From the sequence record NZ_CP035506.1: a DNA stretch of 64,000 bases; one strand, 5' to 3'. The notes beneath the pieces were generated by a model. That model saw only the letters and a program-made list of their open reading frames with translations. It did not search any database and had not been told where the DNA came from. Positions within the stretch are counted from its first letter, which is position 1; every line of letters starts with the position of its first letter. The stretch comes from a plasmid. The translations under genes were made by a program, and so were the position numbers. Below are positions 1 through 64,000 of the stretch, piece after piece.

Positions 1-94
1 TTCATGTACCGCGTTTTGTGATATGTGTTAAAAAAAGCGATACATTGGTGGATAACCGCCGCGCGAAAGGGGCAGGTGCAGACCTGCCGGAGGG

Positions 95-1489
95 ATGCAG
101 ATGAGCACGGGACCGGAGGCCGATCCTCCCTATTTCAACATCTCGCCCGATGCGGCGCTAGCGGAACTGGGCGCCCCGGTGACCAGCCGCGGCTTTGCCG
201 AGATCGCCGCCGCCTGTGCCCGCGGGCGGGAGGATCTGGTGGGCCGGGGTCTCGATGCGCAGGGGCAGAAACGGCTCCGGCTCTTCTCCACCTGGGAGAT
301 CACCAGATACCTGATCCCCGTCGCGCCCCAGCATTTCCGCCGGGTGCTGCGCCAGAATCCCGAGCTGCCGCAGGGCGCCTCGGAGACGGAGGGTGGCGCC
401 AAGTGGTTCACGCTGGACGAGGTGCTCAGGCTGCGCGCCCATTTCGCCGCCGAAGGCTCCCGCGCGAAGGAATACCAGCCCTACCGGCCAAAGGGTCAGC
501 CCGCCAAGATCGTCGCGGTCGCGAACTTCAAGGGCGGGGTCGGCAAGACCTCCACCGCCGCGCATCTGGCCATGTCGGCGGCGCTCGACGGCTACCGGGT
601 GCTGGTGGTCGATCTGGACAGCCAGGGGTCGATGACCTCGATCTTCGGCGGTCAGGTGGCGGATGAATGGGGCACGGTCTTTCCGCTGCTCGCCCGCCAC
701 TATGCCCGCCACCTGCGCGTCTCCAATGCCGGGCGGATCGACCGGGGGGAGGCGCCGATCCCGATCGACGACACGCTGAACGAGGCGCTGAAGGTCACGG
801 CGGAAGAGCTGATCCGCCCGACCCACTGGCCGAATATCGACCTGATCGGCGCGCAGCTCAACCTCTACTGGGCCGAGTTCCAGATCCCCGTCTGGCGCAT
901 GGCCGCGCGCGGCTGGAAGCTCTGGGACGCGCTCTCCGAAAGCCTCGCCGAAGACGGGGTGCTGGAGAAATACGATCTCGTCTTTCTCGATACGCCCCCC
1001 GCGCTCGGCTACCTGACGATCAACGGGCTGTCGGCGGCGGATATCCTGCTCGTCCCGATGGGGGCCTCCTTCCTGGAGTTCGATTCCACGGGGCGGTTCT
1101 TCGACATGTTGCATTCCACCTTCGCCTCCATCGAGGAGGGGGAGAATGTGGCGGCCCGCGCGCTGGGGCGGCCGGAGCTTTCCTTCGAATGGGATGCGGT
1201 ACGCGCATTGGTCACCCGTTACGACGGCGCGCAGCAGGCGGAGCTGGCGGGGCTGATGCAGGCCTATCTGGGCCGTACCCTCTCCCCCTCCCGCCAGGGG
1301 TTCACCGCGCTGATCGGCCAGGCGGGGGAGCAGGTCGCCGGCATCTACGAGGCCGATTACCGCGACTTCAACCGCGACACCTATATCCGCGGGCGGGAGA
1401 CATTCGACGCGACCTATGCGGTGTTCAAGAAGCTGCTGCTGGGCTGCTGGCGGCGGGATGAACTGGCGTCGCGGGAGGCGGCCGAGTGA
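95..1489 (+). CDS. repA: ParA-family partition ATPase with long N-terminal extension (RepA-like)
   Basis: Walker A KGGVGKTSTAAHLA plus a roughly 150-aa N-terminal extension typical of RepA of repABC-type replicons. Stop TGA at 1487-1489 abuts the first palindrome. Confidence 0.85.
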   Translation: MQMSTGPEADPPYFNISPDAALAELGAPVTSRGFAEIAAACARGREDLVGRGLDAQGQKRLRLFSTWEITRYLIPVAPQHFRRVLRQNPELPQGASETEGGAKWFTLDEVLRLRAHFAAEGSRAKEYQPYRPKGQPAKIVAVANFKGGVGKTSTAAHLAMSAALDGYRVLVVDLDSQGSMTSIFGGQVADEWGTVFPLLARHYARHLRVSNAGRIDRGEAPIPIDDTLNEALKVTAEELIRPTHWPNIDLIGAQLNLYWAEFQIPVWRMAARGWKLWDALSESLAEDGVLEKYDLVFLDTPPALGYLTINGLSAADILLVPMGASFLEFDSTGRFFDMLHSTFASIEEGENVAARALGRPELSFEWDAVRALVTRYDGAQQAELAGLMQAYLGRTLSPSRQGFTALIGQAGEQVAGIYEADYRDFNRDTYIRGRETFDATYAVFKKLLLGCWRRDELASREAAE

Positions 1490-1508
1490 TGTTTCGCGCG
1501 CGAAACAT
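1489..1508. promoter_or_regulatory. parS-like perfect palindrome ATGTTTCGCGCGCGAAACAT (copy 1)
   Basis: 20-bp perfect inverted repeat immediately after the repA stop. The same 18-mer core recurs at 1806, 2985, 3079 and 13703. Confidence 0.7.
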
Positions 1509-1521
1509 CTCGGGTCGTCCA

Positions 1522-1557
1522 GAGCTTTTGCAGGGGCTTTTACAGGGGCTTTTGCAG
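1522..1557. repeat. 3 x 12-bp tandem repeat (GAGCTTTTGCAG / GGGCTTTTACAG / GGGCTTTTGCAG)
   Basis: Read directly in the repA-repB intergenic region, just downstream of palindrome 1. Confidence 0.6.
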
Positions 1558-1804
1558 ACCAAGGCAAGCGGCGTGATCCCGGAGCTGGCCCGCCCCGATG
1601 CGGCCCGGATGGCGGCCCATGGTGGCTTGCTGCCGGATGTCGCGGCGGCCGGGTGGGGCAAACCCCGGTGCCGGCAGAAGCCGACCAGGGCCGGCGGGGA
1701 TGTCCTCATGTCCTGCCGTCCCGCCAGCTGGCCCGCCAGCAGGGCCTGTCCCGCTTGGTCTGCCCCGCGTGGTCTGCCTGCCCTGGTGGCCCAACCAAAT
1801 CCTG

Positions 1805-1824
1805 ATGTTTCGCGCGCGAAACAT
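1805..1824. promoter_or_regulatory. parS-like palindrome ATGTTTCGCGCGCGAAACAT (copy 2)
   Basis: Identical 20-bp palindrome 20 bp upstream of the repB start. Confidence 0.7.
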
Positions 1825-1844
1825 TCCTGACCCGGAGGAGTCTC

Positions 1845-2984
1845 ATGGCCCGCAAGCGCCTCACCCTGCCCTTCGCCGCCGAGCCTGACCCGGCCGATAT
1901 GCCGGAGGGCCCGCTGGAGACGAAATCCATGCCCTTCGGCCCGGCCTCCCGGGCTGTTTCGCCCGTCCCGCCCGCCGCCCCCGCGCCGCGCCCGCCCCCC
2001 ATCTCCCGCATCGCAGCGGAGACGGCGGCCACCGCCGCGCTGGAGGCGCTGGCGGGAGAGGTGGCGGAGGCCCGCGCCACGGGACGGATGGTGGAGGCGC
2101 TGCCTCTCGACACCATCGACACCGGCCATCTGGTGCGCGACCGGGTGAGTTTCGATGGCGAGGATTTCGACGCGCTGGTGGAAAGCCTGCGCCTCCATGG
2201 CCAGCGCGCCCCGGTGGAGGTGATCGACCTCGGCCAAGGCTTCCGCTCAGATCTGCACCTCAGTTCTGCAGACGGCGAGACCCGGGGCAGGGTGATGGGA
2301 CAAGGCGATGCCGCGCGCGATGCCGCTCCCGAAACTGGGCGCCGCTACGGCCTGATCTCCGGCTGGCGGCGGCTCTCCGCGCTCCGGCGGCTCCATGCGG
2401 AAACGGGGGAGGCGCGGTTCGCAACCGTGCTGGCGCTGCTGCGGACACCCGAAAGCTCGGGCGCCGCCTATGTCGCCATGGTGGAGGAGAACGAGATCCG
2501 CGCGGGCCTGAGCTATTACGAGCGGGCCCGCATCGCCGCCAAGGCGGTGGAGGCGGGCGCCTTCGCCGATCGGGGAGAAGCGCTCCGCAGCCTTTACGCC
2601 ACGGCGAGCCGGGCCAAGCGGTCGAAGATCGGCTCCTTCCTCAACCTCTACGACGCGCTGGATGGCAGTCTCCGCTTCCCGGCAGCAATCGGTGAGCGGC
2701 TGGGGCTGCAACTGGCGCAACGGCTGGCGGAGGAGCCGGAGGCGGGGGCGGCTCTGGCCCGCCTTCTGAGCAGCGGGGAGAGCGCGGATCCGGCCATGGA
2801 ACTGGCCACTCTTGCCCGGTGGGCCGAAGCACCGCGATCCGCCCTCCGGCAGAAGACCGCCGCACAGGAGATCCTGCCCGGCATTGCCATGACGGGTGGC
2901 GCAAGGCGCATCGTCCTCAGCGGCCCGGCAGTGACCCCGGCGCTCCGCGACCGGCTCGCGGAATGGCTGCGTCTGCAGGGCTGA
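1845..2984 (+). CDS. repB: ParB/RepB-family partition protein
   Basis: ParB-like N-terminal domain with motif GLISGWRRLSALRRL, directly downstream of the ParA homologue. Confidence 0.85.
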   Translation: MARKRLTLPFAAEPDPADMPEGPLETKSMPFGPASRAVSPVPPAAPAPRPPPISRIAAETAATAALEALAGEVAEARATGRMVEALPLDTIDTGHLVRDRVSFDGEDFDALVESLRLHGQRAPVEVIDLGQGFRSDLHLSSADGETRGRVMGQGDAARDAAPETGRRYGLISGWRRLSALRRLHAETGEARFATVLALLRTPESSGAAYVAMVEENEIRAGLSYYERARIAAKAVEAGAFADRGEALRSLYATASRAKRSKIGSFLNLYDALDGSLRFPAAIGERLGLQLAQRLAEEPEAGAALARLLSSGESADPAMELATLARWAEAPRSALRQKTAAQEILPGIAMTGGARRIVLSGPAVTPALRDRLAEWLRLQG

Positions 2985-3001
2985 CGTTTCGCGCGCGAAA
3001 C
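2985..3001. promoter_or_regulatory. parS-like palindrome GTTTCGCGCGCGAAAC(A) (copy 3)
   Basis: 16-17 bp palindrome starting one base after the repB stop. Confidence 0.65.
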
Positions 3002-3077
3002 ACGGGGGAGCTCGTGTTCGCCTTCGGGGCCAGGCGAAACACGTGGGGAGGCCGAGCGTGTCGCCTGAGGGAGCTGA

Positions 3078-3097
3078 ATGTTTCGCGCGCGAAACAT
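3078..3097. promoter_or_regulatory. parS-like palindrome ATGTTTCGCGCGCGAAACAT (copy 4)
   Basis: Identical 20-bp palindrome about 90 bp downstream of copy 3. Confidence 0.7.
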
Positions 3098-3340
3098 GGC
3101 CGGAGAGGGAAGCGGCCCCGAATAGCGGTGACGGATCGGGTGAAACAGGATGGTCCTCCACATCTGCCCTTCCGGCCGCTCCCCCGGGGGTGCCGGCAGC
3201 AGACAGGCGCGCGGCCCCTGCGCAGGGCCAGAGCTCTGGACGGGATCGGAAAGTGATTTGCATTGCCGTCCCAAGGCGTCAGTCTCAGACGGACGGGCCT
3301 GCCGCTCCCCGCCGGGCCGCCAGATGCGGACGCTGACGCC

Positions 3341-5215
3341 ATGATCCTCCCTGCCTTCCCCTGCCGCCGGGCGACGATCCATGCCCTTTCCCGGGCGAGG
3401 CACCGCTCGCCGCCGGGAAAACGGGGCGCCTCGGCCCTCCGCCTGCTTCCGGCGACCTTGCTATGCGCCCTGCTGGCCACCGCCTTCGTCGCGCTGCCGG
3501 TGACGCGTCCCGCGGCCGCCTCCCCCCCTTCCGGGCAGGTCGTGACGCCGGAGCCGACGGAGACCTTCACCGTCAGCTCGTCCGACGGGACGGTCCGGAT
3601 ATCGGGTCTGATGCCGGAAGGATCGCAGATCGGCTATACGTCGGACCCGCAGCGCCAGGCCGTCATCGTGCCGCCTGCGGGCGGTATCGTGCGCATCGTG
3701 TCGCGCAGCCCTGCGACGACGACCGATGCCTATGGCCGGACGATCCACGGCGCCACGCTCAATCCGGGGCCGGAGCGCCGCGGATATGATCAGCGGGCCA
3801 AGTCCCAGGACGGCCGTATCAACGCCATGCATCAGCCCGAGGCGGTGGCGCAGTTCCCGCTCGAGATGCGGCGGGGGGACATCCTGGTGGCGGCCCGGTC
3901 GCATATCCGCCGCGCCGGAGACTCGGGCACGTCGCTGGTGGACGAATATTTCGGCCTGATGATCGGCGACACGCTGCCCGGGCCCAACGACTTCGCGCCC
4001 CCCGTGAACCGGGCGGCGGTGGCGCCCATCGTTCTGGAGCGGGTGGATGTGGATCACATCCTGCGCGTCCTTCCGCGCCGCTCCGCCGCCGGCACCCGCC
4101 CGCCGCGCGACCTTGAGGCTTATCTGGCGCGGGCGGAGATGTTTCAGGCCTCGCTCGGCACGAACACCATTCCGGGAAACGGCGCGGAGCAGGGCGGTTA
4201 CCGGGAATACATGCCCTATGGCACGGGGGTGATGGACAGCAACTACGGGCGGGAGGTCGCGGCGATGCAGGCCGCGATCCTGCCCCTCCTGTGGACCGAT
4301 GCCGGCAGCCCCGAGCAGGTCAGGCGCGCGGTGAAGGCGGTGATTTCATGGGGCATTCAGGTCCGCGGTCTCGATCTCGGCCCGAACGGGGGGCTGTGGT
4401 CCTTCATGTTCCCCATGGTCTATCTCGAGCAGCACTGGGCGGGGGCGGATCTCTCAGGGTTCATCATCGGGGACCGGGGGCAAAGCTCCCCCGCGGGCGG
4501 CAACATCCTCGGCCAGTATTACGTGGAGACGGAAGAAAGCCTCGCGCGGTACCGCACCCCGCATGAAAGCCTCGACCTGCCGTTGATCACCCGCATCCGC
4601 ACCGTTGTCAGCGTGGCGGGGCCGAAGGTCACCATCTCCAACAGCGAGACGGAACGGCCGAACAGCAACATGAGCAAGGGGGGGCTGGCGGGCCTGCTGC
4701 TGAAATCCGTCGACGGTGCCAAAAGCGCCCGTATCTCCCAGCCGCGGGGGGGCAATGTGAGGGGGGATATCACCCTGACCCTCATGGGAGGCAACCCGTT
4801 CCGTCCCGGGGATCGGGTCTTCATGTCGGAGGACGGGACGCTGAAACCCGGCGATCCGAACTGGGCGATCCGCTGGGGCACCGATACGCGCAGCGCGCGT
4901 CAGGCGGACAATCCCTCGCCCTTTGCGGATTACCGGGTGATCGCGACGGGGCTGGAATTCGTGATGGCGGCGCAGGCGCTGGGGATCGTCCAGCCGTCCT
5001 GGAAGGCGAGCCTTGTGGAATATGCCCGCCGCACCGTTCCCCCCACGGGGCGGGAGTTCGGCGATTATCCCTCTGCGCAATGGCCCTATCCGCATATCTC
5101 CGAGGACGAGGTGACCGGGCACAACAATCCCCGCGACACATGGGGCCTGCGCCTGTGGCGCAAGCATTGGCCAGAGCTGGCCGAAATCCCGCAGAGACCC
5201 GCTTCGGCGCCGTGA
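3341..5215 (+). CDS. Hypothetical secreted protein (about 620 aa), function unknown
   Basis: Long ORF with high coding potential. Signal-peptide-like segment LRLLPATLLCALLATAFVALPVTRPAAA. Start placed at the internal ATG at 3341; the ORF could begin as far upstream as 3263. No family recognised by eye. Confidence 0.5.
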   Translation: MILPAFPCRRATIHALSRARHRSPPGKRGASALRLLPATLLCALLATAFVALPVTRPAAASPPSGQVVTPEPTETFTVSSSDGTVRISGLMPEGSQIGYTSDPQRQAVIVPPAGGIVRIVSRSPATTTDAYGRTIHGATLNPGPERRGYDQRAKSQDGRINAMHQPEAVAQFPLEMRRGDILVAARSHIRRAGDSGTSLVDEYFGLMIGDTLPGPNDFAPPVNRAAVAPIVLERVDVDHILRVLPRRSAAGTRPPRDLEAYLARAEMFQASLGTNTIPGNGAEQGGYREYMPYGTGVMDSNYGREVAAMQAAILPLLWTDAGSPEQVRRAVKAVISWGIQVRGLDLGPNGGLWSFMFPMVYLEQHWAGADLSGFIIGDRGQSSPAGGNILGQYYVETEESLARYRTPHESLDLPLITRIRTVVSVAGPKVTISNSETERPNSNMSKGGLAGLLLKSVDGAKSARISQPRGGNVRGDITLTLMGGNPFRPGDRVFMSEDGTLKPGDPNWAIRWGTDTRSARQADNPSPFADYRVIATGLEFVMAAQALGIVQPSWKASLVEYARRTVPPTGREFGDYPSAQWPYPHISEDEVTGHNNPRDTWGLRLWRKHWPELAEIPQRPASAP

Positions 5216-5269
5216 ACGGGTTCTGCGGGGCAGGGTCGTGATGGGCTGAGGGCCGATTGCCCGCCAAGG

Positions 5270-6307
5270 TCAGCGCCAGCGTCCCTCGCCATCCGGGGTG
5301 ACATCGAGTTGGCTCGGGGCACGCAACGCGCCGATCCGCGCCCCGAAATGCTCCATCAGGCCCTTTGGCGCGCGGAACAGCCAGGGGGCAAAGCGATCCG
5401 TGATCCGGCGCAGCGCAATGGCCAGAGCGACACAGGCGAGCGTCACCGCCGGTACGGCCCAGAGGGCGCTGTGGGAATAGCCCTTGGCCATCTTCAGAAA
5501 CGGGCCCACCATTGCGAAATGCAGCACGAAGATCTCAAGCGACCGGCTCCCGACGAAGGTGAAAGCGTGCTGCACGGCGACAAGGTGTTCGGAAATCAGG
5601 ATCGACGCCGAAAGGATCAGCATCACGCCCGACAAGGACAGAAGGAAGACGAGGTCCAACCGGGAGGCGAGCAGAGCGGCCATCAACGCGGCCGCCAGAG
5701 CGATCCACGGCCAGCGGCACAGCGCGGACACCATCTGCCGACCATACCAGACCGCGAAGAAGAAGAATGCTCCGTATCTGACAACGCTGCGCTGGTGGGT
5801 GGACAGGCTGCTCCAGAAATCCTGCGGCAGATCGTGGTACACAAGCAGCGACAGGGTGAGAGACAGCGCGAGGGCCAGCGTCTTGTGCCTGCGCAACAGA
5901 TAGGAAAGGAGCCGGTAGATGATCAGCCCCCAGAGGAACCAAAGGTGGATCTCCGGCCTGTACCAGGATGTGAGGATATAGCTTGTCGGGCGGCCCTGAA
6001 CCACGGTGTAGATCACCGTCCACAGCCCGCATATCCACAGCAGGTCCAGAAGCTTCCGGTTGAAGAAGTCTTTCCATGGACCGGACAGGGAATGGGCAAC
6101 GACGACGCCGGACACGAAGAAGAACAGCGGCATCCGCATGGAGAGCAGCGGCGCGTTCACGGCAAAATAAACCGGATGAGGCGTGAACCCGACCGATGAG
6201 GACACCATCAGAACATGCCAGAACACCACGAGAATGACAGAAATGCCCTTGGCGGTATCCAGAGCATGAAGACGCATGCCGCTGTGTGCGGCTGGCTTTC
6301 CAGTCAC
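5270..6307 (-). CDS. Acyltransferase_3 family membrane O-acyltransferase (OafA/ExoZ-like)
   Basis: Multi-pass membrane protein with N-terminal motif LDTAKGISVILVVFWHV typical of the Acyltransferase 3 family. Confidence 0.75.
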   Translation of the reverse strand: MTGKPAAHSGMRLHALDTAKGISVILVVFWHVLMVSSSVGFTPHPVYFAVNAPLLSMRMPLFFFVSGVVVAHSLSGPWKDFFNRKLLDLLWICGLWTVIYTVVQGRPTSYILTSWYRPEIHLWFLWGLIIYRLLSYLLRRHKTLALALSLTLSLLVYHDLPQDFWSSLSTHQRSVVRYGAFFFFAVWYGRQMVSALCRWPWIALAAALMAALLASRLDLVFLLSLSGVMLILSASILISEHLVAVQHAFTFVGSRSLEIFVLHFAMVGPFLKMAKGYSHSALWAVPAVTLACVALAIALRRITDRFAPWLFRAPKGLMEHFGARIGALRAPSQLDVTPDGEGRWR

Positions 6308-6349
6308 AGCGTTTATCCCTTTATTTGAGGTGGTGCTTTTCCGGCGCGG

Positions 6350-7312
6350 CTAGCGGAGCCATTTCCCGATCTGGGGAAGCTGCATGACCAGCGCCGCACC
6401 CAGGCTCAGCAGGCAGATCATGATGCCGCCGGCGAAAGTATGGGTGGCAATGCCGAGAATGGCGCCGGCCACGCTCAGCATCAGGATATGCACAAGATAG
6501 ATATCCATCGAGAGCTGTCCCAGTTTGCGCGTCCAGCCGAATTCCGGCGTCCGCACCATCAGCGACAGCACCATGATCGGGGGCGCAAGGATCAACTGCT
6601 GCGTGCCATCCATCCCCGCGGCCCGCAACACAAGCCCGAACAGGCAGATGATGGCTGTCACGAAAATCAGGATCCAGCCGGAGTTCCGCACGGCGAAAAG
6701 CAGCATTCCGACGCCCACGGAAGGCAGGTACAGCACCGACAGCCGGAGGATCAGGGGCAGCTCCTGCCATGACCAGACCTCCAGGCAGGCGATGGTGGCC
6801 AGGGCAAAGAGCACCAGCCAGAACAGGAGCGGCCGCCAGCTGGAAATCTGGAATGTCGTCTTTTGTGCCAGAAGGATAAGGACAGCGCTGACGGCCAGTG
6901 CCCAGGGCAGGAACCACAATTGCCCGAAGCTTCCGACCGGCGGGTGCCACGCCTGAAGCTCTTCGATGAGGCTGCCGCCCGTCATTACGGATTGTGCGAC
7001 CTTTGCAAGGATCTGCAGGACACCCCAGATGAGGAATGGGTAGAGCAGTCGCCGGCCCCGCATCGCGATTGCCGCGCCCACCGGTTCCTTGCGTCGCTGC
7101 AGCCCATTCAGAGTGAACCAGATCATCGCGAGGATGAAGAACCCGACAGCCCCCTGTCCGATGACGTTCAGCGGCGCGCGGGCATGGAACTGAACGATGA
7201 CCAGCGCCGCGAGAAAGCGGATATAATCGACGGTGGGATTATAGCCGAGAGATATGCGGGGACCACGGCCTTCAAAAACGACCGGAGCTTGGGCAGTGTT
7301 CGGTGTGGTCAT
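6350..7312 (-). CDS. Acyltransferase_3 family membrane O-acyltransferase
   Basis: VDYIRFLAALVIVQFHA N-terminal motif and about 10 predicted TM helices. Start placed at ATG 7312 (MTTPNTAQ), which has a GAGG-like RBS; the longer ORF to 7414 is less likely. Confidence 0.7.
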   Translation of the reverse strand: MTTPNTAQAPVVFEGRGPRISLGYNPTVDYIRFLAALVIVQFHARAPLNVIGQGAVGFFILAMIWFTLNGLQRRKEPVGAAIAMRGRRLLYPFLIWGVLQILAKVAQSVMTGGSLIEELQAWHPPVGSFGQLWFLPWALAVSAVLILLAQKTTFQISSWRPLLFWLVLFALATIACLEVWSWQELPLILRLSVLYLPSVGVGMLLFAVRNSGWILIFVTAIICLFGLVLRAAGMDGTQQLILAPPIMVLSLMVRTPEFGWTRKLGQLSMDIYLVHILMLSVAGAILGIATHTFAGGIMICLLSLGAALVMQLPQIGKWLR

Positions 7313-8235
7313 TATTCTTGCCTCTATTTTGCTCCTAGGGGAGCGCGGGTTCAAATTCGATGTCCACGCCGGGAAACTGGGTATCATGCAACTGTATAAA
7401 TGTTGCAGAAGCAAGCCTGTTGCCGGGTGGTTTAATAAGGCAATTCTGTAAGTTTATCAGAGAAATGTCCAACATTTTCTGACGATATATCCGATGTTTT
7501 TCGACATCAGGGCGGCTGTATCAATTGCTGTATAATTTTGCAGGACAGGGTGCGATCTGCCAAAGCGTTCGGCAGCAGCGGAATTGTCATATGAAGATGA
7601 CATGAAAGGCATGGGATGCGCGGGAGTGGCGGGGGGTGAAGGATCGATTCAGGGCAGATATCCGTCACGTGAGCAGGACTTCTCCGAATGATATTAGATG
7701 CATCTTGATGGACCGGAATTGGCAACAGTCCCGGAGAATTAGCCACCCGGTTCACACGAAAGAAACACAGCGGGCGTGTTCATGGCAGAGCGGGCGGAAA
7801 GATGGAGCTCATGATGAAAGGTTCCCTGCTTTTCCATTTGGTCTCCGCCATGATCTTGATGGGCCGTGAGCTCGATCGACCGCGATCGGGCCGCTCCTTG
7901 ATCGGGCGAGGCCGCAGACTTCGCAAACAGCAGGCAGGGCTGCCTGCCTTGCCGTCCGGCCCGGACGATTGCCGCCTGTCGCCGGCAAATCGTATTCCCG
8001 TCCGATGCTTCCCGCCCGATGCGGTTTGCGAAACGGCGGCCCGCGCTGTCATGCGGAAGGGCCGCCGCTCCACCGTCAGGCCGGCCCGACAAGGCGGCCG
8101 TCTGGGCCGGCCCTGCACGGGGCGGTTCGAAGAGTCCCGTCAGGTGAAACCCGAACTCTGCATATCGATGGATTTTCCGGCGTGATCCTCGGCCGGAAGC
8201 GTCCTAGAGTCGCATGACATAAGGGGCCGGCGATC

Positions 8236-9414
8236 ATGCGCATCCTTCATCTGTCCGCGGATTATCCCGACCCGATCAACCCCCGGAAGCCGCGCGCCAT
8301 CGCCAATCTCGTGGCGCTTGGCGGCGCGGCAGAGACCTTCGTGATCTCGCTCAACCGTGGGGGAGGGCTGGCGCGCCTCGCTATTCGGGACTTCGCCGAT
8401 GCGGCGGGCGGGGATCAGCGGGCGGTGATCTACCGGGGCTGGCCGAAGGGGATCGGCCTGCGGCGGGATCTCCTCGCTCTGGCCGACCGGCTGGTCGCCG
8501 ATTGCGGGGCGCGGGGGCTCAGGCCGGATGTCATTCATGCGCACAAGCTGACGGTGGAGGGGATCGTCGGCTGGCGGATGGCGCAGCGCTGGGGCGTGCC
8601 CTTCGTGCTGTCGGTGCAGGGCAATACCGATCTGCGGATCCTGCGGGCGAAACCCCTGCTCCGCCCGCTCCTGCGCCGGGTCTGGCAGGAGGCGGCCATC
8701 GCCTTCCCCTATGCGCCCTGGGCGGCGGAGGGGGTCGTGGCGCATCTCGGGCCGAGACCGGCCCCCACCGTTCTGCTCCCCTGTCCGGGGCCGGCGGATG
8801 CGCTGATTGCCCCCGTCCTGCGGGGGCCGCGACTGGTCACGGCGTTTCAACTGGCCGATCACCGGCGCAAGAACCTTTCGCGGCTGGTGGCGGCGGCGGC
8901 CCTTGCGGCGCGGGATATGCCCGGCCTCACGCTGGATATCCTGGGCGACGGGCCGGAGGAGGTGCGCCGGTCGCTCGCCCGGATGATCGCGGCCCGCGCG
9001 CCGGGTGTGGCGCGGCTCGCCGGACCGGTGGCGAACGGGGCGGTTCAGCAGGAGTTCAACGCCGCCGCGGCCTTCGTGCTCGTCTCGCGGGCCGAAAGCT
9101 TCGGGATGGTGTTTGCCGAGTCGCTGCTGGCCGGTACGCCCTGCCTCTATCCGCGCGGTCAGGCGATCGGGGGATATTTCCGTGAGGGCGATTTCACCCT
9201 GTCCGCCGATCCCCGGGATACCCGCGCCATCGCGGCGGCCATGCTGCGGATGGTGCGGGAGCAGGGGGAGATGAAGGCCCGCCTTGCAGATGCGCAAGGC
9301 AGCGGAGCGCTCGATTTCCTCCGCCAGGAAGACATCGGCGCCCGCTATCGCGGAGGGCTGGCCGATGCGCTGCAGAATCAATCGACAGAGGTGAGGCAAT
9401 ATCTTACCTTATAG
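8236..9414 (+). CDS. Glycosyltransferase family 1 (GT4-like)
   Basis: GT-B fold signature with the C-terminal EX7E-like region (SRAESFGMVFAESLLAGTPCL). Confidence 0.8.
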   Translation: MRILHLSADYPDPINPRKPRAIANLVALGGAAETFVISLNRGGGLARLAIRDFADAAGGDQRAVIYRGWPKGIGLRRDLLALADRLVADCGARGLRPDVIHAHKLTVEGIVGWRMAQRWGVPFVLSVQGNTDLRILRAKPLLRPLLRRVWQEAAIAFPYAPWAAEGVVAHLGPRPAPTVLLPCPGPADALIAPVLRGPRLVTAFQLADHRRKNLSRLVAAAALAARDMPGLTLDILGDGPEEVRRSLARMIAARAPGVARLAGPVANGAVQQEFNAAAAFVLVSRAESFGMVFAESLLAGTPCLYPRGQAIGGYFREGDFTLSADPRDTRAIAAAMLRMVREQGEMKARLADAQGSGALDFLRQEDIGARYRGGLADALQNQSTEVRQYLTL

Positions 9415-9456
9415 ATAGTTAATTGTTCAAAAACATAATTTTCCTCTGGAGAGGCC

Positions 9457-10437
9457 ATGCGCGTTCTGATCACCGGCGGGGTGGGACTGATCGGCTCTCA
9501 CCTGACACGACGGCTCCTGGACGAGGGGCACGAAATCCTCGTGCTCGACGATTTCACCTTCAGCTATTCGGCGGATCTCTCGCCGCGCATACAGACCGAC
9601 ATCGCCTACCGGACCAGTGTGCTGATGAAGGGCGCGCGGATCGAACGCTGCTCGACGATGGAGAAATCGCGCCTGCGCGCCCTGCTGACCGGCTTCGGCC
9701 CGGACTGCGTCGTCCATCTGGCGGCCATCCCGCTCGTCACCGTCGTCTCGCGGCAGGTGGAGGCGGCCGCCCGCTCCCTCTCGGAGGGCATGATAAACCT
9801 GCTGGAGGTGTTGCGCGAAGCTTCCGGGGTGCGGCGGTTCGTCTATGCCTCCTCCTCCATGGTCTATGGCGACTTCCAGCAGGATCCGATGCCGGAGGAG
9901 GGTCCCTGCAATCCCGTGAACGTCTATGGCGGGCTGAAGCTCGCGGGGGAGGTGCTCGCGCGCTCCTATCTGAAGCCCACGGGGATGGAGACGGTGATCG
10001 TGCGCCCCTCCGCGGTCTATGGCCCGACCGATCAGCATCGCCGGGTGGTGCAGAAATTCTGCGAGGCGGCGCTGCAGGGCGGGTCGGTCATGCTCAGCGC
10101 GAAGGACCACACGATGGACTTCACCTATGTCGATGACATTGCCGAGGGGTTCCGGCTGGCCGCGACCCATCCGGCCGCAGCGGGGGAGACCTTCAACATG
10201 ACCTATGGCCAGGCCAGGCGCCTGATCGACCTTGTGGACGTGATCCGCAACTTCCACCCGGCTCTCGCCCTCGGTTCGGATACTCTCGACGATCACGACC
10301 GGCCGACGCGGGGCACGCTCTCCATTGCGAAGGCCAGGCGGCTTCTGGGCTATACGCCGCGCTATCCGCTGGAGGCAGGCATCCCGGCCTATCTCGCGCA
10401 TCTTGCGGGGCGCGACTGGCGGATGGCGGCGGAATGA
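9457..10437 (+). CDS. NAD-dependent nucleotide-sugar epimerase/dehydratase (SDR extended family)
   Basis: N-terminal VLITGGVGLIGSHL Rossmann motif, YxxxK context, 326 aa. Confidence 0.85.
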   Translation: MRVLITGGVGLIGSHLTRRLLDEGHEILVLDDFTFSYSADLSPRIQTDIAYRTSVLMKGARIERCSTMEKSRLRALLTGFGPDCVVHLAAIPLVTVVSRQVEAAARSLSEGMINLLEVLREASGVRRFVYASSSMVYGDFQQDPMPEEGPCNPVNVYGGLKLAGEVLARSYLKPTGMETVIVRPSAVYGPTDQHRRVVQKFCEAALQGGSVMLSAKDHTMDFTYVDDIAEGFRLAATHPAAAGETFNMTYGQARRLIDLVDVIRNFHPALALGSDTLDDHDRPTRGTLSIAKARRLLGYTPRYPLEAGIPAYLAHLAGRDWRMAAE

Positions 10438-11600
10438 CGGTGCAATCCCGCCCGACGGCATCCGAAACAGCCAGCGGCACGCCGGAACCGGTGCCCTTCT
10501 TCGGTATCGCGCGCGAGAATACCGCGCTGGAGGCCGAGCTGCTGCCCGAGATCTCGCGCATCCTGCGGGCGGGAGAGATGGTCAACAATGCCGATGTGCG
10601 CGCCTTCGAGGCAGGGGTGGCGGAGACGGCGGGACGGACCCATGCCATCGCGACCACCTCGGGCACGGATGCGCTGGCCTTCGCGCTGATGGCGCTCGGC
10701 ATCGGGCCGGGGGACGAGGTGATCGTGCCGGATTTCACCTTCATCGCCTCCGCCTCGGCGATCCTGCGCACCGGGGCGCGGCCGGTCTTCGCCGATATCG
10801 GAATGGGGGAGGCGGAGCGGGAGGAGGCGCCCTGCACCCTCGACCTCTCCGATGCCGAACGGCGGCTGACGCCGGCCACGCGGGCCATGGTCTGGGTCGG
10901 CCTGTTCGGCGGTATGGGCGACCCCGCTCCGGTGGAGGATTTCGCCCGCCGCCACGGGCTTTTGCTGGTCGAGGATGCCTCGCAGAACTTCGGCGCCGCC
11001 TGGCGGAACCGCCCTGCCGGGGGGATGGGGGATATCTCCAGCTTCAGCTTCGACCGGTTCAAGGTGCTCTCCGCGCTCGGCACCGGGGGGGCTGTCGTCA
11101 CCGATGACGGGGAGGTCGCGGCGCGGCTCCGCGCGTTGCGCTATCACGGGATGCACGAGGGGCAATCCCGCATGCTCGGCTTCAATTCGCAGATGCCCGC
11201 CATCACCGCCGCGGCGCTGAACGTCAAGCTCGGCCACCATGCGCGGTGGGTCGCGGAGCGGGCGGCCATTGCCGCGGCCTATGACGCGGGGCTTGCCGGC
11301 CTGCCGGTCACGCGGCTGTCCTGGCCGCGGGACTGCCACCATGTCTGGCACAAATACGTGCTGCTCGCCCCCGACCCGGATGCGCTGGCCGGTCACCTTG
11401 CCGCCCGCGGCATCGCCACCCGCCGCCATTATGCCCGCCCGCTCCACCGCGAGCCGGTCTTTGCCGCCTTTGCCGACGGGGCCGGTTATCCCGCGGCGGA
11501 GCGGCTGGCCGATGAGGTGCTGTCTCTGCCGATGCATGCCCAGCTCACCGGGGAGGAAGTCGCGCGGGTGATCGACGCGGTGACCGGCTTTTATGCCTGA
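10434..11600 (+). CDS. DegT/DnrJ/EryC1/StrS-family PLP-dependent sugar aminotransferase
   Basis: Motif HAIATTSGTDALAFALMALGIGPGDEVIVPDFTFIASA. The ATGA stop/start overlap with the upstream epimerase suggests translational coupling. Confidence 0.85.
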   Translation: MTVQSRPTASETASGTPEPVPFFGIARENTALEAELLPEISRILRAGEMVNNADVRAFEAGVAETAGRTHAIATTSGTDALAFALMALGIGPGDEVIVPDFTFIASASAILRTGARPVFADIGMGEAEREEAPCTLDLSDAERRLTPATRAMVWVGLFGGMGDPAPVEDFARRHGLLLVEDASQNFGAAWRNRPAGGMGDISSFSFDRFKVLSALGTGGAVVTDDGEVAARLRALRYHGMHEGQSRMLGFNSQMPAITAAALNVKLGHHARWVAERAAIAAAYDAGLAGLPVTRLSWPRDCHHVWHKYVLLAPDPDALAGHLAARGIATRRHYARPLHREPVFAAFADGAGYPAAERLADEVLSLPMHAQLTGEEVARVIDAVTGFYA

Positions 11601-11748
11601 CACCGGTATATCTGACACCGGTATCCCTGAGGCCGGGCCGGATCGGGGGCAGGACGCCAAGGCGGCCCGCCCCTGGGCCGGGGCAGAATTCGGCGCAGAA
11701 TGCGGGGCCGAATCCGGCGCAGAAGCGGGGCCGATCCACGACGCGCTG

Positions 11749-12807
11749 ATGATCGGCACCGGCCCGCCGATGCTGTTCCAGGCGATCGTGCTTGCCGAAG
11801 CCGGGCAGCGGGTGATCCTCGTCGATGCCGCATCGCGCCCGGGCGGGTCGTGGCACCTGCCCGAGGTGCTGGGCTACCGCTCGGTCGAGGTCGGTGTGCA
11901 TCTGATGGAGAACCGCGCCCATATCCACCGGGTGATCGAGAACCTGCTGCCGGAGGAGGAGATCCTCCGCGACACGCCGGATTTCGGCCTCTGGCGCGGG
12001 CGGCGCATTCCGATGCGGCTCACGCGGGTGCTGCTCCACGGGCTGGTGGCGGGGAAGTCCGCGCTCCGGGGAAAGCCGGAGAAGGCAGGCCATGCGTTCG
12101 CCAATGCCGGGCTGGCGCTGCGCCATCTCGGCCTGCCGATCCTTTATCCCCGGGGGGGATACAGCGCGGTCATGGCGGCGGCCCTGGCGCGGCTGGAGGC
12201 AGCGGGCGCGAGGGTGGTGCAGGACTGCCGGATCAAACGGATCCGTATCGGCCCGGCGGGCGTGCTGGCCGAAACCGCACGAGGCCCGGTCCGGGCGCGG
12301 AGGCTCGTCATGTCATCGCGCGCCCATGCGCCGATCGCGGGGATGGAGCCGCTCTGGCAGGATTGCCTGCGCCTCCGCACCTTCAGCGCCGTCCTGCATC
12401 TGGAGGGGCCGCCCCCCGGTTTCGCGGGTTATGTGGAGGTGATCGGGCACGGGGTGGTGAAGCGCGCCCGGAACGTCACCGCCTTTGCCGTGCCGGCCGT
12501 CGCGGCGGGCCGGTCGCTGGTCACGGTCCAGTTCCGCGATGATCCCCGGATTGCCGATCCCGCCACGCTGGGCGAAGAGGCGCGCGACTGGCTGGTGCGG
12601 CTCGGGCTTCTGGCGGCGGAAAGCCGGGTCATCGGCACGCACCGGGATGATTTCGATCTGGCGACCCTGCCCGCACGGGCGCTGGCCGCGATCGAGGCAC
12701 GTCACCCGGACCGGGTCACCGTGCTCAGGACGGTCGATCTCGGGGATCAGGGCTATGCCGTGGCGCCTGCTCCCGCCCGCCTGCCGGTTGCCCGCGCGCT
12801 TCCCTGA
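11749..12807 (+). CDS. FAD/NAD(P)-binding oxidoreductase (function unassigned)
   Basis: Dinucleotide-binding motif MIGTGPPMLFQAIVLAEAGQRVILVDAASRPGGSW. The ORF could instead start at 11593; that alternative N-terminus is low-complexity and includes a 13-bp direct repeat. Confidence 0.55.
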   Translation: MIGTGPPMLFQAIVLAEAGQRVILVDAASRPGGSWHLPEVLGYRSVEVGVHLMENRAHIHRVIENLLPEEEILRDTPDFGLWRGRRIPMRLTRVLLHGLVAGKSALRGKPEKAGHAFANAGLALRHLGLPILYPRGGYSAVMAAALARLEAAGARVVQDCRIKRIRIGPAGVLAETARGPVRARRLVMSSRAHAPIAGMEPLWQDCLRLRTFSAVLHLEGPPPGFAGYVEVIGHGVVKRARNVTAFAVPAVAAGRSLVTVQFRDDPRIADPATLGEEARDWLVRLGLLAAESRVIGTHRDDFDLATLPARALAAIEARHPDRVTVLRTVDLGDQGYAVAPAPARLPVARALP

Positions 12808-13357
12808 GGGCCCGTCCTCCGCGCCACAGCGCGAACCCCGTCATCACCCCCGCGAAGTTCATGATCAGGTCGTCCACGTCGAACAGCCGGTAGGGGCAGG
12901 GATAGAGGCCCCAGTTGCCGGTGATCTGGGTGAGTTCGATCCCCAGGGTGAGCGTGGCGGCAAATCCCGCCGCCAGCAGCCACCGCCCCGTCACGCCCGC
13001 GAGAGCGAGGCCGATCACCATGCAGACCAGATAGTTCATGATCGTGGAGGCCACGGTGAGATTGGTCACCCAGGCGGAAAACGGCGCGCCGTTTTCGATC
13101 AGCCGGGTGAAAGCGGGCAGGAAGTGAAAGGGCTGAAACTGGGTATGCACCTCGTCCGGCACACAGGTGAATGTCGCCCGGTCGGGAAAGGGATAGAGGG
13201 CGAGGGTGATCATGAACAGCGTCGAGAGCAGCAAAAGCAGCCCGCTCCCGCCGATCCGCCGTCCCACGATCCGCAGCCCCAGAGCCGCGCCCGCGGTCAT
13301 CAGGGCCGCATAGACAAGGGCCATTGCCAGATAGGTGGCGATCTGGAGGGAGGTCAT
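12725..13357 (-). CDS. VanZ-like small membrane protein
   Basis: About 210 aa with 4-5 TM helices and a LGIELTQ motif reminiscent of the VanZ family. Weak call. Confidence 0.45.
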   Translation of the reverse strand: MTSLQIATYLAMALVYAALMTAGAALGLRIVGRRIGGSGLLLLLSTLFMITLALYPFPDRATFTCVPDEVHTQFQPFHFLPAFTRLIENGAPFSAWVTNLTVASTIMNYLVCMVIGLALAGVTGRWLLAAGFAATLTLGIELTQITGNWGLYPCPYRLFDVDDLIMNFAGVMTGFALWRGGRALREARGQPAGGREQAPRHSPDPRDRPS

Positions 13358-13702
13358 GGTTTCTTGGCTTTCCGGTCTGTCTGAGGGCCCAGGGGTCTTT
13401 GGGTTTGGGTCTTTCGGGAGTGGACCTTTTGAGGGCGGACCTTTTGGGGAAGGCAGGCGCGCCGCCCAGCATATCGCCGCGCGCCGCCGCCGTCAGCGGG
13501 CGCGCGCGCGACTTCAGCGGGCTCGCGCGCGACTATCGGTCACGACATGTCCCCTGCGGCGTTGCCGCGGAAGACCTGCCCGACCGCCCGTCAGACAGCC
13601 TGATGTTGCACCCCTCCGCCAGCGGGGACGCATCCCGCGTCCCGCTCGTCAGAGCACGACTGCCGCCGTGCCGGAACCTGGGGCCTGCAGTCGGAGCCGC
13701 CC

Positions 13703-13720
13703 TGTTTCGCGCGCGAAACG
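13703..13720. promoter_or_regulatory. Orphan fifth copy of the parS-like palindrome (TGTTTCGCGCGCGAAACG)
   Basis: 16-bp perfect palindrome GTTTCGCGCGCGAAAC at 13704-13719, identical to the core of the four sites beside repAB. Lies in the 3'-intergenic spacer next to the SDR gene. Confidence 0.6.
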
Positions 13721-14464
13721 TCAGGCCGTGGAGCCGCCGTCCACGGTGATGACGGTGCCGGAGACCTTGCCGCCGTCGGGGCCGAGCAGATACATCACCG
13801 CGACCGCCGCATCGTCCGGATCGGGCAGGCCGAGGGGGGCGCGGCGCTTGATCGAGTCCATCTTGTCCGACGGAATGCCGAGGCTCATCTCCGTGACCAT
13901 GTAGCCCGGCGCCACGCAGTTGACCGTGATCCCCCGCTTGCCGAGTTCGCGCGAGAGCGAGCGGGTGAACCCCTCCAGCCCCGCCTTGGTCGCCGCATAG
14001 GCGGCCAGCCCGTTGAACCCGGTGGAGGCGATGATCGAGGAGATCGAGATGATCCGCCCCGCCCGTGCCGAGAGCATGGAGCGGGAGGCGTATTTCGCGA
14101 AGACGATGGCGGAGGTGAGGTTCACGTCGATCATGTACTGGATGTCGGTCAGGTGCTGGGTGGCGAGCACCCCGTCCTTGCCGATGCCGGCATTGTTGAC
14201 CACGCCCCAGATCGGCCCGTGCCGGTCCACCGTCTCGCGGATGAAGGGGGGGATCGCGTCCAGATTGCTCACGTCGAACGGGTGGAACTCCACCTTGTCC
14301 GCGCCGTATTCGGCGATCAGCGCCTCATAGGCCGGGGTCAGCTTCCGCGACAGGCCGACGAGCCGGTAGGACGGATCCGCCGCCACCCGGCGGGCGATGG
14401 CAAGGCCCAGGCCTTGCGAGACACCGGTGACGATGACGGTCTTCAGGTTCGGCGGGGTCGTCAT
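13721..14464 (-). CDS. Short-chain dehydrogenase/reductase (3-oxoacyl-ACP reductase FabG-like)
   Basis: TGxxxGxG-type N-terminus (VIVTGVSQGLGLAIA), NNAG, catalytic YAATKAG. Confidence 0.85.
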   Translation of the reverse strand: MTTPPNLKTVIVTGVSQGLGLAIARRVAADPSYRLVGLSRKLTPAYEALIAEYGADKVEFHPFDVSNLDAIPPFIRETVDRHGPIWGVVNNAGIGKDGVLATQHLTDIQYMIDVNLTSAIVFAKYASRSMLSARAGRIISISSIIASTGFNGLAAYAATKAGLEGFTRSLSRELGKRGITVNCVAPGYMVTEMSLGIPSDKMDSIKRRAPLGLPDPDDAAVAVMYLLGPDGGKVSGTVITVDGGSTA

Positions 14465-14470
14465 GGGGGA

Positions 14471-16378
14471 TCAGGCCTTTGCTTGGGAACGGACGATCTT
14501 GCCGGCGGCATTCGTCTCCAGATGATCGGCGAAACGCCACATGGCGGGCACGGCCTCCCGTTCGAGATGGGCCTGTGCATGGGCCATGAGCTCCCGCTTC
14601 AGCGCCGCGCGGTCGGCGGCGGGGTCGGCGGGGACGATGGTGGCGACGAGCAGGTTGCCGGTGATCGGGCTGGATTTCGCCGTGACCTGGGCAAGGCTCA
14701 CCCGCGGATCGGCGGTCAGCACCGCCTCCACCCGTTCGGGATAGACCTTCACGCCGCCGACATTCACCACACCGCTGTCGCGGCCGAGGAAATGCACCCG
14801 CGCGCCCTCCGTATCGGGGCGGATCTCCACCTGGTCGCCGGTGCGGACATAGCCCTCCGCATCCATGTCGAGCTGGTTGTCCCCCAGATAGCGGGTCCGG
14901 TGCGCTTCGGGGGGACGGAGCCAGAGCATCCCCTCCTCCACCCGCATGGCAAGGCCGGCGGGGGCCTCGGCGGAGAGGTAGCTTTCGGGGAAGCCCGCCC
15001 GGCCGTCGTTTACGGCAAAGCCCACGCCGATCTCGGTCGAGGCATAGATATGGGTGACGCGGGCCTTGGGGAACCGCGCGCGGATCGCATCCAGCACCGG
15101 CTGTTCGGCGATCTCGCCGCCCAGCGTGATCTGGCGGAGGGACAGCCCCTCCACCCCCGGCGCCATGAGCAGCCGCCGCCAGAGCGTCGGCGTGGCGGAG
15201 AGATGGGTGACACCTGCCGCCGCCATCTCCGCGACCTGCTCCCCAAGGGCGGCGTCGCGGTCGATCGCGGCCAGCGTGCCGTGGCCGGTCATCGCCTGCA
15301 GCCCCACCTGCATCCCGGCAAAGCGGGTCATGTCGTAGAGCAGCCCCCAGACCGGCAGAGCCTCCGGCCGCGTTCCCCGAACGGACCGGGTGAGCGAGGC
15401 CACGCTATGGGTGACGATCTTCGGCACGCCGGTCGTACCCGAAGTGGTCATGAGCCAGGTTGTGGCGACGGGCGCTGTGGCGCCTGCCGGGCCACGCGCC
15501 GCCTCCGGGGTGAGGGTGGGGAGGGCGCCTCCGCTCCGGCCGGGAGCCGCGCCGGCCGGTGCCGATTGCGGGTGGCCGGACTGCGGAGAGCCGGACTGTG
15601 TAGGGTCGGATTGTGGGGATTCAGACTGCGGAGAGCCGGACTGCGGAGAGCCGGACTGCGGGGAGCCAGATTGCGGGGAGCCGGACTGTAAGGCGGAAGC
15701 CGCGGCAGTCGCGGTTGCGTTGACCGCTGATGCCGCTTCGGCGCTTGCCGCTCCGGGTGAGGGGGCAGCGGCGCTCGCCCTGCTCCCCTGCGCCGTTTCG
15801 GACGCCTCGGCGGCGGTTGTCCCGACGGTCAGCCCAAGAGTTGGCCCAGTGGTTGGCCCAGTGGTTGGCCCATTATTTGGCCCATTATTTGGTTCAGTAG
15901 TTGGCCCAGGGGTCAGCCCAGTGGTTGGCCCAGTGGTCACCCCCGTGGTTGGCCCCGTGGTCGCCGCAGCGGCTGGTCTGGCGCCACCGCCCGATACGGC
16001 GTCTTCCGGTGCGGCGTCTTCCAATGCGGAGGGAGCGGGCCGTGCTGCGAGAAGCTCCTCCCGGTCGGTAACGATATGGGTGATCCCCGCCACCCCCGCC
16101 AACGCCTCGACCACTTCGGGCGAGAAGCTGTAGGAGGCGAGCAGCAGCGCCTCCACCCCCCCGTCCAGCGCGACGAGCGTGCGCGCCAGCGCCCCTGTGT
16201 CGTGGATGGAGAGCAGAACGCGGGCCGAGGGCGGAAGCCCTTTCGGCCCCTCCGCCAGCGCCTCGGCGACGGTGATGTCGCGCGCGTTTTCCCGGATCAG
16301 CACATCCGTTCCCGGACGTGCCGCCAGCCGTTCCCTGAGTGTGGCCATTACTGCCCCGGCAAACCGTTCAGAAATCAT
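14471..16378 (-). CDS. ANL-superfamily acyl-CoA/acyl-ACP ligase (adenylating enzyme) with a large low-complexity insertion
   Basis: P-loop TSGTTGVPK, YASTEIG, linker YVRTGD and C-terminal lysine GKIVRS. About 190 aa of Gly/Pro/Thr/Ser-rich repeats lie between the N-terminal region and the P-loop. Confidence 0.8.
   Translation of the reverse strand: MISERFAGAVMATLRERLAARPGTDVLIRENARDITVAEALAEGPKGLPPSARVLLSIHDTGALARTLVALDGGVEALLLASYSFSPEVVEALAGVAGITHIVTDREELLAARPAPSALEDAAPEDAVSGGGARPAAAATTGPTTGVTTGPTTGLTPGPTTEPNNGPNNGPTTGPTTGPTLGLTVGTTAAEASETAQGSRASAAAPSPGAASAEAASAVNATATAAASALQSGSPQSGSPQSGSPQSGSPQSESPQSDPTQSGSPQSGHPQSAPAGAAPGRSGGALPTLTPEAARGPAGATAPVATTWLMTTSGTTGVPKIVTHSVASLTRSVRGTRPEALPVWGLLYDMTRFAGMQVGLQAMTGHGTLAAIDRDAALGEQVAEMAAAGVTHLSATPTLWRRLLMAPGVEGLSLRQITLGGEIAEQPVLDAIRARFPKARVTHIYASTEIGVGFAVNDGRAGFPESYLSAEAPAGLAMRVEEGMLWLRPPEAHRTRYLGDNQLDMDAEGYVRTGDQVEIRPDTEGARVHFLGRDSGVVNVGGVKVYPERVEAVLTADPRVSLAQVTAKSSPITGNLLVATIVPADPAADRAALKRELMAHAQAHLEREAVPAMWRFADHLETNAAGKIVRSQAKA
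15590..15690. repeat. About 7 imperfect copies of a 15-bp tandem repeat (GGACTGCGGAGAGCC), in-frame within the ligase gene
   Basis: Read directly in the sequence. Encodes (SGSPQ)n on the minus strand. Confidence 0.7.
15830..15960. repeat. About 10 imperfect copies of a 12-bp tandem repeat (GTGGTTGGCCCA), in-frame within the ligase gene
   Basis: Read directly in the sequence. Encodes (GPTT)n-like repeats on the minus strand. Confidence 0.7.
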
Positions 16379-16410
16379 GCAGCCGGCAATCCGCCAGCCT
16401 GCCCGCCCGC

Positions 16411-16692
16411 TCAGACGGCGGGGCGGTACTTGTCGTAGAAGGCCACGAATTCCCCGAAGGTGCGGGGATAATAGGCATCCTCCGCGATGGTGAACGGGTC
16501 GTAGCCCAGCTCTTCCTCCAGGGTGGAGACGAAGATGGCGAAGCCCAGGCTGTCCAGCCCGCTTTCCAGCAGGACCGTATCGTCGTTCAGCTCCGGCGCG
16601 GGCTGGCCCGGCACTTCCACGTCCCAGACGTCATTGAAGACCTTGCGGATGGCGGAATTCAGGTCGGCATCCTTGTCCAAGATGGCGTTCAT
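16411..16692 (-). CDS. Acyl carrier protein
   Basis: 93 aa, acidic, with phosphopantetheine attachment motif LESGLDSLGF. Confidence 0.8.
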   Translation of the reverse strand: MNAILDKDADLNSAIRKVFNDVWDVEVPGQPAPELNDDTVLLESGLDSLGFAIFVSTLEEELGYDPFTIAEDAYYPRTFGEFVAFYDKYRPAV

Positions 16693-16737
16693 GTTGTTCT
16701 CCTTGGGAAGCCGGGGGAGGTCCGGCCGGTTGATAGA

Positions 16738-17193
16738 TCAGTGGGCGACGGGGCTGTCGTTGCCCTTGTCGAGACGGATGCCCCATTTGCTGGTGACGAT
16801 GTTCTGTTCCACGACCTTGCCCGGATTGCCCATCACGACGCTGTTCGGCGGCACATCGCGGACAACCACGGTGTTGGGAGAGATGATGCAGCCATCCCCC
16901 ACCTTCACTCCGGCAAGAATGATAGCGTTGAAGCCTAGAAAGCAATTGCTGCCCACGTAAGTGTCCTTCCACGTGCGGGTGACGAAGTCATGGGTCAGAA
17001 TTGCTGCACCGCCCGTAATCGCGGTGTAATCCCCGATATGCACACCCTTCGGGTTGGTCCGGTCCAGCCGCGCACCGCGCGAGATGCGGACATGCTCTCC
17101 CAGATCCATGCCATAGAGGTGGCGGTATTTGAATTCGGTGATTTTGACGAGGATCTTGAAGAGGCGGGTTCTGATTTGACTGAAACCTGACAC
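16738..17193 (-). CDS. Hexapeptide-repeat (LbH) acyl/acetyltransferase, WcaF-like
   Basis: Hexapeptide repeats (IGDYTAITGGAAIL, ILAGVKVGDGCIISPNTVV). Start uncertain: a GTG at 17193 matches WcaF-like length, but the ORF is open to 17340. Confidence 0.65.
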   Translation of the reverse strand: MSGFSQIRTRLFKILVKITEFKYRHLYGMDLGEHVRISRGARLDRTNPKGVHIGDYTAITGGAAILTHDFVTRTWKDTYVGSNCFLGFNAIILAGVKVGDGCIISPNTVVVRDVPPNSVVMGNPGKVVEQNIVTSKWGIRLDKGNDSPVAH

Positions 17194-17774
17194 GGGGGCG
17201 GCACTCTCAAAAAACAATGACTTGAGTCTGCCTAAACTTGGCAAAGTATACAAGGCACCTCTCCGCCTGAGAGGGTTGTATAGGCGGCAACGAGCCGTTT
17301 CCGGGGGGCGGAATGCCCGGAAAATTGTCTCGCATTCCATCCTTCCGGTTGCATTCCGCAGCGGGCAGCCTGCCGCGGTTTCCCTCCGGTGGGTCCCGGG
17401 GGATATCTGCCCCGTCCCCCTTCGCCGCGCCGATTCTGTTGCTGCAGTGCGGCATTAGCAGGCTTTTCGTGACGGGAGGAGGGAGAGACATCCCGTCCGC
17501 CGTGCTGGCTCTCCTGACTTGCCGGGCCGCCTCGAGCAGGCCGTTGCCGCAACGGGGGGAGGAGCGTACGCCCTGCCAACGCCTTGCTTACCCCGGAAGA
17601 GGTAGCTTGCCCGCTCATTGCACCGGATCCCGGTTTTCCGGGGTCCGCATCTGGGCAGGAGATGGAAATGGGACGGCAGCGGAAGCGAATCGCCCCCTGG
17701 CCGGGGATCACCCCGGCAGGCGGATATCCGAGGAAAACCACCCCGCGGCACGGGAAGCGGAGGCTCGGAACGGC

Positions 17775-20276
17775 ATGATCCATATCGGAACCTCCCTTAC
17801 CCGCCTGATCGGCGCCGGTCGCGGCGGCAGAAGCGTCACTCCCCCCGCAGAGCCGGAATTCTACCCGGACGTGCCGCCCGTTCCGCTGGCGGCGGCGGGA
17901 GGCTCGCTGAAATTCCCCGAAGGTAACTGGAACATGCATGCCGGGCGGGCGGGCCTGACCGGATGGAAGGGCCTGCTCCATCAGGGCTGGAGTGAGGTCT
18001 TTACCGGCTCCGGCACGCCCTCCGCGCTTTTCGCCATGGTGCGCCTGCCGGTGGACAAGCGGGACGGGCCTTATACAAAGGCAATCCTGGGGCGCGAGGG
18101 CAGCGGCGGAAACCGCATCCGGCTTGCCTATGGCAATCCGAACAACTCCTCCTCCGCCTCCCGCAACCGCTTTCAGGGCTATCAGTACGGCGCGGGGGGC
18201 GCGAGCGTGAACCTGCGCAGCGCTCCCTGGACGGAGGATGCGGCGCTGGTCGTCTTCTGGCATGACGGGACGGACCGGTGGGGGGTGGACTGGTACTCGC
18301 TCCTCGATGGGACGCACCATGCGGGGGAGGTCTCCAGCCTCACCGGGGTGAACCCCTCCGGTGCGGCCCTGTCGGGCTTTACCGTCGGGGGCGCGCAGAA
18401 CATGACGGCCTTCGCCACGGATACGAACCCGCTTGTCGAGGAGTTGTGGGATGGTGAAATTGCGCTCGTCGGCTATCTGAACGGCACGGTCGCTCCGGCG
18501 GAATGGGCCGCACTGGCCCGCGGCGCCCGTCCGCAGGATGTGCTGCCGGTCCCGGCCGTCCGCTGGATACGGGAGCTCGACGGCACGGCGGCCAGCCTTG
18601 CCGCCCCTGCCTGGGCCACGGCAGACCGGACCCGGCCCGCGGTGCCCGTCGCCGATGCCTCCCCCTCTGCCGGGGGGACGATGCTCCTTCCCGGATCGAC
18701 GCTCCGCCCGCAGTCGGCCACGCGCTTCGTCACCTTCGACCAGAGGTCGGCGGGCATGGTCTTCGGGCTGAAGCCGGGGGAGACCGTGGCATCGGTGCCC
18801 TTTGCGGGGCGCGCCTCCGGGCCGGTGGAGATCCGCGTGTTCGAGGCGGAGACCGGCAGGATCGTCCGCGACTGGGTGCCGATGCCCCTTCCGGCGGCCC
18901 CGGAGACCGGCATCTGGAGCGGGCGGGTATCGCTGCCGGAAAGCGCGAACGGCTGGCTTTTCGCCGATGCGCGGCTGGTGGGCGCCCCCGAGGTGGTGGC
19001 CCATGCGCGCAGCGAATTCGGCGTGGGCTACAAGTTCATGATCATGGGGCAGAGCCAGACGGCGATGCCCATGGTGAACATGACGACACGGCTCGCGCTG
19101 GAACCGGGGGCGGCGATGAGCGGCTCTGTCGCGACGCTGGTCAATCTCGGCCTGCGGCGGATCCTCGGCGCGGAGGCGCGGCGTCCGGTGATGGGGCGGA
19201 TCGGCACGGGCGTGGGATATGCGCCGAGCGATGGTTTCGTGACCTTCCTGAACCAGTTCCGCCGGTTGAAGCCGAAGACCCCGGTCATGATCCTCAACGA
19301 GGCGGTCTCCGGTACTTCCATGCGCGCGCTTCTGGCGGGAGAGGTCGATACGGCCACCGACCGGCAATGGGCCGACATCACCGACAAGCTGGATCTCTGG
19401 GGACGGGATGTGACGGCGGTGCTGTGGAACTGGCTGATGAACGAGGGTGCGATGAACGGCAGCAATGTCGTGCCGCTCATGTCGGCGATGTTCCTGCCCG
19501 GTCACGCAGGCGACATGGCCCATTCGCTGGTGCAGGATCTGGAGCCGGGCTGGACGCTCGGCGTGCTGGGCGGCGACCGGGAAAGCCGGATCATCGGGCG
19601 GGAGGGGATGCGCGCGGCCCGCACCGCCTTTGCCCATGACAACGGTTTCACGCTGGGGCCGGTCGTTTCCGATTACCGGATCGAGAATGCAGGCGGCCCG
19701 CATCCGGGCAAGCAGTTCACCAATCCCGGCATCCTGGGCTATACGCCCCCCGAAACCTTCGATCACGGCATCCCCCGCTTCATGCAGCGCATGGGGGTGA
19801 TGGCGCTCCAGACGATCGGCGGGCTTTCCGATGTGGAAGTGCATCCCTGCTACGCCAATCCCCGGTTCAGCGCCGATCGGAGGAAGATCCTCATCGACGT
19901 GGTGGCGGTGAACGGGGGCCGGATCTACAGCCCCGCGCCCACTGCGCTCAGATCGTGGTATGTGAAGGAGGAAGGCGATCTTTCCTTCGTCAGTACGGGG
20001 GAGAAAGGCGCCCAGGCCGTGCTCAACACCTCTGTCAGCCCGCCGCAGGTGGAGATCACCCGCGCCTCCGGGACCTGGGCGCCGGGCGTTGTCGTGCAGC
20101 GCATGGACGATGGTGAGAAGCGGGCCGACAACGATGGCGCGGCCGAGGATACGATCCATGCGGGCGGCCTCTATGAAGCCTGGGCGCAGGATCCGCTGGG
20201 ATTCGGCTTCCCCGTGGTGGGCATGCGGGATGACAGCGGTCTCTGGCGCAATCTGTTTGAAAGTATTGTTTCCTAA
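17775..20276 (+). CDS. Large protein, paralogue A: ConA/LamG-like N-terminal region plus putative SGNH/SASA-like esterase core (GQSQ motif)
   Basis: Shares long conserved blocks with ORF 26714..29203 (GVGYKFMIMGQSQT, VTAVLWNWLMNEGAMNG, MSAMFLPGHAGDMAHSL, HAGGLYEAWAQDPLGFGFPVVGM). First ATG at 17775; the ORF is open upstream to 17313. No clear signal peptide. Confidence 0.6.
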   Translation: MIHIGTSLTRLIGAGRGGRSVTPPAEPEFYPDVPPVPLAAAGGSLKFPEGNWNMHAGRAGLTGWKGLLHQGWSEVFTGSGTPSALFAMVRLPVDKRDGPYTKAILGREGSGGNRIRLAYGNPNNSSSASRNRFQGYQYGAGGASVNLRSAPWTEDAALVVFWHDGTDRWGVDWYSLLDGTHHAGEVSSLTGVNPSGAALSGFTVGGAQNMTAFATDTNPLVEELWDGEIALVGYLNGTVAPAEWAALARGARPQDVLPVPAVRWIRELDGTAASLAAPAWATADRTRPAVPVADASPSAGGTMLLPGSTLRPQSATRFVTFDQRSAGMVFGLKPGETVASVPFAGRASGPVEIRVFEAETGRIVRDWVPMPLPAAPETGIWSGRVSLPESANGWLFADARLVGAPEVVAHARSEFGVGYKFMIMGQSQTAMPMVNMTTRLALEPGAAMSGSVATLVNLGLRRILGAEARRPVMGRIGTGVGYAPSDGFVTFLNQFRRLKPKTPVMILNEAVSGTSMRALLAGEVDTATDRQWADITDKLDLWGRDVTAVLWNWLMNEGAMNGSNVVPLMSAMFLPGHAGDMAHSLVQDLEPGWTLGVLGGDRESRIIGREGMRAARTAFAHDNGFTLGPVVSDYRIENAGGPHPGKQFTNPGILGYTPPETFDHGIPRFMQRMGVMALQTIGGLSDVEVHPCYANPRFSADRRKILIDVVAVNGGRIYSPAPTALRSWYVKEEGDLSFVSTGEKGAQAVLNTSVSPPQVEITRASGTWAPGVVVQRMDDGEKRADNDGAAEDTIHAGGLYEAWAQDPLGFGFPVVGMRDDSGLWRNLFESIVS

Positions 20277-20887
20277 AAGAATACAATAACCGGGATGCTC
20301 CGGGGCAATCCTGATGCGCGTGCAGAAAGACGAAACCCGCCGGCTTGGCGATCTTTCGCCCATGTGAGGAAGGGATTCGGTGCCTGAGAGCGCGCCGCCC
20401 GCTCAGGCAGCCCTTTGGCCGATTCCCGGAAATCCGCCCGCCGTCTTGCAGCGGGCGGATTTCAGCCGCCGTTCTGGGCCAAAGCAGGACTTTCCAAGTG
20501 CTTTCCGGGCGCTCCTGCCGATGCCGCGCCGAATCCGGTGTTCCTTCCCGCCTGTCTCCATGAAGACAGGCAATCTTAATCTTTCTCCCGTACGGAGAAT
20601 CACGCGCCTTAATGCAAGTCTCGGGCGAAACTGGCGAAATATCCCGAATGCCCGCTTTGGCAGTGGGACAGCCCGATGAAAAGGGTTCCACAAGATGGAA
20701 AGCAATGCGCGAGAAAACGCTTACCGAGTGACCGTTTCGCGAAATATTGCCCAATCTTCCGCAGATGAGCCATTCTGCATTGCAGAACATGTCTCGCTTA
20801 TTATTTTTGTTGTGGAAATAAAACCGTAAGTTGTTCACCATGGTTTGATACAGCCATAGATAGAACTACGGAGCATGCGGAGACGAT

Positions 20888-23101
20888 ATGGCGATCAAAC
20901 TTGTAGATTCGGTTGATGATTTGCTTTCGGCTCTTCGCGTCGTGAAGGGCGGAGATACGATCCTTCTGGAAGATGGAGATTATGGATATCTCTACCTTTC
21001 CAGTGGCTTGAAAGGGCAGCTTCCGGAGTATGACAGTACCGTCACAATTGCGGCGCTCAATCCGGGAAAAGCGACCTTCTCCAAGATGGATGTGCGCGGA
21101 GCCAGCAATCTGGCTTTCGAGGGCCTCGATGTCTCCAACTCACTGCAGATCTGGTATAATTCCAGCAATGTGGCGGTCAGAAATTCCACCATCACCAACC
21201 TGACCGTTCGCGATACACAAGGTGCGGACATTTCCGGCAATACGATTGGCGGGGGGAGCTTCGGCCTTGTCCTGCAGGCGGCTTCCGATGTGTCTGTCCG
21301 GGGCAACTATATTCATGATGTGACCACCGATCTGGTTCGGATCGTCGGAAACAGCCATGACGTCGTGGTCGAGAACAACCTTATCTCCGATACGGTCGCC
21401 CGCCCGCCGACCCACCCCGATCTCATCCAGATGTTCGGCCTGAACGGGGCGACGCCGCATGACATCACGATCCGCGGCAATATCCTGCACGACGATCTCT
21501 CCACAGGATCGGTGAGACCTCAGGGCATCTTCATGAACGGCCCGATGGGGGCCACTGGGTTCCAGGATATCCTGATCGAACAGAACCTTATCTGGACGCA
21601 GCATATCAACACGATCTATATCAACGGGGCGGACGGGAATTTCGTCATCCGTGACAATTCCATGATCGCCACGCAGTGGAGCAACGGCGCCAATATCCGT
21701 CTCGCCGGCTGGAACAACGAAGGCATCAGCGTCACCGGCAACGTCTCCCGTGCCATCGGGGACGAGGGGAACGGGACGACGGCCTGGAACAACTACAATT
21801 TCGGGACCGGCAAGTGGTTCAACGCCACCGGCGATCAGACCGACATCTTCCAGAGCCCGCAGTATATCGGCTGGAAGAGCTTCCTGCCTGTCGCCGGATC
21901 GGCCATTGATTTTGGCAGCGGCTACGGCGCTCAGGGAAGGCTGAAGGAACTGCTGGCGGGCGTGGACAACGACTTCGGTGTGACACGCCTGGTAATGGAG
22001 GAAACGGATAACCTCAGCCTCAAGGGGCACAGCAAATCCTGGTTCCGCTTCGCCGACGGCGGCACGCTCGACCTCGACGAGGCGACGGTTTCGCTGACCT
22101 TCTCGGCCAATTCCGCCTCTGGAGCGCGCACCATCCTGTCAAAGGATTCCGCCGGTCTCGATCATGGTTTCTCGGCGACGGTGAACAGCGGAACGCTCAC
22201 CCTCCGCTTTGAGGATGACAGCGGGATCAAGACCATCGTCCATGACGGGATTGCCGCGAAAACCGATTACAATCTCGTCATGTCCTTTGACGATGGCAAG
22301 GCGACGGCCTGGCTGAACGGCCAATCCATCGGGCAGGTGGAGACCGGGATGGACTGGTCCAAGAACGGCTCCGATCTGATCCTCGGCGCCGATGGAGGGC
22401 TTTCAAAATACGGGCCGAGGTCGTTCTTTTCAGGCACCGTCGGAGATCTGCGCATCTATGACCAGGGAATGACGTACAGTCAGCTTTCGGCCCATGTCGA
22501 TGCGCGGGAAAGCTATCTCGCGGCGGTGGAGGCGGCCAAGGACACCTCGCATACGGTATTTTATCACGGCGGGATCACCGACTTCAAAAACACGGTGAGG
22601 GATGCCATCGTCACCGAGACGGATGACAAGTTCTCCACGACGGAAGGAACCGTGGCGCTGAACTTCCGTCCCGAACTGGTCAATGGCGGAAGGGGCCTCG
22701 TCTCACGGGATTCCACCGGGCTGGGGGATGGATTCCACATCGCCATCAGCAACGGCAGCCTCGTCGTCAAATTCGAGGATGACGACGGCACGCAAGCGCT
22801 CCGGTACGAAGGCATCGAACGCTACAAGGATTATTCCGTCGTGGCGAGCTTTGGAAATGGTGTCGCGGATGTGTGGGTGAACAACACGCATCTCGGCCAG
22901 GTCGAGACCAATATGGACTGGACCGACAATTCCGACAGCCTCATTCTGGGAGCGTTGAACTCCAACAGTGCGGCCGGGACGACCTCTGCGATGCACGGGG
23001 CATATTTCGGCGCGCTCAACGGGGTTCTGGTCGTGGACGAAAGCATGACGCCACAGGAGCTGGCAGCCTATATCGACGCCCATCCCCTCATTCTCGTCTG
23101 A
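20888..23101 (+). CDS. Right-handed parallel beta-helix (pectate-lyase-fold) protein with two C-terminal LamG-like domains; candidate secreted EPS glycanase/lyase
   Basis: N-terminal repeats (NSTITNLTVRDTQGADISGNTIGGG, VRGNYIHD, VVENNLISD) typical of beta-helix CAZymes. Two divergent concanavalin-like repeats at the C-terminus. No N-terminal signal peptide. Paralogue of ORF 29300..31594. Confidence 0.75.
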   Translation: MAIKLVDSVDDLLSALRVVKGGDTILLEDGDYGYLYLSSGLKGQLPEYDSTVTIAALNPGKATFSKMDVRGASNLAFEGLDVSNSLQIWYNSSNVAVRNSTITNLTVRDTQGADISGNTIGGGSFGLVLQAASDVSVRGNYIHDVTTDLVRIVGNSHDVVVENNLISDTVARPPTHPDLIQMFGLNGATPHDITIRGNILHDDLSTGSVRPQGIFMNGPMGATGFQDILIEQNLIWTQHINTIYINGADGNFVIRDNSMIATQWSNGANIRLAGWNNEGISVTGNVSRAIGDEGNGTTAWNNYNFGTGKWFNATGDQTDIFQSPQYIGWKSFLPVAGSAIDFGSGYGAQGRLKELLAGVDNDFGVTRLVMEETDNLSLKGHSKSWFRFADGGTLDLDEATVSLTFSANSASGARTILSKDSAGLDHGFSATVNSGTLTLRFEDDSGIKTIVHDGIAAKTDYNLVMSFDDGKATAWLNGQSIGQVETGMDWSKNGSDLILGADGGLSKYGPRSFFSGTVGDLRIYDQGMTYSQLSAHVDARESYLAAVEAAKDTSHTVFYHGGITDFKNTVRDAIVTETDDKFSTTEGTVALNFRPELVNGGRGLVSRDSTGLGDGFHIAISNGSLVVKFEDDDGTQALRYEGIERYKDYSVVASFGNGVADVWVNNTHLGQVETNMDWTDNSDSLILGALNSNSAAGTTSAMHGAYFGALNGVLVVDESMTPQELAAYIDAHPLILV

Positions 23102-23307
23102 AGCGGTTCCCCCATGATGCAGCGGTATTCTGGGGGATCATTCCGGGGGACGAACCAAGCAATGCCTGTTCCCAGGGGAATGCGGCCGATGCAGTTGCCG
23201 CAAGTGATATATTCGCATTCCTTCCGGCAGATAAGGCCGGCGGGTTTGACGGGTCTGCGGTTTTAAAGCGGCAGATCCCGGTCCTGACAGTATCGGAACG
23301 ATAGGTG

Positions 23308-23535
23308 TCAGAGATCGATCAGTATCCTGCCCCGCAATTCGGGCGGACAGCCCCGTCCACAGACCGAATTCTCAGGCCGATATGCACTGGCGTCCGGGCC
23401 CATCATGAGGCCCCCTATGACAAAGGCGATGAGCAGCCAGATGGTGGCTATCTTGTCCTGTCGCTCGAATTTGGTGAGCGAGGTGATGAACACAATCACA
23501 AGCCCTGCAAGCAGAAGTGAAACGACCGCCATCAT
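23308..23535 (-). CDS. Small two-TM membrane protein (possibly PLDc_N-like)
   Basis: 75 aa, two hydrophobic helices, isolated in an intergenic region. Weak call. Confidence 0.35.
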   Translation of the reverse strand: MMAVVSLLLAGLVIVFITSLTKFERQDKIATIWLLIAFVIGGLMMGPDASAYRPENSVCGRGCPPELRGRILIDL

Positions 23536-24111
23536 TTTCCGATCACCTTTGCCAAGACAGCTTCCCGAAGCCCCGGTTGCCGTAATACCGGTGCCCCGTG
23601 AGGGGCGCCCGTCCGCGCCATCGTTCGTGCCTGACCTCGGCCCCTGCGGGGGCCGGAGCCTCTGTCGTGCTGCGCGGATACCGCTCTGTTTCCGCTGAAT
23701 TTCACGTCCTGCACGCCATCCTTGCGGTCCTGAGGAGTCCGGCCCAGTCCGGTCCAGTCCCGCCCGAAAACCGCCGGACGGCTGTCGGGCAGGTCGGGGG
23801 ACAGGCCCGGCTTCTGTCTATCATGAGAGCGCCTTTTGCGCCAGCAGGCAATACCTGACCGCACCTGCCAAAGAAGGATCCGGGGTGGGATAGGCCGGCC
23901 TCATTCGCGCGGCCTGGAAATCGCCGGTCGAAGCCACGCTGCAGGGCAGGCATGGCCGTGAACTGCCGAAGAAGGCGGCGCTTTTCCCATGGGGTGTTGT
24001 CGGGACAGCCTGTATCCGCCACCTGTAGTTGTGGCGATTGATCTTGTGCGGCAGCCTGATATTCAGAACGAGGCCGGACATCCAGACCGGCAGGATGAAG
24101 GAACCGACCCA

Positions 24112-24723
24112 GTGCCGGCAGATAACAGCTCCTCTTCTTCCCAGGGTGCCCACAAGAAGCGCACCTCGAAACCGAAGCGCCTTCTGCGCCTCATCCTGAG
24201 CACCTTCGATCCGCGCGCCTGGGTGCATATGCTGAAGGTGGTCAATTACTACAACTACACCCATGTCACGCCCATGCGGACCCTGCGGGGGCGGATCGGC
24301 CCGCGTCCCGAGATCGCGCCGAACGCCTCCATTGCCAATCCCGAGAACATCACCGCCGGAAAGGTGCTGCATCTCGGCTCCGGCACCTTTCTCTGGGCCG
24401 GCCCCTCGGAGAAGGGGCGTGTGGTCATCGGAGACGACGTGACCTTCGGCCCGCGGGTCATGCTGACGGCCGCGAACTACCGTTTCAACGATGGCCAGCC
24501 CGTGCGGTCCAATGCCATGGACGAAAAGGAGATTTTCATAGGCGATGATGCCTGGATCGGCGCCTATGCGATCATCCTGCCGGGCGCCCGGATCGGCAAG
24601 GGTGCGGTGGTGGGGGCAGGTTCCGTTGTCACCGGCGACATCCCCGACTGGGCCATTGCGGTCGGTGCGCCGGCCAAGGTCGTGGGTCAGCGCCGGATCG
24701 CCGCCGTCAGGCCGCCTGCGTGA
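24112..24723 (+). CDS. Hexapeptide-repeat acetyltransferase (WcaF/Mac-like)
   Basis: LbH repeats ([44 protein letters not shown]). GTG start at 24112 with AGGA RBS chosen by analogy to its paralogues; the first ATG is at 24229. Confidence 0.65.
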   Translation: MPADNSSSSSQGAHKKRTSKPKRLLRLILSTFDPRAWVHMLKVVNYYNYTHVTPMRTLRGRIGPRPEIAPNASIANPENITAGKVLHLGSGTFLWAGPSEKGRVVIGDDVTFGPRVMLTAANYRFNDGQPVRSNAMDEKEIFIGDDAWIGAYAIILPGARIGKGAVVGAGSVVTGDIPDWAIAVGAPAKVVGQRRIAAVRPPA

Positions 24724-25017
24724 CTTACGGGTCGGTGTGCTTCAGGGGGCGTCCTTCAAGGGGCGTGGCGCGAGGTTGTGTGACGCGGGCCAGCATGCCT
24801 TCGGGGACCCGTCATCACAGGGTCTGCTGGACGCTTTCCCCCGCCTTGCCATTATGGCCGCGCTACCGCATGACTGTGCGACCTTCGCCTCGAAAAGCCG
24901 GCCCCTCGCAATACTGACCGCCAGGACGCAATGACCTGGCCAAGTCGTATTCCGGCCCGGCCCCTCTTCCTGCCGCTTGCCTTTCCGGCTGGCCTCATTC
25001 CGATCAAGGGTTTCTGC

Positions 25018-26445
25018 ATGATCACTCCCGTCCTGCTCTGTGGTGGTTCCGGCACGCGTCTGTGGCCCTTGTCGCGCAAGTCGTTCCCCAAGCAGTTCGC
25101 CCCCCTGATCGGGGAGACATCGCTCTTTCAGGCTTCGGTGACCCGTCTTTCGGGAACGGAGTTCACGCCCCCCGTGGTGGTCACGGGATCCGACTTCCGC
25201 TTCATCGTCACCGAGCAGATGGATGCGATCGGCGTGAAGCCGCGCGCCATCCTGATCGAACCGGCGGCGCGCAACACCGCCCCCGCCATTCTGGCCGCCG
25301 CGCTCTGGCTGGCCAGAACCGACCCCGATCAGCCGATGCTGGTGGCGCCCTCGGACCATGTGATCCCGGATGCGAAGGCCTTCACCGCCGCCGTGGCCCG
25401 CGGGATGGGGCCGGCGCGGGCGGGGCAGCTCGTCACCTTCGGGATCCGGCCCACCCATGCCGAGACGGGTTACGGCTGGCTCGAACTGGCCGAAAGTTCA
25501 GCCGAAGCGCCCGTGGCGCTCTCCCGCTTCGTCGAGAAGCCGGACCGCGAACGGGCAGAGGAAATGCTGGCCGCGGGCAACTTCCTGTGGAACGCGGGCA
25601 TCTTCCTGTTCACCCCCGCCACGCTGATCGCGGCTTTCGAGGCCCATGCCCCCGCCGTGCTCGCCCCGGTGCGCGCGGCACTTGAGGGCGCGAAGACCGA
25701 CCTTGCCTTCCTGCGGCTGGGGCCGGAAGATTTCGGCGATGCGCCCGACATCTCCATCGACTACGCGGTGATGGAGAAGGCGCAGAACCTGACCGTGGTG
25801 CCCTTTGCGGCCGGCTGGTCGGATCTGGGCGGCTGGGACGCGGTCTGGCGCGAGATGGGGCCGGATGCGGCGGGCGTCGCCACCGGGGGCGACGCGCTCG
25901 CCATCGACTGCGAGAACACGCTGCTGCGGTCCGAGACGCAGGGGCTCGAACTGGTGGGCATCGGGCTCAAGGACACGATCGTCGTCTCCATGCAGGACGC
26001 GGTGCTGGTCGCCGACCGCTCCCGCGCGCAGGAGGTCAAGCAGGCCGTGGCCGCGCTGAAGAAGAAGGGCGCCAAGCAGGCCGAGAGCTTCCCGCGCGAC
26101 CACCGCCCCTGGGGCTGGTTCGAGACGCTGGTTCTGGGCGACCGCTTCCAGGTGAAGCGGATCGTGGTCCATCCCGGCGCGGCGCTTTCGCTGCAGAGCC
26201 ATTTCCACCGCTCCGAACACTGGATCGTCGTCTCCGGCACGGCACAGGTGACGGTCGACAACGAGGTGAAGCTGGTGACGGAGAACCAGTCGGTCTACAT
26301 CCCGCTGGGCGCCGTGCACCGGATGGAGAACCCCGGCAAGGTGCCGATGGTGCTGATCGAGGTGCAGACCGGCTCCTATCTCGGCGAGGATGACATCATC
26401 CGCTACGACGATGTCTATGCCCGCGGTCAGGGCGCCAAGGGCTGA
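25018..26445 (+). CDS. manC: Mannose-1-phosphate guanylyltransferase / mannose-6-phosphate isomerase (type II PMI-GMP)
   Basis: N-terminal nucleotidyltransferase motif LLCGGSGTRLWPLSRKSFPKQF and C-terminal cupin (HPGAALSLQSHFHRSEHWIVVSG). Confidence 0.9.
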   Translation: MITPVLLCGGSGTRLWPLSRKSFPKQFAPLIGETSLFQASVTRLSGTEFTPPVVVTGSDFRFIVTEQMDAIGVKPRAILIEPAARNTAPAILAAALWLARTDPDQPMLVAPSDHVIPDAKAFTAAVARGMGPARAGQLVTFGIRPTHAETGYGWLELAESSAEAPVALSRFVEKPDRERAEEMLAAGNFLWNAGIFLFTPATLIAAFEAHAPAVLAPVRAALEGAKTDLAFLRLGPEDFGDAPDISIDYAVMEKAQNLTVVPFAAGWSDLGGWDAVWREMGPDAAGVATGGDALAIDCENTLLRSETQGLELVGIGLKDTIVVSMQDAVLVADRSRAQEVKQAVAALKKKGAKQAESFPRDHRPWGWFETLVLGDRFQVKRIVVHPGAALSLQSHFHRSEHWIVVSGTAQVTVDNEVKLVTENQSVYIPLGAVHRMENPGKVPMVLIEVQTGSYLGEDDIIRYDDVYARGQGAKG

Positions 26446-26713
26446 ACCGGCAGGGGGCGCCGATAAGCGGACGGCCCCCGACCGTGCTGGCCTCCTCCCT
26501 GCTGCGACGCGGCCATGAGAAACGTGCCCGGGAAACGCACCGGGGAATGCCTGCGCTGCCTGAGGCAGGCGGCGGTTCTGCACCGTGATCGGCCCTTGGA
26601 CGACTGGCACAACGCCACGGGCCTGTCGCCGGAGCCTCCGGCCCGGGATGTGTCGGAGCCTGGATCGCCGGAGCCCGGATGCGTCGGAGATTGCGTCAGG
26701 GCCCCGGCTGGCA

Positions 26714-29203
26714 TCAGGGGGCTGCGAGACGCATCTCGAACAGCGGACGCCAGCGGCCCTTGCCGTCCTTCATGCCGACTACGGGAAATCCGAAGCCCAA
26801 CGGATCCTGTGACCAGCTTTCATAGATGCCGCCTGCGTGGATCGCATCTTCGGCCGCGCCATCCTTGTCGGGGCGCTTCTCGCCGTCGTCCATGCGGCGG
26901 ACGAGCGTGCCGGCGGGCCAGAGCCCGGTGGCCCGTGTGATCCTGACCTGCGGGGGGGTGACGGAGGTGTCGAGTTCGGCGATCGCCCCCAGCGCGATGG
27001 TGGGAACGAAGGCCGCGTCCTTCCCCGGCTCCTTCACATACCACGATCTGAGCGCAGTAGGCGCGGGGCTGTAGATCCGGCCCCCGTTCACCGCCACCAC
27101 GTCGATGAGGATATGTCTCCGGTCCCTGGTCAGGCGGGCATTGGCGTAATGGGGGTGCACGGCGGTATCCGGGATCTCGCCGATCGTCTGGAGCGCCATC
27201 ACCGCCAGCCGCTGCATGAAGCGGGCGCTGCCATGGTCGAATGTCTCCGGCGGGCCGTAACGGCCCTGTTCGGGAGTGTTGAACTGCGCCGGAGGATGCG
27301 CCCCGCCGCTGTCGCCGATCCGGTAGTCCGAAACGACCGGCCCCAGCGTGAAGCCGTGCTGCTGGGCAAAGGCCGCGCGGGCCGCGCGCATCCCCTCCCG
27401 CCCGTTGACGCGGCTTTCCCGGTCGCTGGCCAGCACGCCGAGCGTCCAGCCCGGCTCCAGCTCGGCCGTCAGCGAATGGGCCATGTCGCCTGCGTGACCG
27501 GGCAGGAACATCGCCGACATGAGCGGCGCCACGTTCTTGCCGTTCATCGCGCCCTCGTTCATCAGCCAGTTCCACAGCACCGCCGTCACATCCCGTCCCC
27601 AGAGGTCCAGCTTGTCGGTGATGTCGGCCCATTGCCGGTCGGCCCGGGTGGTTTCCCCCCCGAGCAGCCGTGCCATGGAGGTGCCGCCCACGGCCTCGTC
27701 GATCAGCATGAAGGGGGTGCCGGGTTTCAGGCGGCGGAACTGGTTCAGGAAGGCGACGACCCCGTCGCCCCCCGCCTGCGGGCCGGCCCCGATCCGGCCC
27801 ATGACGGGCCGGCGCGCCGCATCGCCCAGCTCCTCCCGCGCTCCCAGCGCAAGGAGCCGGGCCACGGAGCCTGACATGGGCGCGTCGGGGGTGAGCCGCC
27901 GGGTCGTGTTGTCGAGCGGATAGGACGTCTGGCTCTGTCCCATGACGAGGAACTTGTAGCCCACGCCGAATTCGCTGCGTGCATGGGCGATCACCCCGGG
28001 CGCTTCCGCCAGCCGCGCATCGGCAAAGAGCCAGCCGGCCTCGCTTTCGGGAAGCGGCAGGCTCCCCGACCAGCGGTTGCCCTGCAGCGGTCCCATCGGG
28101 GTCCAGTCCTGCACCACCTTGCCCGTGGCCGCCTCGATGACGCGAAGCTCCACCGGGCCGGAGGCCTCGCCCGAGAAGGGCACGTCTCTCTCGCGCTCTC
28201 CCCGGTGCAGGCCGAAGACCATCCCCGCCGATTTCTGCTCAAGGGTGACATATTCCGTCTCCGACTGGCGGCGGAGGGTCGAGCCGGGAGTCGTTGCTTC
28301 GGGAGCGGCGGCGGTTTCCGCCACGCTGGCGGTGGGTGCCGTGCCCTCTCCCGGAGCGGGGGAGAGGCTGCCGGGTGTTCCGTCGAATTCCCGCAGGAAG
28401 GTGAGGTCCGCGGCGGGCAGCACGGCCCGGAACGGCGCGCCGCGGGCGATGCGCGACCAGTCCTCCGGGGGGGGAAGCGGCCCGGTGACGATGCCGACGG
28501 CGCCGATTTCCCCGTCCCACAAAGGGTCACGCCCCGGATTGGCCGGCCCCCCGAAAGCGGTGAGGCTGCCCCAGCCGCCGATGTTGAAAGGCGCGATCTC
28601 CCCGCTGTCCGTGACCCCGGTATCCGTGAGGGGTGGCCCGGGATGGCGGTCGCCGGTCCGGGGGGAATACCAGTCGATCTGCCATGTGCCCGTCCCGTCG
28701 TGCCAGAAGACGACAAGGGCCGCCTCCTCGTCCCAGAGGGCGCTTGCCAGGTCCACGGCGCTGCCCCGCCCTCCCATCTGGGAGGCGGTGAAACGGTTGC
28801 GGAGTTCGGGGACGGAATGTCCGGGATTGCCCAGGCCCAGCCGGAACCGGTTCCCGCCCTTGCCCGCATGGCCCATGATCCCCTTCGTCAGCCGTCCGTC
28901 GCGCTTGTCGAGCGGCAGGCGCAGAAGGGCGAAGATCGCCTGCGGACGCCCCGATCCGGCCAGGGCGATGCCCTGCCCGGGCTGAAGCAGCAGGCCCCGC
29001 CCCGCCCGGTCGGATGTCCAGTTTCCTTCCGGGAAGCGGACCGATCCGCCGGGAGCGCCGGGATCGACGGCCGGAACCGGCGGATAGGGGGAGGCGGCGG
29101 AGAGCGAAGCCCCCCCGGCAAGGCCCATGAGCAGCGCGAGTGCAAGACACCGGCGGAAGCGGCGCAGAAAGGCGGAAGGCGTCATGAAGGCGGAGGGTGT
29201 CAT
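26714..29203 (-). CDS. Large secreted protein, paralogue B of 17775..20276 (SGNH/SASA-like core, GQSQ motif)
   Basis: Signal peptide LALALLMGLAGGASLSAASP. The same conserved blocks as paralogue A. The start region contains an 18-bp tandem duplication encoding MTPSAF twice. Confidence 0.65.
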   Translation of the reverse strand: MTPSAFMTPSAFLRRFRRCLALALLMGLAGGASLSAASPYPPVPAVDPGAPGGSVRFPEGNWTSDRAGRGLLLQPGQGIALAGSGRPQAIFALLRLPLDKRDGRLTKGIMGHAGKGGNRFRLGLGNPGHSVPELRNRFTASQMGGRGSAVDLASALWDEEAALVVFWHDGTGTWQIDWYSPRTGDRHPGPPLTDTGVTDSGEIAPFNIGGWGSLTAFGGPANPGRDPLWDGEIGAVGIVTGPLPPPEDWSRIARGAPFRAVLPAADLTFLREFDGTPGSLSPAPGEGTAPTASVAETAAAPEATTPGSTLRRQSETEYVTLEQKSAGMVFGLHRGERERDVPFSGEASGPVELRVIEAATGKVVQDWTPMGPLQGNRWSGSLPLPESEAGWLFADARLAEAPGVIAHARSEFGVGYKFLVMGQSQTSYPLDNTTRRLTPDAPMSGSVARLLALGAREELGDAARRPVMGRIGAGPQAGGDGVVAFLNQFRRLKPGTPFMLIDEAVGGTSMARLLGGETTRADRQWADITDKLDLWGRDVTAVLWNWLMNEGAMNGKNVAPLMSAMFLPGHAGDMAHSLTAELEPGWTLGVLASDRESRVNGREGMRAARAAFAQQHGFTLGPVVSDYRIGDSGGAHPPAQFNTPEQGRYGPPETFDHGSARFMQRLAVMALQTIGEIPDTAVHPHYANARLTRDRRHILIDVVAVNGGRIYSPAPTALRSWYVKEPGKDAAFVPTIALGAIAELDTSVTPPQVRITRATGLWPAGTLVRRMDDGEKRPDKDGAAEDAIHAGGIYESWSQDPLGFGFPVVGMKDGKGRWRPLFEMRLAAP

Positions 29204-29299
29204 GAAAACAGGCTCCTTTCCCAGCCTTTATGACGCAGCCTCACTCGCTTTCAAGGCGAATGAGGCTGAGTGTTTCACCTATCGCGAGATCGTGCGACG

Positions 29300-31594
29300 T
29301 CAGAGCAGCAGATGCGCCTCCGCGCCCAGCACATCGGCGAGTTCTGCGGGGGAGAGGCCGCGGTCATAGACGGCGAAGCCGGAGATCGCGCCGTCGAAGG
29401 CCCATCGCAGCGCATCCTGGGTTCCGGCGGTGCTGCGGGAATTGTCGGCCCCGACGATCAGGGCCTCGGAGTTCTGCTGCCAGTCGATGCCGGTCTGCAC
29501 CTGACCGATGAGCGCATTGTCGAGCCAGACCTGCCCGATGCCGCCGCCGAAGGCGATCTGCAGGGCGTGGCCGGTCCCGGCCTCTATGCCCTCGTGTCGG
29601 ATCATGGCGGTGGTGCGGCCATCCTCGAAGGCGATGTGCAGGGTGCCGCCGCTGATCCAGGCGCCAAGGCCGTGGCCGGTGCCTTCGGCATCCTTGGAGA
29701 AGAGCGCGCGGTTGCCGTCGACGCGGTCGGCGCTGAAGCCGAAGGCGATGGTCGCCTCTGGCAGGGCGAGGGCGGGGTCATGCGCAATGGCCGTGACCGG
29801 GTCCAGCCGCTGGGCCAGCTTCTCCGGCAGCACGAGGTTGCCCGACAGATCGAGATCGCGCAGCCCCGCAAGCCGGAGGGCGGGGCCGGCGCCGGAGCCG
29901 GGGGAGACGGGGATTTCTGCGCCCAGCACATCGGCGAGTTCTGCGGGGGAGAGGCCGCGGTCATAGACGGCGAAGTCGGAGATCGCGCCGTCGAAGGCCC
30001 ATCGCAGCGCATCCTGGGTTCCGGCGGTGCTGCGGGAATTGTCGGCCCCGACGATCAGGGCCTCGGAGTTGTGCTGCCAGTCGATGCCGGTCTGCACCTG
30101 ACCGATGAGCGCATTGTCGAGCCAGACCTGCCCGATGCCGCCGCCGAAGGCGATCTGCAGGGCGTGGCCGGTCCCGGCCTCTATGCCCTCGTGTCGGATC
30201 ATGGCGGTGGTGCGGCCATCCTCGAAGGCGATGTGCAGGGTGCCGCCGCTGATCCAGGCGCCAAGGCCGTGGCCGGTGCCTTCGGCATCCTTGGAGAAGA
30301 GCGCGCGGTTGCCGTCGACGCGGTCGGCGCTGAAGCCGAAGGCGATGGTCGCCTCTGGCAGGGCGAGGGCGGGGTCATGCGCAATGGCCGTGACCGGGTC
30401 CAGCCGCTGGGCCAGCTTCTCCGGCAGCACGAGGTTGCCCGACAGGTCGAGATCGCGCAGCCCCGCAAGCCGGAGGGCGGCCAGCAGCTCCCCCGGAAGG
30501 TCCCCCGGAAGGTCCCAGGGCGGGGACGTGATCCCTTCCCCGGCCAGAAGTTCCGCCAGCTTGTCGAGCGCACCGAAACCGGCGGCGGGCCCGTCGGGAT
30601 CGCGCAGAAGGAAATCCCGCCAGTCGCCGCCCGCCCCCTGAAAAAGCTCCGCGGCGGCCTTGTAGCCCTTGTAGAGATAGTTCTCCCCGATGGTGGAGGA
30701 TTTGGTTTCGTCCAGGATGGAACTGGCGAGGTTGCCCTCCACCGTCACACCGGAATTGTCGAAGCCATTCTTGAGGGTCAGGCGGATCACGCCGCCCTTG
30801 AAGACCTCCGGCCCGGCGATGAGGGAGTTGTTCAGAATGAAGACGTTCTCCTGCCCGCCGTCGATATAGATCGTGTTCGGGCTGCGGACGGAAACGAGGT
30901 TGTCCTCGATCAGGATGTTGCGGAACCCGGTCTCCTGCGGGCCGGACAGGAAGATGCCCTGCGCGATGATCAGGCCGGTCGCCGGATCGTCGTAAAGGTA
31001 GTTGCCCCGGATGATGATGTCATGGGGGGTCATGCCGTCATAGCCGTAGATCTGGATGAGGTCGGGGTGGATGTCGGGCGTGGCCGCCACGGTATCCCAC
31101 AGGACGTTGTTCTCGATCAGGCCGTTGTAGCTGTTGCGGCTGATCTGGATCAGGTCGGCGCCCGCGCGTTCAAAGACATTGTCCGCGATGGTGAAGTCCG
31201 ACACGGAGAAGAGGTTGAGGGTGTATTTGCCCTCCGAGACATGGTTGCCGGTGATCGTGGCGCCCGCCACGTCGCGGAAGTAGAGCGCGTGCCCCACACT
31301 GTTCGTCACCGCGATGTTGCTGGAGAAGGAGGCGCGGAATTCGCCCGTCATCGTCACCTGATCGAAGGTCAGGTTCTGGGCGTCCCGGATCGTCACCGTC
31401 TCGAAACGCGCGCCCCCCGGCGTGGCGGAGGTGATGGTGACGGGGCTGTCATAGGGCAGGACATTCGGTCCGTATCTGCCTTTCAGGTTGAGCGCGCCGT
31501 AATCGCCATCCGCAAGGACGATGGTGTCGCCTCCCGCTGCCGACTTCAGGGCGGCAAGAAGCCCCTCGGTATCGGATACATGGATCGTGGCCAT
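29300..31594 (-). CDS. Beta-helix protein with two near-identical C-terminal LamG-like domains; paralogue of 20888..23101
   Basis: N-terminus MATIHVSDTEGLLAALKSAAGGDTIVLADGDYG parallels MAIKLVDSVDDLLSALRVVKGGDTILLEDGDYG. The C-terminal 199-aa unit is repeated twice, nearly exactly. Confidence 0.75.
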   Translation of the reverse strand: MATIHVSDTEGLLAALKSAAGGDTIVLADGDYGALNLKGRYGPNVLPYDSPVTITSATPGGARFETVTIRDAQNLTFDQVTMTGEFRASFSSNIAVTNSVGHALYFRDVAGATITGNHVSEGKYTLNLFSVSDFTIADNVFERAGADLIQISRNSYNGLIENNVLWDTVAATPDIHPDLIQIYGYDGMTPHDIIIRGNYLYDDPATGLIIAQGIFLSGPQETGFRNILIEDNLVSVRSPNTIYIDGGQENVFILNNSLIAGPEVFKGGVIRLTLKNGFDNSGVTVEGNLASSILDETKSSTIGENYLYKGYKAAAELFQGAGGDWRDFLLRDPDGPAAGFGALDKLAELLAGEGITSPPWDLPGDLPGELLAALRLAGLRDLDLSGNLVLPEKLAQRLDPVTAIAHDPALALPEATIAFGFSADRVDGNRALFSKDAEGTGHGLGAWISGGTLHIAFEDGRTTAMIRHEGIEAGTGHALQIAFGGGIGQVWLDNALIGQVQTGIDWQHNSEALIVGADNSRSTAGTQDALRWAFDGAISDFAVYDRGLSPAELADVLGAEIPVSPGSGAGPALRLAGLRDLDLSGNLVLPEKLAQRLDPVTAIAHDPALALPEATIAFGFSADRVDGNRALFSKDAEGTGHGLGAWISGGTLHIAFEDGRTTAMIRHEGIEAGTGHALQIAFGGGIGQVWLDNALIGQVQTGIDWQQNSEALIVGADNSRSTAGTQDALRWAFDGAISGFAVYDRGLSPAELADVLGAEAHLLL
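29322..30480. repeat. Two near-identical 562-bp copies spaced 597 bp apart (29322-29883 and 29919-30480); in-frame tandem duplication inside the beta-helix gene
   Basis: The copies differ at only a few positions on direct comparison. Six-frame ORFs 29508..29966/30105..30641 and 29602..30012/30199..30573 are pairwise near-identical. Period 597 bp = 199 codons. Confidence 0.9.
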
Positions 31595-31672
31595 GGACTG
31601 TCTCCTTCGTTGAAGAAGACAGTCTGGGACCGAAATGAGGCTCCTTTGTGGCGGGAGCGATCTTGGACGAGA

Positions 31673-32803
31673 TCAGTTCTGCCGGGCGGGGCTGGCGGTG
31701 GTCCGGGTCCGCATCGGCTTGCCGTTCAGCAGGAATTCAAGGAGCGGCGACGGCTTGATGACATGGCGGTGCAGCGCGAAGACGATCACATAGGTAATGG
31801 CCGCGACGACGAAGAAGGTCGAATAGGGGCCGAGGCCGAGGGGGCGCAGCGCGAAGGCCACCGCATAGATGACCAGGAAGTGCATGATATAGACCGAATA
31901 GACATATCCTGCCGCCTTGGAGAGCCAGGTGGGACGATTCAGGAACCGCCGGAAGACGGCCATGAAGAGCGCCACCGCGGTTACGGTGCAGAAGGCCTTC
32001 GCCACGATCCGAACCACATCGCCCGCGGCGCCGGGCAGGCCGATCTTCACCCCCGCGACCGCCACCAGGATGCCGAGCACGAGGGCCGGAATGCTTACCG
32101 ACTGGAACCGGTCCGACAGCGCCGGATAGGCGAAAAGGATCATCCCCGTTATGTAGAAGGGCCAGTAATACATGGTCGTGGGGCCGATCCATGCGAGAGG
32201 CGTTGCTTCGAGCAGCGGGTCGAGGGCGACCTGATAGCCGACCCGGAGGGTCAGGCTGGCGGCCGCGATGGCAAGGGCGAGCAGCAGGATGACCGCCGTC
32301 GGCGGCAGCGATGCGAGCCGCGCGGCGATCCGTCCCCCCGGCTTCGAAAGACGCTGGCCAAGGGCGATGAGCGTGGGAGCCGTCGCCACGAAGAAGAAGA
32401 GGGTGAGCAGGAACCACAGATGCAGGTGCCAGACGCCCGGCCCCTTCAGGCGCGCGCTTTCCGGGTTCAGGATGGCGGACAGCGGGACCGGGCCATTGTG
32501 ATAGGTGGCCACGAGCCAGTTGGTGATCGGATTCAGCAAAACGAGGCCCGTTGCCAGAGGAACCAGAAGAGCAACCGACCGCCGCCGCAGGAAATCCCCC
32601 GCAGCATATCGCTGCAGCATCATTGCGGCGAAAAATCCTGAAACCAGGAAGAAAAGGCTCATCCGGAAATATCCCGATGTCACCGCGATCCAGCGCAGCC
32701 CTTCGGGCCGGTCGAGCGTCGTGACATGGACGAGAATGCCGTAGAGCATCGCGAAGGCACGCAAAGCGTCGAGGTAGTAGAGCCGGCCGGGGGAAGAGCT
32801 CAT
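31673..32803 (-). CDS. Acyltransferase_3 family membrane O-acyltransferase
   Basis: N-terminal motif YYLDALRAFAMLYGILVHV, multi-pass membrane protein. Confidence 0.75.
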   Translation of the reverse strand: MSSSPGRLYYLDALRAFAMLYGILVHVTTLDRPEGLRWIAVTSGYFRMSLFFLVSGFFAAMMLQRYAAGDFLRRRSVALLVPLATGLVLLNPITNWLVATYHNGPVPLSAILNPESARLKGPGVWHLHLWFLLTLFFFVATAPTLIALGQRLSKPGGRIAARLASLPPTAVILLLALAIAAASLTLRVGYQVALDPLLEATPLAWIGPTTMYYWPFYITGMILFAYPALSDRFQSVSIPALVLGILVAVAGVKIGLPGAAGDVVRIVAKAFCTVTAVALFMAVFRRFLNRPTWLSKAAGYVYSVYIMHFLVIYAVAFALRPLGLGPYSTFFVVAAITYVIVFALHRHVIKPSPLLEFLLNGKPMRTRTTASPARQN

Positions 32804-32913
32804 GTGACCTCCTGAGGAAATGCGGCGGCCGAAAATGGTTAATAATTTTCAACCACAGGTAGAATTCACTAAATCTCTAATAAGGTAAAGCGTAATCCCG
32901 CCCGCCCCCCGGT

Positions 32914-34347
32914 TCAAGCGGGATTTTGCCTGCGCCCCCTTTGCAGCTGCCATCGGCCGAGGAGCCAGCCCCGGAGGCTGACCATCCCCAGAAGGGAGGC
33001 CGCCACCAGGGCGACGAGCGGGATCTGCACCCAGTTGAAGTTGCCGAATACCACGGGCACCGGCGGCAGCAGCCAGGTGTCGAGCGCCAGCGCCCCGAGG
33101 GCCAGCGCCCACCACAGGAACGGCCCCGTCAGCTTGCGAAGCGGCACCCGCAGCCAGCTGCGCAGGATCCACAGGGAAAGCGCCAGCCCCATCAGTTCGC
33201 CGATCACCGCCGTGACCACCACGAAGACGAGCCCGTAGCCATGGTCGAGCGCATACCACACGAAGGGAAACATCAGCACCCTCGGCAGGTTGCCGAGGAA
33301 CATGTTCTTGGTCTCGCCCCGCGCCAATGCGACGACGGAAACGCCGGTCTTGGCCAGCCGGATGCCCTGAACCAGCGCCAGCCAGACGAGGATGTCCAGC
33401 GCCTCGGCATATTTCGTCCCGAACAGCAGCAGCACCAGATCGTTGCCGAAGAGCGAGAAGCCGAGCACGACCAGCACACCCATCGCCATGCCGAGCTCGG
33501 TCGTGACATGGGCGAGGCGGATGAAGGCCTGTTCCTGATCCTGCACCGCGGAAAGCCGGGGCAGAAGCAGGCGCTGCACGCTCTGCATCAGGACGTTGCT
33601 GGCCGTCAGCGTCAGCATGAAGACGACGGAGAACTGGCCGAGCGCCTCGATGCCGAGCTGGTTGGCGATGATGACCCTGTCGCCCTGGAACACGATGAAC
33701 AGCATCATCGCGGCAAGGAACAGCGGCCAGCCGAAGGACATGGCCCGCCGGAAAATGCCCCAGTCCCAGGCCAGCCGGTAGGGACGGGTCGCCGTCGCAT
33801 GGGAGATGACGCAGCGCAGCACCTGCTGGAACACCAGCGTCCAGAGGGCCATCCGATAATCCCCGAACAGATAGTACATCGGGAAGATGGCCAGCAGCGC
33901 CCCCAGTTCCGACCCAAGCATCACCCAGATGACGGGGCCGAAGCGGTAGGAGCGCTCCGCGCGCGCCATGTCGAGATGCCAGAACCCCTGGATCAGCGGC
34001 ATGACCGCCATCACCTGAAAGCCCCAGCCGACCTCGGGCACGCCCATCAGATCGGCAAGCGGCTGCGCGGTGAGGAACAGCAGCAGCGCCAGCAGGATAC
34101 CGCGGACCACCTGAACGGCCTGGAGGACCGCCTGCATCCGGGGCGTGTCGCCGTTCTTGTCCTGCACGAGCAGCCGGTCGAGACCGAGATAGCCGATCAT
34201 CTCGATCAGCGCGAAGATCACCGCAAAGGTATTCGCCGTCCCGTAATCCGAGACGGTCAGCATCCGCGCAAGGGCGATGTTACGCAGGAACTTGAGCACG
34301 GCGATGCCCATGTTGCTGCCCAGAACGGCAATGGCGGAGCGGATCAT
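32914..34347 (-). CDS. Polysaccharide biosynthesis protein / Wzx-type oligosaccharide flippase (MOP superfamily)
   Basis: 477 aa, about 12-14 TM helices, N-terminal LGSNMGIAVLKFLRNIALARML typical of Wzx/RfbX. Confidence 0.8.
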   Translation of the reverse strand: MIRSAIAVLGSNMGIAVLKFLRNIALARMLTVSDYGTANTFAVIFALIEMIGYLGLDRLLVQDKNGDTPRMQAVLQAVQVVRGILLALLLFLTAQPLADLMGVPEVGWGFQVMAVMPLIQGFWHLDMARAERSYRFGPVIWVMLGSELGALLAIFPMYYLFGDYRMALWTLVFQQVLRCVISHATATRPYRLAWDWGIFRRAMSFGWPLFLAAMMLFIVFQGDRVIIANQLGIEALGQFSVVFMLTLTASNVLMQSVQRLLLPRLSAVQDQEQAFIRLAHVTTELGMAMGVLVVLGFSLFGNDLVLLLFGTKYAEALDILVWLALVQGIRLAKTGVSVVALARGETKNMFLGNLPRVLMFPFVWYALDHGYGLVFVVVTAVIGELMGLALSLWILRSWLRVPLRKLTGPFLWWALALGALALDTWLLPPVPVVFGNFNWVQIPLVALVAASLLGMVSLRGWLLGRWQLQRGRRQNPA

Positions 34348-35522
34348 CGACGTTTGGCGCTCGCCTCGGTGAGCAGGTCGCGCAGCGTCGCCTCATAGAC
34401 CTTGAGGCGGGCATCGGCATTGCCGAAGGCCGCGGCCACTTCGCCGGCAAGCGCCTCGCGGCCCTCATATCCCTCGCGGATCCGGGCCAGCACGGTTTCG
34501 TTGTCGAGCGCCTTGAGATCGACCGTCCGGTCGTAGCCCAGCGTGCCGAACAGGCCCGCGAACTTCCGGCTGTAGGCCATGGGGATCACCGGCACGCCGC
34601 TGGAGAAGGCGGCGATGGTGGCATGCATCCGGGCGCCCATGAAGAAATCGAGCCCGGAGATGTAGCTTTTCGCCTCCGAGGGGCTGCGGAATTCCGGGGC
34701 CAGGATGAGCTCTGGAAATTCGGCGGCGATTTCCCGGTTCGTATGGGCGTCATCCTCGGCCGAGCGGTCTCCCGGCAGGACATGGGCCACGAGATGCAAC
34801 TCCACCTCCGGCCGGGCCTGGAAATCGGTGATGATGCTGCGGATGAGCGCGGGATAGTCCACCGTCAGGCCGAACATGTTCTTGCCCGTGTAGCCGCCGC
34901 GCATGAGCAGGCCGGAGACGTTCAACCCGACCTTCACCTTGCCGCCCGGCGCCCGTTCGGGCCGGGTATAGGGCAGGCGCATGGCGACGTCGGTTGCCTC
35001 GCCGATCGTGCCCTTGAACCCCGCCTCGCGCAGGAAGTCGGTCGAGAGCTTGTCGCGGGTGAAGACTGCGCGCGACTGGCGGACCGAGGCCATGGCGAAG
35101 TCGCGCGTGCGCCCCGGTTCGAACGGGCCCATGGTCTGCGGGCTGAGCACGAGGGGCTTGCGCGCCGCATGGATGACGAATTTGGAGGTCAGCATCCGCC
35201 GGATCCGGCCGGGGCCGTAGATGTCGGCGAAGCTGTCGCCCGCCCCGATATCGAGGATGAAGTCGCATTTCATCACGCGTGCGAGCAGGCGGTCCGGCCG
35301 CACGAGATCCACGGTCCGCATCCCGAAGAGCTCGACATTGTCGCCTTGGATGTAATGCGGGAAATTGTCCTTCGCGGTCATGATGATGTAGCGGACCGAC
35401 AGGCCGAGGTCGCGGGCCAGGCTGTCGACGATATGCATCTGCGAGACGGTCAGTGCGCCGACGCCGAGGTTCGGGGAGTTGGACGAATGCCAAATCAGTC
35501 CAACCGTAATGTTCTTCTTCAC
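34344..35522 (-). CDS. Polysaccharide pyruvyl transferase (WcaK/ExoV/PssM family)
   Basis: 392 aa with PS_pyruv_trans-like organisation (GLIWHSSNSPNLGVGAL N-terminus, central FMGARMHATIAA motif). 4-bp overlap with the wzx start. Confidence 0.8.
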   Translation of the reverse strand: MKKNITVGLIWHSSNSPNLGVGALTVSQMHIVDSLARDLGLSVRYIIMTAKDNFPHYIQGDNVELFGMRTVDLVRPDRLLARVMKCDFILDIGAGDSFADIYGPGRIRRMLTSKFVIHAARKPLVLSPQTMGPFEPGRTRDFAMASVRQSRAVFTRDKLSTDFLREAGFKGTIGEATDVAMRLPYTRPERAPGGKVKVGLNVSGLLMRGGYTGKNMFGLTVDYPALIRSIITDFQARPEVELHLVAHVLPGDRSAEDDAHTNREIAAEFPELILAPEFRSPSEAKSYISGLDFFMGARMHATIAAFSSGVPVIPMAYSRKFAGLFGTLGYDRTVDLKALDNETVLARIREGYEGREALAGEVAAAFGNADARLKVYEATLRDLLTEASAKRR

Positions 35523-35589
35523 TGTTGTCCTTTCCGCGCCGGGGGGAACGCAGCCTTGTTTTTATGGGGTATGGGGGAAGAGGGACCGG

Positions 35590-36645
35590 TTATTTCAGGG
35601 CACGTGGTTCCCGGCGGACACTTGCCGGGGTGCTGGCAGCCGCCCCGAGGGCGTCCGGCTGCGGTTTCGGCTGTGGAGGCGGGGCCGAACGGCGCAGGTC
35701 GAGCGCAGGTTTCTCGACGAACTTCCATGACAGGACGGCGCAGACCAGCGTGATCGGCAGAGCGATGGCGATGTTGACGAAGGGATCCCGGACCCCCCAG
35801 TGCGCCACCACCTGCTGGATGGGAAAGGCATAGATATATGTGCCGTAGGAATAGTCCCCGAGCAGGTTGTACTCCCGCAGCCGCCCGAGATTCAGGTGGC
35901 CGATATAGAAGGTGCAGTAGACGAGCGCCGGAATGAAGACGACGTTGAACCAGGGGGTGAACCGGGCCAGCACGGAAAGCAGGATAGCCGCCACGCAGAT
36001 CAGCCAGTGCAGCCGCATGAGCCGCGGGTGATACCATTCGGGCGGCGGAAAGGCGTGTATCAGGAAAAGTCCCGTGACCAGCAGGAGCAGAAAGTCGCGC
36101 CGCAAAAGCCCCACGATGCCAAGGGCGAGAACGCCCATGTAGCACAGGAATTCGTAAAACAGCGTCCAGAGGGAGCCGTTGACCGCCGGTCCGAAGGGAT
36201 TGTCCTCGAACACGCCGGGCAGCGGCTGCATCGGCAGGGCGAGGCTCAGGGTGCGCAGCACGTATTTCACCGCCGCGGGCCAGTACTGCGACGCGGGAGC
36301 GGTGGTGAGCGCGACCCCGGCGACAATCACGGTCAAGACCGCCACCACCGCGAGAGCCGGGAACAGCCGCAGAAGCCGGGCCTGAATGAACACCATCCGG
36401 TCGCCCCGGCTGTTCTGAAAGCTCGCCGTGATGAAATAGCCCGACAGGCCGAAGAAGATCGCCACGGCTATGGAGCCGAGCGATATCGTCCCCAGAACAT
36501 GTTCCAGCGGCGCCGCGGCCTGCGGCCCGAGGCTCAGCGGCCAGGCATGCGAGACGAGGACAGCCGTGGCCGCGATCATGCGGATCAGGTTGAAGTTGTT
36601 GTTCCGACCCCTCAGGGCCCCGTCGGCGAGAGTGATGTGCTGCAT
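35590..36645 (-). CDS. Acyltransferase_3 family membrane O-acyltransferase
   Basis: NFNLIRMIAATAVLVSHAW N-terminal motif. Start placed at ATG 36645 (MQHITLADG) rather than the longer ORF to 36735. Confidence 0.75.
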   Translation of the reverse strand: MQHITLADGALRGRNNNFNLIRMIAATAVLVSHAWPLSLGPQAAAPLEHVLGTISLGSIAVAIFFGLSGYFITASFQNSRGDRMVFIQARLLRLFPALAVVAVLTVIVAGVALTTAPASQYWPAAVKYVLRTLSLALPMQPLPGVFEDNPFGPAVNGSLWTLFYEFLCYMGVLALGIVGLLRRDFLLLLVTGLFLIHAFPPPEWYHPRLMRLHWLICVAAILLSVLARFTPWFNVVFIPALVYCTFYIGHLNLGRLREYNLLGDYSYGTYIYAFPIQQVVAHWGVRDPFVNIAIALPITLVCAVLSWKFVEKPALDLRRSAPPPQPKPQPDALGAAASTPASVRREPRALK

Positions 36646-36989
36646 GCTCCCAATGCTCCCGGCTTGGCCCCGAGGGGCGGGCCGCGCTTTCGCGATGCCT
36701 TGAGAGCAGGAGTATCCACGCATCTTGCCGGACACTCAATCCGCAATCACCTTTTCCGCCGCATTGCAGCATCACAATCTTTGCGCAGATAGCAAACGGT
36801 GCAGTGCCGGGCCGGGAGGGCATGCGGGAGTGACCTGCGGGTTGCGGGTAAAGAGGGCGGGTTAATATTCTTTGAGTTGTGCCGTCCAACCGCTCTCAAC
36901 CCTGTTGCATATTCAGAAAGGTGTACTAAGAATAGCAATAATCGCTATAGTTGCAAAACACTCTCTTAAAGCTATCGGAGATTGCACTG

Positions 36990-37514
36990 ATGACCGATAT
37001 TACCCCCAGTATCCTCGATGTGCCCTCCCAACCTGCCAAGGTGCGGCGGCGCGGCCTGAACAAGCTTTCCGGCCTGCGCAATGTTCTCGTGGGCCTGCGT
37101 CGCGCCTGGCTGGCGCGGATGTGGGGCATGGACCTTCACCCGACCGTGCAGATGTCGCTCTCCGCAAAGCTCGACCGGACTTTCCCGATCGGCGTCCATG
37201 TCGGGGAATATTCCTATCTCGCCTTCGAAAGCCGTATCCTGACCCATGACCGGACACGGGGGCTTTACCTGCATACCCGCATCGGGCGGAACTGCTTCAT
37301 CGGCGGGCGGAGCATGATCATGCCGGGGGTGGAGATCGGCGACAACTGCGTGGTGGGCGCCGGATCGGTGGTGACGAAATCGATCCCCGCCAATTCCGTC
37401 GTGGCCGGCAACCCGGCCCGCATTCTCCATTCCAACATCGACGTCGGTCCCTATGGCCGCTTCAGCACGGCGGATGCGATGGAAGATGCGCTTGCCCGGA
37501 GCGGCCAGGCCTGA
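36990..37514 (+). CDS. Hexapeptide-repeat acetyltransferase (third WcaF-like paralogue)
   Basis: LbH repeats ([31 protein letters not shown]). Conserved MWGMDL/LDRT N-terminal block shared with 16738..17193. AT-rich promoter-like region upstream. Confidence 0.7.
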
Positions 37515-37716
37515 TGGGCCAAGCCTGATGGTGAGCAGTCCGGGCCATGGGAAAAGCCTGAACACGCCTGCTGCTGGTCACGCTCTTCGCCCCGGCCTGG
37601 CCCATCTGGGGCAAGGTGCTGGTCGCCGCGGGCTTTGCCGCGGCGGGCACATGGCGCTTCCTCCGGCTGCTCCCCTGGAGGGGCGGGGGGCCCCGGGGGC
37701 TCCCGCCGCCGCGTGA

Positions 37717-38916
37717 TCAGTAGCCGCGCAACCAGTCTCCGCGGCTTTGCCACATCTCGTCCCACATGCTCTTGCGGCTCCGGGATTTCTCGCTGGGGCG
37801 GAGCTTGTTCATGACCGTGGCCGCCAGAAGCCGCTGCGCGGTCGAGAACCAGAAAAGCCCCAGACCAAGCGGAACCTGCCAGCGGGGCCAGTGATCCCGC
37901 ATCAGCGTGACCCGCGCCTTGGTAAGCGGGATGCGCTTCCGCGCGAGGCTGTTGGACGCCGCGCCGACGATATGCATGATCTCCGAATCCGGCGTGACCA
38001 TCGGCTGGTAGCCCATCGCCCGCGCCCGGGCGCAGAGATCGGCCTCCTCGCCATACATGAAATAACGCAGGTCGAAGCCGCCGAGCTTGTTCCAGAGTTC
38101 GCGCCGAATCATCAGCAGGCAGCCGACGACGATGTCCACCTCGCGCACGCTGTCGCGTTTCCAGTCTGGCATGGCCTCGGGATTGAACAGGCTGGATTTC
38201 GGGAAGGCGGCGGTCAGCCCGACCGAGGCGCAGAACAGCGACCAGAGCGTCATGCGCCGCCAGCAGGAGGCGATGTTGAGCCGCCCGTCGGGGAAGACGG
38301 TGCGCCCGCCGGTGATCCCGGCTTCGGGATGCGCGCGGGAGAAATCCATCAGGTTGTCGATCGCCCCCGGATGGCATTCCGTGTCGGGGTTCAGCAGCAG
38401 CAGCCATTCGGTGCCGGCATCAGCCGCCACCACGTTGTTCGCGCGTGCGAAGCCCAGGTTGTCGGTCGACGCGATCAGCTCGACCTGCGGGAATTCGGCC
38501 GCGATCGCCTCGACCGACCCGTCCTTCGAATCGTTGTCGTAGACCACCGTGTGGAAGCGGGTCCGTTTCGTCGTCTCGTAGAGCGTGCGGAGGGCGGCCA
38601 GCGTCAGGTCACGGGTATTGTAGCTGACCATGATGACGGTGAGTTCGGCAGGCAGCGTCCCCGTATCCGGTCCCTCGCCCGCGTTGGACGGCGTGGCGGA
38701 TGTCGCGTTGGAGGCCGCGGGGGTCTGGGTCAGCTGGTTCAACCTGCCTTTTCCTTCTTTCGGAACAGCGACCGGAAGCCGGACCTGTCGCCAGAGATCG
38801 CGCTGCGATGCAGCATCACGAATTCCGGGAGGGATTTCAAGGCCGTCCCGGCGGTGGTCCCGCACATCCTGCCGGAGCGGGCGGGCAAAGGGCAAGTCTC
38901 CGCGTGGCGGAGGGAA
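37717..38916 (-). CDS. Glycosyltransferase family 2
   Basis: VIMVSYNTRDLTLAALRTL ... VVYDNDSKDGS ... DNLGFARANN, the classic GT2 DxD region. Start uncertain: the ORF is open to 39057 but then overlaps the upstream gene, so a non-ATG start between 38640 and 38916 is likely. Confidence 0.65.
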   Translation of the reverse strand, partial: FPPPRGDLPFARPLRQDVRDHRRDGLEIPPGIRDAASQRDLWRQVRLPVAVPKEGKGRLNQLTQTPAASNATSATPSNAGEGPDTGTLPAELTVIMVSYNTRDLTLAALRTLYETTKRTRFHTVVYDNDSKDGSVEAIAAEFPQVELIASTDNLGFARANNVVAADAGTEWLLLLNPDTECHPGAIDNLMDFSRAHPEAGITGGRTVFPDGRLNIASCWRRMTLWSLFCASVGLTAAFPKSSLFNPEAMPDWKRDSVREVDIVVGCLLMIRRELWNKLGGFDLRYFMYGEEADLCARARAMGYQPMVTPDSEIMHIVGAASNSLARKRIPLTKARVTLMRDHWPRWQVPLGLGLFWFSTAQRLLAATVMNKLRPSEKSRSRKSMWDEMWQSRGDWLRGY

Positions 38917-38918
38917 TG

Positions 38919-40193
38919 TCAGGACGCCCGCTTGCCACGCCCCTTGAGTGTGCGGCGCAGCGTGCCGAGGAAGTTCTTCAGGTTGCGCGAGGCCGGGTTC
39001 TGCCGGGCGGCCTGCCACAGCAGCAGGCCGCGGTAATCGGGAACCGGGCGCAGGCACAGGCGCAGCGCCGCCAGCCGGGCAAGGAGCGCGCGCCGGCGTT
39101 CGCGCTGCCCGGGCTGGATCCCGGCGAGCGTGCTCACGTCGAAGGGCCCCGCCTCGACATGGCCGCTTTTCACCGCCGCCTCGACGATTTCGCGTCCGAA
39201 GGCATTGCGCGCCACGATCAGGCTGGTGCCCGAGCCTTCGGTGAACAGCGGATAGCCGCGCTCGTCGCTTTCCCAGGCATCGGCGCAGACGATGTCGGCG
39301 GCGATCCCGGTGCCGTCGGCGCAGATCTTGCAGCGGTGCTGAACATGCTTGGAAAGCACCTTCCCCCAGCTGTCATGGTAGCTCATCTTGCGTTCGGTTC
39401 CGTCGCGCAGCACCGCCGTCGCAAAGCCCGGCCAGCCGTTGCCGCGGTAGCGGAAACCCACGACCTCCGCGGGGTCGGCATCGAGCGCCTTCAGCACCGC
39501 CCGCCCGCCCGTCTGCGAGGGCACGCCCGCGCAGAAGAAGGACAGGATCACCGGAAAGCTCGCGCGGACGCGGGGATCGGCCTCCTGCCAGGCGCGCATC
39601 GCCACCGCGTCGCAGGGCTTGCCCACGAAGGCGTAGCGCTTGCCGTTCTCCAGGAACCGGTTCAGCCCGGCGAGCGGCGCGGAGGGCGCGTAGCGCGACC
39701 CGGCCGCCGCCTGCACCTCGGCCTCGGTGACGGAGATGGTGGCGATATTGCCGATCGGCTGTTCCGGATCGGCCGTGGTCTGCACCACCGCGTCGATCTG
39801 GCCCGTCTCCAGCAGATGCACGAGCACCGCCGAAAGCACTCCGCCCGAGGAGCCGGAGAAGCGCAGCGCCTCGTCCCGGGCATGACCGATCCGCATGGTG
39901 TCATAGGGGCCCCAGAGCGGATCATCGATGCGGCCTGCCGCCTCCACCCGTTCGCCAAGGCCGGGGCAGACGCGCGCGATCATCGCATCCTGTCCCGCAC
40001 TGACCGGCCCCTGCTGAACCGGGCGCAGCCAGCCGGGGGGGGTCATGCGCATGGTGACGGAGCCGGGCGCGATCGCGGCGCAGGCGCCGCAGCCGGCACA
40101 GAGATCGCCCTTGCGGACGCGGGCAAGGCTCGCGGCTTCCGCGAATGCGGCGGGCGGGGGGGCGCCCACAGGGTCCATCTTCATGATCCGCAT
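38919..40193 (-). CDS. Coenzyme F420 hydrogenase/dehydrogenase beta-subunit (FrhB)-like protein of EPS clusters
   Basis: N-terminal Cys cluster CAGCGACAAIAP and C-terminal CKICADGTGIAADIVCADAWE, as in FrhB-family proteins that accompany pyruvyl transferases. Confidence 0.65.
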   Translation of the reverse strand: MRIMKMDPVGAPPPAAFAEAASLARVRKGDLCAGCGACAAIAPGSVTMRMTPPGWLRPVQQGPVSAGQDAMIARVCPGLGERVEAAGRIDDPLWGPYDTMRIGHARDEALRFSGSSGGVLSAVLVHLLETGQIDAVVQTTADPEQPIGNIATISVTEAEVQAAAGSRYAPSAPLAGLNRFLENGKRYAFVGKPCDAVAMRAWQEADPRVRASFPVILSFFCAGVPSQTGGRAVLKALDADPAEVVGFRYRGNGWPGFATAVLRDGTERKMSYHDSWGKVLSKHVQHRCKICADGTGIAADIVCADAWESDERGYPLFTEGSGTSLIVARNAFGREIVEAAVKSGHVEAGPFDVSTLAGIQPGQRERRRALLARLAALRLCLRPVPDYRGLLLWQAARQNPASRNLKNFLGTLRRTLKGRGKRAS

Positions 40194-40551
40194 TCCTCAG
40201 CCATGGTGCTGCTACGTCTTGCTTAATACGTGAATCGCCTCAGGGGAAGTCCGTGAGACAGTTTCGTGCTGCATTGCGGCATTACGATCCGGGATCTGTC
40301 TATTCCATGAGCATGTTTCCGCAAAACAGGCAGGCTCGAACGGGAACTGCGATGGCGCGTCCTGTCGAGCATGATAAGGCAGGCAGGACTGCCGTTTCTA
40401 CAATCAGGACGGGATTCATAATACGGTAGGGTTTCGGCAGCAGACTGGCGGCCTGACGGACATCCGGTCCGAAATCGCTCCGGAAATCGTTCCGGCGCGG
40501 CATGACATCCGGAGGCACGGTGACAGCAGACGGGATCAGCGGGACAGCAGA

Positions 40552-42342
40552 ATGAGCGACGGGACTACATCTCCTCAGGCCCCTTCGGGAAGCAACGCCT
40601 ATCGCGCAGCGCTCCGCAGATTGCGGGGCACCTTTCTGATGACGGGCTTCTTCAGCGCGGTGATCAACATCCTGATGCTGACGGGGCCGCTCTACATGCT
40701 TCAGGTCTATGACCGGGTGCTGGGTTCGGGATCGATCGCGACCCTGCAGGGGCTCTTCCTGATCGTGGTGATCCTCTACGCCTTCATGGGGCTTTACGAA
40801 TTCCTCCGTTCGCGGCTGCTCGGCCGGGCGGCGATCCGGCTCGATCAGGAGGTGGGACCGACCGCCTTCCGCGCCTGGCTCCGTTCGGGCGGGCAGCAGG
40901 CCACACGGAAACCGGGCGCATCGCCCCTGCCGCTGGCCGATCTGGGTACGGTTCGCGGGTTTCTCTCCTCACCCGCGATGGGGTCGATCTTCGATGTGCC
41001 GTGGATCCCGCTCTATCTCGGCCTGCTGTTTCTCATCCATCCCTGGCTCGGCTGGCTGACGCTGGCGGGGGCGGCCATCGTGGCGCTGGTGGCGGTGCTG
41101 GGCCGGCGCCTGACCCGCGCCCCGCAGGAGGCTTCTGCCGTGATAGAGGGGGAGGCGCGCGCTTTCTCCGAACAGGGCAGGCGCAATGCCGAGCTGATCG
41201 AGGCGATGGGCATGGAGCGCGGCGTGACGGAGCGCTGGCAGCAGGACCATGCCCGTGCGCTGGCGACGGGCCAGGGGGCGAGCAATGTGTCGGAGGTGAC
41301 GGGCGCCTTCTCCAAATCCTTCCGCATGCTGCTGCAGTCGGCCATGCTGACGGTGGGGGCGCTGCTTGTCCTGCGCCATGAGATGACGGCGGGGATGATC
41401 ATCGCCACCTCCATCCTCTCGGGGCGGGCGCTGGCGCCGGTGGACCAGATCATCGCCCAGTGGCGGATCATCGGGGCGGCGAGCCTTGCCCACAAGCGGC
41501 TCATCGCCTTCTTCGAAAAAGCTCCGCAGGAGCCGCGTCCCATCGGCCTTCCGCAGCCCACCGGCAAGGTGGTGGCGAACCGGCTGACATGCCTCGGCCC
41601 CGTGCCTGGAGCGGGGGGGGAGCGGCCGCGGATGCTGAACCAGGTCAGCTTCGCGCTGGAGCCGGGCGACGGGCTGGGCGTCATCGGCAATTCCGCGGCC
41701 GGCAAATCCACCCTCGCACGGCTGATCGTCGGTGCCTGGAAACCCGATGGCGGCGATATCCGCTTTGACGGTGCGACCCGCGACCAATGGGATCCGGAGG
41801 TTCTGGGACGCGCGGTCGGCTACCTGCCGCAGACGGTGGAACTGCTTCCCGGAACCATCCGCGACAACATCACCCGCTTTGACCCGGCGGCCCGGGACAA
41901 CGACATGATCGCGGCCGCCAGGCTGGCCGGTGTGCATGACATGATCCTCGCGCTGCCCGAAGGATATGGCACGAAGGTGGGCATCCCCGGCCAGCCGCTT
42001 TCCGGCGGCCAGGTACAGCGGCTCGGCCTCGCACGGGCGGTGTTCGGCGGGCCGCGGCTCATCGTTCTGGACGAGCCGAATTCCAACCTCGACGCGGCGG
42101 GAGAGGCGGCGCTTGCCCAGGCGATCCATGCCCTCCGCGCCGGCGGCGCCACGGTGATCCTGATGACCCATCGTACCAGCGCGCTGGCCGAGGTGAACAA
42201 GATCATGCTGCTGTCCGCCGGCAATGTCGTGAAGTTCGGTGACCGGGACGAGGTGCTGCGTGGCCTGTTGCTGCGCCCGGTTCCCGACACCGGGACTGGC
42301 GGTAACCAGATGCCCGGCATCACCGCGGGAGGCCAGCAATGA
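40552..42342 (+). CDS. prsD: Type I secretion system ABC transporter (PrtD/PrsD family, permease + ATPase)
   Basis: 6-TM N-terminal domain, Walker A GNSAAGKST, ABC signature LSGGQVQRLGLAR, Walker B LIVLDEP. Confidence 0.85.
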   Translation: MSDGTTSPQAPSGSNAYRAALRRLRGTFLMTGFFSAVINILMLTGPLYMLQVYDRVLGSGSIATLQGLFLIVVILYAFMGLYEFLRSRLLGRAAIRLDQEVGPTAFRAWLRSGGQQATRKPGASPLPLADLGTVRGFLSSPAMGSIFDVPWIPLYLGLLFLIHPWLGWLTLAGAAIVALVAVLGRRLTRAPQEASAVIEGEARAFSEQGRRNAELIEAMGMERGVTERWQQDHARALATGQGASNVSEVTGAFSKSFRMLLQSAMLTVGALLVLRHEMTAGMIIATSILSGRALAPVDQIIAQWRIIGAASLAHKRLIAFFEKAPQEPRPIGLPQPTGKVVANRLTCLGPVPGAGGERPRMLNQVSFALEPGDGLGVIGNSAAGKSTLARLIVGAWKPDGGDIRFDGATRDQWDPEVLGRAVGYLPQTVELLPGTIRDNITRFDPAARDNDMIAAARLAGVHDMILALPEGYGTKVGIPGQPLSGGQVQRLGLARAVFGGPRLIVLDEPNSNLDAAGEAALAQAIHALRAGGATVILMTHRTSALAEVNKIMLLSAGNVVKFGDRDEVLRGLLLRPVPDTGTGGNQMPGITAGGQQ

Positions 42343-43700
42343 CCATGACACCGATGCTGCCCGGTTCCGTGCCGGTCCATGCCGCATCCGATCCTGTCCG
42401 GCCCGAAACCGGTCTGCGCCTGACAGGCCGCGTCGGCGTGGTGGCGGCGGTGGCGCTGCTCGCCGTCTTTGGCTTTTGGGCCTATGCGACGGAGATCGAC
42501 AGCGCGGTGGCCACGCAGGGCCAGGTCGTGGTGCGCGGCAAGCCCAAGACGGTGCAGAGCCTCGACGGCGGGGTGGTGGAGGAGATCCTCGTCCACAACG
42601 GCGACCGGGTGGAGGAGGGGCAGCTGCTCATGCGGCTCGATCCGACGCTGATCCGGGTGAATCTCGACATCGCCCGGACCCGGCTCGCCGAGGCCTCCGC
42701 CCGCAAGGCGCGGCTGGAGGCGGAGGATCGGGGCCTTGCCGCGCCGGTCTTCACCTATCCCCCCCTGCCCTTCGAGCGGCCGCCCATGGCGGAGCCGGAG
42801 GCAGGCCAGATGCGGGTCTTCGAGGCCCGCCAGCATCTCAATACCGGTCGGCGGGCGCAGCTTGGCGAGAAGCTCGAACAGTTCCGCCGCCAGATCGACG
42901 GGCTGGAGGCCTCCATTACCGCCAAGGCCGAGCAGCTTGGCTATATCGAGCAGGAACTGGCCAACAGCCGGAAGCTCTTCGATCAGGGCCTGATGCGCGA
43001 GCCGCAGATCCTGCAGCTTCAGCGCGCCCGCGCCGAGATGAAGGGCACGCTGGCCGAGGCGGAGGCCGACCGTGCCCGCGTCGGCAATGCCATGCAGGAT
43101 GCGATCATCGAGGTGGATCAGGCCGAGCGGCAGTTCCGAGAGGACGTGGTGACCGATCTGCGCAGCACCCAGACCGAGATCGAGGAATCCACGATCCAGA
43201 TCGTCACCCTGTCGCGCCAGCTGGAACGGGTCGACATCCGCGCGCCCTCGACCGGCATCGTGCACGAGATGCAGGTGACCACGCTGGGCGGTGTCGTGCC
43301 GCCGAACGGCACGATCCTGCAGGTGATCCCGGTGGATGACGGGGTGGAGCTCGAACTGATGCTGGAGCCGCGCGAGATCGACCGGGTGCATCCCGGCCAG
43401 AAGGCGGAGGTGCTCTTCACCGCCTTCGACCATCGCGCCACACCCCGGCTGGAGGCGCATGTCACCCAGATTTCCCCCACCGTCGTTTCCACCGGGACGC
43501 AGGGCGGAACGGAGCGCAACTTCTATCGCCTGGGGCTGGAACTGGAGCCGGGGCAACTGGAGCGGCTGAACGAGAAAAGCTCGGCCATTGTGCCCGGGAT
43601 GCCGATCGAGGCCTTCCTCGAGACAGGGGAGCATACGGTGATGAGCTATCTCGTCCAGCCGCTGGTCAGCCAGATCATGCACGCCTTCCGGGAACGCTGA
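42339..43700 (+). CDS. prsE: Type I secretion membrane fusion protein (HlyD/PrtE/PrsE family)
   Basis: Single N-terminal TM, long coiled-coil region, C-terminal beta-barrel domain. ATGA overlap with prsD. Confidence 0.85.
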   Translation: MTMTPMLPGSVPVHAASDPVRPETGLRLTGRVGVVAAVALLAVFGFWAYATEIDSAVATQGQVVVRGKPKTVQSLDGGVVEEILVHNGDRVEEGQLLMRLDPTLIRVNLDIARTRLAEASARKARLEAEDRGLAAPVFTYPPLPFERPPMAEPEAGQMRVFEARQHLNTGRRAQLGEKLEQFRRQIDGLEASITAKAEQLGYIEQELANSRKLFDQGLMREPQILQLQRARAEMKGTLAEAEADRARVGNAMQDAIIEVDQAERQFREDVVTDLRSTQTEIEESTIQIVTLSRQLERVDIRAPSTGIVHEMQVTTLGGVVPPNGTILQVIPVDDGVELELMLEPREIDRVHPGQKAEVLFTAFDHRATPRLEAHVTQISPTVVSTGTQGGTERNFYRLGLELEPGQLERLNEKSSAIVPGMPIEAFLETGEHTVMSYLVQPLVSQIMHAFRER

Positions 43701-43871
43701 AGCTTCCTTGCCCGGGTCCTCGGCGTCGCTCCCCGCCCGCCGCTCGCCCGCCCTGCGTGTCGTATCGTGGAGCGGGAGCGGGCTGCCTGCAGGCGGTGCG
43801 CAGGCCCTGTGAAGCCGGGCGGGGCAGTAGCCGAGGGCTGCAGGGGGCACCCTGCCGCTCCCGCCAGAACC

Positions 43872-45344
43872 TCAGCCCGAGCGCGACAGGGTCGGCTTGT
43901 TTCTCTCCGGTCCCGGCTCCCGTCCCTGTTCTGCAGCAGGCTGGCGGCGAAGGGGCAGGCTTTCCCCGCGTGCATTGGACGCTTCCGCCCGCGCGCTCAC
44001 GACGGGCTGCTCCGGCCGCTGTCGCATCGCGCCGATGGCTTCCGGCCCGAACCGGGAGAAGACCGGCCCGCGCCGCACGGGTTCGGCGGCTTTCTCGGTC
44101 GGGGTTTCTTCCTCCGGCCGGTAGCAATTGGCCAGCGCCGCGCCGAAGCCGATGAAGAAGGAGAAAAGCGGTTGCAGCTTGCCGAAGAAGGCCACCGTTG
44201 CCCCGGTGAGCAGGAGCGCCATGATCGCCATTCCCCAGCCGTTCCGCAGCCGGACGACCAGTTCGTTCTTGTTCCCGAGACGACAGGCGGCCAGCCAGAT
44301 GAGCAGCAGGGCGAGGAACAGGAATACCAGTGCCGGGATCCCTGACCGCATCATGATGAGCAGCCAGTAGTTGTCGACGCTCGCCCCCAGCCAGTTCGGA
44401 CGCGAATAGGTTATGGGATCGAACCCGAAGAACGGGTGGCGCATGACGTCATCGATACCGAATTGCCAGATCGCACGCCGGTTCCAGGCTGTTGCGGGGT
44501 TCAGCGAGATCATGGTGATGATGCCGAGCACGCCGCGCCCGGTAAAGGTATCCAGCATCAGGAGCACGACCCCGATCGAACTGCTGACGACCAGGAGCCG
44601 GTTCTTGACGGTCCGCGTGAACCGCTCGATCATCAGCAGCCAGATCTGCAGCGTAAAGATCATCAGGGGGGCCGAGGAGGCGGAGAAGAAGGTGGCGACG
44701 CCGATGAGCGGCGCTCTCCACGTCCTTTGTTCCGGCGTGCTCGCGAACCAGACCATCGTCAGCGTCGACGCACAGAACACCCCGTAGAGGATTTCGTGTT
44801 CGAAGAAGGACTTGGCCCGGAAGATCCCCATGCGCGTCTCATGGTTCAGCGGGTAGTAGTTCCCCGTCATGGCGCGCGCGATCTCATGGGCGATCGGTTT
44901 GCCCGTCAGCCCTTCCGGGATCGCGAAGGCGGCTGATATGACCACCATGACGAACAGGACGTTGATGGTTGCCTTCAGTTGCCCCGGAGTGCGCAGGTAG
45001 ACGCGCGCGACCAGATAGACCACAAGGAATTCAAGCAGATAGAAGCCGGAAGACTGGATGCCGCTCGCCGTGCCGTAAAGAAGGATAAGCGCGGCCGCTG
45101 TCCAGAAGGCATGGGCGACGATAAGCCAGTCATAGGGCTTCATCTTGAGGGACGGCAGTTTCGGCAGGATGACGAGGGTCATGACGATCATGCAGAGTTT
45201 CGACGTGGTCAGGAACATCCCTGCCATGCGGAAACTGAACTCGATCGGCACCATGATGACGCAGATGAGCATCACGACGATGGGCCAGGGGGCCCGCTCC
45301 TTCGTCGCTCCGATGGCCTGATCGCCCGCCGTCCGCGCCGTCAT
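43872..45344 (-). CDS. O-antigen ligase / Wzy-like polysaccharide polymerase family membrane protein
   Basis: About 10-12 TM helices with a central periplasmic loop, plus a roughly 90-aa hydrophilic C-terminal tail. Sits in the operon with the PCP, kinase and GT2 genes. Confidence 0.65.
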   Translation of the reverse strand: MTARTAGDQAIGATKERAPWPIVVMLICVIMVPIEFSFRMAGMFLTTSKLCMIVMTLVILPKLPSLKMKPYDWLIVAHAFWTAAALILLYGTASGIQSSGFYLLEFLVVYLVARVYLRTPGQLKATINVLFVMVVISAAFAIPEGLTGKPIAHEIARAMTGNYYPLNHETRMGIFRAKSFFEHEILYGVFCASTLTMVWFASTPEQRTWRAPLIGVATFFSASSAPLMIFTLQIWLLMIERFTRTVKNRLLVVSSSIGVVLLMLDTFTGRGVLGIITMISLNPATAWNRRAIWQFGIDDVMRHPFFGFDPITYSRPNWLGASVDNYWLLIMMRSGIPALVFLFLALLLIWLAACRLGNKNELVVRLRNGWGMAIMALLLTGATVAFFGKLQPLFSFFIGFGAALANCYRPEEETPTEKAAEPVRRGPVFSRFGPEAIGAMRQRPEQPVVSARAEASNARGESLPLRRQPAAEQGREPGPERNKPTLSRSG

Positions 45345-46273
45345 ATCGTTCCGCCTCCTGCCTGGCGCAGCATCCAGACCATACGTTGCAGCCGCAGGCG
45401 GAACAGCGTGCCCGCGGCCCGGATCCGCTCACCCGGCCCGGTAAGCTGGGTACTGGTCATCACCTTGGGAAGGTGGGCGACAGCACTGGCCGGCATGGCC
45501 AGCGCCTTTACCGCCCATTTGGCGTGTGACCCGGCCCCTTCGAATTCATAGGCCTCGCGCGTCATCCGGTTCCACTTCTTGCGAAGCGCCGCCCAGTCGG
45601 AGCGCGAGGGATGCGACACGCGCAGCTCCGGCGCGGCGCCAAGACGCCAGCCCTTGGATGTCGCCCGACGGCACCATTCGAGATCCTCGGACAGCCCGTT
45701 TCTGAGCGGCCCGGTGTGGAGAAAGACCTCCCGCCGCGTGACGAGATTGGCCGTGACCGAAAAGCCCTTCTTCTCGATATAGCCCTTCCAGTCGAAGGCG
45801 AAGACCGCTTCGAAGGCTTCCGCACCCGTACGGGGAGGCGGGGTTTCGTCGAAAATGTCGATGCGCCCGCCGAAGAGGTCGCCGTCCTGCCGTCCGCCGG
45901 TGGCCCGCGCCTGCGCGATCCAGTCGTCCGCGGGCAGGCAGTCGGCATCGAGAAAGGCCAGCACCGGCGCGGTCGTTTCCTTCACCCCGCGGTTGCGGGC
46001 GGGGCCTGCTCCCTTTTCGGCCTCGGTCACGAAGCGGGCGAAGGGAAAGGCCTCTGCGATGGGGGCCAGCGGCTCGGTGGAACCGTTGTCCACGACCACC
46101 ACCTCCACCCCCCTCAGATCCTGAGAAGCGAGTGCGGACAGGCAGCGCCGCAGGCGGGTGGTGTCGTTGTAATGGGGAATGATGACCGCCAGATCGGGAG
46201 CGGCGGTGCCGGGAGCCATCCCGCCGCCGCCTGCTGCCGGCTCAGTAGCCTGAATAGTCGTAGGAATAGTCAT
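45341..46273 (-). CDS. Glycosyltransferase family 2
   Basis: AVIIPHYNDTTRLRRCLSAL ... VVVDNGSTE ... FLDADC motifs. Confidence 0.8.
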   Translation of the reverse strand: MTIPTTIQATEPAAGGGGMAPGTAAPDLAVIIPHYNDTTRLRRCLSALASQDLRGVEVVVVDNGSTEPLAPIAEAFPFARFVTEAEKGAGPARNRGVKETTAPVLAFLDADCLPADDWIAQARATGGRQDGDLFGGRIDIFDETPPPRTGAEAFEAVFAFDWKGYIEKKGFSVTANLVTRREVFLHTGPLRNGLSEDLEWCRRATSKGWRLGAAPELRVSHPSRSDWAALRKKWNRMTREAYEFEGAGSHAKWAVKALAMPASAVAHLPKVMTSTQLTGPGERIRAAGTLFRLRLQRMVWMLRQAGGGTI

Positions 46274-47096
46274 CGCTCGTGATCCGGCATTTGTTCAGCA
46301 CCACGCCCATGACCTGTGTAAGCTCCGACACCTGGCGTTCGGCGGTGTCGATCTGGGACATCGGGGTTTCCTCGGCTGCGACCACGATCAGCGCACAGTC
46401 GACATTGCGCAGGAAGCCGATGGAATCGTCCCCCGTGAACAAGGGCGGAAGGTCGAAGATGGTGAAGTTCGGCTTGTACTGCGCCTCGATCTCCGCAAGC
46501 GCGGTCTTGGTGCGCTGGCTCTGCAGGAGTTCGGCCGGATGGCGCACCGTCTGGCCGTTCAGCCCGAAGGCCACGTTGTCGCCATAGCGCAGCGCGTGTT
46601 CCGAAAACGGCACCCGCCCTTCGATCACGTCTTCCATCGTGTGGCTGACCTTCTGATCCAGAGCATGGGCCAGGGTCACGCGCCGAAGGTCGAAGTCGAT
46701 GACAAGACTGCGGTAATCGCTCTGCCGGGCAAGGCTGAAGGCGAGATTGGCCACAGTCGTCGTCTTTCCCGCGGCGGCCCCGGCCGAGATGACGGCGATT
46801 CGCCGCCAGCCATGGGTTTCGGCCTGCTGGACGAGCCGCGTGCGCAGGATGTCATAGGCCGCCCCGGGCCCGCCGGGATGCAGGGCGATGAGATCGCCCT
46901 GTTTCGAATAGGCCGGCCGCGACGTGTCGAGCGGCCGCAGGGCGGCCCAGGCCGCATCGACCCCATTGCCCTCCACGGCGCTCCCCACCGCGGAAGCCGT
47001 GCCCTGCTGCTGCATGGGCGGCGGCGGAGTGTACTCCGGCCGTGTATCCTCCCGCTGGGCCCGGGCCTTTTCGATCGCTGCCTGCAAGCGTTCCAT
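46242..47096 (-). CDS. Bacterial tyrosine (BY) autokinase catalytic domain (Wzc/ExoP C-terminal-like, EpsG-like)
   Basis: Walker A SAGAAAGKTTTVANLA, Walker A-prime VIDFDLRR, Walker B, and a C-terminal tyrosine cluster DDYSYDYSGY. Start placed at ATG 47096, which has a GGAG RBS. Confidence 0.8.
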   Translation of the reverse strand: MERLQAAIEKARAQREDTRPEYTPPPPMQQQGTASAVGSAVEGNGVDAAWAALRPLDTSRPAYSKQGDLIALHPGGPGAAYDILRTRLVQQAETHGWRRIAVISAGAAAGKTTTVANLAFSLARQSDYRSLVIDFDLRRVTLAHALDQKVSHTMEDVIEGRVPFSEHALRYGDNVAFGLNGQTVRHPAELLQSQRTKTALAEIEAQYKPNFTIFDLPPLFTGDDSIGFLRNVDCALIVVAAEETPMSQIDTAERQVSELTQVMGVVLNKCRITSDDYSYDYSGY

Positions 47097-47130
47097 CAGA
47101 ATGTCTCCGTCACGATCGTTTCCCGGCCTG

Positions 47131-48642
47131 TCAGAGGCCGATCTGTTCCTTGACCTGCTCGGCGAGAACGTCGAGCGGCTGATAATAGGTATGGATGCTC
47201 CAGACGATGGCCGGAACACAGATGAGAATGAGCAGGATCAGCGCCGCCTTGAGGCTCCGGTGCACCACGGCCTCCCGCGAGGAGCGGATGTAGGGAATCG
47301 TGGCGATCGGCATGATCCCGAGTTTCTTGACGATATCCTCCGGCCGGCGCGGCGAGCGGTTCAGGAGATCCATCAGCAGCACGAGAGCCAGACCGGCGAG
47401 AATGCCGGCGCCGAGACCCCCGCCCGCGATCAGAATCCGGTTGGGCTTGGCTGCGTTGCTGGGCACCACCGGCTGTTGCAGGATGGTGATGCGCTGCCCG
47501 CGCGCCTGGCGTTCGATCCTTTCGCCCGTGGAGGCGTCGAAAAGACGATTCTGGATCGAGGAATACTGGCTCTGGATATTGTCATAGTCACGCTGCAATG
47601 CAGCGAGAGCGACATTGTTCACCGAAGCGCGGCTGATCGCATCCTGAATGCGGCTGATTTCGCCCTGAAGCTGCTCTTCCTGCGCCTTGAGGGTACCGAT
47701 CCGTCCGTCGATCTCGGCCATCTGGGCCTTGAGCGGGTCGCTCTGGTCCGGCTGGGCCGTGCCGGCGATGGTGGCTTCAAGCTGGGCGATCTGGCTTTTC
47801 AGGATACGGATGCGGGGATTGTCGGGGGCATAGACGGCCAGCGCCTGGTTCAGCTGGTTCCGCATCTGGGCAAGCTGCTGTTGCTGGGGGCTCGCATTCT
47901 GCGAGGTGACCGCCTGGATCTGCCCGGTGGACTGGAAGACCTGAATGACGCGGGCCCGTTGTTCGGTCAGGCTCGAGATGTCCCGCCCAAGCTGGTCGTG
48001 CCGCGCCTGCATGGTGATGAGCTGTTGCTGGCGATAGGACTGATCTTCCGGGAGCGCGTCGGCATTCTCCGCCTTGAAGCGGAGGATCTTGGCGCTCTGC
48101 TCGTTCAGCGCGGTCGAGAGCCGTTCGACTTCCTGCTGGAAGAAGTCGTAGGTCTGGCCTGCCATGCCGGTGCGGGATTCCACGTCGTCCCGCTGGATGA
48201 CGCTCAGATATTCGTTGACCACGGCGGCCGCCAGCTGGGGCGTGGGCGCGTCGAAAGAGATGGTCATCTGCCTTGCGCCTTCGCGCGGGGCGATGATCTT
48301 CGTCGTCGTCCGGCTGTTCATGTAGCTCGCGATGTCGTCGGCGCTCATCTGCGCGATACCGGGAATGTTGACCCGGCGCGCCACGTCGATGACATTGGAG
48401 CGGGAGATCAGCCGCTGTTCGATGATTTGCAACCGTTCGAGCGGCGATGTCGTTACCGTGGGAGCGGCAAGACGCGATGGGATCTGCGGCTCTTCGACCA
48501 CGAAGCGGGTCGCGGAGACATAGGTCGGCGGCAGGGTCATCGCGATGATGATACCGATGGCGGTGATCGCCACGGCCGGGATCAGGAACCAGTGCAGCCG
48601 CCGCAGAAAGACGGAGGTGTAATATTTGAGAGTGGCCTTCAC
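47131..48642 (-). CDS. Polysaccharide co-polymerase (GumC/Wzz/ExoP N-terminal-like chain-length determinant, EpsF-like)
   Basis: N-terminal TM, a long periplasmic coiled-coil rich in Q/A/L, and a second C-terminal TM (GGGLGAGILAGLALVLLMD). Confidence 0.8.
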   Translation of the reverse strand: MKATLKYYTSVFLRRLHWFLIPAVAITAIGIIIAMTLPPTYVSATRFVVEEPQIPSRLAAPTVTTSPLERLQIIEQRLISRSNVIDVARRVNIPGIAQMSADDIASYMNSRTTTKIIAPREGARQMTISFDAPTPQLAAAVVNEYLSVIQRDDVESRTGMAGQTYDFFQQEVERLSTALNEQSAKILRFKAENADALPEDQSYRQQQLITMQARHDQLGRDISSLTEQRARVIQVFQSTGQIQAVTSQNASPQQQQLAQMRNQLNQALAVYAPDNPRIRILKSQIAQLEATIAGTAQPDQSDPLKAQMAEIDGRIGTLKAQEEQLQGEISRIQDAISRASVNNVALAALQRDYDNIQSQYSSIQNRLFDASTGERIERQARGQRITILQQPVVPSNAAKPNRILIAGGGLGAGILAGLALVLLMDLLNRSPRRPEDIVKKLGIMPIATIPYIRSSREAVVHRSLKAALILLILICVPAIVWSIHTYYQPLDVLAEQVKEQIGL

Positions 48643-49502
48643 GCCGTCGTCTCCTCTTCTTCCGGGCCAAGCGCGTTGGCACCGAAGAATACCTGATCTT
48701 CAATAACGTTCTGAACGGTTTCTTCCGTGACCTGTGGGGTTTCGCTGCTCCAGGCGTAAAGCATGCAGAAATCGCACAGTTGGTTGACGAGCCGCGGCAC
48801 GCCGCGCGTGGCGGCATGAATGGCGGTGGCCGCCCCGGGGGTGAATTCCGTCCCCGTGCCCCCGGCCTTCACCAGCCGATGGGCGATGTATCCGGCGACC
48901 GCATCGGCATCCATCGCGTTCAGATGGAAGGAGGCCGCCACCCGCTGCGCGAGCTGGCGCATGTTGGGATGCAGCACCATCGCCTTCAGCTCGGGCTGGC
49001 CGACGAGGATGAGCTGGATCAGCTCGTCCTTGCCGGAGTTGATGTTGGTGAGCAGCCGGAGTTCCTCCAGCCCCTCGATGGAGAGGTTCTGCGCCTCGTC
49101 GAAGATCAGGATCACCCGCCGCCCGGCGGCATATTCGGTGATCAGGAACTCCTGCAGCTTCTGGAACATCTGCACATAGGTCTCGCCCGGCGTGATCGGC
49201 ACGGCGAGCGCGTTCAGCACCCATTGCAGAAGCTCCCCCCGCCCGCCCTGCGCGTTGGAGACGAGACCGATGGTCACGTCCTCCTCCAGCCGGTTCAGCA
49301 GCTCGCGCAGCAGCGTCGTCTTGCCAGAGCCGATCTCGCCGGTGATGAGCGTGATCGGCGCGCGGGACAGGATGCCGAATTCCAGAACCGAGAAGGCGCG
49401 GCGATGCTGGGCCGACCAGTAGAGAAAGGAAGGATCCGGCAGCAGCGTGAAGGGACGCTCCCGAAGGCCGAAGAATTCCGCGTAAAGCTGCTGTGGGGCC
49501 AT
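48639..49502 (-). CDS. ExeA-like AAA ATPase (exosortase/PEP-CTERM-locus secretion ATPase type)
   Basis: Walker A GEIGSGKTTLLREL and Walker B VILIFDEAQNL. First gene of a tightly coupled minus-strand operon. Confidence 0.75.
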   Translation of the reverse strand: MAPQQLYAEFFGLRERPFTLLPDPSFLYWSAQHRRAFSVLEFGILSRAPITLITGEIGSGKTTLLRELLNRLEEDVTIGLVSNAQGGRGELLQWVLNALAVPITPGETYVQMFQKLQEFLITEYAAGRRVILIFDEAQNLSIEGLEELRLLTNINSGKDELIQLILVGQPELKAMVLHPNMRQLAQRVAASFHLNAMDADAVAGYIAHRLVKAGGTGTEFTPGAATAIHAATRGVPRLVNQLCDFCMLYAWSSETPQVTEETVQNVIEDQVFFGANALGPEEEETTA

Positions 49503-50070
49503 GAATTGCCTTCAGTTACTCTCGTCCGGACCTGGTCGGTCCCTTGCGGGATGCCTATAGCACTCCGCTCTCAAACAATCACCCTGCAACCGGGGGACGA
49601 AACCCCTCTGTGCAGATCTCTCCAATTTGCGGCAGGATGGGCACAATCCTCCGCCCCGTCGATTATGCCCGCTGCCTGACCGGAGGCCGAGAGTCCAGTT
49701 TCGTCGGTCCGGGGACGACAAGGCAAGAGGCGGTGGGGCATGTTCACGATTATGTTGAAGTCCCTTCGGCGGTTTAGCCGCTTCCGCGGCGACGCTTCAC
49801 CCTGATCTGCGAACAATGTGCGGCAAAGTGAAACAATTCGCAATGCTGCAACTGCACAATCAATGTGCACGTGTGAGAAAAACTGTATTTTCATGTTGTT
49901 GGGGGGTGGACGATTAACATTAATGCCCAAACTCCCTTTGCGGGCGCGAGAAAGAATGGTAAGCATTCTGTTAACGCACCGGCACCGCATATATTGGCAC
50001 GGCAGAATCGTGTTGCTCCACGCTGCAGGCTCTTCCTCCCCCCTGGGAGCCTCGGAAACGGGAACGGACT

Positions 50071-50758
50071 TATGACTGTACATTTCAATTCCGCTTCGCA
50101 GACAGGCCTTTCTTCCTCCCTCGATCAGGACAATCCCCTCGCCACCCCTTCGGGCATTTACCGGAATGGCGCGAAACGGACGATCGACATCCTCCTCATC
50201 GTCCTGGCGCTTCCCTTCGTCCTTCCCGTGCTTGCCATCATGGCGGGCTTCGTGATGATGGACGGGCATTCCCCCTTCTACCGTCAGGAGCGCGTGGGCC
50301 GCGGCGGGCGTCACTTCAGCCTGCTGAAGATCCGCACCATGGTTCCAAACGCCAAGGAGAAGCTCGAGGAATATCTCGCCTCCGACCCGGCCGCCCGCGC
50401 CGAATGGGACGAGACGCAGAAACTCAAGTCCGACCCCCGCATCACCTTTGCGGGCCGCATCCTGCGCAAGACCTCGCTCGACGAACTGCCGCAGCTCTGG
50501 AACGTGCTCAAGGGCGACATGTCCCTCATCGGGCCGCGCCCCATGATGCCGGAACAGCGCGCGCTCTATCCCGGCCAGGCCTATTATGAGCTGCGTCCCG
50601 GCATTACCGGATCGTGGCAGGTGTCGGACCGCAACGAAGGCTCTTTCGCGGGCCGCGCAAAATTTGATCTCGATTATTACAACTCCCTGTCTTTCGTAAA
50701 GGATTTGTCAATTCTCCTGCGTACAGTGGCTGTTGTTGTGCGGGGGACGGGATACTAA
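50071..50758 (+). CDS. Polyprenyl-phosphate sugar phosphotransferase (ExoY/WbaP C-terminal-domain type priming transferase)
   Basis: Single TM followed by the bacterial sugar transferase domain (PFYRQERVGRGGRHFSLLKIRTM ... DELPQLWNVLKGDMSLIGPRP). Confidence 0.85.
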
Positions 50759-50800
50759 CCTCGTCTCTGGAAAAATGCGTCCGGGATTGGTCCGGGCGCC

Positions 50801-53296
50801 ATGGACGAAGGTGAGGATGTGACGGGCAAGAAGGTTCTTCGGGGGCGGATCGGCCTCGGTATTGCGCTGGCGGCTGGTATCGGGCTGCTCGCGGGCTGCG
50901 AATCCTCCGAGGAAAAGGCGCAGAAACACTACGAATCCGGGCTTGCCCTGCTGGAGCAGGGCGATGTCAGCCGGGCGATGGTGGAATTCCGCAACGTCTT
51001 CTCTCTCGACGGAAATCACCAGGAGGCAAGGCAGACCTATGCGCGGCTCCTGCGGGAGCAGGGCAGCGTGCGGGAGGCCTACAGCCAGTATCTCCGCCTC
51101 GTCGAACAATATCCTGACAATGCAGAGGGCAACCGGGCGCTGGCGGAGATGGCGCTCGATGCGAGCAACTGGGACGATGCGGACCGTTACGGCCGCGTCG
51201 CGCTGCGTCTGGCGCCCGATGAGCCGGAGGTTCAGGGCATCGGCGCGATGATCGACTACCGGGCCGCGCTGATGAGCCGGGACGAGGCTGCCGGACAGGC
51301 GGCGCTGCAGCGTGCTCAGGCGCTGGTCGGGCAGCATCCCGAGCTTGTCGTCGCGCGGCGGGTGACGCTCGACAGTCTGGTGCGCAAGTCGGACTGGGAG
51401 GCCGTGCTGGCCTCGCTCGACGAAGGGTTGCAGCACGACCCCAACTCCTTCGAGTTTCAGCGGATGCGGGCCGCCGCGCTCTTCCAGCTTGGCCGGACCG
51501 ATGATCTTGAGGCGCAGCTGCGCCAGATGGCCCTTGCCAATCCCGAAGACACAGAGATCGAGAATTCGCTGCTCGGCCTGTTCATCAACCAGAAACGTCC
51601 CGAGGCGGCCGAGGAGTTTCTGCGCAGCCGCGTCGATCCGGCCTCCGCCGATCCGGCGGCGCGCCAGCGGCTGGTGTCCTTCATCGCCCAGACCCGCGGC
51701 ATGCCCGCCGCACGGCAGGAGATCGACCGCATCGTCGCCGGCAATCCGCCGAAGGTCGGTATCTACCGCACCATGCGCGCCGGGATCGATTTCGACGCCG
51801 GAAACCGCGATGGCGCCATGGCTGAAATGCAGTCGATCATCGACAGCAAGCCCGAACCGGATGTGCTGAACCAGGCGCGCGTGACGCTCGCGCGGATGAT
51901 GGCGCAGGTCGGCAACAAGGTTGGCGGCCGGGCTCTGGTGGAGGAGGTGCTCGCCTCCACGCCCAGCGATGTCGATGCGCTTAAACTCAAGGGCAACTGG
52001 CTGATCGACGACGACAGGACCGGCGATGCGCTGGTCGCGCTCCGCTCCGCCCTCGAATATGCCCCCCGCGATCCGCAGATCATGACGCTCATGGCCCGCG
52101 CGCATGAGCGGGACGGCAGCCGAGACCTGATGGGGGAGATGCTTTCCCAGGCGGTGGTCGCCTCCAGCCGGGCGCCGTCCGAATCGCTGCGGTATGCCGC
52201 CTTCCTCGAGCAGGACGGCAAGCACCTTCCGGCGGAGGATGCGCTGGTCAACGCGCTCCGGCTTCAGCCGCGCAACGTCGACCTGCTCTCCGCGCTGGGG
52301 CGCGTCTATGTCGCGATGAAGGACTGGCCGCGCGCCGATCATGTCGTGCGCACCCTGAAGGAGATCGGTACCGATCAGGCGGTCAACTCCGCCAATGAGA
52401 TCACGGCGAACCGGCTCGCCGCGCTGAACCAGGATCAGGAACTCGCCGCCTTCCTGCGCGGTCTGGCCGCGGAGGGGGACAGTGGTCCCGGCGTGGAGCT
52501 TGCCCTGATTCGCACCAGCCTGCTGCGCGGCGACACGCAGGAGGCCCTGCGCCAGGCCGATGCCCTGCTCGCCAAGACGCCCGACAATCCGACGGCCCTT
52601 TACCTCCATGCCGCCGTGCTGCTCTCTGCCGGGCAGAAGGAAGGGCTTGACGAGATGCGCGCCCTTACCCAATCGCATCCCGGTTTCGAGATGGGCTGGG
52701 CCGCGCTGCACAATGCGCTGCTCAGCACCGGCGACACGGAAGGCGCGGGCAAGGTGCTGGAGGCGGGTCTTGCCGCGATTCCGACGGCCCCCACGCTTTC
52801 CTGGATCAAGGCGGGCATTCTGGAGAAATCCGGCGATATCGACGGGGCGATCACTCTTTACGAGGCGATGTACGAGCGCGATTCGAATTCGCCGATCATT
52901 GCCAACAACCTCGCCAGCCTGCTGGCCGGTTACCGGAGTGACGACGCAAGCCTCGACAGGGCCTATACGGTCGCCCGGCGGCTTCGCGGAACGACGGTGC
53001 CTGCCTTCCAGGACACCTATGGCTGGATCGCCTACCGGCGCGGCAACTTTGACGAGGCGCTCAGCAATCTGGAGCCTGCCGCCCAGGGCCTGCCGCAGGA
53101 TGGGACGGTGCAGTATCACCTTGCCATGACCTATTCCGCGCTTGGGCGGAAGGATGAGGCGAAGCAGCTTCTCCTCCGGCTCGATGAGGGGGCCATTCCG
53201 CTTCCTGCCGATTATGCCGACCGGGTAAAGGCGGAGCTTGCCCGCCTTGCCGCGCCGGATGCGCCTGTGGTCTCGACACCCGAGGCGCGCAACTGA
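50801..53296 (+). CDS. TPR-repeat lipoprotein (PrsT-like, exosortase/PEP-CTERM system-associated)
   Basis: Lipobox LLAGC after a positively charged N-terminus, then about 800 aa of tetratricopeptide repeats. A GTG start just downstream of 50801 is possible. Confidence 0.75.
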   Translation: MDEGEDVTGKKVLRGRIGLGIALAAGIGLLAGCESSEEKAQKHYESGLALLEQGDVSRAMVEFRNVFSLDGNHQEARQTYARLLREQGSVREAYSQYLRLVEQYPDNAEGNRALAEMALDASNWDDADRYGRVALRLAPDEPEVQGIGAMIDYRAALMSRDEAAGQAALQRAQALVGQHPELVVARRVTLDSLVRKSDWEAVLASLDEGLQHDPNSFEFQRMRAAALFQLGRTDDLEAQLRQMALANPEDTEIENSLLGLFINQKRPEAAEEFLRSRVDPASADPAARQRLVSFIAQTRGMPAARQEIDRIVAGNPPKVGIYRTMRAGIDFDAGNRDGAMAEMQSIIDSKPEPDVLNQARVTLARMMAQVGNKVGGRALVEEVLASTPSDVDALKLKGNWLIDDDRTGDALVALRSALEYAPRDPQIMTLMARAHERDGSRDLMGEMLSQAVVASSRAPSESLRYAAFLEQDGKHLPAEDALVNALRLQPRNVDLLSALGRVYVAMKDWPRADHVVRTLKEIGTDQAVNSANEITANRLAALNQDQELAAFLRGLAAEGDSGPGVELALIRTSLLRGDTQEALRQADALLAKTPDNPTALYLHAAVLLSAGQKEGLDEMRALTQSHPGFEMGWAALHNALLSTGDTEGAGKVLEAGLAAIPTAPTLSWIKAGILEKSGDIDGAITLYEAMYERDSNSPIIANNLASLLAGYRSDDASLDRAYTVARRLRGTTVPAFQDTYGWIAYRRGNFDEALSNLEPAAQGLPQDGTVQYHLAMTYSALGRKDEAKQLLLRLDEGAIPLPADYADRVKAELARLAAPDAPVVSTPEARN

Positions 53297-53513
53297 GCAG
53301 CCGTTGCCGAAGATGGCCGCCGCAGAGGGCCACCGGAAAGGAATGACGGGCTTGCCCAGCGGAACTTTGCCGGGCAAGCCTTTTATTCCGGCGGATTTTT
53401 CTTCAGAACCGCGGCAGAAGTGTCGCAGTCCTCGCCTTTTGCGGAGCTCGGCTTTCCACCTGCCCGCAAACCTCCTATCCCTGATCGTAACCATTCCCCA
53501 ACGGGTGCGCCTG

Positions 53514-54167
53514 ATGTTCAGAACCTTGCTCGGGATCTTTGTTTCCCCCCTTTCACGTATCGCGGCGGTCGCCCTTGTGGCGGGCGGCGTCGCCGGCGGT
53601 TTCTCCGCGCCTGCCTCGGCCCAGAGCGGCTATCACCTGCGTCCGGGCGATGTGGTGCAGGTCGAGGTGCTCGACGATCCGAGCCTCAACCGTTCCGTGC
53701 TCGTCCTTCCCGATGGCAGCATCAGCTTCCCGCAGGCCGGAACGCTGCGCGCCAGCGGCCGGACGGTGGAGCAGCTGCGCTCCGCCCTGACGCAGGGCCT
53801 CTCGCCGAACTTCGCTGCGACGCCTACCGTCTATGTCACCGTGGGAAGCGTCGCGCCGCCGCAGTCCGCCGCCGCTGCCGCGGAAGGATTTCCCGTATAT
53901 GTGATGGGAGAAGTTAACGAACCCGGCCGCAAGGACATCAAGTCCGGCACCACGCTGCTGCAGTTCCTGGCCGAGGCCGGTCAGCTCAGCCGCTTTGCCG
54001 CGCGGAATCGGATCGAACTCCACCGTCAGGATCCCCGGACCAAGGCTGCGGCCGTCTATCTCTTCGACCTCGACCATGTGGGGGGTGGCCAGAACCGGAT
54101 CAGCGGCATGACCACCATCACCGAAGGCGATGTCATCATCGTCCCGCAGCGCCGGCTGTTCGAGTAA
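53514..54167 (+). CDS. Polysaccharide export protein, Wza-like (Poly_export + SLBB domains; EpsE-like)
   Basis: Signal peptide, then YHLRPGDVVQVEV ... PDGSISFPQAGTLRASGRTVEQLRSAL, the Poly_export motif. Start at ATG 53514. Confidence 0.75.
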   Translation: MFRTLLGIFVSPLSRIAAVALVAGGVAGGFSAPASAQSGYHLRPGDVVQVEVLDDPSLNRSVLVLPDGSISFPQAGTLRASGRTVEQLRSALTQGLSPNFAATPTVYVTVGSVAPPQSAAAAAEGFPVYVMGEVNEPGRKDIKSGTTLLQFLAEAGQLSRFAARNRIELHRQDPRTKAAAVYLFDLDHVGGGQNRISGMTTITEGDVIIVPQRRLFE

Positions 54168-54171
54168 GCAG

Positions 54172-55653
54172 ATGACCCCTGCCCGTTCCGCATGCCTCGC
54201 TTCCCTCAGCCGGGAGACCGGGCGGCCCCGTGCTGCGGCAGGCTTTCGCCGGCTGCCGCTCGCATTTCTTCTTCTCGCCGGAACGGCCCTTGTGCCTGTG
54301 GAGGCGCCGGCACAGGCAGCAGGCGATCTGCCGAACCCGCTGCTGACGTTCAGCTTTTCGTCCTCACTGCATGTGAGCGACAACTATGACCTGTCGGATG
54401 ATCCGTCAGGAACCACCACCTATGTCGATAACACACTCGGCCTCAGCTACCTGAGCGAGACGGATGTCCAGAAGCTCAGCCTCGCGGCGAGCGGGGTGCT
54501 GCGTCTGGCCGATTATCCGAGCGATGCGACGAACAGCGGCTACCAGACCGATTTCGACAACCAGACCCTCCGCTTCGGCTATACGCTGACGGGGGCGGAC
54601 AGCGAATTGACATCGTCGGCCTATTACAACCGCGCCGACATCGCCTTCTTCGATCCGTTCCAGCTCGTGCAGGAAAATATCGATCTCGAAGCGCAGGATC
54701 TTTCAACCAGCGACGGGTATCGGGAGATGATCCGCGCCAGTGTCGGCTTCCGCACCGGCATGTCCGGGCCGCTCAGCTTCAATGCGGGGCTGAGCGCCTA
54801 CAAGCGGAACTTCCTTGAGACGAGCGACACGAGCTTCGAAGACAACGAAACCTATACGGCGACGGCAGGTTTCGGCTTCCTGATCACGCCGACCACCCGG
54901 CTGACGCTGGACGGGTTGTATCGCGACTATTCCGCCGACGATACGGAGCAGACCGACCGGCAGACCCGCTCGCTCTCCACGGGTGCCGTGCATGAGGTCA
55001 GTACCGGGCTCACGCTCAATGGCTCCATAGGCTATCAGGAGATCGAGAGCGAGAAGACCGATCTCTCCGGCTACCGCGGAACAGAGCGGACGACCGGGGT
55101 CATCGGCACTCTCGGCGCCACGCAGGAGCTGACCAACGGCACGGTCGGAATCAGTTTCGACCAGAGCCAGAATACCTCCGGCAGCCGTTCCACCCTCCAG
55201 GTGTCCCGCGCAATGGACCTGCCGAGCGGCAGCCTTGCGCTCAGCCTCGGCGCCTCGCGGGGCGACAGCGGCAAGACGACCGCCATCGGGTCGATCACCT
55301 ACAATCATGACCTGGAGAATGGGAGCCTTTCCGCACGGCTGTCGCAATCGGTCAGCACCAACAGCGACGACGAAGAGGTGGAGGCGCGCAATTTCCTGCT
55401 CCGGCTATCGCATGAGCTGACCCCGGTTTCGGGTGTTTCGCTGAGCGTAAGCTATGCCGATCTCAACAACCTCCAGGATTCCGGGGGCGACCGGACGCGC
55501 AGTCAGATCCGCGCGGCCTATTCCCATGACCTGACCCGGGACTGGGAGCTTTCGGGCGGTTACGAATATACCCAGCTGGAGCGCCCCGCAGGAACGGCCA
55601 AGGAAAACGCCGTCTTCCTGACCATACAGCGCCAGTTCCTTTTCAGGCCCTGA
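54172..55653 (+). CDS. Predicted outer-membrane beta-barrel protein of the exosortase locus
   Basis: Signal peptide LPLAFLLLAGTALVPVEAPAQA. Alternating amphipathic beta-strand pattern rich in S/T/Y/G/N/D. Ends QRQFLFRP. Confidence 0.5.
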   Translation: MTPARSACLASLSRETGRPRAAAGFRRLPLAFLLLAGTALVPVEAPAQAAGDLPNPLLTFSFSSSLHVSDNYDLSDDPSGTTTYVDNTLGLSYLSETDVQKLSLAASGVLRLADYPSDATNSGYQTDFDNQTLRFGYTLTGADSELTSSAYYNRADIAFFDPFQLVQENIDLEAQDLSTSDGYREMIRASVGFRTGMSGPLSFNAGLSAYKRNFLETSDTSFEDNETYTATAGFGFLITPTTRLTLDGLYRDYSADDTEQTDRQTRSLSTGAVHEVSTGLTLNGSIGYQEIESEKTDLSGYRGTERTTGVIGTLGATQELTNGTVGISFDQSQNTSGSRSTLQVSRAMDLPSGSLALSLGASRGDSGKTTAIGSITYNHDLENGSLSARLSQSVSTNSDDEEVEARNFLLRLSHELTPVSGVSLSVSYADLNNLQDSGGDRTRSQIRAAYSHDLTRDWELSGGYEYTQLERPAGTAKENAVFLTIQRQFLFRP

Positions 55654-55847
55654 GCTCAGGACCTGAAAAGATCCGTGGGGCCGGGTGCGCTCTCACAACC
55701 ATGTGAATTTTCTGTACCATTCGCGGCCGGGTCATGGTTTTGCTTCGGTTTCCGCATGTGCAGCCTTATGTTATACAGGGACATACTTCCGGCGAATATG
55801 CCGGGCGCCCTGGGCTATCCCCGGCCACATTTGACTAGAGGATTTCC

Positions 55848-57452
55848 ATGACGGCCGCGAACGAGAATTCCCGCTCCTCCCTGGCGGCTGCGCTTCCCTC
55901 GGTGAACGCCCCCGGTTTCATGTGGTTCATTCTGCTTCTGGCCGGGTCGATCCCGATCTTCTGGATCGGCTTCGTCTCGTTGGCGAAGGCCTGGTCCACG
56001 CCGGAATACAGCCATGGGCCGCTCATTCCGCTGATCTCGCTCTACCTCTTCCTGCGGGAGCTGCGGCAGATGCCTCCGCCCGCGGCCGAGGTGCGGGACC
56101 GCTGGCCGGGGCTCCTCGTCATTCTGCTGGGCCTCGTGGTTGCGCTGTTCGGCAACCTCACCCGCATTCCCGACATCGTCACCTATGCGATGATCATCTG
56201 GGTGGGCGGTGTGGTCCTCACCGTCTTCGGCTGGGAGCGGGGCAAGCATCATCAGCTTCCTGTCCTGCACCTGATCTTCATGCTGCCGCTGCCGCAGTTC
56301 CTCTACTGGCACCTGACGATCTTCCTGCAGGGGATCTCGTCGGAGATCGGCGTGTGGTTCGTGCGCCTTGCCGGTGTGCCGGTCTATCTCGAAGGCAATG
56401 TGATCGACCTCGGGGTCTACAAGCTGCAGGTGGCGGAAGCCTGTTCGGGCCTGCGCTACCTGTTCCCGATCCTGAGCTTCACCTATCTCTTCGCCATCCT
56501 CTATCGCGGCCCCTTCTGGCACAAGGCTGTGCTGATGCTGTCGGCCGTGCCGCTCACCGTGCTGATGAACTCCTTCCGCATCGGGGTGATCGGGGTGCTG
56601 GTGAACTCCTATGGTATCGAGCATGCCGAAGGGTTCCTGCACTTCTTCGAAGGCTGGGTGATCTTCATCGCCTGTATCGGCATCCTGTTCCTGATGGCGA
56701 TGGGCCTGCAACGGCTGACGCGGAACCCGCTGCCGCTGGCGGAGGCGATCGACCTCGATACCCGCGGCATGGCGCCGCTCATGGGGCGCATCCTGTCGAT
56801 CCGCCCCTCGAAGGCGCTGGCGGCGGGGGCACTGCTGACGCTTGCCCTGTCGGCGGGCTGGGCGCTGCATGGCGGGCCGCAGGCCCAGCAGATGGACCGG
56901 GAGCCTTTCGCGCTCTTCCCCCGGCAGTTCGGGGAATGGTCGGGCGCGGCCTCCGGTCTCGACCCGGAGATCGAGCGGGTGCTGGCCGCGACCGATTACA
57001 TGAACGCCGCCTATACCGCACCGGGCGAGAAGGACTATGTGCATTTCTTCTCGGCCTATTACGAGAAGCAGACGGAAGGCGCCGGCATCCACTCGCCGGA
57101 AGTCTGTCTCCCGGTCGGGGGCTGGGAGATCTTCACCTTCCAGCCGCACGAGGTGAGCTTCCCGGGAACGCCCTACGGTACCTTCACCGTGAACCGGGCG
57201 GTAATCCAGAAAGGGTTGTCCAAACAGCTCGTCTATTACTGGTTCGAGCAGCGCGGCAAGCGGATGACCAACGATTATCTCGCCAAGGCCAGCGTCGTCT
57301 GGGACAGCCTGACCCGCGGCCGTACGGACGGGGCGCTGGTGCGCTATGTCACCCCGATCGGCACGAACGAGAGCGAGGCCGACGCCGATGCCCGCATTCA
57401 GCGGCTGATGGCGAAAAGCCTGAACGTCCTGCCCCGCTACATTCCGTTCTGA
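55848..57452 (+). CDS. Exosortase (EpsH/XrtA-like) fused to a C-terminal EpsI-family domain
   Basis: N-terminal 8-TM exosortase region ([30 protein letters not shown] with the conserved Cys, [10 protein letters not shown] with the conserved Arg). Then a roughly 230-aa periplasmic EpsI-like domain. 534 aa in total. Confidence 0.8.
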
Positions 57453-57475
57453 CTTGCTGAAGGCAAACTGAACAA

Positions 57476-57496
57476 CCCGGCTCCGGCCGGGTTTTC
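57476..57496 (+). terminator. Rho-independent terminator-like hairpin (CCCGGCTCCGGCCGGG + TTTTCT)
   Basis: GC-rich stem-loop followed by a T-run, 24 bp after the exosortase stop. Confidence 0.5.
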
Positions 57497-57784
57497 TGCG
57501 TTGCAGCATGTCGGGCGCAGCGAATCCCCCTTGTTCGGACACAACTTTCCAAAACGAAAGTATTCAACAGTTCACCTGCAAGCAGGTGGATGAAAGAGAA
57601 TTTTCAATCCTAAGACGAAGATGATTGCCTCTCCCATTTCGCGCCTCACGATAAAAGTTATTAAAAATAACACCTTTACGGCGAGCGCATCGGGCTATTC
57701 CAGCGAACAAGTTCAAGAAATTCCGATCTTTTGTGCCATATCGGGGACAAAGGCGCTCTCTTAGGGTCAGGACTCTTTCTCGGG

Positions 57785-58048
57785 TCATAGCCAGAACATG
57801 ACGGTTGCTGCGAGAGCGATGGCGGAAAGGAAGACCTTGGGGCACCTGTCGTAGCGGGTTGCGACGCGGCGCCAGTCCTTCAATCGCCCGAACATGATCT
57901 CAATCCTGTTGCGGCGTCTGTAGCGGCGCTTGTCATACTTGATGGGTATGCCGCGCGATTTCCGGCCGGGGATGCAGGGTTTTATCCCCTTGTCCTTCAA
58001 CGCTTCTCTGAACCAGTCGGCATCATAGCCGCGGTCCGCCAGCAGCCA
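57785..58048 (-). pseudogene. IS5-family DDE transposase, C-terminal fragment
   Basis: Translation LLADRGYDADWFREALKDKGIKPCIPGRKSR...RRRNRIEIMFGRLKDWRRVATRYDRCPKVFLSAIALAATVMFWL is typical of the IS5/IS427 group. The frame continues upstream across the Tn3 insertion. Confidence 0.75.
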
Positions 58049-58086
58049 GGGGGCTGATGCCGGAGGGGGCAGGATCCTACGTTAAG
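58049..58086. repeat. Tn3-family 38-bp terminal inverted repeat (left)
   Basis: GGGG...ACGTTAAG architecture. The tnpA stop codon lies inside the IR. Confidence 0.8.
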
Positions 58087-60967
58087 CCCTTTTCGGCCAC
58101 TTGTATTCGCCAGTGAGCAGGACATGGGCCCAACCGAGGGGCGAGATGTGCGCCAGAAGGTTCGGCGAACAGTCCAGGCCTTCGCGGCGGCGGCTGGCGA
58201 CGGCCTGGCCGAGATGCTTGGTGTTCCAGTAGATGACGATCGCGGCAAGAAGGTTCAGCCCGGCCATGCGGAAGTGCTGGGCTTCGGAGGTGCGGTCCCT
58301 GATCTCGCCCTGGCGGCCGATGCGGAGAGCGTTCTTCAGCGCGTGGTGGGCTTCGCCCTTGTTCAGGCCGATCTGGGCGCGGCGCTGCATGCCGGCATCA
58401 AGCAGCCAGTCGATGATGAAGAGCGTCCGTTCGACCCGTCCGATTTCCCGCAAGGCGACCGCCAGTTCATGTTGCCTCGGGTAGGACGCGAACTTCCGCA
58501 GGAGTTGGCTCGGCGGGATGGCTCCTGACGCCATGGTCGCCACGCTGCGCAGGATATCGGGCCAGTTCGCGGCGATGAGGGACTGCCTGATCTTGCCGCC
58601 GATCAGCCCTTTCAGCTCTTTCGGGCAGGCGGCCGGATCGAAGAGGTAGAGGCGCTTGGATGGCAGGTCGCGGATGCGGGGGATGAACTGGAAGCCCAGC
58701 AGGGCGGTGACGGCGAAGACGTGGTCGGTGAAGCCGCCAGTATCGGCATATTGCTCCCGGATCTTCTGCCCGGCGCTGGTCATCAGCAGGCCATCGAGGA
58801 TGTAGGGCGCTTCGTTCACGGTAGCCGGGATGGTCTGTGTGGCGAAGGGACCGAACTGGTCGGAGACATGGGTGTAGGCTTTCAGCCCGGGCTCATGGCC
58901 GTACTTGGCGTTGATCAGATTCATCGCCTCGCCCTGGCGTGTCGTCGGGAAGAACTGCCCGTCGCTCGATGCGGTCTGTCCGGCGCCCCAGAACTGCGCC
59001 ATCGGCAGTGCCGACTGCCCGTCGATCACCATGGCCAGGGCGCGGGCCATCGCCTCGCTTTCGACATGCCAGCGCGACAGGCGGGAAAGCTGGAAGAAGT
59101 CGTGCGTGTTCGTGGCCCCGGCCATCTTGCTGAGGCCGAGATTCAGCCCCTCGGCAAGCAACACGTTCAGCAGGCCGATCCGGTCCCTGCACGGCGCGCC
59201 GGTGCGCAGATGCGTAAAGGCCTCGGTGAAGCCAACCTCCGCATCCACTTCGAGCAGGAGATCGGTGACCCTGACTTCCGGCAGGCGGCCATAGAGGTCG
59301 AGCACCAAGGCGTCGGCTTCCTCGGGAACCGCCGCAGCCAGCCGGTCGATTTTCAAGGTGCCGTCCTCGATGGAGCCTCCCGGCATGGTCCCGGCCCTAG
59401 CCGCACGCGCCAGGCGATGCAGGGCGTCAGCCATTCGGGCTTTGCGGTCGGCCAGCCAGGTTTCCGGCTCGAACGGCATGGCCAGCCTCGGCGTGGCGCG
59501 GGCGACGTCGACCGGGACCAGCGCTTCCTTCAGGTCGCCATACCTGCGCGAATGCGCCAGCCAGATATCACCGGAACGGAAGGCTTCGCGCAGATGGAAC
59601 AGGACCGCGACCTCCCATATCCGGTGCTCATCTTCGCCATCCAGGTGGCGGTGCCACTTCGAGGCGCGGCGCAGAAAGGTCAGCGGCCGGACGTCTGGTG
59701 TCGCCGTGCCCGCGATGACCGCGCTTGCCGCCAGCAGCGGCTCCGCCACGGGCGCGGCACAGATGTCGAGTACCCGCAGCATGCGCGGCGCATAACGCCG
59801 GAAGCGATGATATCCGTGACCGACATGCGCCAGCGGATCAGCGGCAAACGTGTCGGTCAGTTGAGCGGCCGTGGCGACAAGCCCCTTGAGGGATATCCAG
59901 CCGCCGGCATTGCCGACGGCCTCTTCGAGAGAGGCCCGATCCTCATGCGCTTCCAGGAGCGCCGCTCCCAATGTCCTGAAGGATTGCAGGGTGTCCTTCA
60001 GCGCCGATCTGGCATCGTCCATCCGGGCGTCACATCGTGACTTCGCCTCGCGCCAGGTCTTGCCCACGATGCGGTCATGGGTCTCGACGACAGCGTCAGC
60101 AATGGCGCAGCGCCATTCCAGCGCGCAGACCGCAAGGATGGCGAGGCGGCGGTCACCCGAGATATCCCTCAGATCGCCTGCGAAGTATCGCTCTCCCTGC
60201 CGACGAAGGCGGGCAACGCGGTGTGGCGGCACATCCGCCAGAATGCCCCGGTCCAGCGCCAGCGCGCGCAGGTATTCCAGCCGGTCCAGAAGGCGGTTCA
60301 TGTCGGCCGAATTCTGCCCGGTTTCGAACTGGCGCAGCCAGACGAACCGCGTGACCGAGCCGCCCGCATCTTCGGTCAGGAGGGCATCGAGACGTGCTCG
60401 CATGGCATCGTCCAGCCGGCCACCGATCCGGGCGTCGATCCGGCGCTCGGCCGCGACAAGCGCCTCCGCGCAAAGCCGCTCGATGACCGTGATCCCCGGG
60501 AAGATGGTCTGGGTTGCCCGGCACTGCTCGACGAAGCGCCGTGCCAGATCCTCGTTCGACCGGGCGGCTTCGGCGGCATCCTCAAGCCATATTTTCAGGT
60601 CACGTGCCCCACGGCCCGCGAACATCTTGTAGCCATAGATCTCGCGCAAGGCGGCCAGGTGCTCATGCCGGGTCTCTTCCCGGGTCGCATACCCGGCCAG
60701 ATCGTCAGGCCTCATCCCGAGCTGCGCTGCCAGAAAGCGCGTGACCGCCAGCGGAATGACCTCGCCCGGCGCCAGCAGCCGCCCCGGATACCGAAGCGCG
60801 CAGAGCTGCAGGGCGAAACCGAAGCGGTTGTGCGGACGACGACGGGCGCGGACGATCTCCAGATCGTCGTCTGCCAGCGTGTAGTGGCGCAGCATCGACG
60901 CGTCATCGGTCGGCAGGTCGAACAATGCCGCCCTTTGCCGGGCGGTCAGGATGCTGCGTCTTGGCAT
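58082..60967 (-). CDS. tnpA: Tn3-family transposase TnpA
   Basis: 961 aa. N-terminus MPRRSILTARQRAALFDLPTDD (DUF4158-like) and a large C-terminal DDE domain typical of Tn3 TnpA. Confidence 0.9.
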   Translation of the reverse strand: MPRRSILTARQRAALFDLPTDDASMLRHYTLADDDLEIVRARRRPHNRFGFALQLCALRYPGRLLAPGEVIPLAVTRFLAAQLGMRPDDLAGYATREETRHEHLAALREIYGYKMFAGRGARDLKIWLEDAAEAARSNEDLARRFVEQCRATQTIFPGITVIERLCAEALVAAERRIDARIGGRLDDAMRARLDALLTEDAGGSVTRFVWLRQFETGQNSADMNRLLDRLEYLRALALDRGILADVPPHRVARLRRQGERYFAGDLRDISGDRRLAILAVCALEWRCAIADAVVETHDRIVGKTWREAKSRCDARMDDARSALKDTLQSFRTLGAALLEAHEDRASLEEAVGNAGGWISLKGLVATAAQLTDTFAADPLAHVGHGYHRFRRYAPRMLRVLDICAAPVAEPLLAASAVIAGTATPDVRPLTFLRRASKWHRHLDGEDEHRIWEVAVLFHLREAFRSGDIWLAHSRRYGDLKEALVPVDVARATPRLAMPFEPETWLADRKARMADALHRLARAARAGTMPGGSIEDGTLKIDRLAAAVPEEADALVLDLYGRLPEVRVTDLLLEVDAEVGFTEAFTHLRTGAPCRDRIGLLNVLLAEGLNLGLSKMAGATNTHDFFQLSRLSRWHVESEAMARALAMVIDGQSALPMAQFWGAGQTASSDGQFFPTTRQGEAMNLINAKYGHEPGLKAYTHVSDQFGPFATQTIPATVNEAPYILDGLLMTSAGQKIREQYADTGGFTDHVFAVTALLGFQFIPRIRDLPSKRLYLFDPAACPKELKGLIGGKIRQSLIAANWPDILRSVATMASGAIPPSQLLRKFASYPRQHELAVALREIGRVERTLFIIDWLLDAGMQRRAQIGLNKGEAHHALKNALRIGRQGEIRDRTSEAQHFRMAGLNLLAAIVIYWNTKHLGQAVASRRREGLDCSPNLLAHISPLGWAHVLLTGEYKWPKRA

Positions 60968-61132
60968 GGCGATCTTTCAGGAAATCGTGATGGACGACCG
61001 TCCGTAAGGGGATCGGTGAGCGGACATGTGTCGAGAGGGTTGGGAGCGGTAAGGAAACCGCACTCCATCCTATCTCGTATAGATGGTACGATTTGATTCG
61101 CACATGCCGCCCCTTATCCGTACACTCGCTAC
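60968..61132. promoter_or_regulatory. Putative res site / divergent promoter region between tnpA and tnpR
   Basis: Position between divergently transcribed tnpA and tnpR, as in Tn3-family elements. Sub-sites not resolved by eye. Confidence 0.4.
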
Positions 61133-61720
61133 ATGACCGTGACCAAAATTGGCTATGCCCGCTGCTCCACCGACCGTCAGGACCTGACAGCGCAACGTGC
61201 TGCCCTTGCAGAGCTTGGGGTCACCGTAGACCGCATCTACACGGACCATGGCCTGACCGGCACGAACCGCGCCCGCCCCGGTCTCGACCAAGCGCTTGCT
61301 GCTGTGCGAGAAGGCGACGTGCTGGTCGTGCCGAAACTCGATCGCCTTGCGCGCTCGGTCCCGGACGCACGGGCCATCGCGGATCAGTTGGAAAAGAAGG
61401 GCGTCAAGCTTGCCCTCGGCGCATCGGTCTACGATCCGACCGACCCGATGGGAAAGATGTTCTTCAACATCCTCGCCACCTTCGCCGAGTTCGAGGCCGA
61501 CCTCATCCGCATGCGTACCCGCGAAGGTATGGCCATCGCCCGAGCCAGGGGCAAGCTTCGGGGAAAGCAGCCGAAACTCTCGGAAAAACAACAAAAAGAA
61601 CTGAGCCGGATGCACGCCTCCGGCGAATATTCCATCAGCGATCTCGCTGAGCTCTTTGCCGTCTCAAGACCGACCGTCTACAGGACGCTGCAGCGAAATC
61701 CGGCCAAAACTCAGCCTTAG
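61133..61720 (+). CDS. tnpR: Serine recombinase / resolvase TnpR
   Basis: N-terminal catalytic motif IGYARCSTDRQDLTAQ and C-terminal HTH. The stop codon lies within IR-R. Confidence 0.9.
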   Translation: MTVTKIGYARCSTDRQDLTAQRAALAELGVTVDRIYTDHGLTGTNRARPGLDQALAAVREGDVLVVPKLDRLARSVPDARAIADQLEKKGVKLALGASVYDPTDPMGKMFFNILATFAEFEADLIRMRTREGMAIARARGKLRGKQPKLSEKQQKELSRMHASGEYSISDLAELFAVSRPTVYRTLQRNPAKTQP

Positions 61721-61753
61721 CGTAGGATTCTGCCCCCTCCGGCATCAGACCCC
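61716..61753. repeat. Tn3-family 38-bp terminal inverted repeat (right)
   Basis: The reverse complement matches IR-L at 34 of 38 positions. Confidence 0.8.
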
Positions 61754-62264
61754 AGCCAGTCCGCCTTTGGCAAGCTGCCCAGAAGTGCTGCGGCACCCGT
61801 GTAGTCACTGACCTGACCTGCGGTCACGAAGAAGCGGATTGGCCGGCCATCAGCATCGGTGACGGCGTGCAACTTGGTGTTCATGCCGCCCTTGGTTCGG
61901 CCGATCAATCGGCCCCTCTGATCGTTGGCTCCCCCTTTTTCGCTCGCAGGCTGGTCGCCGTGCGATGCGCCTTGAGATAGGTCGCGTCGATCATCACCGT
62001 CTCCGGAACTGCCGACTCTGCCGCCAGGCCGAGCATCATCCGGGCGAAGACACCCCTGTCGCTCCACCGCTTCCAACGGTTGTAGAGCGTCTTCGACGGG
62101 CCATACTCCTTGGGAGCGTCGCGCCATCGCAAACCATTGCGATTAATGAAGATAATGCCGCTGAGAACGCGCCGGTCATCAACACGCGGCTTGCCATGGC
62201 TCTTGGGAAAGAAGGGCTCCAGGCGCGACATCTGCGCCTCCGTCAGCCAAAAGAGGTTGCTCAT
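61754..62264 (-). pseudogene. IS5-family transposase, N-terminal two-thirds (orfA + start of orfB, with a putative -1 frameshift site)
   Basis: orfA MSNLFWLTEAQMSRLEPFFP... and orfB ...GMNTKLHAVTDADGRPIRFFVTAGQVSDYTGAAALLGSLPKADWL. The reverse strand has a GAAAAAGGGGG slippery-like motif near 61931-61942. The frame joins fragment 57785-58048 exactly once the TSD is removed. Confidence 0.7.
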
Positions 62265-62474
62265 TCATCGGTCTCCTTGCGGAGCCTGAATCATGCTGAA
62301 AGCGCAAGATCAATGGGTCCTGACCCTAAGCGCAAGCAGCTGAGTTTTATTAATAAACTAGGAAATATTAAAAAAACCACTGTCACGCCGCATCGCAACA
62401 TGTTAATAATTGACATAAGCGTGATGAACTCGGCTCCGGCCCCTGAGCCGATTGGCAGAATTATGGAGAGAAAC

Positions 62475-63026
62475 ATGTTGAAGAAGGTTGTTACGGCTGC
62501 CCTCATCGCCGCGGCCTCCGCTGCCTCGGCAAATGCTGCTGTCATTTATGCAAGCAGCGTGGTTTCGGCTAAACAGAAGGGCTATGTTGCGCCGGTGCGC
62601 AGCAACCCGATCGCAGCAACGGGTGCCGAGGATGGGAGCTTCTACTCCCTCGGCTTCGGTGGCAGCATCGTGCTCGGCTTCTCGAGCCTGGTGAGCGGCG
62701 CTGGGAAGGTGTTCGAAGTCACCAACCTCCCGCGGGAAACCTATATCGAGAGCGCGATCTTCTCGGTCAGCCTCGACGGAAAATCCTGGACCACTCTGGG
62801 AGAATACTCCAACCAGGTCAGCTCGCTCTATTCGGCGACGCCGTTCCTCTTCCTCAAGGTGGAGGATACCAGCCCGGTGATCGCCGGCCATGGCCGTGAC
62901 GGCTATGACATCGACGCCATCGGCTTCGAAGAATATGTCGCCGCGGTTCCGCTTCCGGCGGCGGGCCTGCTGCTGATCGGTGGTCTGGCCGGCCTGGGTG
63001 CCATGAAGCGCCGCAAAGCGGCCTGA
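62475..63026 (+). CDS. Secreted protein with C-terminal VPLPA-CTERM (PEP-CTERM-variant) sorting signal; candidate exosortase substrate
   Basis: Signal peptide MLKKVVTAALIAAASAASANA. C-terminus VPLPAAGLLLIGGLAGLGAMKRRKAA is a VPLPA motif followed by a TM helix and a basic tail. GGAGAG RBS 4 nt upstream. An AT-rich promoter region precedes it. Confidence 0.7.
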   Translation: MLKKVVTAALIAAASAASANAAVIYASSVVSAKQKGYVAPVRSNPIAATGAEDGSFYSLGFGGSIVLGFSSLVSGAGKVFEVTNLPRETYIESAIFSVSLDGKSWTTLGEYSNQVSSLYSATPFLFLKVEDTSPVIAGHGRDGYDIDAIGFEEYVAAVPLPAAGLLLIGGLAGLGAMKRRKAA

Positions 63027-63216
63027 GCCTCAAGAAACGATTTTCGGAACGCCGGTGCGATTGCGCCGGCGTTTTGCTTTCCGGGTTGCTTCCAAGGTTT
63101 CCCTTGCATCCTGGGCGTTGCTGGATCACCTCTCAGGCATCATGCGGCCCGACAAACCCCTTCCCGCCCGTCAGCGTCCCCGCTTCCCGCGGCGGGAGGG
63201 CATTCTGACAGACCGA

Positions 63217-63828
63217 ATGCGCGCCATGCCGGTGGTGCTCGTGCTGTTCGTGGCCTGCCTGATCCCGGAACTCATTCTTTCCGGAGCTGATTACGGGCTT
63301 TGGGGCGATCCCGGCTGGCGGCTCTGGGCCTGGCAGCATGGCGGCTTCTGGACGGGGCTTCTGGGCAACTGGCGGCCCAACTATGCCGCGCAACCCTGGC
63401 TCATGTTCCTGACCTACGGCTTCCTGCACGGGGGGGTGATCCATTTCGGGGTGAACATGCTCACCCTGTTCTCTCTTGCGCCACCGCTGGTGGAGCGGAT
63501 GGGACAGGGACGGTTCCTGCTGCTCTACATGGCATCCATGATCGGTGGCGGTCTGGGCTTTGCGCTGCTGTCCCAGTCTCCGCAGCCGATGGTGGGGGCG
63601 TCGGGGGCGCTGTTCGGGCTGGCGGGCGCGGTCATGGCGCTGAGCTGGCAATATCTGCGGGCACGGGGGGAGAGCCTCAGGCCGGTGATCCGGTCCCTTC
63701 TGTGGCTTGCCGGGCTGAACCTGGTCCTCTGGTGGGCGATGAGCGGGATGTTGGCCTGGGAAACCCATCTGGGTGGTTTCGTCGTCGGCTGGCTCATGGG
63801 CCTGTGGCTGGTGAGGGATGGGCGATAG
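63217..63828 (+). CDS. Rhomboid-family intramembrane serine protease
   Basis: Six TM helices, catalytic GASGALFGL (GxSG) and a downstream His in ETHLGGFVVGW. Start placed at ATG 63217; the ORF is open to 63055. Confidence 0.7.
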   Translation: MRAMPVVLVLFVACLIPELILSGADYGLWGDPGWRLWAWQHGGFWTGLLGNWRPNYAAQPWLMFLTYGFLHGGVIHFGVNMLTLFSLAPPLVERMGQGRFLLLYMASMIGGGLGFALLSQSPQPMVGASGALFGLAGAVMALSWQYLRARGESLRPVIRSLLWLAGLNLVLWWAMSGMLAWETHLGGFVVGWLMGLWLVRDGR

Positions 63829-63898
63829 CTGCATTGCAGCGACTTGTCATGCTCCGGCTCTGCTGGCAGGCTGCCATGACGACTTCGGAGAGATATCT

Positions 63899-64000
63899 TT
63901 GACGAAACATGTATTGGTCACTGGCGGAGCAGGGTATATCGGCTCCCATGCCTGCAAGGCATTACAGCGCGCCGGCTATGTGCCCGTCACCTACGATAGC
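63899..64000 (+). CDS. galE: UDP-glucose 4-epimerase (GalE) N-terminus, truncated by the window end
   Basis: Translation (L)TKHVLVTGGAGYIGSHACKALQRAGYVPVTYDS is the GalE Rossmann N-terminus. Probable TTG start with a GGAGAG RBS. Confidence 0.55.
   Translation, partial: MTKHVLVTGGAGYIGSHACKALQRAGYVPVTYDS

Follow-up and report, generated by a model that had tools for sequence, protein, structure and literature searches.

Chromosomal parS sites have the sequence TGTTNCACGTGAAACA, and the Spo0J/ParB proteins are CTP clamps. Other plasmid centromeres are built differently: P1 parS combines box A/B motifs with an IHF site, while F sopC consists of arrayed 43-bp repeats. For repABC plasmids, a parS consensus GTTNNCNGCNGNNAAC, a relaxed form GTTNNNNGCNNNNAAC and the pAMI4 example GTTGACAGCTGTCAAC have been described, and for pAMI4 it was shown that RepB binds sites of this class and that they take part in partitioning (PMC9040568). 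Among plasmids that carry the rhamnose/biofilm genes of roseobacters, RepA-I replicons are the commonest type. They are already regarded as one compatibility group, and a figure legend puts the origin between repA and parA (PMC5030684). In papers from the Petersen group and by Czarnecki et al., palindromes are listed for repABC groups only, and no paper in the literature searched prints the palindrome described below or gives a RepA-I parS.

The DNA analysed here is a 64,000-nt stretch of plasmid NZ_CP035506.1 (the window). It carries a set of identical palindromes around a parA-parB gene pair, and sequence comparison indicates that these very likely make up the parS centromere used by the type Ia ParABS system of a RepA-I-type plasmid from the Rhodobacterales. 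An exact-match scan of the 64-kb window found GTTTCGCGCGCGAAAC at nt 1491–1506, 1807–1822, 2986–3001 and 3080–3095, so four of the five exact 16-mers are packed into 1.6 kb around parB. Site 1 (nt 1488–1509) is a perfect 22-bp palindrome, GATGTTTCGCGCGCGAAACATC, that overlaps the stop codon of parA (TGA, nt 1487–1489). Site 2 (nt 1805–1824) is a perfect 20-bp palindrome, ATGTTTCGCGCGCGAAACAT, and ends 20 bp before the parB ATG at nt 1845. Site 3 (nt 2986–3001) lies 1 bp past the parB stop codon (nt 2982–2984) and is palindromic over 16 bp only, with mismatched flanks (cGTTTC...GAAACa). Site 4 (nt 3078–3097), again with the 20-bp sequence of site 2, is 94 bp downstream of site 3. The preliminary description had placed these four correctly; it had called them perfect palindromes of 18–20 bp, and while the repeat is real, the actual lengths are 22, 20, 16 and 20 bp.

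Searching the replicon for the 16-mer added a fifth exact copy, absent from that description, at nt 13,704–13,719. This site 5 (nt 13,703–13,720; TGTTTCGCGCGCGAAACg, with a perfect 16-bp core) is 10.7 kb past parB and adjoins the stop codon of a minus-strand ORF (nt 13,721–14,464); with sites 1 and 3, it makes three sites out of five in the window that border on a stop codon. With a 2-bp centre and up to two mismatches in the arms, the five perfect sites are the sole matches in 64 kb; with up to three mismatches to the 16-mer there are seven matches against 0.70 expected, a number reached in none of 100 shuffles. A degenerate split copy of the motif (CGTGTTCGCC and GGCGAAACACG, 10 nt apart; nt 3013–3043) is found between sites 3 and 4. 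Isolated half-sites, which include the right half of this split copy, number 13 in the window against 7.6 expected, an uninformative difference. Upstream of the window, two more exact sites are known from L135, a metagenome contig that is nearly identical (4 mismatches over 11,489 bp) and is taken to be the same plasmid. One is 5 bp past the stop codon of the replication initiator gene and the other about 1 kb further. The replicon, which is partly sequenced, thus has at least seven sites in the window and L135 together, six of the seven in the rep/par neighbourhood.

The parA gene (nt 95–1489, plus strand) codes for a Walker-type partition ATPase of 464 aa with matches to the Pfam families AAA_31, CbiA, MipZ and ParA. 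A 135-aa N-terminal extension, a type Ia feature, precedes the Walker A motif (residues 138–146), and PDB matches include Soj and P1 ParA (3ez2/3ez9). At the nucleotide level, the gene is about 80–82% identical to parA of Cereibacter, Rhodobacter and Dinoroseobacter plasmids; in the two of these examined, pRSPH01 and pDSHI02, the gene neighbouring parA is annotated as 'replication initiator protein A'. The parB gene (nt 1845–2984, plus strand) specifies a 379-aa protein assigned to the ParB family by its motifs and by profile-to-PDB matches. Its N-terminal ParB/Srx domain contains GxRRxxA (G173–A179) and ENxxR (E215, N216, R219), so the CTP-clamp motifs are kept, and G173, R175, R176, A179, E215, N216 and R219 are all invariant in the alignment of homologues. 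A helix-turn-helix region lies in the middle of the protein, which also has an insertion of about 30 aa specific to its lineage (residues ~133–166). In the PDB, the alignment profile matched chains of Noc, ParB, KorB and sulfiredoxin at 1e-8, with Noc (7nfu) matched over profile positions 69–295, covering the N-domain and the helix-turn-helix. Pfam ParB_N is matched by 12 of 15 homologues, the ParB of the window itself scoring below threshold.

The two genes had been named repA and repB, which is incorrect. The top NCBIfam match of ParA, partition_RepA (TIGR03453), scores 200 bits against a cut-off of 348, and ParB matches partition_RepB (TIGR03454) only weakly, at 51 bits against 201. No repC comes directly after parB, where the next gene (nt 3263–5215) belongs to no Pfam family. 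The initiator gene lies outside the window and is known from L135 (nt 1383–2471 of that contig, minus strand); it codes for an RPA-domain protein (PF10134) and is divergent from parA, 552 bp upstream. A repABC replicon was rejected on these grounds and on the plasmid neighbours. The pair is instead the partition pair of a Rhodobacterales RepA-I-type replicon, an assignment made from the RPA-domain initiator and the divergent layout shared with relatives rather than from phylogeny. Eight of nine relatives from PLSDB have repA divergent from parAB, while the ninth, the Phaeobacter inhibens 65-kb record, ends upstream of parA.

Those nine RepA-I plasmids were picked by similarity of ParA or ParB and were otherwise unselected, and all nine carry GTTTCGC-NN-GCGAAAC within 1.6 kb of parB; by our own estimate, about 4e-5 occurrences per 10-kb locus are expected by chance. 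The same palindrome, or one altered in the centre dinucleotide alone, is found beside orthologous parAB genes in more than 20 genera. Across RepA-I loci the arms are invariant and the centre varies (GC, AT, GT/AC), as expected of the target of a dimeric helix-turn-helix protein. Positions are conserved as well: 24 of 29 RepA-I loci have a site within 200 bp past the parB stop codon, the other usual place is directly past that of parA, sites in the parA-parB spacer occur in 11 loci, and in many relatives sites likewise adjoin stop codons. In the complete 64,103-bp plasmid of Rhodovulum sp. P5 there are exactly five sites, all in 7.3 kb around rep/par, and none in the remaining 57 kb. Extra copies at a distance occur in Antarctobacter (+3.6 kb), Gemmobacter (+2.6 kb) and Rhodovulum (3.3 kb past repA).

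Variation of the site was also seen beyond RepA-I. Plasmids with RepB-type initiators, which are unrelated to the initiator here, have ParB proteins 37–40% identical to that of the window and carry GTTTCGC-N-GCGAAAC, with a 1-bp centre, often within the parA or parB coding sequence. A DnaA-like plasmid with a ParB of 32% identity has GTTACCGGCCGGTAAC directly after parB. The site follows ParB ancestry and not initiator type. The series runs from a 14-bp core in chromosomal parS through 15 bp in RepB-type plasmids to 16 bp in RepA-I and repABC plasmids, with GTT...AAC ends throughout, and makes a natural data set for the diversification of ParB specificity.

Comparison with repABC parS shows that both are 16-bp palindromes with the frame GTT-N4-GC-N4-AAC, and that both occur as several identical copies in or beside the partition genes with occasional ones kilobases away; the distance downstream is 11.5 kb for the 3parS locus of pAMI4 and 10.7 kb for site 5 here. 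Both systems also pair a large ParA-type ATPase with a ParB-family protein. The sites had been said to differ from the repABC consensus, and this is true of its strict form, which is missed at the symmetric positions 6 and 11 (G and C here, C and G in repABC), but the relaxed form fits. Further differences are that here no repC follows parB and there is no repABC operon, the initiator being the divergent RPA-domain protein, and that parA and parB are spaced here but overlap in repABC. Chromosomal ParB-parS systems share the outer arms TGTTTC/GAAACA, the GxxRxxA and ENxxR CTP-binding motifs, and the clustering of multiple sites around parB. The chromosomal parS centre is 2 bp shorter, however (GTTTCAC-GTGAAAC versus GTTTCGC-GC-GCGAAAC), and Soj lacks the N-terminal extension of the ParA described here. 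P1 ParABS and F SopABC resemble this system in their large ParA, which has a regulatory domain at the N terminus, in a ParB that belongs to the ParB/Srx family, and in an inverted repeat that resembles an operator near the parA promoter, but their centromeres are unlike the dispersed single 16-bp palindromes of this plasmid.

The closest resemblance is to other RepA-I plasmids. The P. inhibens 65-kb biofilm plasmid, pRSPH01, pDSHI02 of D. shibae and pRGUI04 have the same module, with repA-I divergent from parAB, the same palindrome in the same places, and polysaccharide-synthesis cargo in common. For example, the parA-parB spacer of pRSPH01 from C. sphaeroides contains two identical copies, and pRGUI04 of Rhodovulum sp. 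P5 has sites after repA, after parA (two) and after parB. Some relatives have an AT, GT or AC centre. The present plasmid stands apart by an unusually long parA-parB spacer, the 30-aa ParB insertion and more sites (at least seven).

The parS-like organisation originally proposed, with the ParB encoded between the sites as the likely binder, is therefore supported by comparative evidence. A ParB dimer would recognise the arms GTTTCGC/GCGAAAC through its helix-turn-helix, leaving the central dinucleotide unread, and binding to parS would load it as a CTP-dependent sliding clamp. From six sites over about 5.6 kb, clamps could coat the entire repA-oriV-parA-parB module, and the distant seventh site would offer an additional loading point. 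The ParA ATPase would then position the ParB complex, and each daughter cell would thereby inherit a copy of the plasmid. Such a mechanism is standard, and as the centromere of a common Rhodobacterales plasmid type the palindrome set is an ordinary, widely shared feature. The suggestion that it might define a new partition specificity or incompatibility group did not hold: the search of related plasmids found the motif widespread beside orthologous parAB genes, and RepA-I is already treated as one compatibility group (PMC5030684). What the site does provide is a concrete putative centromere sequence for RepA-I plasmids, GTTTCGC-NN-GCGAAAC, of use for stable vectors, curing by incompatibility and assigning metagenomic contigs to plasmids.

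Abundance of the motif across the genome, chromosome included, had been named as evidence against a centromere. Nothing of this kind is seen for this replicon, but the exact 18-mer does occur on other Rhodobacterales chromosomes. Among the matches listed, copies away from parAB came from Marivita, Leisingera, Cribrihabitans and Arenibacterium, where they sit on complete chromosomes or large contigs. The contig scan returned at least 120 stretches, and the proportions with and without parAB describe the matches listed rather than the population. One gene next to a Marivita copy (start MAVKRL) was considered as parB and rejected, as it codes for an unrelated small protein. On roseobacter chromosomes the 18-mer is the conserved core of intergenic elements with three palindromes, in which it is flanked by hairpins in the composite form [tAGGTC(A/C)G..C(G/T)GACC]-AA-TGTTTCGCGCGCGAAACA-TT-[GGTC..GACCTa]. 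A strict regular expression for these hairpins under-counts them. Away from the palindrome, a relaxed pattern returned generic GC hairpins only, which indicates that the specific arms accompany the palindrome alone in the DNA scanned. Another factor may also recognise the 18-mer. It is tentatively suggested, as a rather doubtful possibility, that the RepA-I centromere sequence doubles as the invariant core of these chromosomal elements, so that the plasmid ParB, if it binds them, marks the host chromosome. The consequences could then be tethering, titration, or cross-talk in the segregation of plasmid and chromosome. On the same reading, and drawing on the site series across ParB lineages, what chiefly distinguishes compatible P. 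inhibens plasmids, one RepA-I and one of a second replicon type, would be a change of 1 bp in the spacing of identical parS arms.

These chromosomal elements also bear on a reading of the sites as extragenic palindromes of REP/BIME type or as weak terminators acting in both directions. They would then work as 3'-end hairpins, in DNA or RNA, and their proximity to parAB would be incidental to partition. The elements often lie between convergent genes, and their palindrome and hairpin stems are kept across species while the loops vary. On the plasmid, sites 1, 3 and 5 and the post-repA site of L135 are 0–5 bp from stop codons, and this is also the case in many relatives; such placement is typical of REP elements and terminators. 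However, the window sites are followed by no T-run and none is called by a terminator scan, and the window copies lack flanking GGTC..GACC hairpins and cluster at rep/par. The sites are confined to rep/par in the one complete plasmid examined, as are six of the seven on this partly sequenced replicon, and the motif varies with ParB lineage, its homologues in RepB-type relatives falling inside parA and parB coding sequence. An origin as REP elements or terminators is accordingly improbable.

Alternatively, the palindrome may be the operator of a host DNA-binding protein, either of the PpsR/CrtJ type or another factor that also binds the chromosomal copies, and the plasmid would then borrow that protein. 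The PpsR consensus is TGT-N12-ACA, and the palindrome, as read from its sequence, formally fits. Chromosomal copies are kept at orthologous loci, and the 8-kb blocks that hold them contain no parAB; among the matches listed 13 of 98 such sites have a CtrA-box-like TTAA-N7-TTAA within 50 nt. The plasmid sites, however, follow stop codons and lie outside promoters, and PpsR itself is an unlikely binder because Phaeobacter and Leisingera, which are non-phototrophs, have plasmids with the same site. The strict tie to one ParB clade, with altered spacing in the sister clade, points to ParB, and a host operator is very improbable. Binding by the RepA initiator, in iteron-like control or handcuffing, would fit the sites 5 bp past the repA stop codon and about 1 kb further, as in Rhodovulum and Leisingera plasmids, but is extremely unlikely given that the sites are palindromes rather than direct repeats, that RepB-type plasmids with an unrelated initiator and a related ParB share the same arms, and that the intergenic region between repA and parA, where a figure legend puts the origin (PMC5030684), is free of copies.

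The parA-parB spacer is 355 bp here but 66–169 bp in relatives, and between sites 1 and 2 (nt 1510–1804) it is expanded non-coding DNA with short tandem repeats. The repeats are a 12-mer (2.8 copies, nt 1524–1557) and a 14-mer (2.4 copies, nt 1746–1778), and GC3 of all spacer ORFs is 0.69–0.73 versus 0.84–0.88 in parA and parB. A 113-aa gene annotated there by JGI in L135 was rejected, its GC3 being 0.73. An Rfam search of the spacer returned no match, a scan for promoter and terminator consensus sequences found nothing, and RNA folding predicted that the two identical palindromes pair with each other and nothing more. Autoregulation through the two flanking sites had been put forward, and is unsupported: no promoter-like site was found in the spacer, and a different repeat, common to RepA-I loci, lies upstream of parA. 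In the type Ia systems of P1 and F, ParA binds an operator within its own promoter. The repeat here is an imperfect inverted repeat (nt 4–45; arms ATGTACCGCGTTTT at nt 4–17 and AAAAGCGATACAT at nt 33–45) that is not a copy of the palindrome site. Its arms, CATGT..TTTT and AAAA..ACAT, are kept in all 10 aligned RepA-I loci, where the repeat spans about 44 bp, and this analysis makes it a better candidate than the palindromes for the par operator/promoter.

The palindrome GTTTCGCGCGCGAAAC occurs exactly at positions 1491, 1807, 2986 and 3080 (sites 1–4), around parA (95–1489) and parB (1845–2984), and a search of the whole 64-kb window located a fifth copy at 13704. Up to three mismatches to GTTTCGCGCGCGAAAC gave seven matches in the window with 0.70 expected, a count attained by none of 100 shuffles; with up to two arm mismatches and a 2-bp centre, no sites beyond the five perfect ones were detected in the 64 kb. 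The preliminary description of four palindromes around the par genes is accurate in their sequence, in their distances to stop and start codons and in the 355-bp spacer; its perfect 18–20 bp is reached by sites 1, 2 and 4 (22, 20 and 20 bp) but not by site 3, where perfect symmetry is limited to 16 bp. Between sites 3 and 4, a split degenerate copy (CGTGTTCGCC, 10 nt, GGCGAAACACG; 3013–3043) is perhaps a hairpin or the remnant of a site. An exact-protein look-up led to L135, a JGI metagenome contig with 4 differences from the window in 11,489 aligned bases and 3 kb of additional upstream sequence. It carries two extra exact sites outside the window, 5 bp past the repA stop and about 1 kb farther, bringing the plasmid total to at least seven, and the repA-oriV-parA-parB region is bracketed by six sites inside 5.6 kb.

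The par genes had been taken for repA and repB of a repABC system. The top-scoring models for both proteins are indeed repABC RepA and RepB, with scores far under the curated cut-offs. The nearest DNA matches are Rhodobacterales plasmids in which the gene lying divergent from parAB bears the annotation 'replication initiator protein A', and on contig L135 the gene divergent from parA specifies an initiator with an RPA domain (PF10134). The plasmid is therefore a RepA-type replicon in the classification of Petersen and colleagues, not repABC, and was assigned to RepA-I by similarity rather than phylogeny. ParA is of the Walker type with a 135-aa N-terminal extension. ParB is divergent and alone gave no match to Pfam ParB_N (matched by 12 of the 15 family members), probably because of a 30-aa insertion in the N-terminal domain (GFRSDLHLSSADGETRGRVMGQGDAARDAAPETGR, nt 2241–2342, residues ~133–166) that is missing in all 14 aligned plasmid homologues. 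The GxRRxxA and ENxxR motifs are invariant across this alignment, and its profile matched structures of Noc, ParB, KorB and sulfiredoxin at ~1e-8, the Noc match spanning the N-domain and the helix-turn-helix region. Directly after the par module, a gene outside any Pfam family (3263–5215; GC3 0.85, good coding signal) specifies a 624–650-aa protein with a signal-peptide-like N-terminus and no NCBIfam match. Glycosyltransferase and epimerase genes are also found downstream of parB.

Nine RepA-I loci were chosen in PLSDB for the similarity of their ParA or ParB, blind to the palindrome (Cereibacter, Dinoroseobacter, Gemmobacter, Rhodovulum, Roseobacter, Antarctobacter, Leisingera, Phaeobacter and Ruegeria). 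All nine carry GTTTCGC-NN-GCGAAAC near parB, with constant arms and a centre of GC, AT, GT or AC; the proposal that the palindrome defines a new specificity is not supported. Among species-representative genomes, at least 120 stretches, nearly all from Rhodobacterales, carry the exact 18-mer TGTTTCGCGCGCGAAACA, and in the matches listed about 30 of the 8-kb blocks contain orthologous parAB. Within 29 RepA-I loci, a site lies at most 200 bp past the parB stop in 24, and one or two sites separate parA from parB in 11. The complete 64,103-bp plasmid of Rhodovulum sp. P5 has exactly five sites, all inside 7.3 kb (single sites follow rfbD, repA and parB, and a pair follows parA), and none across the other 57 kb. 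The window architecture is therefore the family norm. A separate observation concerns Dinoroseobacter shibae pDSHI02 (L002), where a 17-bp (TGTTTCGC-T-GCGAAACA) and an 18-bp (TGTTTCGC-AT-GCGAAACA) site, 14 bp apart, follow parB at 7704–7752, giving identical arms at two spacings on a single plasmid.

Most of the 18-mer matches among those listed (at least 120) have no parAB within their own 8-kb block, and part of these are probably elsewhere on plasmids. At least 15 are on contigs over 500 kb or complete chromosomes, including copies at 2.98 Mb of the 4.5-Mb Marivita chromosome, at 1.5 Mb of 3.9 Mb in Arenibacterium, on a 4.25-Mb scaffold of Leisingera aquimarina and in Cribrihabitans; for an 18-mer, we estimate that chance would produce fewer than one occurrence across the genomes of the Rhodobacterales as a whole. 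Many of the copies form a composite in which a hairpin, tAGGTC(A/C)G..C(G/T)GACC, precedes the palindrome and is mirrored after it. This ~66-bp three-palindrome element with core TGTTTCGCGCGCGAAACA is intergenic, often with convergent genes on both sides (L005, L006, L010, L013, L014, L021, L038, L049, L054, L097, L100, L101 and others), and its hosts are Marivita, Leisingera, Cribrihabitans and Arenibacterium (chromosomes and large contigs). TTAA-N7-TTAA adjoins the palindrome in 13 of 98 cases. Comparison of orthologous loci in three Leisingera species and in three Marivita-like genomes shows variation in the loops but none in the palindrome or the stems, which indicates selection. Searches of Rfam and the literature returned nothing for the composite, and the window sites have no flanking hairpins; the hairpin-flanked form occurs at plasmid sites of Leisingera and Tritonibacter too. 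Cribrihabitans neustonicus combines both, with three sites on a contig that has RepA-I parAB and further copies on a 1.07-Mb contig. Either a plasmid ParB or a host factor could bind the chromosomal copies. For the replicon studied here this is not the genome-wide abundance, chromosome included, that would speak against parS, but the chromosomal copies elsewhere are the main caveat to the centromere reading.

Plasmids with RepB-type initiators (Paroceanicella, Rhodovulum sulfidophilum and Paracoccus pantotrophus), whose ParB is 37–40% identical to that of the window, carry 15-bp sites with the same arms and a one-base centre (GTTTCGC-N-GCGAAAC), upstream of parA and within the parA and parB coding sequences. 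Such shorter-centre sites lie at 2745, 4337 and 5069 (L130), 1291, 3550 and 4317 (L131), 4329 and 5381 (L132), and 511, 1365 and 2117 (L133), often within parA or parB, in stretches whose initiators are RepB-type or of another kind. In Phaeobacter inhibens pPGA1_78 the site reads GTTTCG-NNN-CGAAAC, and a DnaA-like plasmid (ParB 32% identical) has GTTACCGGCCGGTAAC directly past parB. A putative recognition segment, ..SRAKRSKI.SF.., is invariant among the ParB clades with common arms. Across these comparisons, the site goes with ParB and not with the initiator. Arm spacing may be the basis of compatibility in Phaeobacter inhibens, a species with both a 16-bp-type (65 kb) and a 15-bp-type (78 kb) plasmid. 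That the palindromes are terminators, REP elements or initiator binding sites is argued against by the copies inside coding sequence and by the shift of the motif with ParB lineage. The parS-like organisation first proposed is comparatively well supported by this shift and by the parB-side sites of the PLSDB plasmids, and the palindromes are very probably centromere sites.

Chromosomal parS, TGTTNCACGTGAAACA, has the TGTTTC/GAAACA arms in common with the window site, which is two central base pairs longer. The window site breaks the strict repABC parS consensus GTTNNCNGCNGNNAAC at symmetric positions 6 and 11, yet agrees with the relaxed form GTTNNNNGCNNNNAAC (PMC9040568). Extra copies at a distance are known also from the repABC plasmid pAMI4, whose 3parS locus, 11.5 kb from repC, is bound by RepB and needed for partition (PMC9040568). 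What is established for ParB CTP clamps and for type Ia systems leads us to infer that each palindrome would be a loading point for ParB dimers, that loaded ParB would slide to cover the basic replicon, and that ParA would then segregate the ParB–DNA complex. A palindromic centromere of RepA-I plasmids has apparently not been described so far; the kind of system is very well known.

The parA-parB spacer measures 355 bp, compared with 66–169 bp in relatives, and the two sites of the Cereibacter sphaeroides plasmid pRSPH01 are just 56 bp apart. The extra DNA (1510–1804, between sites 1 and 2) contains 12-bp and 14-bp tandem repeats, and the long spacer looks like an expanded version of the stretch that separates the two sites. 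It is non-coding, as its GC3 is 0.73 compared with 0.84–0.88 in the par genes; a 113-aa gene in the JGI annotation, lacking a coding signal, is probably spurious. Scans of the spacer returned no promoter-like or terminator-like site and no Rfam match; the suggested autoregulation through the flanking pair is not supported. Hypothetically, parB expression might still respond to ParB on site 2, which lies 20 bp ahead of the parB ATG. For a ParA that has an N-terminal domain, a more probable operator lies upstream of parA: an imperfect ~44-bp inverted repeat (4–45; arms 4–17 and 33–45, CATGT..GTTTT/AAAA..TACAT), which is distinct from the palindrome, is kept in all ten aligned RepA-I loci and is likely a par operator/promoter element. 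Farther upstream, outside the window, in the repA-parA intergenic region of contig L135 (2560–2760), the presumed origin region, cgtggtttc (twice) and ggggtttcgg accompany an AT-rich patch, taactataaaataact; these GGTTTC-containing repeats are iteron-like candidates for RepA binding.

What the first reader, a model, noticed from the sequence alone, without database searches (positions are those of the whole stretch)
15560..15990. Roughly 190-aa low-complexity insertion encoded by 12-bp and 15-bp tandem repeats inside an adenylating enzyme
Between the N-terminal region and the P-loop (TSGTTGVPK) of the ANL ligase, the gene carries about 10 copies of GTGGTTGGCCCA (giving GPTT/GPNN repeats) and about 7 copies of GGACTGCGGAGAGCC (giving SGSPQ repeats). 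Such in-frame microsatellite-like arrays inside the core of a metabolic enzyme are unusual. They are expected to expand and contract by slipped-strand mispairing (length variation but no frameshift, since both unit lengths are multiples of 3). They could act as a flexible linker or as a phase- or length-variable region.
Basis: seen in the sequence. Interest (0 to 1): 0.65.

Follow-up and report, generated by a model that had tools for sequence, protein, structure and literature searches.

The report
Hypervariable disordered repeat loop in ligase
A Haematobacter enzyme that probably activates an acid for decorating a surface sugar polymer carries a floppy loop of about 170 amino acids, encoded by short in-frame DNA repeats that gain and lose whole units between near-identical strains; it is a clear example of a known phenomenon and most likely a tolerated passenger rather than a new mechanism.

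Summary
The minus-strand gene 14471-16378 encodes a 635-aa ANL (adenylate-forming) enzyme. About 170 aa sit between its N-terminal subdomain and the P-loop TSGTTGVPK. This stretch contains a 12-bp array (10.2 copies, PTTG/PNNG) and a 15-bp array (7.6 copies, SPQSG). No codon shuffle reproduces either array.

The insertion is confined to one Haematobacter clade (91-169 aa). All other orthologues are 305-482 aa and join the same two anchor points with a short linker.

The copy number varies. The window differs from a 21.9-kb metagenome contig by 4 substitutions and exactly one 15-bp unit. Two H. missouriensis-like contigs differ from the isolate genome by no substitutions and exactly one 15-bp unit. 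Every indel in the gene is in-frame and lies inside the insertion.

AlphaFold2 gives pLDDT below 50 and no secondary structure for aa 127-277, while the enzyme core scores above 90. The flanks evolve under purifying selection (dN/dS about 0.1) whether or not the insertion is present. One close relative has an intact gene with almost no insertion.

Best reading: a slippage-generated, intrinsically disordered, largely passenger loop at the family's permissive linker before the P-loop. It is length-variable but not phase-variable. It is a new member of a known kind, of modest interest.

The parts
14471..16378 (-). ANL (class I adenylate-forming) enzyme gene, 635 aa. The true start may be Met11 (ATG at 16348), because most orthologues begin MTTLRE.
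   Evidence: ORF list. Pfam AMP-binding and AMP-binding_C above cut-off. Foldseek matches to PchD, MenE and CytC1 with target-normalised TM 0.64-0.71. Alignments A1 and A2.
16028..16378 (-). Folded N-terminal subdomain, aa 1-117, upstream of the insertion.
   Evidence: pLDDT 91-98 for aa 11-110. Conserved in all orthologues. The N-terminal region of the insertion-free orthologue P0011 aligns to malonyl-CoA ligase 3nyq from residue 10.
15521..16027 (-). Lineage-specific low-complexity insertion, aa about 118-286. The boundaries are fuzzy: hmmalign places 172 aa at 15482-15997, and the pLDDT<50 segment aa 127-277 is 15548-16000. Composition is 83-84% A/G/P/T/S/Q.
15997..16029 (-). 15-bp mini-repeat, 2.2 copies (LEDAAPEDA). 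One copy is missing in locus L010.
   Evidence: TRF. DNA alignment.
15840..15961 (-). 12-bp in-frame array, 10.2 copies (PTTG/PNNG units). It is 60 bp shorter in L010 and 84 bp shorter in H. massiliensis L004.
15689..15839 (-). Non-repetitive Ala/Ser/Thr/Gly-rich spacer between the two arrays. It contains a 6-bp indel relative to L004.
15575..15688 (-). 15-bp in-frame array, 7.6 copies (SPQSG units). The unit at about 15647-15661 is absent from three otherwise identical contigs, L001-L003. L004 has 10.7 copies.
15419..15445 (-). P-loop / A3 motif TSGTTGVPK (aa 312-320), downstream of the insertion.
   Evidence: Sequence. T311-T315, G317 and K320 are invariant and T316 and P319 nearly invariant among 116 homologues.
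16411..16692 (-). Acyl carrier protein, 93 aa, immediately upstream. It is the presumed acceptor of the activated acyl group.
   Evidence: Pfam PP-binding. Conserved synteny in all related loci.
16738..17340 (-). Hexapeptide-repeat (left-handed beta-helix) acyltransferase, first gene of the cassette. The start codon is uncertain: 151-200 aa are called in relatives.
   Evidence: Pfam Hexapep. NCBIfam matches to sugar and other O/N-acetyltransferases. Synteny.
13721..14464 (-). FabG-like short-chain dehydrogenase, 247 aa, immediately downstream. It is the last gene of the cassette.
   Evidence: Pfam adh_short. NCBIfam 3-oxoacyl-ACP reductase families below cut-off. Synteny.

Best explanation
The segment is a young, lineage-specific, intrinsically disordered loop. 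It was created, and is continually remodelled, by replication slippage or unequal recombination of in-frame 12-bp and 15-bp minisatellites. It sits in the linker that joins the N-terminal subdomain of an ANL adenylating enzyme to the strand carrying the P-loop.

Shown:
- The arrays exist and are in frame.
- Copy number changes by whole units between near-clonal sequences.
- The insertion is restricted to the Haematobacter clade.
- The same linker is the family's indel-prone site.
- The loop is predicted to be disordered while both flanks fold with confidence.
- The flanks stay under purifying selection.

Inferred:
- In orthologues the two anchor points are joined by only a few residues. The loop must therefore bulge out from a surface without changing the fold.
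- Its composition is like Pro/Ala/Ser random coils, uncharged and non-hydrophobic. This makes it an inert, soluble random coil.
- It is therefore mostly a tolerated passenger. It changes protein length between strains but is not needed for adenylation.
- The enzyme itself most likely activates a small carboxylic acid and loads it on the adjacent carrier protein. After reduction by the neighbouring dehydrogenase, the hexapeptide acyltransferase would transfer the acyl group to an amino sugar of a surface polysaccharide.
For: - Arrays and significance.
- One-unit polymorphism, first case: window versus L001 has 4 mismatches and one 15-bp gap in 21.9 kb. Window versus L003 has 0 mismatches and the same gap in 6.3 kb.
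- One-unit polymorphism, second case, in another species: L094 and L095 versus H. missouriensis L007 have 0 mismatches over 4.0 and 3.2 kb and one extra 15-bp unit.
- Window versus H. massiliensis L004 over 22 kb: 13 indels. The four in the gene (84, 30, 15 and 6 bp) all lie in the insertion and all are in frame. There are no indels in the other 1401 nt of the gene.
- At least five length alleles (635, 630, 624, 624 and 615 aa) occur among genes at least 99.5% identical in the flanks.
- Restricted distribution: only the two Haematobacter genomes among the 80 best loci from 185,579 species genomes have it. Among the best 150 cluster representatives from 1.84 billion proteins, only the Haematobacter cluster (623 aa) exceeds 482 aa.
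- The linker is the family's indel site. Inserts of 0-26 aa occur there in other genera, and apart from one 9-aa insert in L082 no other site has an insert of 8 aa or more. Other members carry short low-complexity expansions there.
- Disorder: pLDDT below 50 and no secondary structure for aa 127-277, while most of the folded core scores above 90.
- Youth and weak selection on the sequence: GC3 is 0.67 against 0.84 in the flanks. CCA and CCT Pro codons occur 12 times in the insertion and never in the flanks. Between species, amino-acid identity is 49-51% in the insertion against 94% in the flanks. Arrays differ in unit, position and copy number between species and are absent in L008.
- The enzyme is maintained: flank dN/dS is 0.09-0.14 with or without the insertion, and the catalytic motifs are invariant.
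- Dispensability: L005/P0011 has an intact gene in the same cassette with only 3-7 extra residues. It groups with the 95-aa allele L008 at 81% bootstrap, inside the insertion-bearing clade.
- Cassette and polysaccharide context.
Against: - Total insertion length stays within 144-169 aa, and composition within 82-86% A/G/P/T/S/Q, in both named species. This holds despite about 50% sequence turnover and different arrays. It hints at some selection to keep a long uncharged coil, which pure neutrality with a bacterial deletion bias would not predict.
- No biochemical data exist.
- Disorder rests on one AlphaFold2 model and on composition.
- The one-unit differences come from assemblies, not from reads.
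- The tree that makes L005 a secondary loss is a neighbour-joining tree of one gene, with 81% support for the key node and only 29% for its sister clade. Recombination is possible.
Confidence: 0.72

Rival explanations
1. The insertion is a functional spacer or tether. A long uncharged random coil is kept by selection, for example as an entropic bristle that improves solubility. It could instead act as a spacer that gates carrier-protein docking, or as a tether to the membrane polysaccharide-assembly machinery. On this view slippage only supplies the raw material.
For: Length (144-169 aa) and composition (82-86% A/G/P/T/S/Q) are retained in H. massiliensis-like and H. missouriensis-like lineages although the sequence is only about 50% identical and the arrays differ. 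The reading frame is always kept.
Against: - The insertion is absent from every other genus carrying the same four-gene cassette.
- A close relative, L005, keeps an intact gene under equal purifying selection with almost no insertion, and L008 has only 95 aa.
- There is no conserved motif inside the insertion, and its codon usage is poor.
Confidence: 0.17
2. The insertion is a graded contingency locus. Frequent in-frame length changes would tune the activity or amount of the ligase, and so the degree of polysaccharide acylation. This would give heritable, reversible surface variation under phage or immune pressure. It would be a rheostat counterpart of the on/off poly-A switch in Vibrio cholerae wbeL.
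For: The gene lies in a surface-polysaccharide locus. It is the main indel hot spot in 22 kb. One-unit changes separate otherwise identical sequences in two species. In V. cholerae O1, the tetronate-synthesis gene wbeL of the O-antigen locus is a proven contingency locus selected by phage (PMC3441752). That WbeL is an acyl-CoA-ligase-like protein is my own recollection, not something I tested here.
Against: All alleles are in frame, so nothing is switched off. The arrays are imperfect (78-79% matches), which lowers slippage rates. There is no evidence that the length of a disordered surface loop alters activity. Homology of this enzyme to WbeL was not tested.
Confidence: 0.07
3. The insertion is an assembly artefact: the repeats or their copy-number differences were produced by misassembly.
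For: Most sources are short-read assemblies, and reads could not be inspected.
Against: The insertion is present and in frame in isolate genomes of two species and in many independent metagenome assemblies. The 630-aa allele is identical in three unrelated samples. The arrays are 53-170 bp, about the length of a single read or less. The indels are exact unit multiples.
Confidence: 0.02
4. The insertion is a foreign or embedded element: an inserted folded domain, an intein, a mobile element, or a gene on the opposite strand (plus-strand ORF 15390-16133, with CGEPD and VVGP repeats).
For: An open 247-aa antisense frame exists in the window. Folded domains are known to interrupt adenylation domains between motifs a2 and a3 (PMC11355689).
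Against: The full protein matches only the two AMP-binding Pfam families. The insertion has no predicted secondary structure. The antisense frame carries stop codons in H. missouriensis and in L008, whereas the sense frame is open in all. The units are not dispersed elsewhere in the window.
Confidence: 0.02

Closest known systems
Intragenic (coding) variable-number tandem repeats in bacteria, for example the polymorphic in-frame repeats of Legionella pneumophila genes (Coil et al. 2008, PMC2639597)
   Same: Head-to-tail units whose length is a multiple of three. Copy number differs between strains. The presumed mechanism is slipped-strand mispairing or unequal recombination. The result is a protein length polymorphism without frameshift.
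   Different: From my own knowledge, such repeats are best known in surface or secreted proteins. Here two different arrays and a mini-repeat sit in one loop of a cytoplasmic adenylating enzyme, and together they form a disordered segment of about 170 aa.
Interrupted adenylation domains of nonribosomal peptide synthetases (TioN and MarQ, with a methyltransferase inserted between motifs a2 and a3; PMC11355689)
   Same: A large extra segment lies between the N-terminal part of the adenylation fold and the A3 P-loop motif, with the adenylation fold left intact. This shows that the region tolerates large insertions.
   Different: Those insertions are folded catalytic domains with structured connections. 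This one is repetitive, low-complexity and predicted to be disordered, with no recognisable domain. The enzyme is a free-standing ligase, not a synthetase module.
Vibrio cholerae O1 wbeL, a phase-variable tetronate-synthesis gene in the O-antigen locus (PMC3441752)
   Same: A hypermutable repeat tract lies in a gene of a cassette that acylates a surface-polysaccharide amino sugar. From my own knowledge, not tested here, WbeL is an acyl-CoA-ligase-like protein, and the tetronate genes also include a carrier-protein-like gene and an acetyltransferase-like gene.
   Different: wbeL has an A8 homopolymer that frameshifts and truncates the protein (on/off). Here the units are 12 and 15 bp and never break the frame. 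Sequence relatedness to WbeL was not tested.
Low-complexity flexible linkers in bacterial proteins: Q-linkers, Pro/Thr linkers of glycoside hydrolases, Ala/Pro linkers of 2-oxoacid dehydrogenase E2 (from my own knowledge)
   Same: P/T/S/Q/A/G-rich, uncharged, extended and poorly conserved in sequence. Often variable in length.
   Different: Those connect independently folding domains and are usually 15-50 aa. This one is a loop whose two ends return to the same domain, it is 3-10 times longer, and it is absent from nearly all orthologues.
Low-complexity insertions inside conserved enzymes of Plasmodium and other eukaryotes (from my own knowledge)
   Same: Lineage-specific, slippage-derived, disordered loops inserted at surface positions of otherwise conserved enzymes. 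They evolve fast and are thought to be largely neutral.
   Different: Those occur in eukaryotic, AT-rich genomes with Asn/Lys-rich tracts. Here the host is a 70% G+C alphaproteobacterium, where such large insertions in enzymes are uncommon.

Membership tests
ANL superfamily (class I adenylate-forming enzymes) | AMP-binding N-terminal domain and AMP-binding C-terminal domain detected above curated thresholds | tested here: met
   PF00501 scores 68 bits (cut-off 29.9). PF13193 scores 37 bits (cut-off 24.5).
ANL superfamily (class I adenylate-forming enzymes) | Core motifs: P-loop T[ST]G[ST]TGxPK, YxSTE, and the C-terminal catalytic Lys | tested here: met
   TSGTTGVPK at aa 312-320, YASTE at aa 445-449, GK at aa 626-627. 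Invariant or nearly so among 116 homologues.
ANL superfamily (class I adenylate-forming enzymes) | Two-domain ANL fold | tested here: met
   The AlphaFold2 core has pLDDT above 90. Foldseek top hits are PchD, MenE, CytC1, 4-chlorobenzoyl-CoA ligase and MatB, with E about 1e-20 and target-normalised TM up to 0.71.
o-Succinylbenzoate-CoA ligase MenE (the name some databases give the Haematobacter orthologues) | Score above the equivalog cut-off | tested here: not met
   TIGR01923 scores 85 bits against a cut-off of 330. NF005877 scores 60 against 345.
o-Succinylbenzoate-CoA ligase MenE (the name some databases give the Haematobacter orthologues) | Menaquinone-operon genomic context | tested here: not met
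   The neighbours are a carrier protein, a hexapeptide acyltransferase, a dehydrogenase, and aminotransferase, glycosyltransferase and mannose-1-phosphate guanylyltransferase genes.
Coding variable-number tandem repeat (intragenic minisatellite) | Head-to-tail repeated units beyond chance | tested here: met
   TRF scores 125-155. 0 of 5000 codon shuffles reach the observed value, and the arrays lie 9-10 SD above the window background.
Coding variable-number tandem repeat (intragenic minisatellite) | Unit length a multiple of 3 and the reading frame preserved in all alleles | tested here: met
   Units are 12 and 15 bp. All 10 or more alleles are open in the sense frame.
Coding variable-number tandem repeat (intragenic minisatellite) | Copy number differs between closely related strains | tested here: met
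   One-unit differences between sequences with 0-4 substitutions in 3-22 kb, in two species. Differences of 5 and 7 units in the 12-bp array.
Coding variable-number tandem repeat (intragenic minisatellite) | Elevated mutation rate within a lineage | not testable with these tools
   This needs reads, passaging or fluctuation tests.
Phase-variable contingency locus (on/off) | A repeat tract whose length changes shift the reading frame or the promoter spacing | tested here: not met
   All units and all observed indels are multiples of 3, and there are no out-of-frame alleles.
Interrupted adenylation domain | Insertion located between motifs a2 and a3 | tested here: inconclusive
   The insertion ends about 20 aa before the A3 P-loop and follows the N-terminal subdomain. 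The a2 motif was assigned only by eye to about aa 66-84 and was not tested with a motif model.
Interrupted adenylation domain | The inserted segment is a folded auxiliary catalytic domain (methyltransferase, ketoreductase or oxidase) | tested here: not met
   The full protein matches no other Pfam family. The insertion has pLDDT below 50 and no secondary structure.
Intrinsically disordered region | Low-complexity, low-hydrophobicity composition and no predicted structure | tested here: met
   A/G/P/T/S/Q make up 83-84%. There are 10 hydrophobic and 11 charged residues in 172. pLDDT is 27-39 across aa 131-280.
Intrinsically disordered region | Experimental disorder (NMR, SAXS, CD or protease sensitivity) | not testable with these tools

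The most novel reading that the evidence does not exclude
The in-frame arrays form a graded 'rheostat' contingency locus. Frequent gain and loss of 4-aa and 5-aa units in a disordered loop next to the P-loop would tune the activity, stability or complex assembly of the acyl-carrier-loading ligase. That would set the degree of N-acylation of a surface polysaccharide. Haematobacter populations would then have heritable, reversible, quantitative antigen and phage-receptor variation without ever switching the pathway off.
Probability: 0.07. Interest if true: 0.6.

Novelty: new member of a known kind. Interest (0 to 1): 0.3.

Why it matters
This is an unusually clean natural series for studying how low-complexity disordered loops arise and turn over inside a conserved bacterial enzyme. 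The alleles carry 3, 91 and 144-169 extra residues in otherwise 93-100% identical proteins. Single-unit steps are caught between near-clonal genomes.

It marks the linker before the P-loop as a site that tolerates very large insertions in free-standing ANL ligases. That is useful for engineering, and it parallels the interrupted adenylation domains of peptide synthetases.

It offers a ready-made strain-typing marker for Haematobacter, an occasional human pathogen.

It also flags a probable misannotation. Databases call this protein 2-succinylbenzoate-CoA ligase, but score and context indicate a carrier-protein-loading ligase of a polysaccharide-acylation cassette.

Unless length turns out to affect the surface polysaccharide, it does not change our understanding of ANL enzymes or of repeat biology.

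Tried and rejected
- Exact-sequence look-ups of the window protein and of P0004 found no record. The window allele of 635 aa is therefore not itself in the collection.
- A megablast of the cassette against plasmids gave only a 77% hit to a Qingshengfaniella dehydrogenase gene. I ran it because H. massiliensis OT1 has nine plasmids (PMC6498234). It yielded no long-read allele.
- An exact 23-nt flank pattern found nothing in metagenome contigs. The follow-up protein scan gave two H. missouriensis-like contigs.
- I rejected a gene on the opposite strand, because the antisense frame has stop codons in relatives.
- I rejected a dispersed repeat element, because the units are unique to this gene within the window.
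- I rejected a collagen-like reading, because the period is 4 or 5 residues rather than 3.
- I rejected the MenE identity given by some databases.
- The model's coordinates are not exposed, so I could not measure the distance between the loop anchors. Their closeness is inferred from the short linkers of orthologues.
- I did not search with the insertion peptide alone. Low-complexity matches would be uninformative, and the search is costly.
Full report
**What is there.** The finding lies in a minus-strand gene, 14471-16378, that encodes a 635-aa protein. Pfam places AMP-binding at aa 298-457 and AMP-binding_C at aa 550-627. The P-loop TSGTTGVPK is aa 312-320, nt 15419-15445. Tandem Repeats Finder reports a 15-bp array at 15575-15688 (7.6 copies, 78% matches). 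It also reports a 12-bp array at 15840-15961 (10.2 copies, 79% matches) and a 2.2-copy 15-bp repeat at 15997-16029. Read in frame, the arrays are PTTG/VTTG/LTPG/PTTE/PNNG units and SPQSG/SPQSE/SPQSD/PTQSG/HPQSA units.

**More than chance.** Identity at lag 12 and lag 15 is 0.79. The highest values anywhere else in the 64-kb window are 0.52 and 0.50. None of 5000 codon shuffles of the insertion reaches the observed values. The unit sequences occur only here in the window. These are the strongest tandem arrays in the window. The insertion is about 170 aa rather than 190, and it spans roughly 15521-16027, which is wider than the stated coordinates.

**Whose gene it is and who has the insertion.** The closest proteins come from Haematobacter massiliensis, H. 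genomosp. 1 and H. missouriensis (600-635 aa) and from metagenomes.
- All other orthologues listed are 400-503 aa and lack the segment.
- A scan of one genome per species (185,579 species) found 232 relatives in many phyla. Among the best 80 loci, only the two Haematobacter genomes match across all 635 residues.
- I aligned the loci to a profile built from insertion-free members. Extra residues in the linker before the P-loop number 153-173 in Haematobacter-like sequences and 95 in metagenome loci L008 and L009. Two Pirellulaceae genomes have 26, and everything else has 11 or fewer. Apart from one 9-aa insert in L082, no other position in the protein has an insert of 8 aa or more.
- Other members show small low-complexity expansions at the same linker, such as PPAKPPAKTPATPP in P0081 and G/A/D-rich tracts in P0015 and P0017.
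- Among the 150 best cluster representatives from 1.84 billion proteins, only the Haematobacter cluster (623 aa) exceeds 482 aa.

The linker is therefore the family's permissive, indel-prone site, and Haematobacter is its extreme.

**Copy-number change seen directly.** Window versus contig L001 (JGI sample 3300011828) shows 4 mismatches and a single 15-bp gap over 21,908 aligned columns. Window versus L003 shows 0 mismatches and the same gap over 6.3 kb. The gap is exactly one SPQSG unit inside the run of perfect copies, at window positions about 15647-15661. The 630-aa allele is identical in three unrelated samples.

A second, independent case lies in the other species. Contigs L094 and L095 match H. 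missouriensis L007 with 0 mismatches over 4.0 and 3.2 kb, but they carry one extra 15-bp QSGPQ unit.

Against H. massiliensis L004, 22 kb shows 175 mismatches and 13 indels. The four indels in the gene (84, 30, 15 and 6 bp) all fall in the insertion and all are in frame. L010 differs by 60 bp in the 12-bp array and by 15 bp in the mini-repeat. The remaining 1401 nt of the gene have no indel. There are at least five length alleles (635, 630, two different 624s, and 615 aa) among genes at least 99.5% identical in the flanks.

**Turnover between species.**
- H. massiliensis L004 has 10.7 copies of the 15-bp unit and almost no 12-bp array.
- H. missouriensis has 2.8 copies of a 12-bp unit, a different 12/24-bp array, and 3.5 copies of the 15-bp unit.
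- L008 has no detectable array.
- Between the two species, amino-acid identity is 49-51% in the insertion and 94% in the flanks. Length (144-169 aa) and A/G/P/T/S/Q content (82-86%) stay similar.
- The insertion has GC3 of 0.67 against 0.84 in the flanks. It uses CCA and CCT Pro codons 12 times, and the flanks never use them. This fits recent amplification of a few seed units.

**Structure.** An AlphaFold2 model built with 116 sequences gives pLDDT 91-98 for aa 11-110 and mostly above 90 from aa 291 onward. For aa 127-277 it gives pLDDT below 50 and no secondary structure. The model matches ANL enzymes over the whole fold: PchD, MenE, CytC1, 4-chlorobenzoyl-CoA ligase and MatB. The insertion-free orthologue aligns to solved ANL enzymes by sequence, including its N-terminal part. 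Orthologues join the same two anchor points with a handful of residues, so the loop must leave and re-enter the domain at nearly the same place. This is an inference, because I could not read the coordinates.

**Is the enzyme still functional, and is the loop needed?** The catalytic motifs are invariant. Flank dN/dS is 0.09-0.14 both for insertion-bearing lineages and for the insertion-free L005. L005/P0011 (455 aa, 3-7 extra residues) is an intact gene in the same cassette. In a codon-based neighbour-joining tree rooted with P0012, it pairs with the 95-aa allele L008 at 81% bootstrap. That pair sits inside the clade whose other members carry the insertion. The simplest reading is a secondary loss, which would be a natural deletion variant. 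The tree covers one gene, has weak deeper nodes, and recombination is possible.

**Context.** The gene is third in a conserved four-gene cassette: hexapeptide acyltransferase, carrier protein, ANL, FabG-like dehydrogenase (synteny). The cassette sits in a surface-polysaccharide locus. That locus contains mannose-1-phosphate guanylyltransferase, a DegT-type aminotransferase, a nucleotide-sugar epimerase/dehydratase, a GT4 glycosyltransferase, two acyltransferase-3 proteins and beta-helix proteins. In other strains the same cassette sits beside different polysaccharide genes.

I infer that the ligase loads a small acid onto the carrier protein for N-acylation of an amino sugar. This resembles the tetronate genes of Vibrio cholerae O1 (PMC3441752). 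That those genes include a carrier-like protein, a ligase-like protein and an acetyltransferase-like protein is my own recollection. The database name '2-succinylbenzoate-CoA ligase' fails the equivalog cut-off (85 against 330 bits) and does not fit the context.

**Mechanism and rivals.** The best-supported account is a slippage- or recombination-driven, in-frame minisatellite region. It encodes an inert random-coil loop at a permissive site and is mostly a passenger (confidence about 0.7).
- A selected spacer or tether is the main rival, because length and composition are retained across species.
- A graded contingency role is possible but unsupported.
- On/off phase variation is excluded, because every unit and every indel is a multiple of three.
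- Misassembly is very unlikely, given more than ten independent in-frame assemblies and arrays shorter than a read.
- An antisense gene is rejected, because stop codons interrupt it in relatives.
- A folded inserted domain is rejected as well.

**Comparison with known things.** This is a member of the known class of polymorphic intragenic tandem repeats in bacteria (PMC2639597). It sits in the same stretch before the A3 P-loop where interrupted adenylation domains carry a methyltransferase (between a2 and a3; PMC11355689). Unlike those, it encodes no folded domain, and its a2 motif was placed only by eye. It resembles low-complexity linkers and the disordered insertions of Plasmodium enzymes (my own knowledge). 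Such a large example inside a bacterial cytoplasmic enzyme is uncommon but not new in kind.

**Verdict.** It is a new member of a known kind. Interest is 0.3.

Noticed in passing
window 13479-13534: A 21-bp tandem repeat (2.0-2.6 copies) lies in the intergenic region between the VanZ-like gene and the dehydrogenase gene. The window has one more 21-bp unit than H. massiliensis L004, so this non-coding array is also copy-number polymorphic.
   Followed up: partly
window 11679-11734 (in the gene 11593-12807, + strand): A 24-bp in-frame tandem repeat (2.4 copies, with a 12-bp sub-period) encodes GAEF-GAEC-GAES-GAEA. It lies in the N-terminal extension of a 404-aa protein with a weak flavin amine-oxidase-type match. 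This is a second gene of the same locus with a low-complexity repeat of 4-aa period. No length difference from L004 was seen.
   Followed up: partly
window 17775-20276 (+) and 26714-29203 (-), with 20888-23101 (+) and 29300-31594 (-): Two paralogous proteins of about 830 aa have no Pfam match and are about 77% identical at the nucleotide level over 1.5 kb. Each lies near a right-handed beta-helix protein. This looks like a duplicated two-gene module in opposite orientation within the polysaccharide locus.
   Followed up: partly
window 14471-16378 and database entries P0005 and P0007: Public annotations call the Haematobacter orthologues '2-succinylbenzoate-CoA ligase' or 'long-chain-fatty-acid-CoA ligase'. 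The MenE equivalog score is 85 bits against a cut-off of 330, and the context is a polysaccharide cassette with its own carrier protein. The name is probably wrong.
   Followed up: yes
P0081 (metagenome protein, 503 aa, 58% identical): A distant orthologue has its own low-complexity repeats. One is at the N-terminus (GQGAEKDTP GQGAEGDTP GQGAGSG) and one is in the same linker before the P-loop (PPAKPPAKTPATPPAETAP). This shows recurrent independent expansion at this site.
   Followed up: partly
loci L005 and L093 compared with window 4471-26378: The four-gene cassette (hexapeptide acyltransferase, carrier protein, ANL, dehydrogenase) is flanked by different polysaccharide genes in different Haematobacter-like strains. 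L005 and L093 have a Polysacc_synt flippase and a pyruvyl transferase. The window has the 833-aa and beta-helix proteins. The cassette therefore behaves as a portable module within a variable locus.
   Followed up: no
window 29169-29206: An 18-bp tandem repeat (2.1 copies, 90% matches) lies at the 5' end of the 829-aa paralogue gene. I did not examine it further.
   Followed up: no

Follow-up and report, generated by a model that had tools for sequence, protein, structure and literature searches.

ExoK and ExsH of Sinorhizobium meliloti are GH16 glucanases, not β-helices, and in peptidoglycan the removal of O-acetyl groups by an Ape1-type esterase is required before glycan-cleaving enzymes act. 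Both the ExoK/ExsH-PrsDE system and PlyA/PlyB of Rhizobium leguminosarum are glycanases of exopolysaccharide (EPS) loci that process the EPS of their own producer. ExoK and ExsH, the latter secreted by a type I system, cut succinoglycan under the control of its acyl groups, in that acetyl and succinyl groups govern how cleavable the polymer is, and PrsDE is the exporter of PlyA and PlyB; the passages of the review on which we draw describe no dedicated esterase partner for ExoK, ExsH, PlyA or PlyB (PMC1403797). The PatA/PatB/Ape1 system of peptidoglycan O-acetylation combines genes for acyltransferases with one for an SGNH esterase (PMC9487903). SGNH esterases also serve as virion receptor-modifying enzymes, in the tailspike deacetylases of Acinetobacter phage Aristophanes and of Pan3 (9vyh) (PMC8471582, PMC5380687). 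In the CE20 esterases, the published core is an SGNH domain between two β-sandwiches (PMC12313940).

Here we describe a plasmid-type EPS locus of Haematobacter that contains two diverged gene pairs, each encoding a large esterase-like protein and a β-helix protein. The analysis covered a stretch of 64,000 nucleotides, referred to below as the window. We consider it on balance probable that each pair consists of a carbohydrate O-acyl esterase and a β-helix enzyme which edit the bacterium's own EPS by way of type I export. The proposed route of the β-helix proteins is a type I system, as for ExsH, PlyA and PlyB. The locus shares with PatA/PatB/Ape1 its combination of acyltransferase and SGNH-type genes and differs from it in its polymer, in that Ape1 belongs to the GDSL-2 branch and carries an inserted CBM, and in that Ape1 has no β-helix partner. 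Unlike the phage tailspikes, the large proteins of the window have no tail-attachment region and no PHROG match.

Gene layout and paralogy of the two pairs

The first pair lies on the + strand, with the gene for large protein 1 (17775..20276, 833 aa) followed by that for β-helix protein 1 (20888..23101, 737 aa). The second lies on the - strand, where the gene for β-helix protein 2 (29300..31594, 764 aa; read 31594->29300) precedes that for large protein 2 (26714..29203, 829 aa; read 29203->26714). An earlier note, made from the sequence alone, had placed the four ORFs at these positions and described the gene order as permuted, and on both points we agree with it. The ORF of large protein 1 has a further upstream opening at 17313 (+); the start was set at 17775 because orthologues keep the N-terminus MIHIGTSL that begins there. 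Two long antisense ORFs, 17232-20363(-) and 29270-32641(+), did not pass the GC3/GC2 coding filter and probably arise only from the high GC content.

Between the pairs are encoded, as previously proposed, an acyltransferase, here assigned to the hexapeptide-repeat class (23989..24723, +; Pfam Hexapep E=8e-18), and ManC, a mannose-1-phosphate guanylyltransferase/mannose-6-phosphate isomerase (24931..26445, +; Pfam NTP_transferase and MannoseP_isomer). A stand-alone Acyl_transf_3 (AT3) membrane O-acyltransferase gene (31673..32803, -; Pfam PF01757 E=8e-29) is located directly upstream of β-helix gene 2 and large gene 2 and runs in the same direction. The count of seven acyltransferases that had been given for the locus is correct, with four Acyl_transf_3 and three hexapeptide enzymes. 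Also present are genes for a pyruvyl transferase and for Wzx-like and Wzy-like proteins, and a gene for an XrtD (VPLPA-CTERM) exosortase with an EpsI domain (55848..57452, +; NCBIfam TIGR04152, 710 bits for a cut-off of 400), indicating that the whole window is an exosortase-type EPS locus. It appears to be plasmid-borne, with transposases nearby, and the genes of the two pairs are kept between two Haematobacter species at 91-93% identity. A promoter and terminator scan stayed at chance level, and an Rfam search of the window gave no matches.

BLASTP aligned the two large proteins with 498/803 identities (62%, E=0) and the two β-helix proteins over their full length with 36% identity (E=9e-139), so that both sets of ORFs are paralogous, as had been noticed. 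The blocks pointed out as shared by the large ORFs, GYKF..MGQSQT, VTAVLWNWLMNEGAMNG, MSAMFLPGHAGDMAHSL, GFTLGPVVSDYRI and HAGG.YE.W.QDPLGFGFPVVGM, all fall within the large-protein alignment. Of the "duplicated module" suggested on this basis, the paralogy of both pairs stands, but the description is too simple, given the permuted order and the unequal divergence: at 62% versus 36% identity, the whole module was not recently duplicated.

Fold and candidate active site of the large proteins

The AlphaFold model of large protein 2 (pLDDT 81, pTM 0.84) shows four domains, and the protein begins with a Sec-type signal peptide (residues 1-38, 29090-29203). With approximate boundaries taken from the model, these domains are, from the N-terminus and all on the - strand, a LamG jelly-roll (28319-29071), a first β-sandwich (28004-28231), an SGNH/SASA-like domain (27164-28003) and a C-terminal β-sandwich (26717-27151). 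Large protein 1 is predicted to follow the same plan from the model of this 62%-identical paralogue. In Foldseek searches, the N-terminal domain resembled LamG and pentraxin folds, and the closest PDB structures of the whole model were CE20/SIAE acetylesterases. The top match was 7kmm, the XAC1771 CE20 acetylesterase (E 1.6e-14), with further matches to 8f9p (1.4e-12), 9h4u (1e-10), 9ega (4e-8) and 1zmb (4e-4); mammalian sialic-acid esterases, Fl8/PpCE20 and a cyanophage tailspike were among the top PDB matches, and the Pan3 tailspike 9vyh matched at E 2.2e-7. Model and search together place a SASA/CE20-like SGNH α/β/α fold between β-sandwiches. The suspicion that the large proteins have an SGNH/SASA hydrolase fold was therefore well founded, although the canonical Ser-His-Asp arrangement expected with it was not found.

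The best structural neighbours are thus the CE20/sialic-acid esterases and SASA/CE6 proteins (XacXaeA/XAC1771, Fl8CE20_II, PpCE20_II, SIAE, NanS and 1zmb). They share with the large proteins the SGNH domain between β-sandwiches, the Gln beside the nucleophile Ser, the Gly of Block II, and collinear D...HP and RLA segments. In contrast to them, the large proteins show no significant sequence match, carry W-[NQ]-W-G-T in place of (H)QGE, have no Asp/Asn two residues before the His, lack the inserted ancillary domain of CE20, possess an extra N-terminal LamG domain, and are encoded in phage late regions and in loci that make EPS instead of in loci for glycan utilisation. PHROG, Pfam and NCBIfam scans of both large proteins gave nothing above threshold. 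The SASA family threshold (PF03629, cut-off 24.8 bits) was not reached, with scores of 14.2-15.5 bits; large protein 1 had no match, and 2 of 28 diverse members matched at E<=1. Among PDB sequences, phmmer and two profile searches found nothing significant (best profile match E 1.4). With hhalign, the family profile aligned to the SASA profile at E 9.6e-4 over 322 collinear columns (probability 22%), a match that is marginally significant only against the SASA alignment and not significant against a single SASA sequence. In this alignment, Ser, GGT, Block III, Asp, His-Pro and RLA matched in order, and S424, G507, D626 and H636 of large protein 2 paired with the SASA Ser, Gly, Asp and His.

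These positions are strongly conserved. Among 111 diverse relatives, some of them only about 22% identical, S424 is kept in all 111, Q423 in 109, G422 in 106, G507 in 106, W546 in 107, D626 in 108 and H636 in 109. The GQSQ motif of large protein 2 is encoded at 27929-27940 (-), with Ser424 at 27932-27934, and Gly507, Asp626 and His636 at 27683-27685, 27326-27328 and 27296-27298, respectively, on the same strand; in large protein 1 the candidate nucleophile is Ser427 (19053-19055, +), with Asp633 at 19671-19673 (+) and His643 at 19701-19703 (+). Both hhalign and hmmsearch aligned GQSQ with the SASA Block I sequence GQSNM, and in the model Ser424 sits at a strand-to-helix junction (E401-422 / H424-431). 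The likeness of GQSQ to a nucleophile motif is thus borne out, its Ser being invariant, placed at this junction and aligned with the catalytic Ser of GQSNM.

Two other blocks depart from SASA, and this, together with the lack of a sequence match at any curated threshold, counts against the esterase reading. The Block III motif (H)QGE, which orients the Block I Gln (PMC9487903), is absent; the aligned segment reads W-[N/Q]-W-[G/L]-[T/M]-[N/S]-[D/E/N], with Trp at the Q position in 107/111 relatives and Thr at the E position in 72/111. The DxH of Block V is absent too. His636 aligns with the His of the SASA IHP segment (hhalign), Gly stands two positions ahead of it in 86/111, and the sole invariant Asp, D626, lies ten residues upstream, where it aligns with an upstream SASA Asp. 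The canonical arrangement thus fails at the acid. Residues 626-656, His636 included, have a pLDDT below 50 in the model, too poor for a Ser-His distance. An insertion of 22 residues follows the His and is absent from homologues such as P0014 and P0017. The order of the blocks (S424, G507, Block III at 544-550, H636) is the canonical S-G-N-H, and not the circularly permuted H-S-G-N order of the SGNH-like O-acetyltransferases AlgX, AlgJ and PatB1 (PMC9487903).

The large proteins are best read as enzymes of a kind already known that form a new sequence family. Ser424 of GQSQ would be the nucleophile and His636 the base, and Gln423 and Gly507 would form the oxyanion hole, as in SASA enzymes.

The β-helix proteins and their proposed export

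Models and fold searches show that each β-helix protein consists of a right-handed parallel β-helix followed by two LamG domains, in keeping with the architecture first proposed. Pfam Beta_helix scored above threshold in both proteins and Laminin_G_3 only in the 29300-31594 protein; the LamG domains of β-helix protein 1 are visible in the model and the fold search. In β-helix protein 1 the helix spans about residues 1-340, the two LamG domains are mutually 38% identical, an invariant H176-P-D178 is encoded at 21413-21421, and local GC is 57-60%, compared with 68-70% nearby. In β-helix protein 2 (HPD at 31061-31069) the LamG domains are mutually 98.9% identical, owing to a 597-nt in-frame tandem duplication whose copies begin at 29319 and 29916. 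Across the family, nine invariant polar residues recur at roughly regular spacing.

The label "glycanase" that had been given to these proteins is not established. The β-helix fold resembled a C5-epimerase and lyases just as closely as it did hydrolases, so that it has no power to separate lyase, hydrolase, epimerase and adhesin. Azotobacter AlgE and Vibrio RbmB are only 17-18% identical to the β-helix proteins, which have two LamG domains instead of R-modules and lack both RTX modules and the DPH motif. DPH(D/E) is the catalytic motif of mannuronan C5-epimerases, and the AlgE/AlgG form of it is absent from both β-helix proteins. For PL6 (chondroitinase B/alginate lyase), PF14592 gave no match over the catalytic region. 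The window yielded no gene of a uronic-acid pathway, which leaves lyase or epimerase chemistry without substrate support.

Neither β-helix protein has a signal peptide, and all 33 of the 33 family members inspected begin directly with the β-helix cap. Their C-termini are hydrophobic tails (HPLILV, AHLLL, DDFFFT), which in the window end in ...AHPLILV for β-helix protein 1 and ...EAHLLL for β-helix protein 2. RTX repeats, looked for in the four window proteins, were ruled out, although seven homologues contain them. The window encodes a type I secretion system (40552..43700, +), made up of a PrtD-type ABC permease/ATPase (40552-42342; Pfam and NCBIfam TIGR01842, 644 bits for a cut-off of 510) and an HlyD-family adaptor (42339-43700; Pfam and NCBIfam TIGR01843, 340 bits for a cut-off of 209), which we propose as the exporter of the β-helix proteins. 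As for the large proteins, a Sec signal peptide was not recognised in large protein 1 or in many of its relatives, which also counts against the esterase reading; many members of the family carry a conserved N-terminal M-x-I-G-x-S-L motif in its place. Inspection of the C-termini ruled out a PEP-CTERM/VPLPA-CTERM sorting tail.

In the mechanism that we propose, the target would be the bacterium's own multiply O-acylated, pyruvylated EPS, with both enzymes acting outside the cytoplasm. The LamG domain of the large protein would bind the polymer and the SASA/CE20-like SGNH domain, flanked by its β-sandwiches, would remove ester groups. The β-helix enzyme, with its two LamG modules, would leave through the PrtD-type system and cut the de-acylated polymer, as a lyase or hydrolase, or otherwise modify it. 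Together, the two proteins would determine in what pattern the polymer is acylated, how long its chains are and how it is released. The two pairs differ in their LamG domains and probably recognise different acyl groups or linkages.

Relatives, alternative readings and implications

The large-protein family comprises at least 433 cluster representatives, and all members with names are called "hypothetical protein"; for distant members a cluster look-up yielded hardly any names or taxa. Curated annotation exists for neither the large nor the β-helix family, and to this extent the view that neither can be assigned to a characterised enzyme was right. Family members occur in polysaccharide loci of the XrtD exosortase type and with acyltransferases. 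The pairing of a large with a β-helix protein recurs in two other Rhodobacterales lineages: the two genes are adjacent in a Rhodobacterales MAG, and on an Alloyangia plasmid the pair lies inside an XrtD locus, its homologues flanked by the same exosortase type. Other homologues adjoin AT3, AT3-SGNH, hexapeptide acyltransferase, glycosyltransferase and type I secretion genes. A third Haematobacter paralogue of the large protein has no β-helix partner within 10 kb, a further point against the preferred reading. Long relatives (1406-1542 aa), fusions with long N-terminal regions, are found in phage late regions on three independent contigs and may be tail spikes. Their N-terminal extensions were uninformative in Pfam and PHROG searches, except for fn3 repeats in one and an unannotated PHROG in another. 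PHROG gave no match to the large-protein family, a tblastn search of 50,697 phage records with large protein 2 found none, and for one long relative (P0117) only a short "carbohydrate esterase" segment was matched, in Microcystis phages.

Could the large proteins instead be O-acyl transferases, placing onto the polymer the acyl groups that the stand-alone AT3 proteins hand across the membrane, in the manner of PatB and PatA, of AlgX and AlgI, or of the SGNH and AT3 domains within OatA/OafA? SGNH-fold proteins do serve as transferases (PMC9487903), the locus has four stand-alone AT3 genes, of which one lies just upstream of the second pair, and AT3 genes adjoin other family members. Yet every one of the nearest folds belongs to an esterase of the SASA/CE20 branch, with no PatB, OatA or AlgX among the 50 Foldseek matches listed, the blocks follow the canonical order, unlike those of AlgX, AlgJ and PatB1, and two homologues adjoin AT3-SGNH fusions that bring their own transferase domain. 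Stand-alone AT3 enzymes such as ExoZ function without an SGNH partner. Phage-borne forms, acting outside the cell, would lack a donor of acyl groups, a point in favour of hydrolysis and against transfer, and we regard the transferase explanation as unlikely. That the β-helix proteins modify the polymer instead of depolymerising it, for example as AlgE-type C5-epimerases, with the esterase-like proteins editing acylation independently, seems to us rather unlikely.

We give little credence to a descent of the pairs from phage depolymerases, domesticated or remnant, that are aimed at foreign glycans, be it the capsules of competitors or polymers used as nutrients. The genes are set within the operon structure for EPS biosynthesis, are 91-93% identical between the two Haematobacter species and recur as the same pair in XrtD and other polysaccharide loci of unrelated genera, and no phage structural genes were found in the window, all of which outweighs for us the full-length relatives that phage late-gene clusters encode as fusions with long N-terminal regions, the low GC of β-helix gene 1, and the plasmid-borne setting with its nearby transposases. 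Least probable of all, and in our view very improbable, is that one protein or both lack catalytic activity and serve at the surface or in the matrix as lectins or adhesins built of LamG and β-helix modules. The Ser, His, Asp, Gln and Gly of the large proteins are near-invariant in the 111 relatives, an active-site-like conservation that counts against it, as do the nine regularly spaced invariant polar residues of the β-helix family.

The self-editing esterase and β-helix pair therefore remains the reading that we prefer. A wider one, which joins to EPS editing in Haematobacter a new esterase family shared with phages and a new export or anchoring route, is tentative, and we would sooner doubt than accept it as a whole. 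Under it, the active site would be non-canonical, with GQSQ, with a Trp in Block III and without the acid of Block V, and the M-x-I-G-x-S-L motif would mark the export or anchoring route.

Should the activity be confirmed, the large proteins would constitute a new carbohydrate-esterase family, with at least 433 sequence clusters missed by present annotation. They would also make it possible to study by genetics how bacteria adjust the size and acylation of the EPS that they produce. Size and acylation govern the texture of biofilms, the susceptibility to phages and the interaction with hosts. The pairing with a β-helix enzyme secreted by a type I system would provide a testable model in which de-acylation licenses cleavage. 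That phage late regions carry this module too points to an exchange, between hosts and phages, of enzymes that modify surface glycans, and makes the phage relatives candidate receptor-modifying enzymes for phages of the Rhodobacterales.

Organisation of the two gene pairs

The four ORFs singled out in the earlier note were all recovered where it had placed them when ORFs were called on the window. They form two pairs, each of a large SGNH/SASA-like protein and a beta-helix/LamG protein. The large genes lie at 17775-20276 (+, 833 aa) and 26714-29203 (-, 829 aa), and the beta-helix genes at 20888-23101 (+, 737 aa) and 29300-31594 (-, 764 aa). The permuted order described there also holds, with large gene then beta-helix gene on the + strand, and beta-helix gene then large gene on the - strand. 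A hexapeptide acyltransferase gene (23989-24723) and manC (24931-26445) separate the pairs. Both proposed paralogies were borne out by pairwise alignment: the large proteins are identical at 498 of 803 aligned positions (62%, E=0) and contain each of the blocks that had been quoted, and identity between the beta-helix proteins is 36% from end to end (E=9e-139). The ORF of large gene 1 has an alternative upstream opening at 17313; by inspection, 17313-17775 does not look coding-like, and the N-terminus beginning at 17775 is kept among orthologues. Long antisense ORFs across the large genes failed the GC3/GC2 coding filter and are probably artefacts of high GC.

The most diverged part of the large paralogues is the LamG domain (41-57% identity), which fits different specificities of the two pairs. 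A gene-conversion-like patch joins the inverted large paralogues (19357-19728 versus 27271-27642), with 88% DNA identity across 372 nt and, at about residues 520-600, third-codon-position identity of 85-93% versus 40-60% elsewhere. The metagenomic orthologue P0001 also appears to be a mosaic of both paralogue types. GC content is 57-60% over beta-helix gene 1 and the following 888-nt gap (20001-24000) versus 68-70% either side, suggesting that this gene had a history unlike that of its neighbours. Within beta-helix gene 2, 597 nt are duplicated in frame and in tandem at 99% DNA identity (29300-30520; copies starting at 29319 and 29916), and the two LamG domains of its product are therefore 98.9% identical; for beta-helix protein 1 the corresponding figure is only 38%. 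This points to a duplication or homogenisation event in the recent past, or perhaps to an effect of assembly.

The whole locus is an XrtD (VPLPA-CTERM) exosortase-type exopolysaccharide (EPS) locus. It encodes a priming sugar transferase, Wzx- and Wzy-like proteins, a chain-length determinant, a kinase-like ATPase, a polysaccharide export protein, a TPR protein, an XrtA/PEP-CTERM system-associated ATPase, glycosyltransferases, a pyruvyl transferase and a PrtD-type ABC transporter with an HlyD adaptor. The seven acyltransferases counted earlier correspond to four Acyl_transf_3 (AT3) and three hexapeptide genes. Beside acyltransferases lie genes for an AMP-dependent ligase (635 aa, N-terminal half without a match) and a short-chain dehydrogenase (13721-16378, -), a hint that an unusual EPS acyl substituent may be activated. 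At 38919-40193 and 34344-35522 (both -), the same locus encodes a FrhB/FdhB-like (F420 hydrogenase beta-type) protein, redox-type and odd for an EPS locus, together with a polysaccharide pyruvyl transferase. Coding statistics are good for three sizeable ORFs (3263-5215, 11593-12807 and 54130-55653, all +) that NCBIfam leaves unmatched and for which no Pfam match reaches the curated cut-off; the second shows a marginal amine-oxidase match and the third a sub-threshold Wzi-like one. A Tn3-family transposase gene (58082-60967, -) and an IS4/5 transposase fragment (61905-62264, -) lie just past the exosortase gene. Given ParA-like and RepB-like partition genes at the start of the window (95-2984), the locus is probably on a plasmid or chromid; a related XrtD locus of Alloyangia pacifica is likewise on a plasmid (NZ_CP022195). 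Haematobacter massiliensis CCUG 47968 is 99% identical to the window at the protein level, and H. missouriensis has the same arrangement at 91-93% identity.

Fold and candidate active site of the large proteins

Pfam returned only SASA (PF03629) for the large proteins, at a sub-threshold 14-15 bits versus a cut-off of 24.8, and NCBIfam, PHROGs and PDB sequences gave no match. Word-indexed searching of 5.8 billion protein clusters yielded 18 relatives, the named ones all being Haematobacter "hypothetical protein" entries, and matches among 185,579 species genomes were confined to Haematobacter and one Rhodobacterales MAG. Exhaustive profile searching reached further, to 433 cluster representatives within E<=1e-3, of which 137 fell within E<=1e-30. 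Many are 1000-2200 aa long, and in these the module is frequently C-terminal or close to that end. An N-terminal motif, M-x-[IL]-G-[ILF]-[SG]-L (MIHIGTSL, MIQIGLSL, MKLGFSLSL), occurs in 26 of the 157 family members starting with Met; large protein 1 (17775-17800) and many relatives, long fusions included, carry it in place of a signal peptide.

The AlphaFold model of large protein 2 (pLDDT 81, pTM 0.84) comprises a signal peptide, a LamG-like jelly-roll (about residues 45-295) matching pentraxin and LamG folds, a beta-sandwich (about 325-400), an alpha/beta domain (about 401-680) and a C-terminal beta-sandwich. The CE20 core is an SGNH domain flanked by two beta-sandwiches (PMC12313940). The nearest solved structure is XAC1771 (CE20; E 1.6e-14), followed by mammalian sialic-acid esterases, Fl8CE20_II, PpCE20_II, a cyanophage tailspike and the SASA protein 1zmb; as judged from the model, these best neighbours are all esterases from one branch. 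Profile-profile comparison with genuine SASA enzymes, the sole family put to it and chosen from the fold result, gave E 9.6e-4 over 322 collinear columns, a weak match (probability 22%) in which the C-terminal sandwich likewise aligned.

Conservation was counted over 111 diverse relatives, using large protein 2 numbering. Ser424 is invariant (111/111) and aligns with the catalytic Ser of SASA GQSNM, preceded by the aligned G422 (106) and Q423 (109). G507 (106) aligns with GGT, W546 (107) with the WYQGESN segment, D626 (108) with the Asp of MDIG, H636 (109) with the His of IHP and R665 (100) with the Arg of RLA. Two features that define SASA/CE20 are missing: the family reads W-[NQ]-W-G-T at Block III where they have (H)QGE, and Gly replaces the Asp/Asn two residues before the His (defining criteria for Blocks III and V: PMC9487903, PMC12313940). 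The earlier note had made its esterase proposal depend on a hydrolase fold and on the GQSQ Ser being placed as a nucleophile. Both stand in the model, where Ser424 lies between the end of strand 401-422 and the start of helix 424-431, the position of SGNH nucleophiles. His636 lies in a loop modelled at pLDDT below 50, partly because this subfamily has a ~22-residue insertion there, so the geometric check is passed only in its fold and Ser half.

The beta-helix partners

The model of beta-helix protein 1 (pLDDT 91) shows a right-handed beta-helix of ~340 residues, then two LamG domains. Fold comparison gave 28.2 for AlgE4 epimerase, 27.6 for Dettilon tailspike, 27.4 for PL9 pectate lyase (Pel9A), 27.1 for GH87 glucanase, 26.7 for PL6 alginate lyase, 26.4 for the VPS lyase RbmB and 26.3 for the adhesin PfbA. 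The beta-helix proteins may alternatively be epimerases. Weak sequence matches are confined to an N-terminal cap shared with PL6 lyases, and the DPH motif is absent from the window's beta-helix proteins. Nine polar residues, roughly regularly spaced and including H176-P-D178, are invariant in the family and suggest a catalytic groove. Together with locus conservation, they make it unlikely that the pairs are purely adhesive or target foreign glycans. All 33 members inspected lack a signal peptide. The C-terminus of many is a short hydrophobic tail, and that of the RTX-bearing members is DDFFFT. The window's ABC transporter belongs to the PrtD subfamily, and export through this system can reasonably be inferred.

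Genomic context and proposed function

A 37-38% relative in a Rhodobacterales MAG adjoins a beta-helix homologue and is divergent from it, near two hexapeptide acyltransferases and a methyltransferase. On the A. pacifica plasmid, a 29% relative belongs to an xrtD locus that also carries genes for export, a flippase-like protein, pyruvyl transferase and glycosyltransferase; about 5 kb from this relative is a beta-helix/LamG protein with a distant relationship to the window's own. A 51% relative neighbours a glycosyltransferase, a type I secretion pair and an AT3 gene. A third Haematobacter paralogue lineage, with no beta-helix partner in its neighbourhood, has as neighbours an AT3-SGNH acyltransferase, glycosyltransferases, a sugar dehydrogenase and MurA/MurB-like genes. 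Three further relatives are long, at 1406-1542 aa, and are in phage late regions (contigs L009, 10001-14446; L010, 10001-14629; L012, 6105-10325) near tape-measure, tail, endolysin and lysozyme genes. One, from an IMG/VR provirus, comes after genes for tape-measure, tail, tail-fibre and lysis proteins, and two are beside endolysins. In each, the module of LamG, sandwich, SASA-like and sandwich domains is complete and makes up the C-terminal 780-800 residues, and the N-terminal half has no counterpart in Pfam or PHROG. From these neighbourhoods, the module probably acts on surface polysaccharides.

The large proteins could instead be acyltransferases working alongside the AT3 proteins. This is possible but less likely, since their nearest folds are esterases, the family keeps the canonical block order, AT3-SGNH fusions already occur among some neighbours and the module is used by phages; with no acyl donor in the phage context, hydrolysis is favoured. 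For esterase and beta-helix pairs we infer, in its entirety, the following account: the putative esterase would strip O-acyl groups off nascent or released EPS, a putative type I-secreted beta-helix enzyme would then cut or modify the exposed backbone, and the LamG modules of both would hold the polymer. Acyl-controlled cleavage and type I export have a precedent in PMC1403797, where acetyl and succinyl groups control succinoglycan cleavage by ExoK and type I-secreted ExsH in S. meliloti, and PlyA and PlyB are exported via PrsDE. The Ape1 esterase of peptidoglycan O-acetylation clusters is a second precedent for the proposed esterase.

The enzyme kinds involved are already known. The large proteins are a distinct, unannotated sequence family inside the SGNH/SASA superfamily, with altered Blocks III and V and an architecture common to EPS loci and phages.
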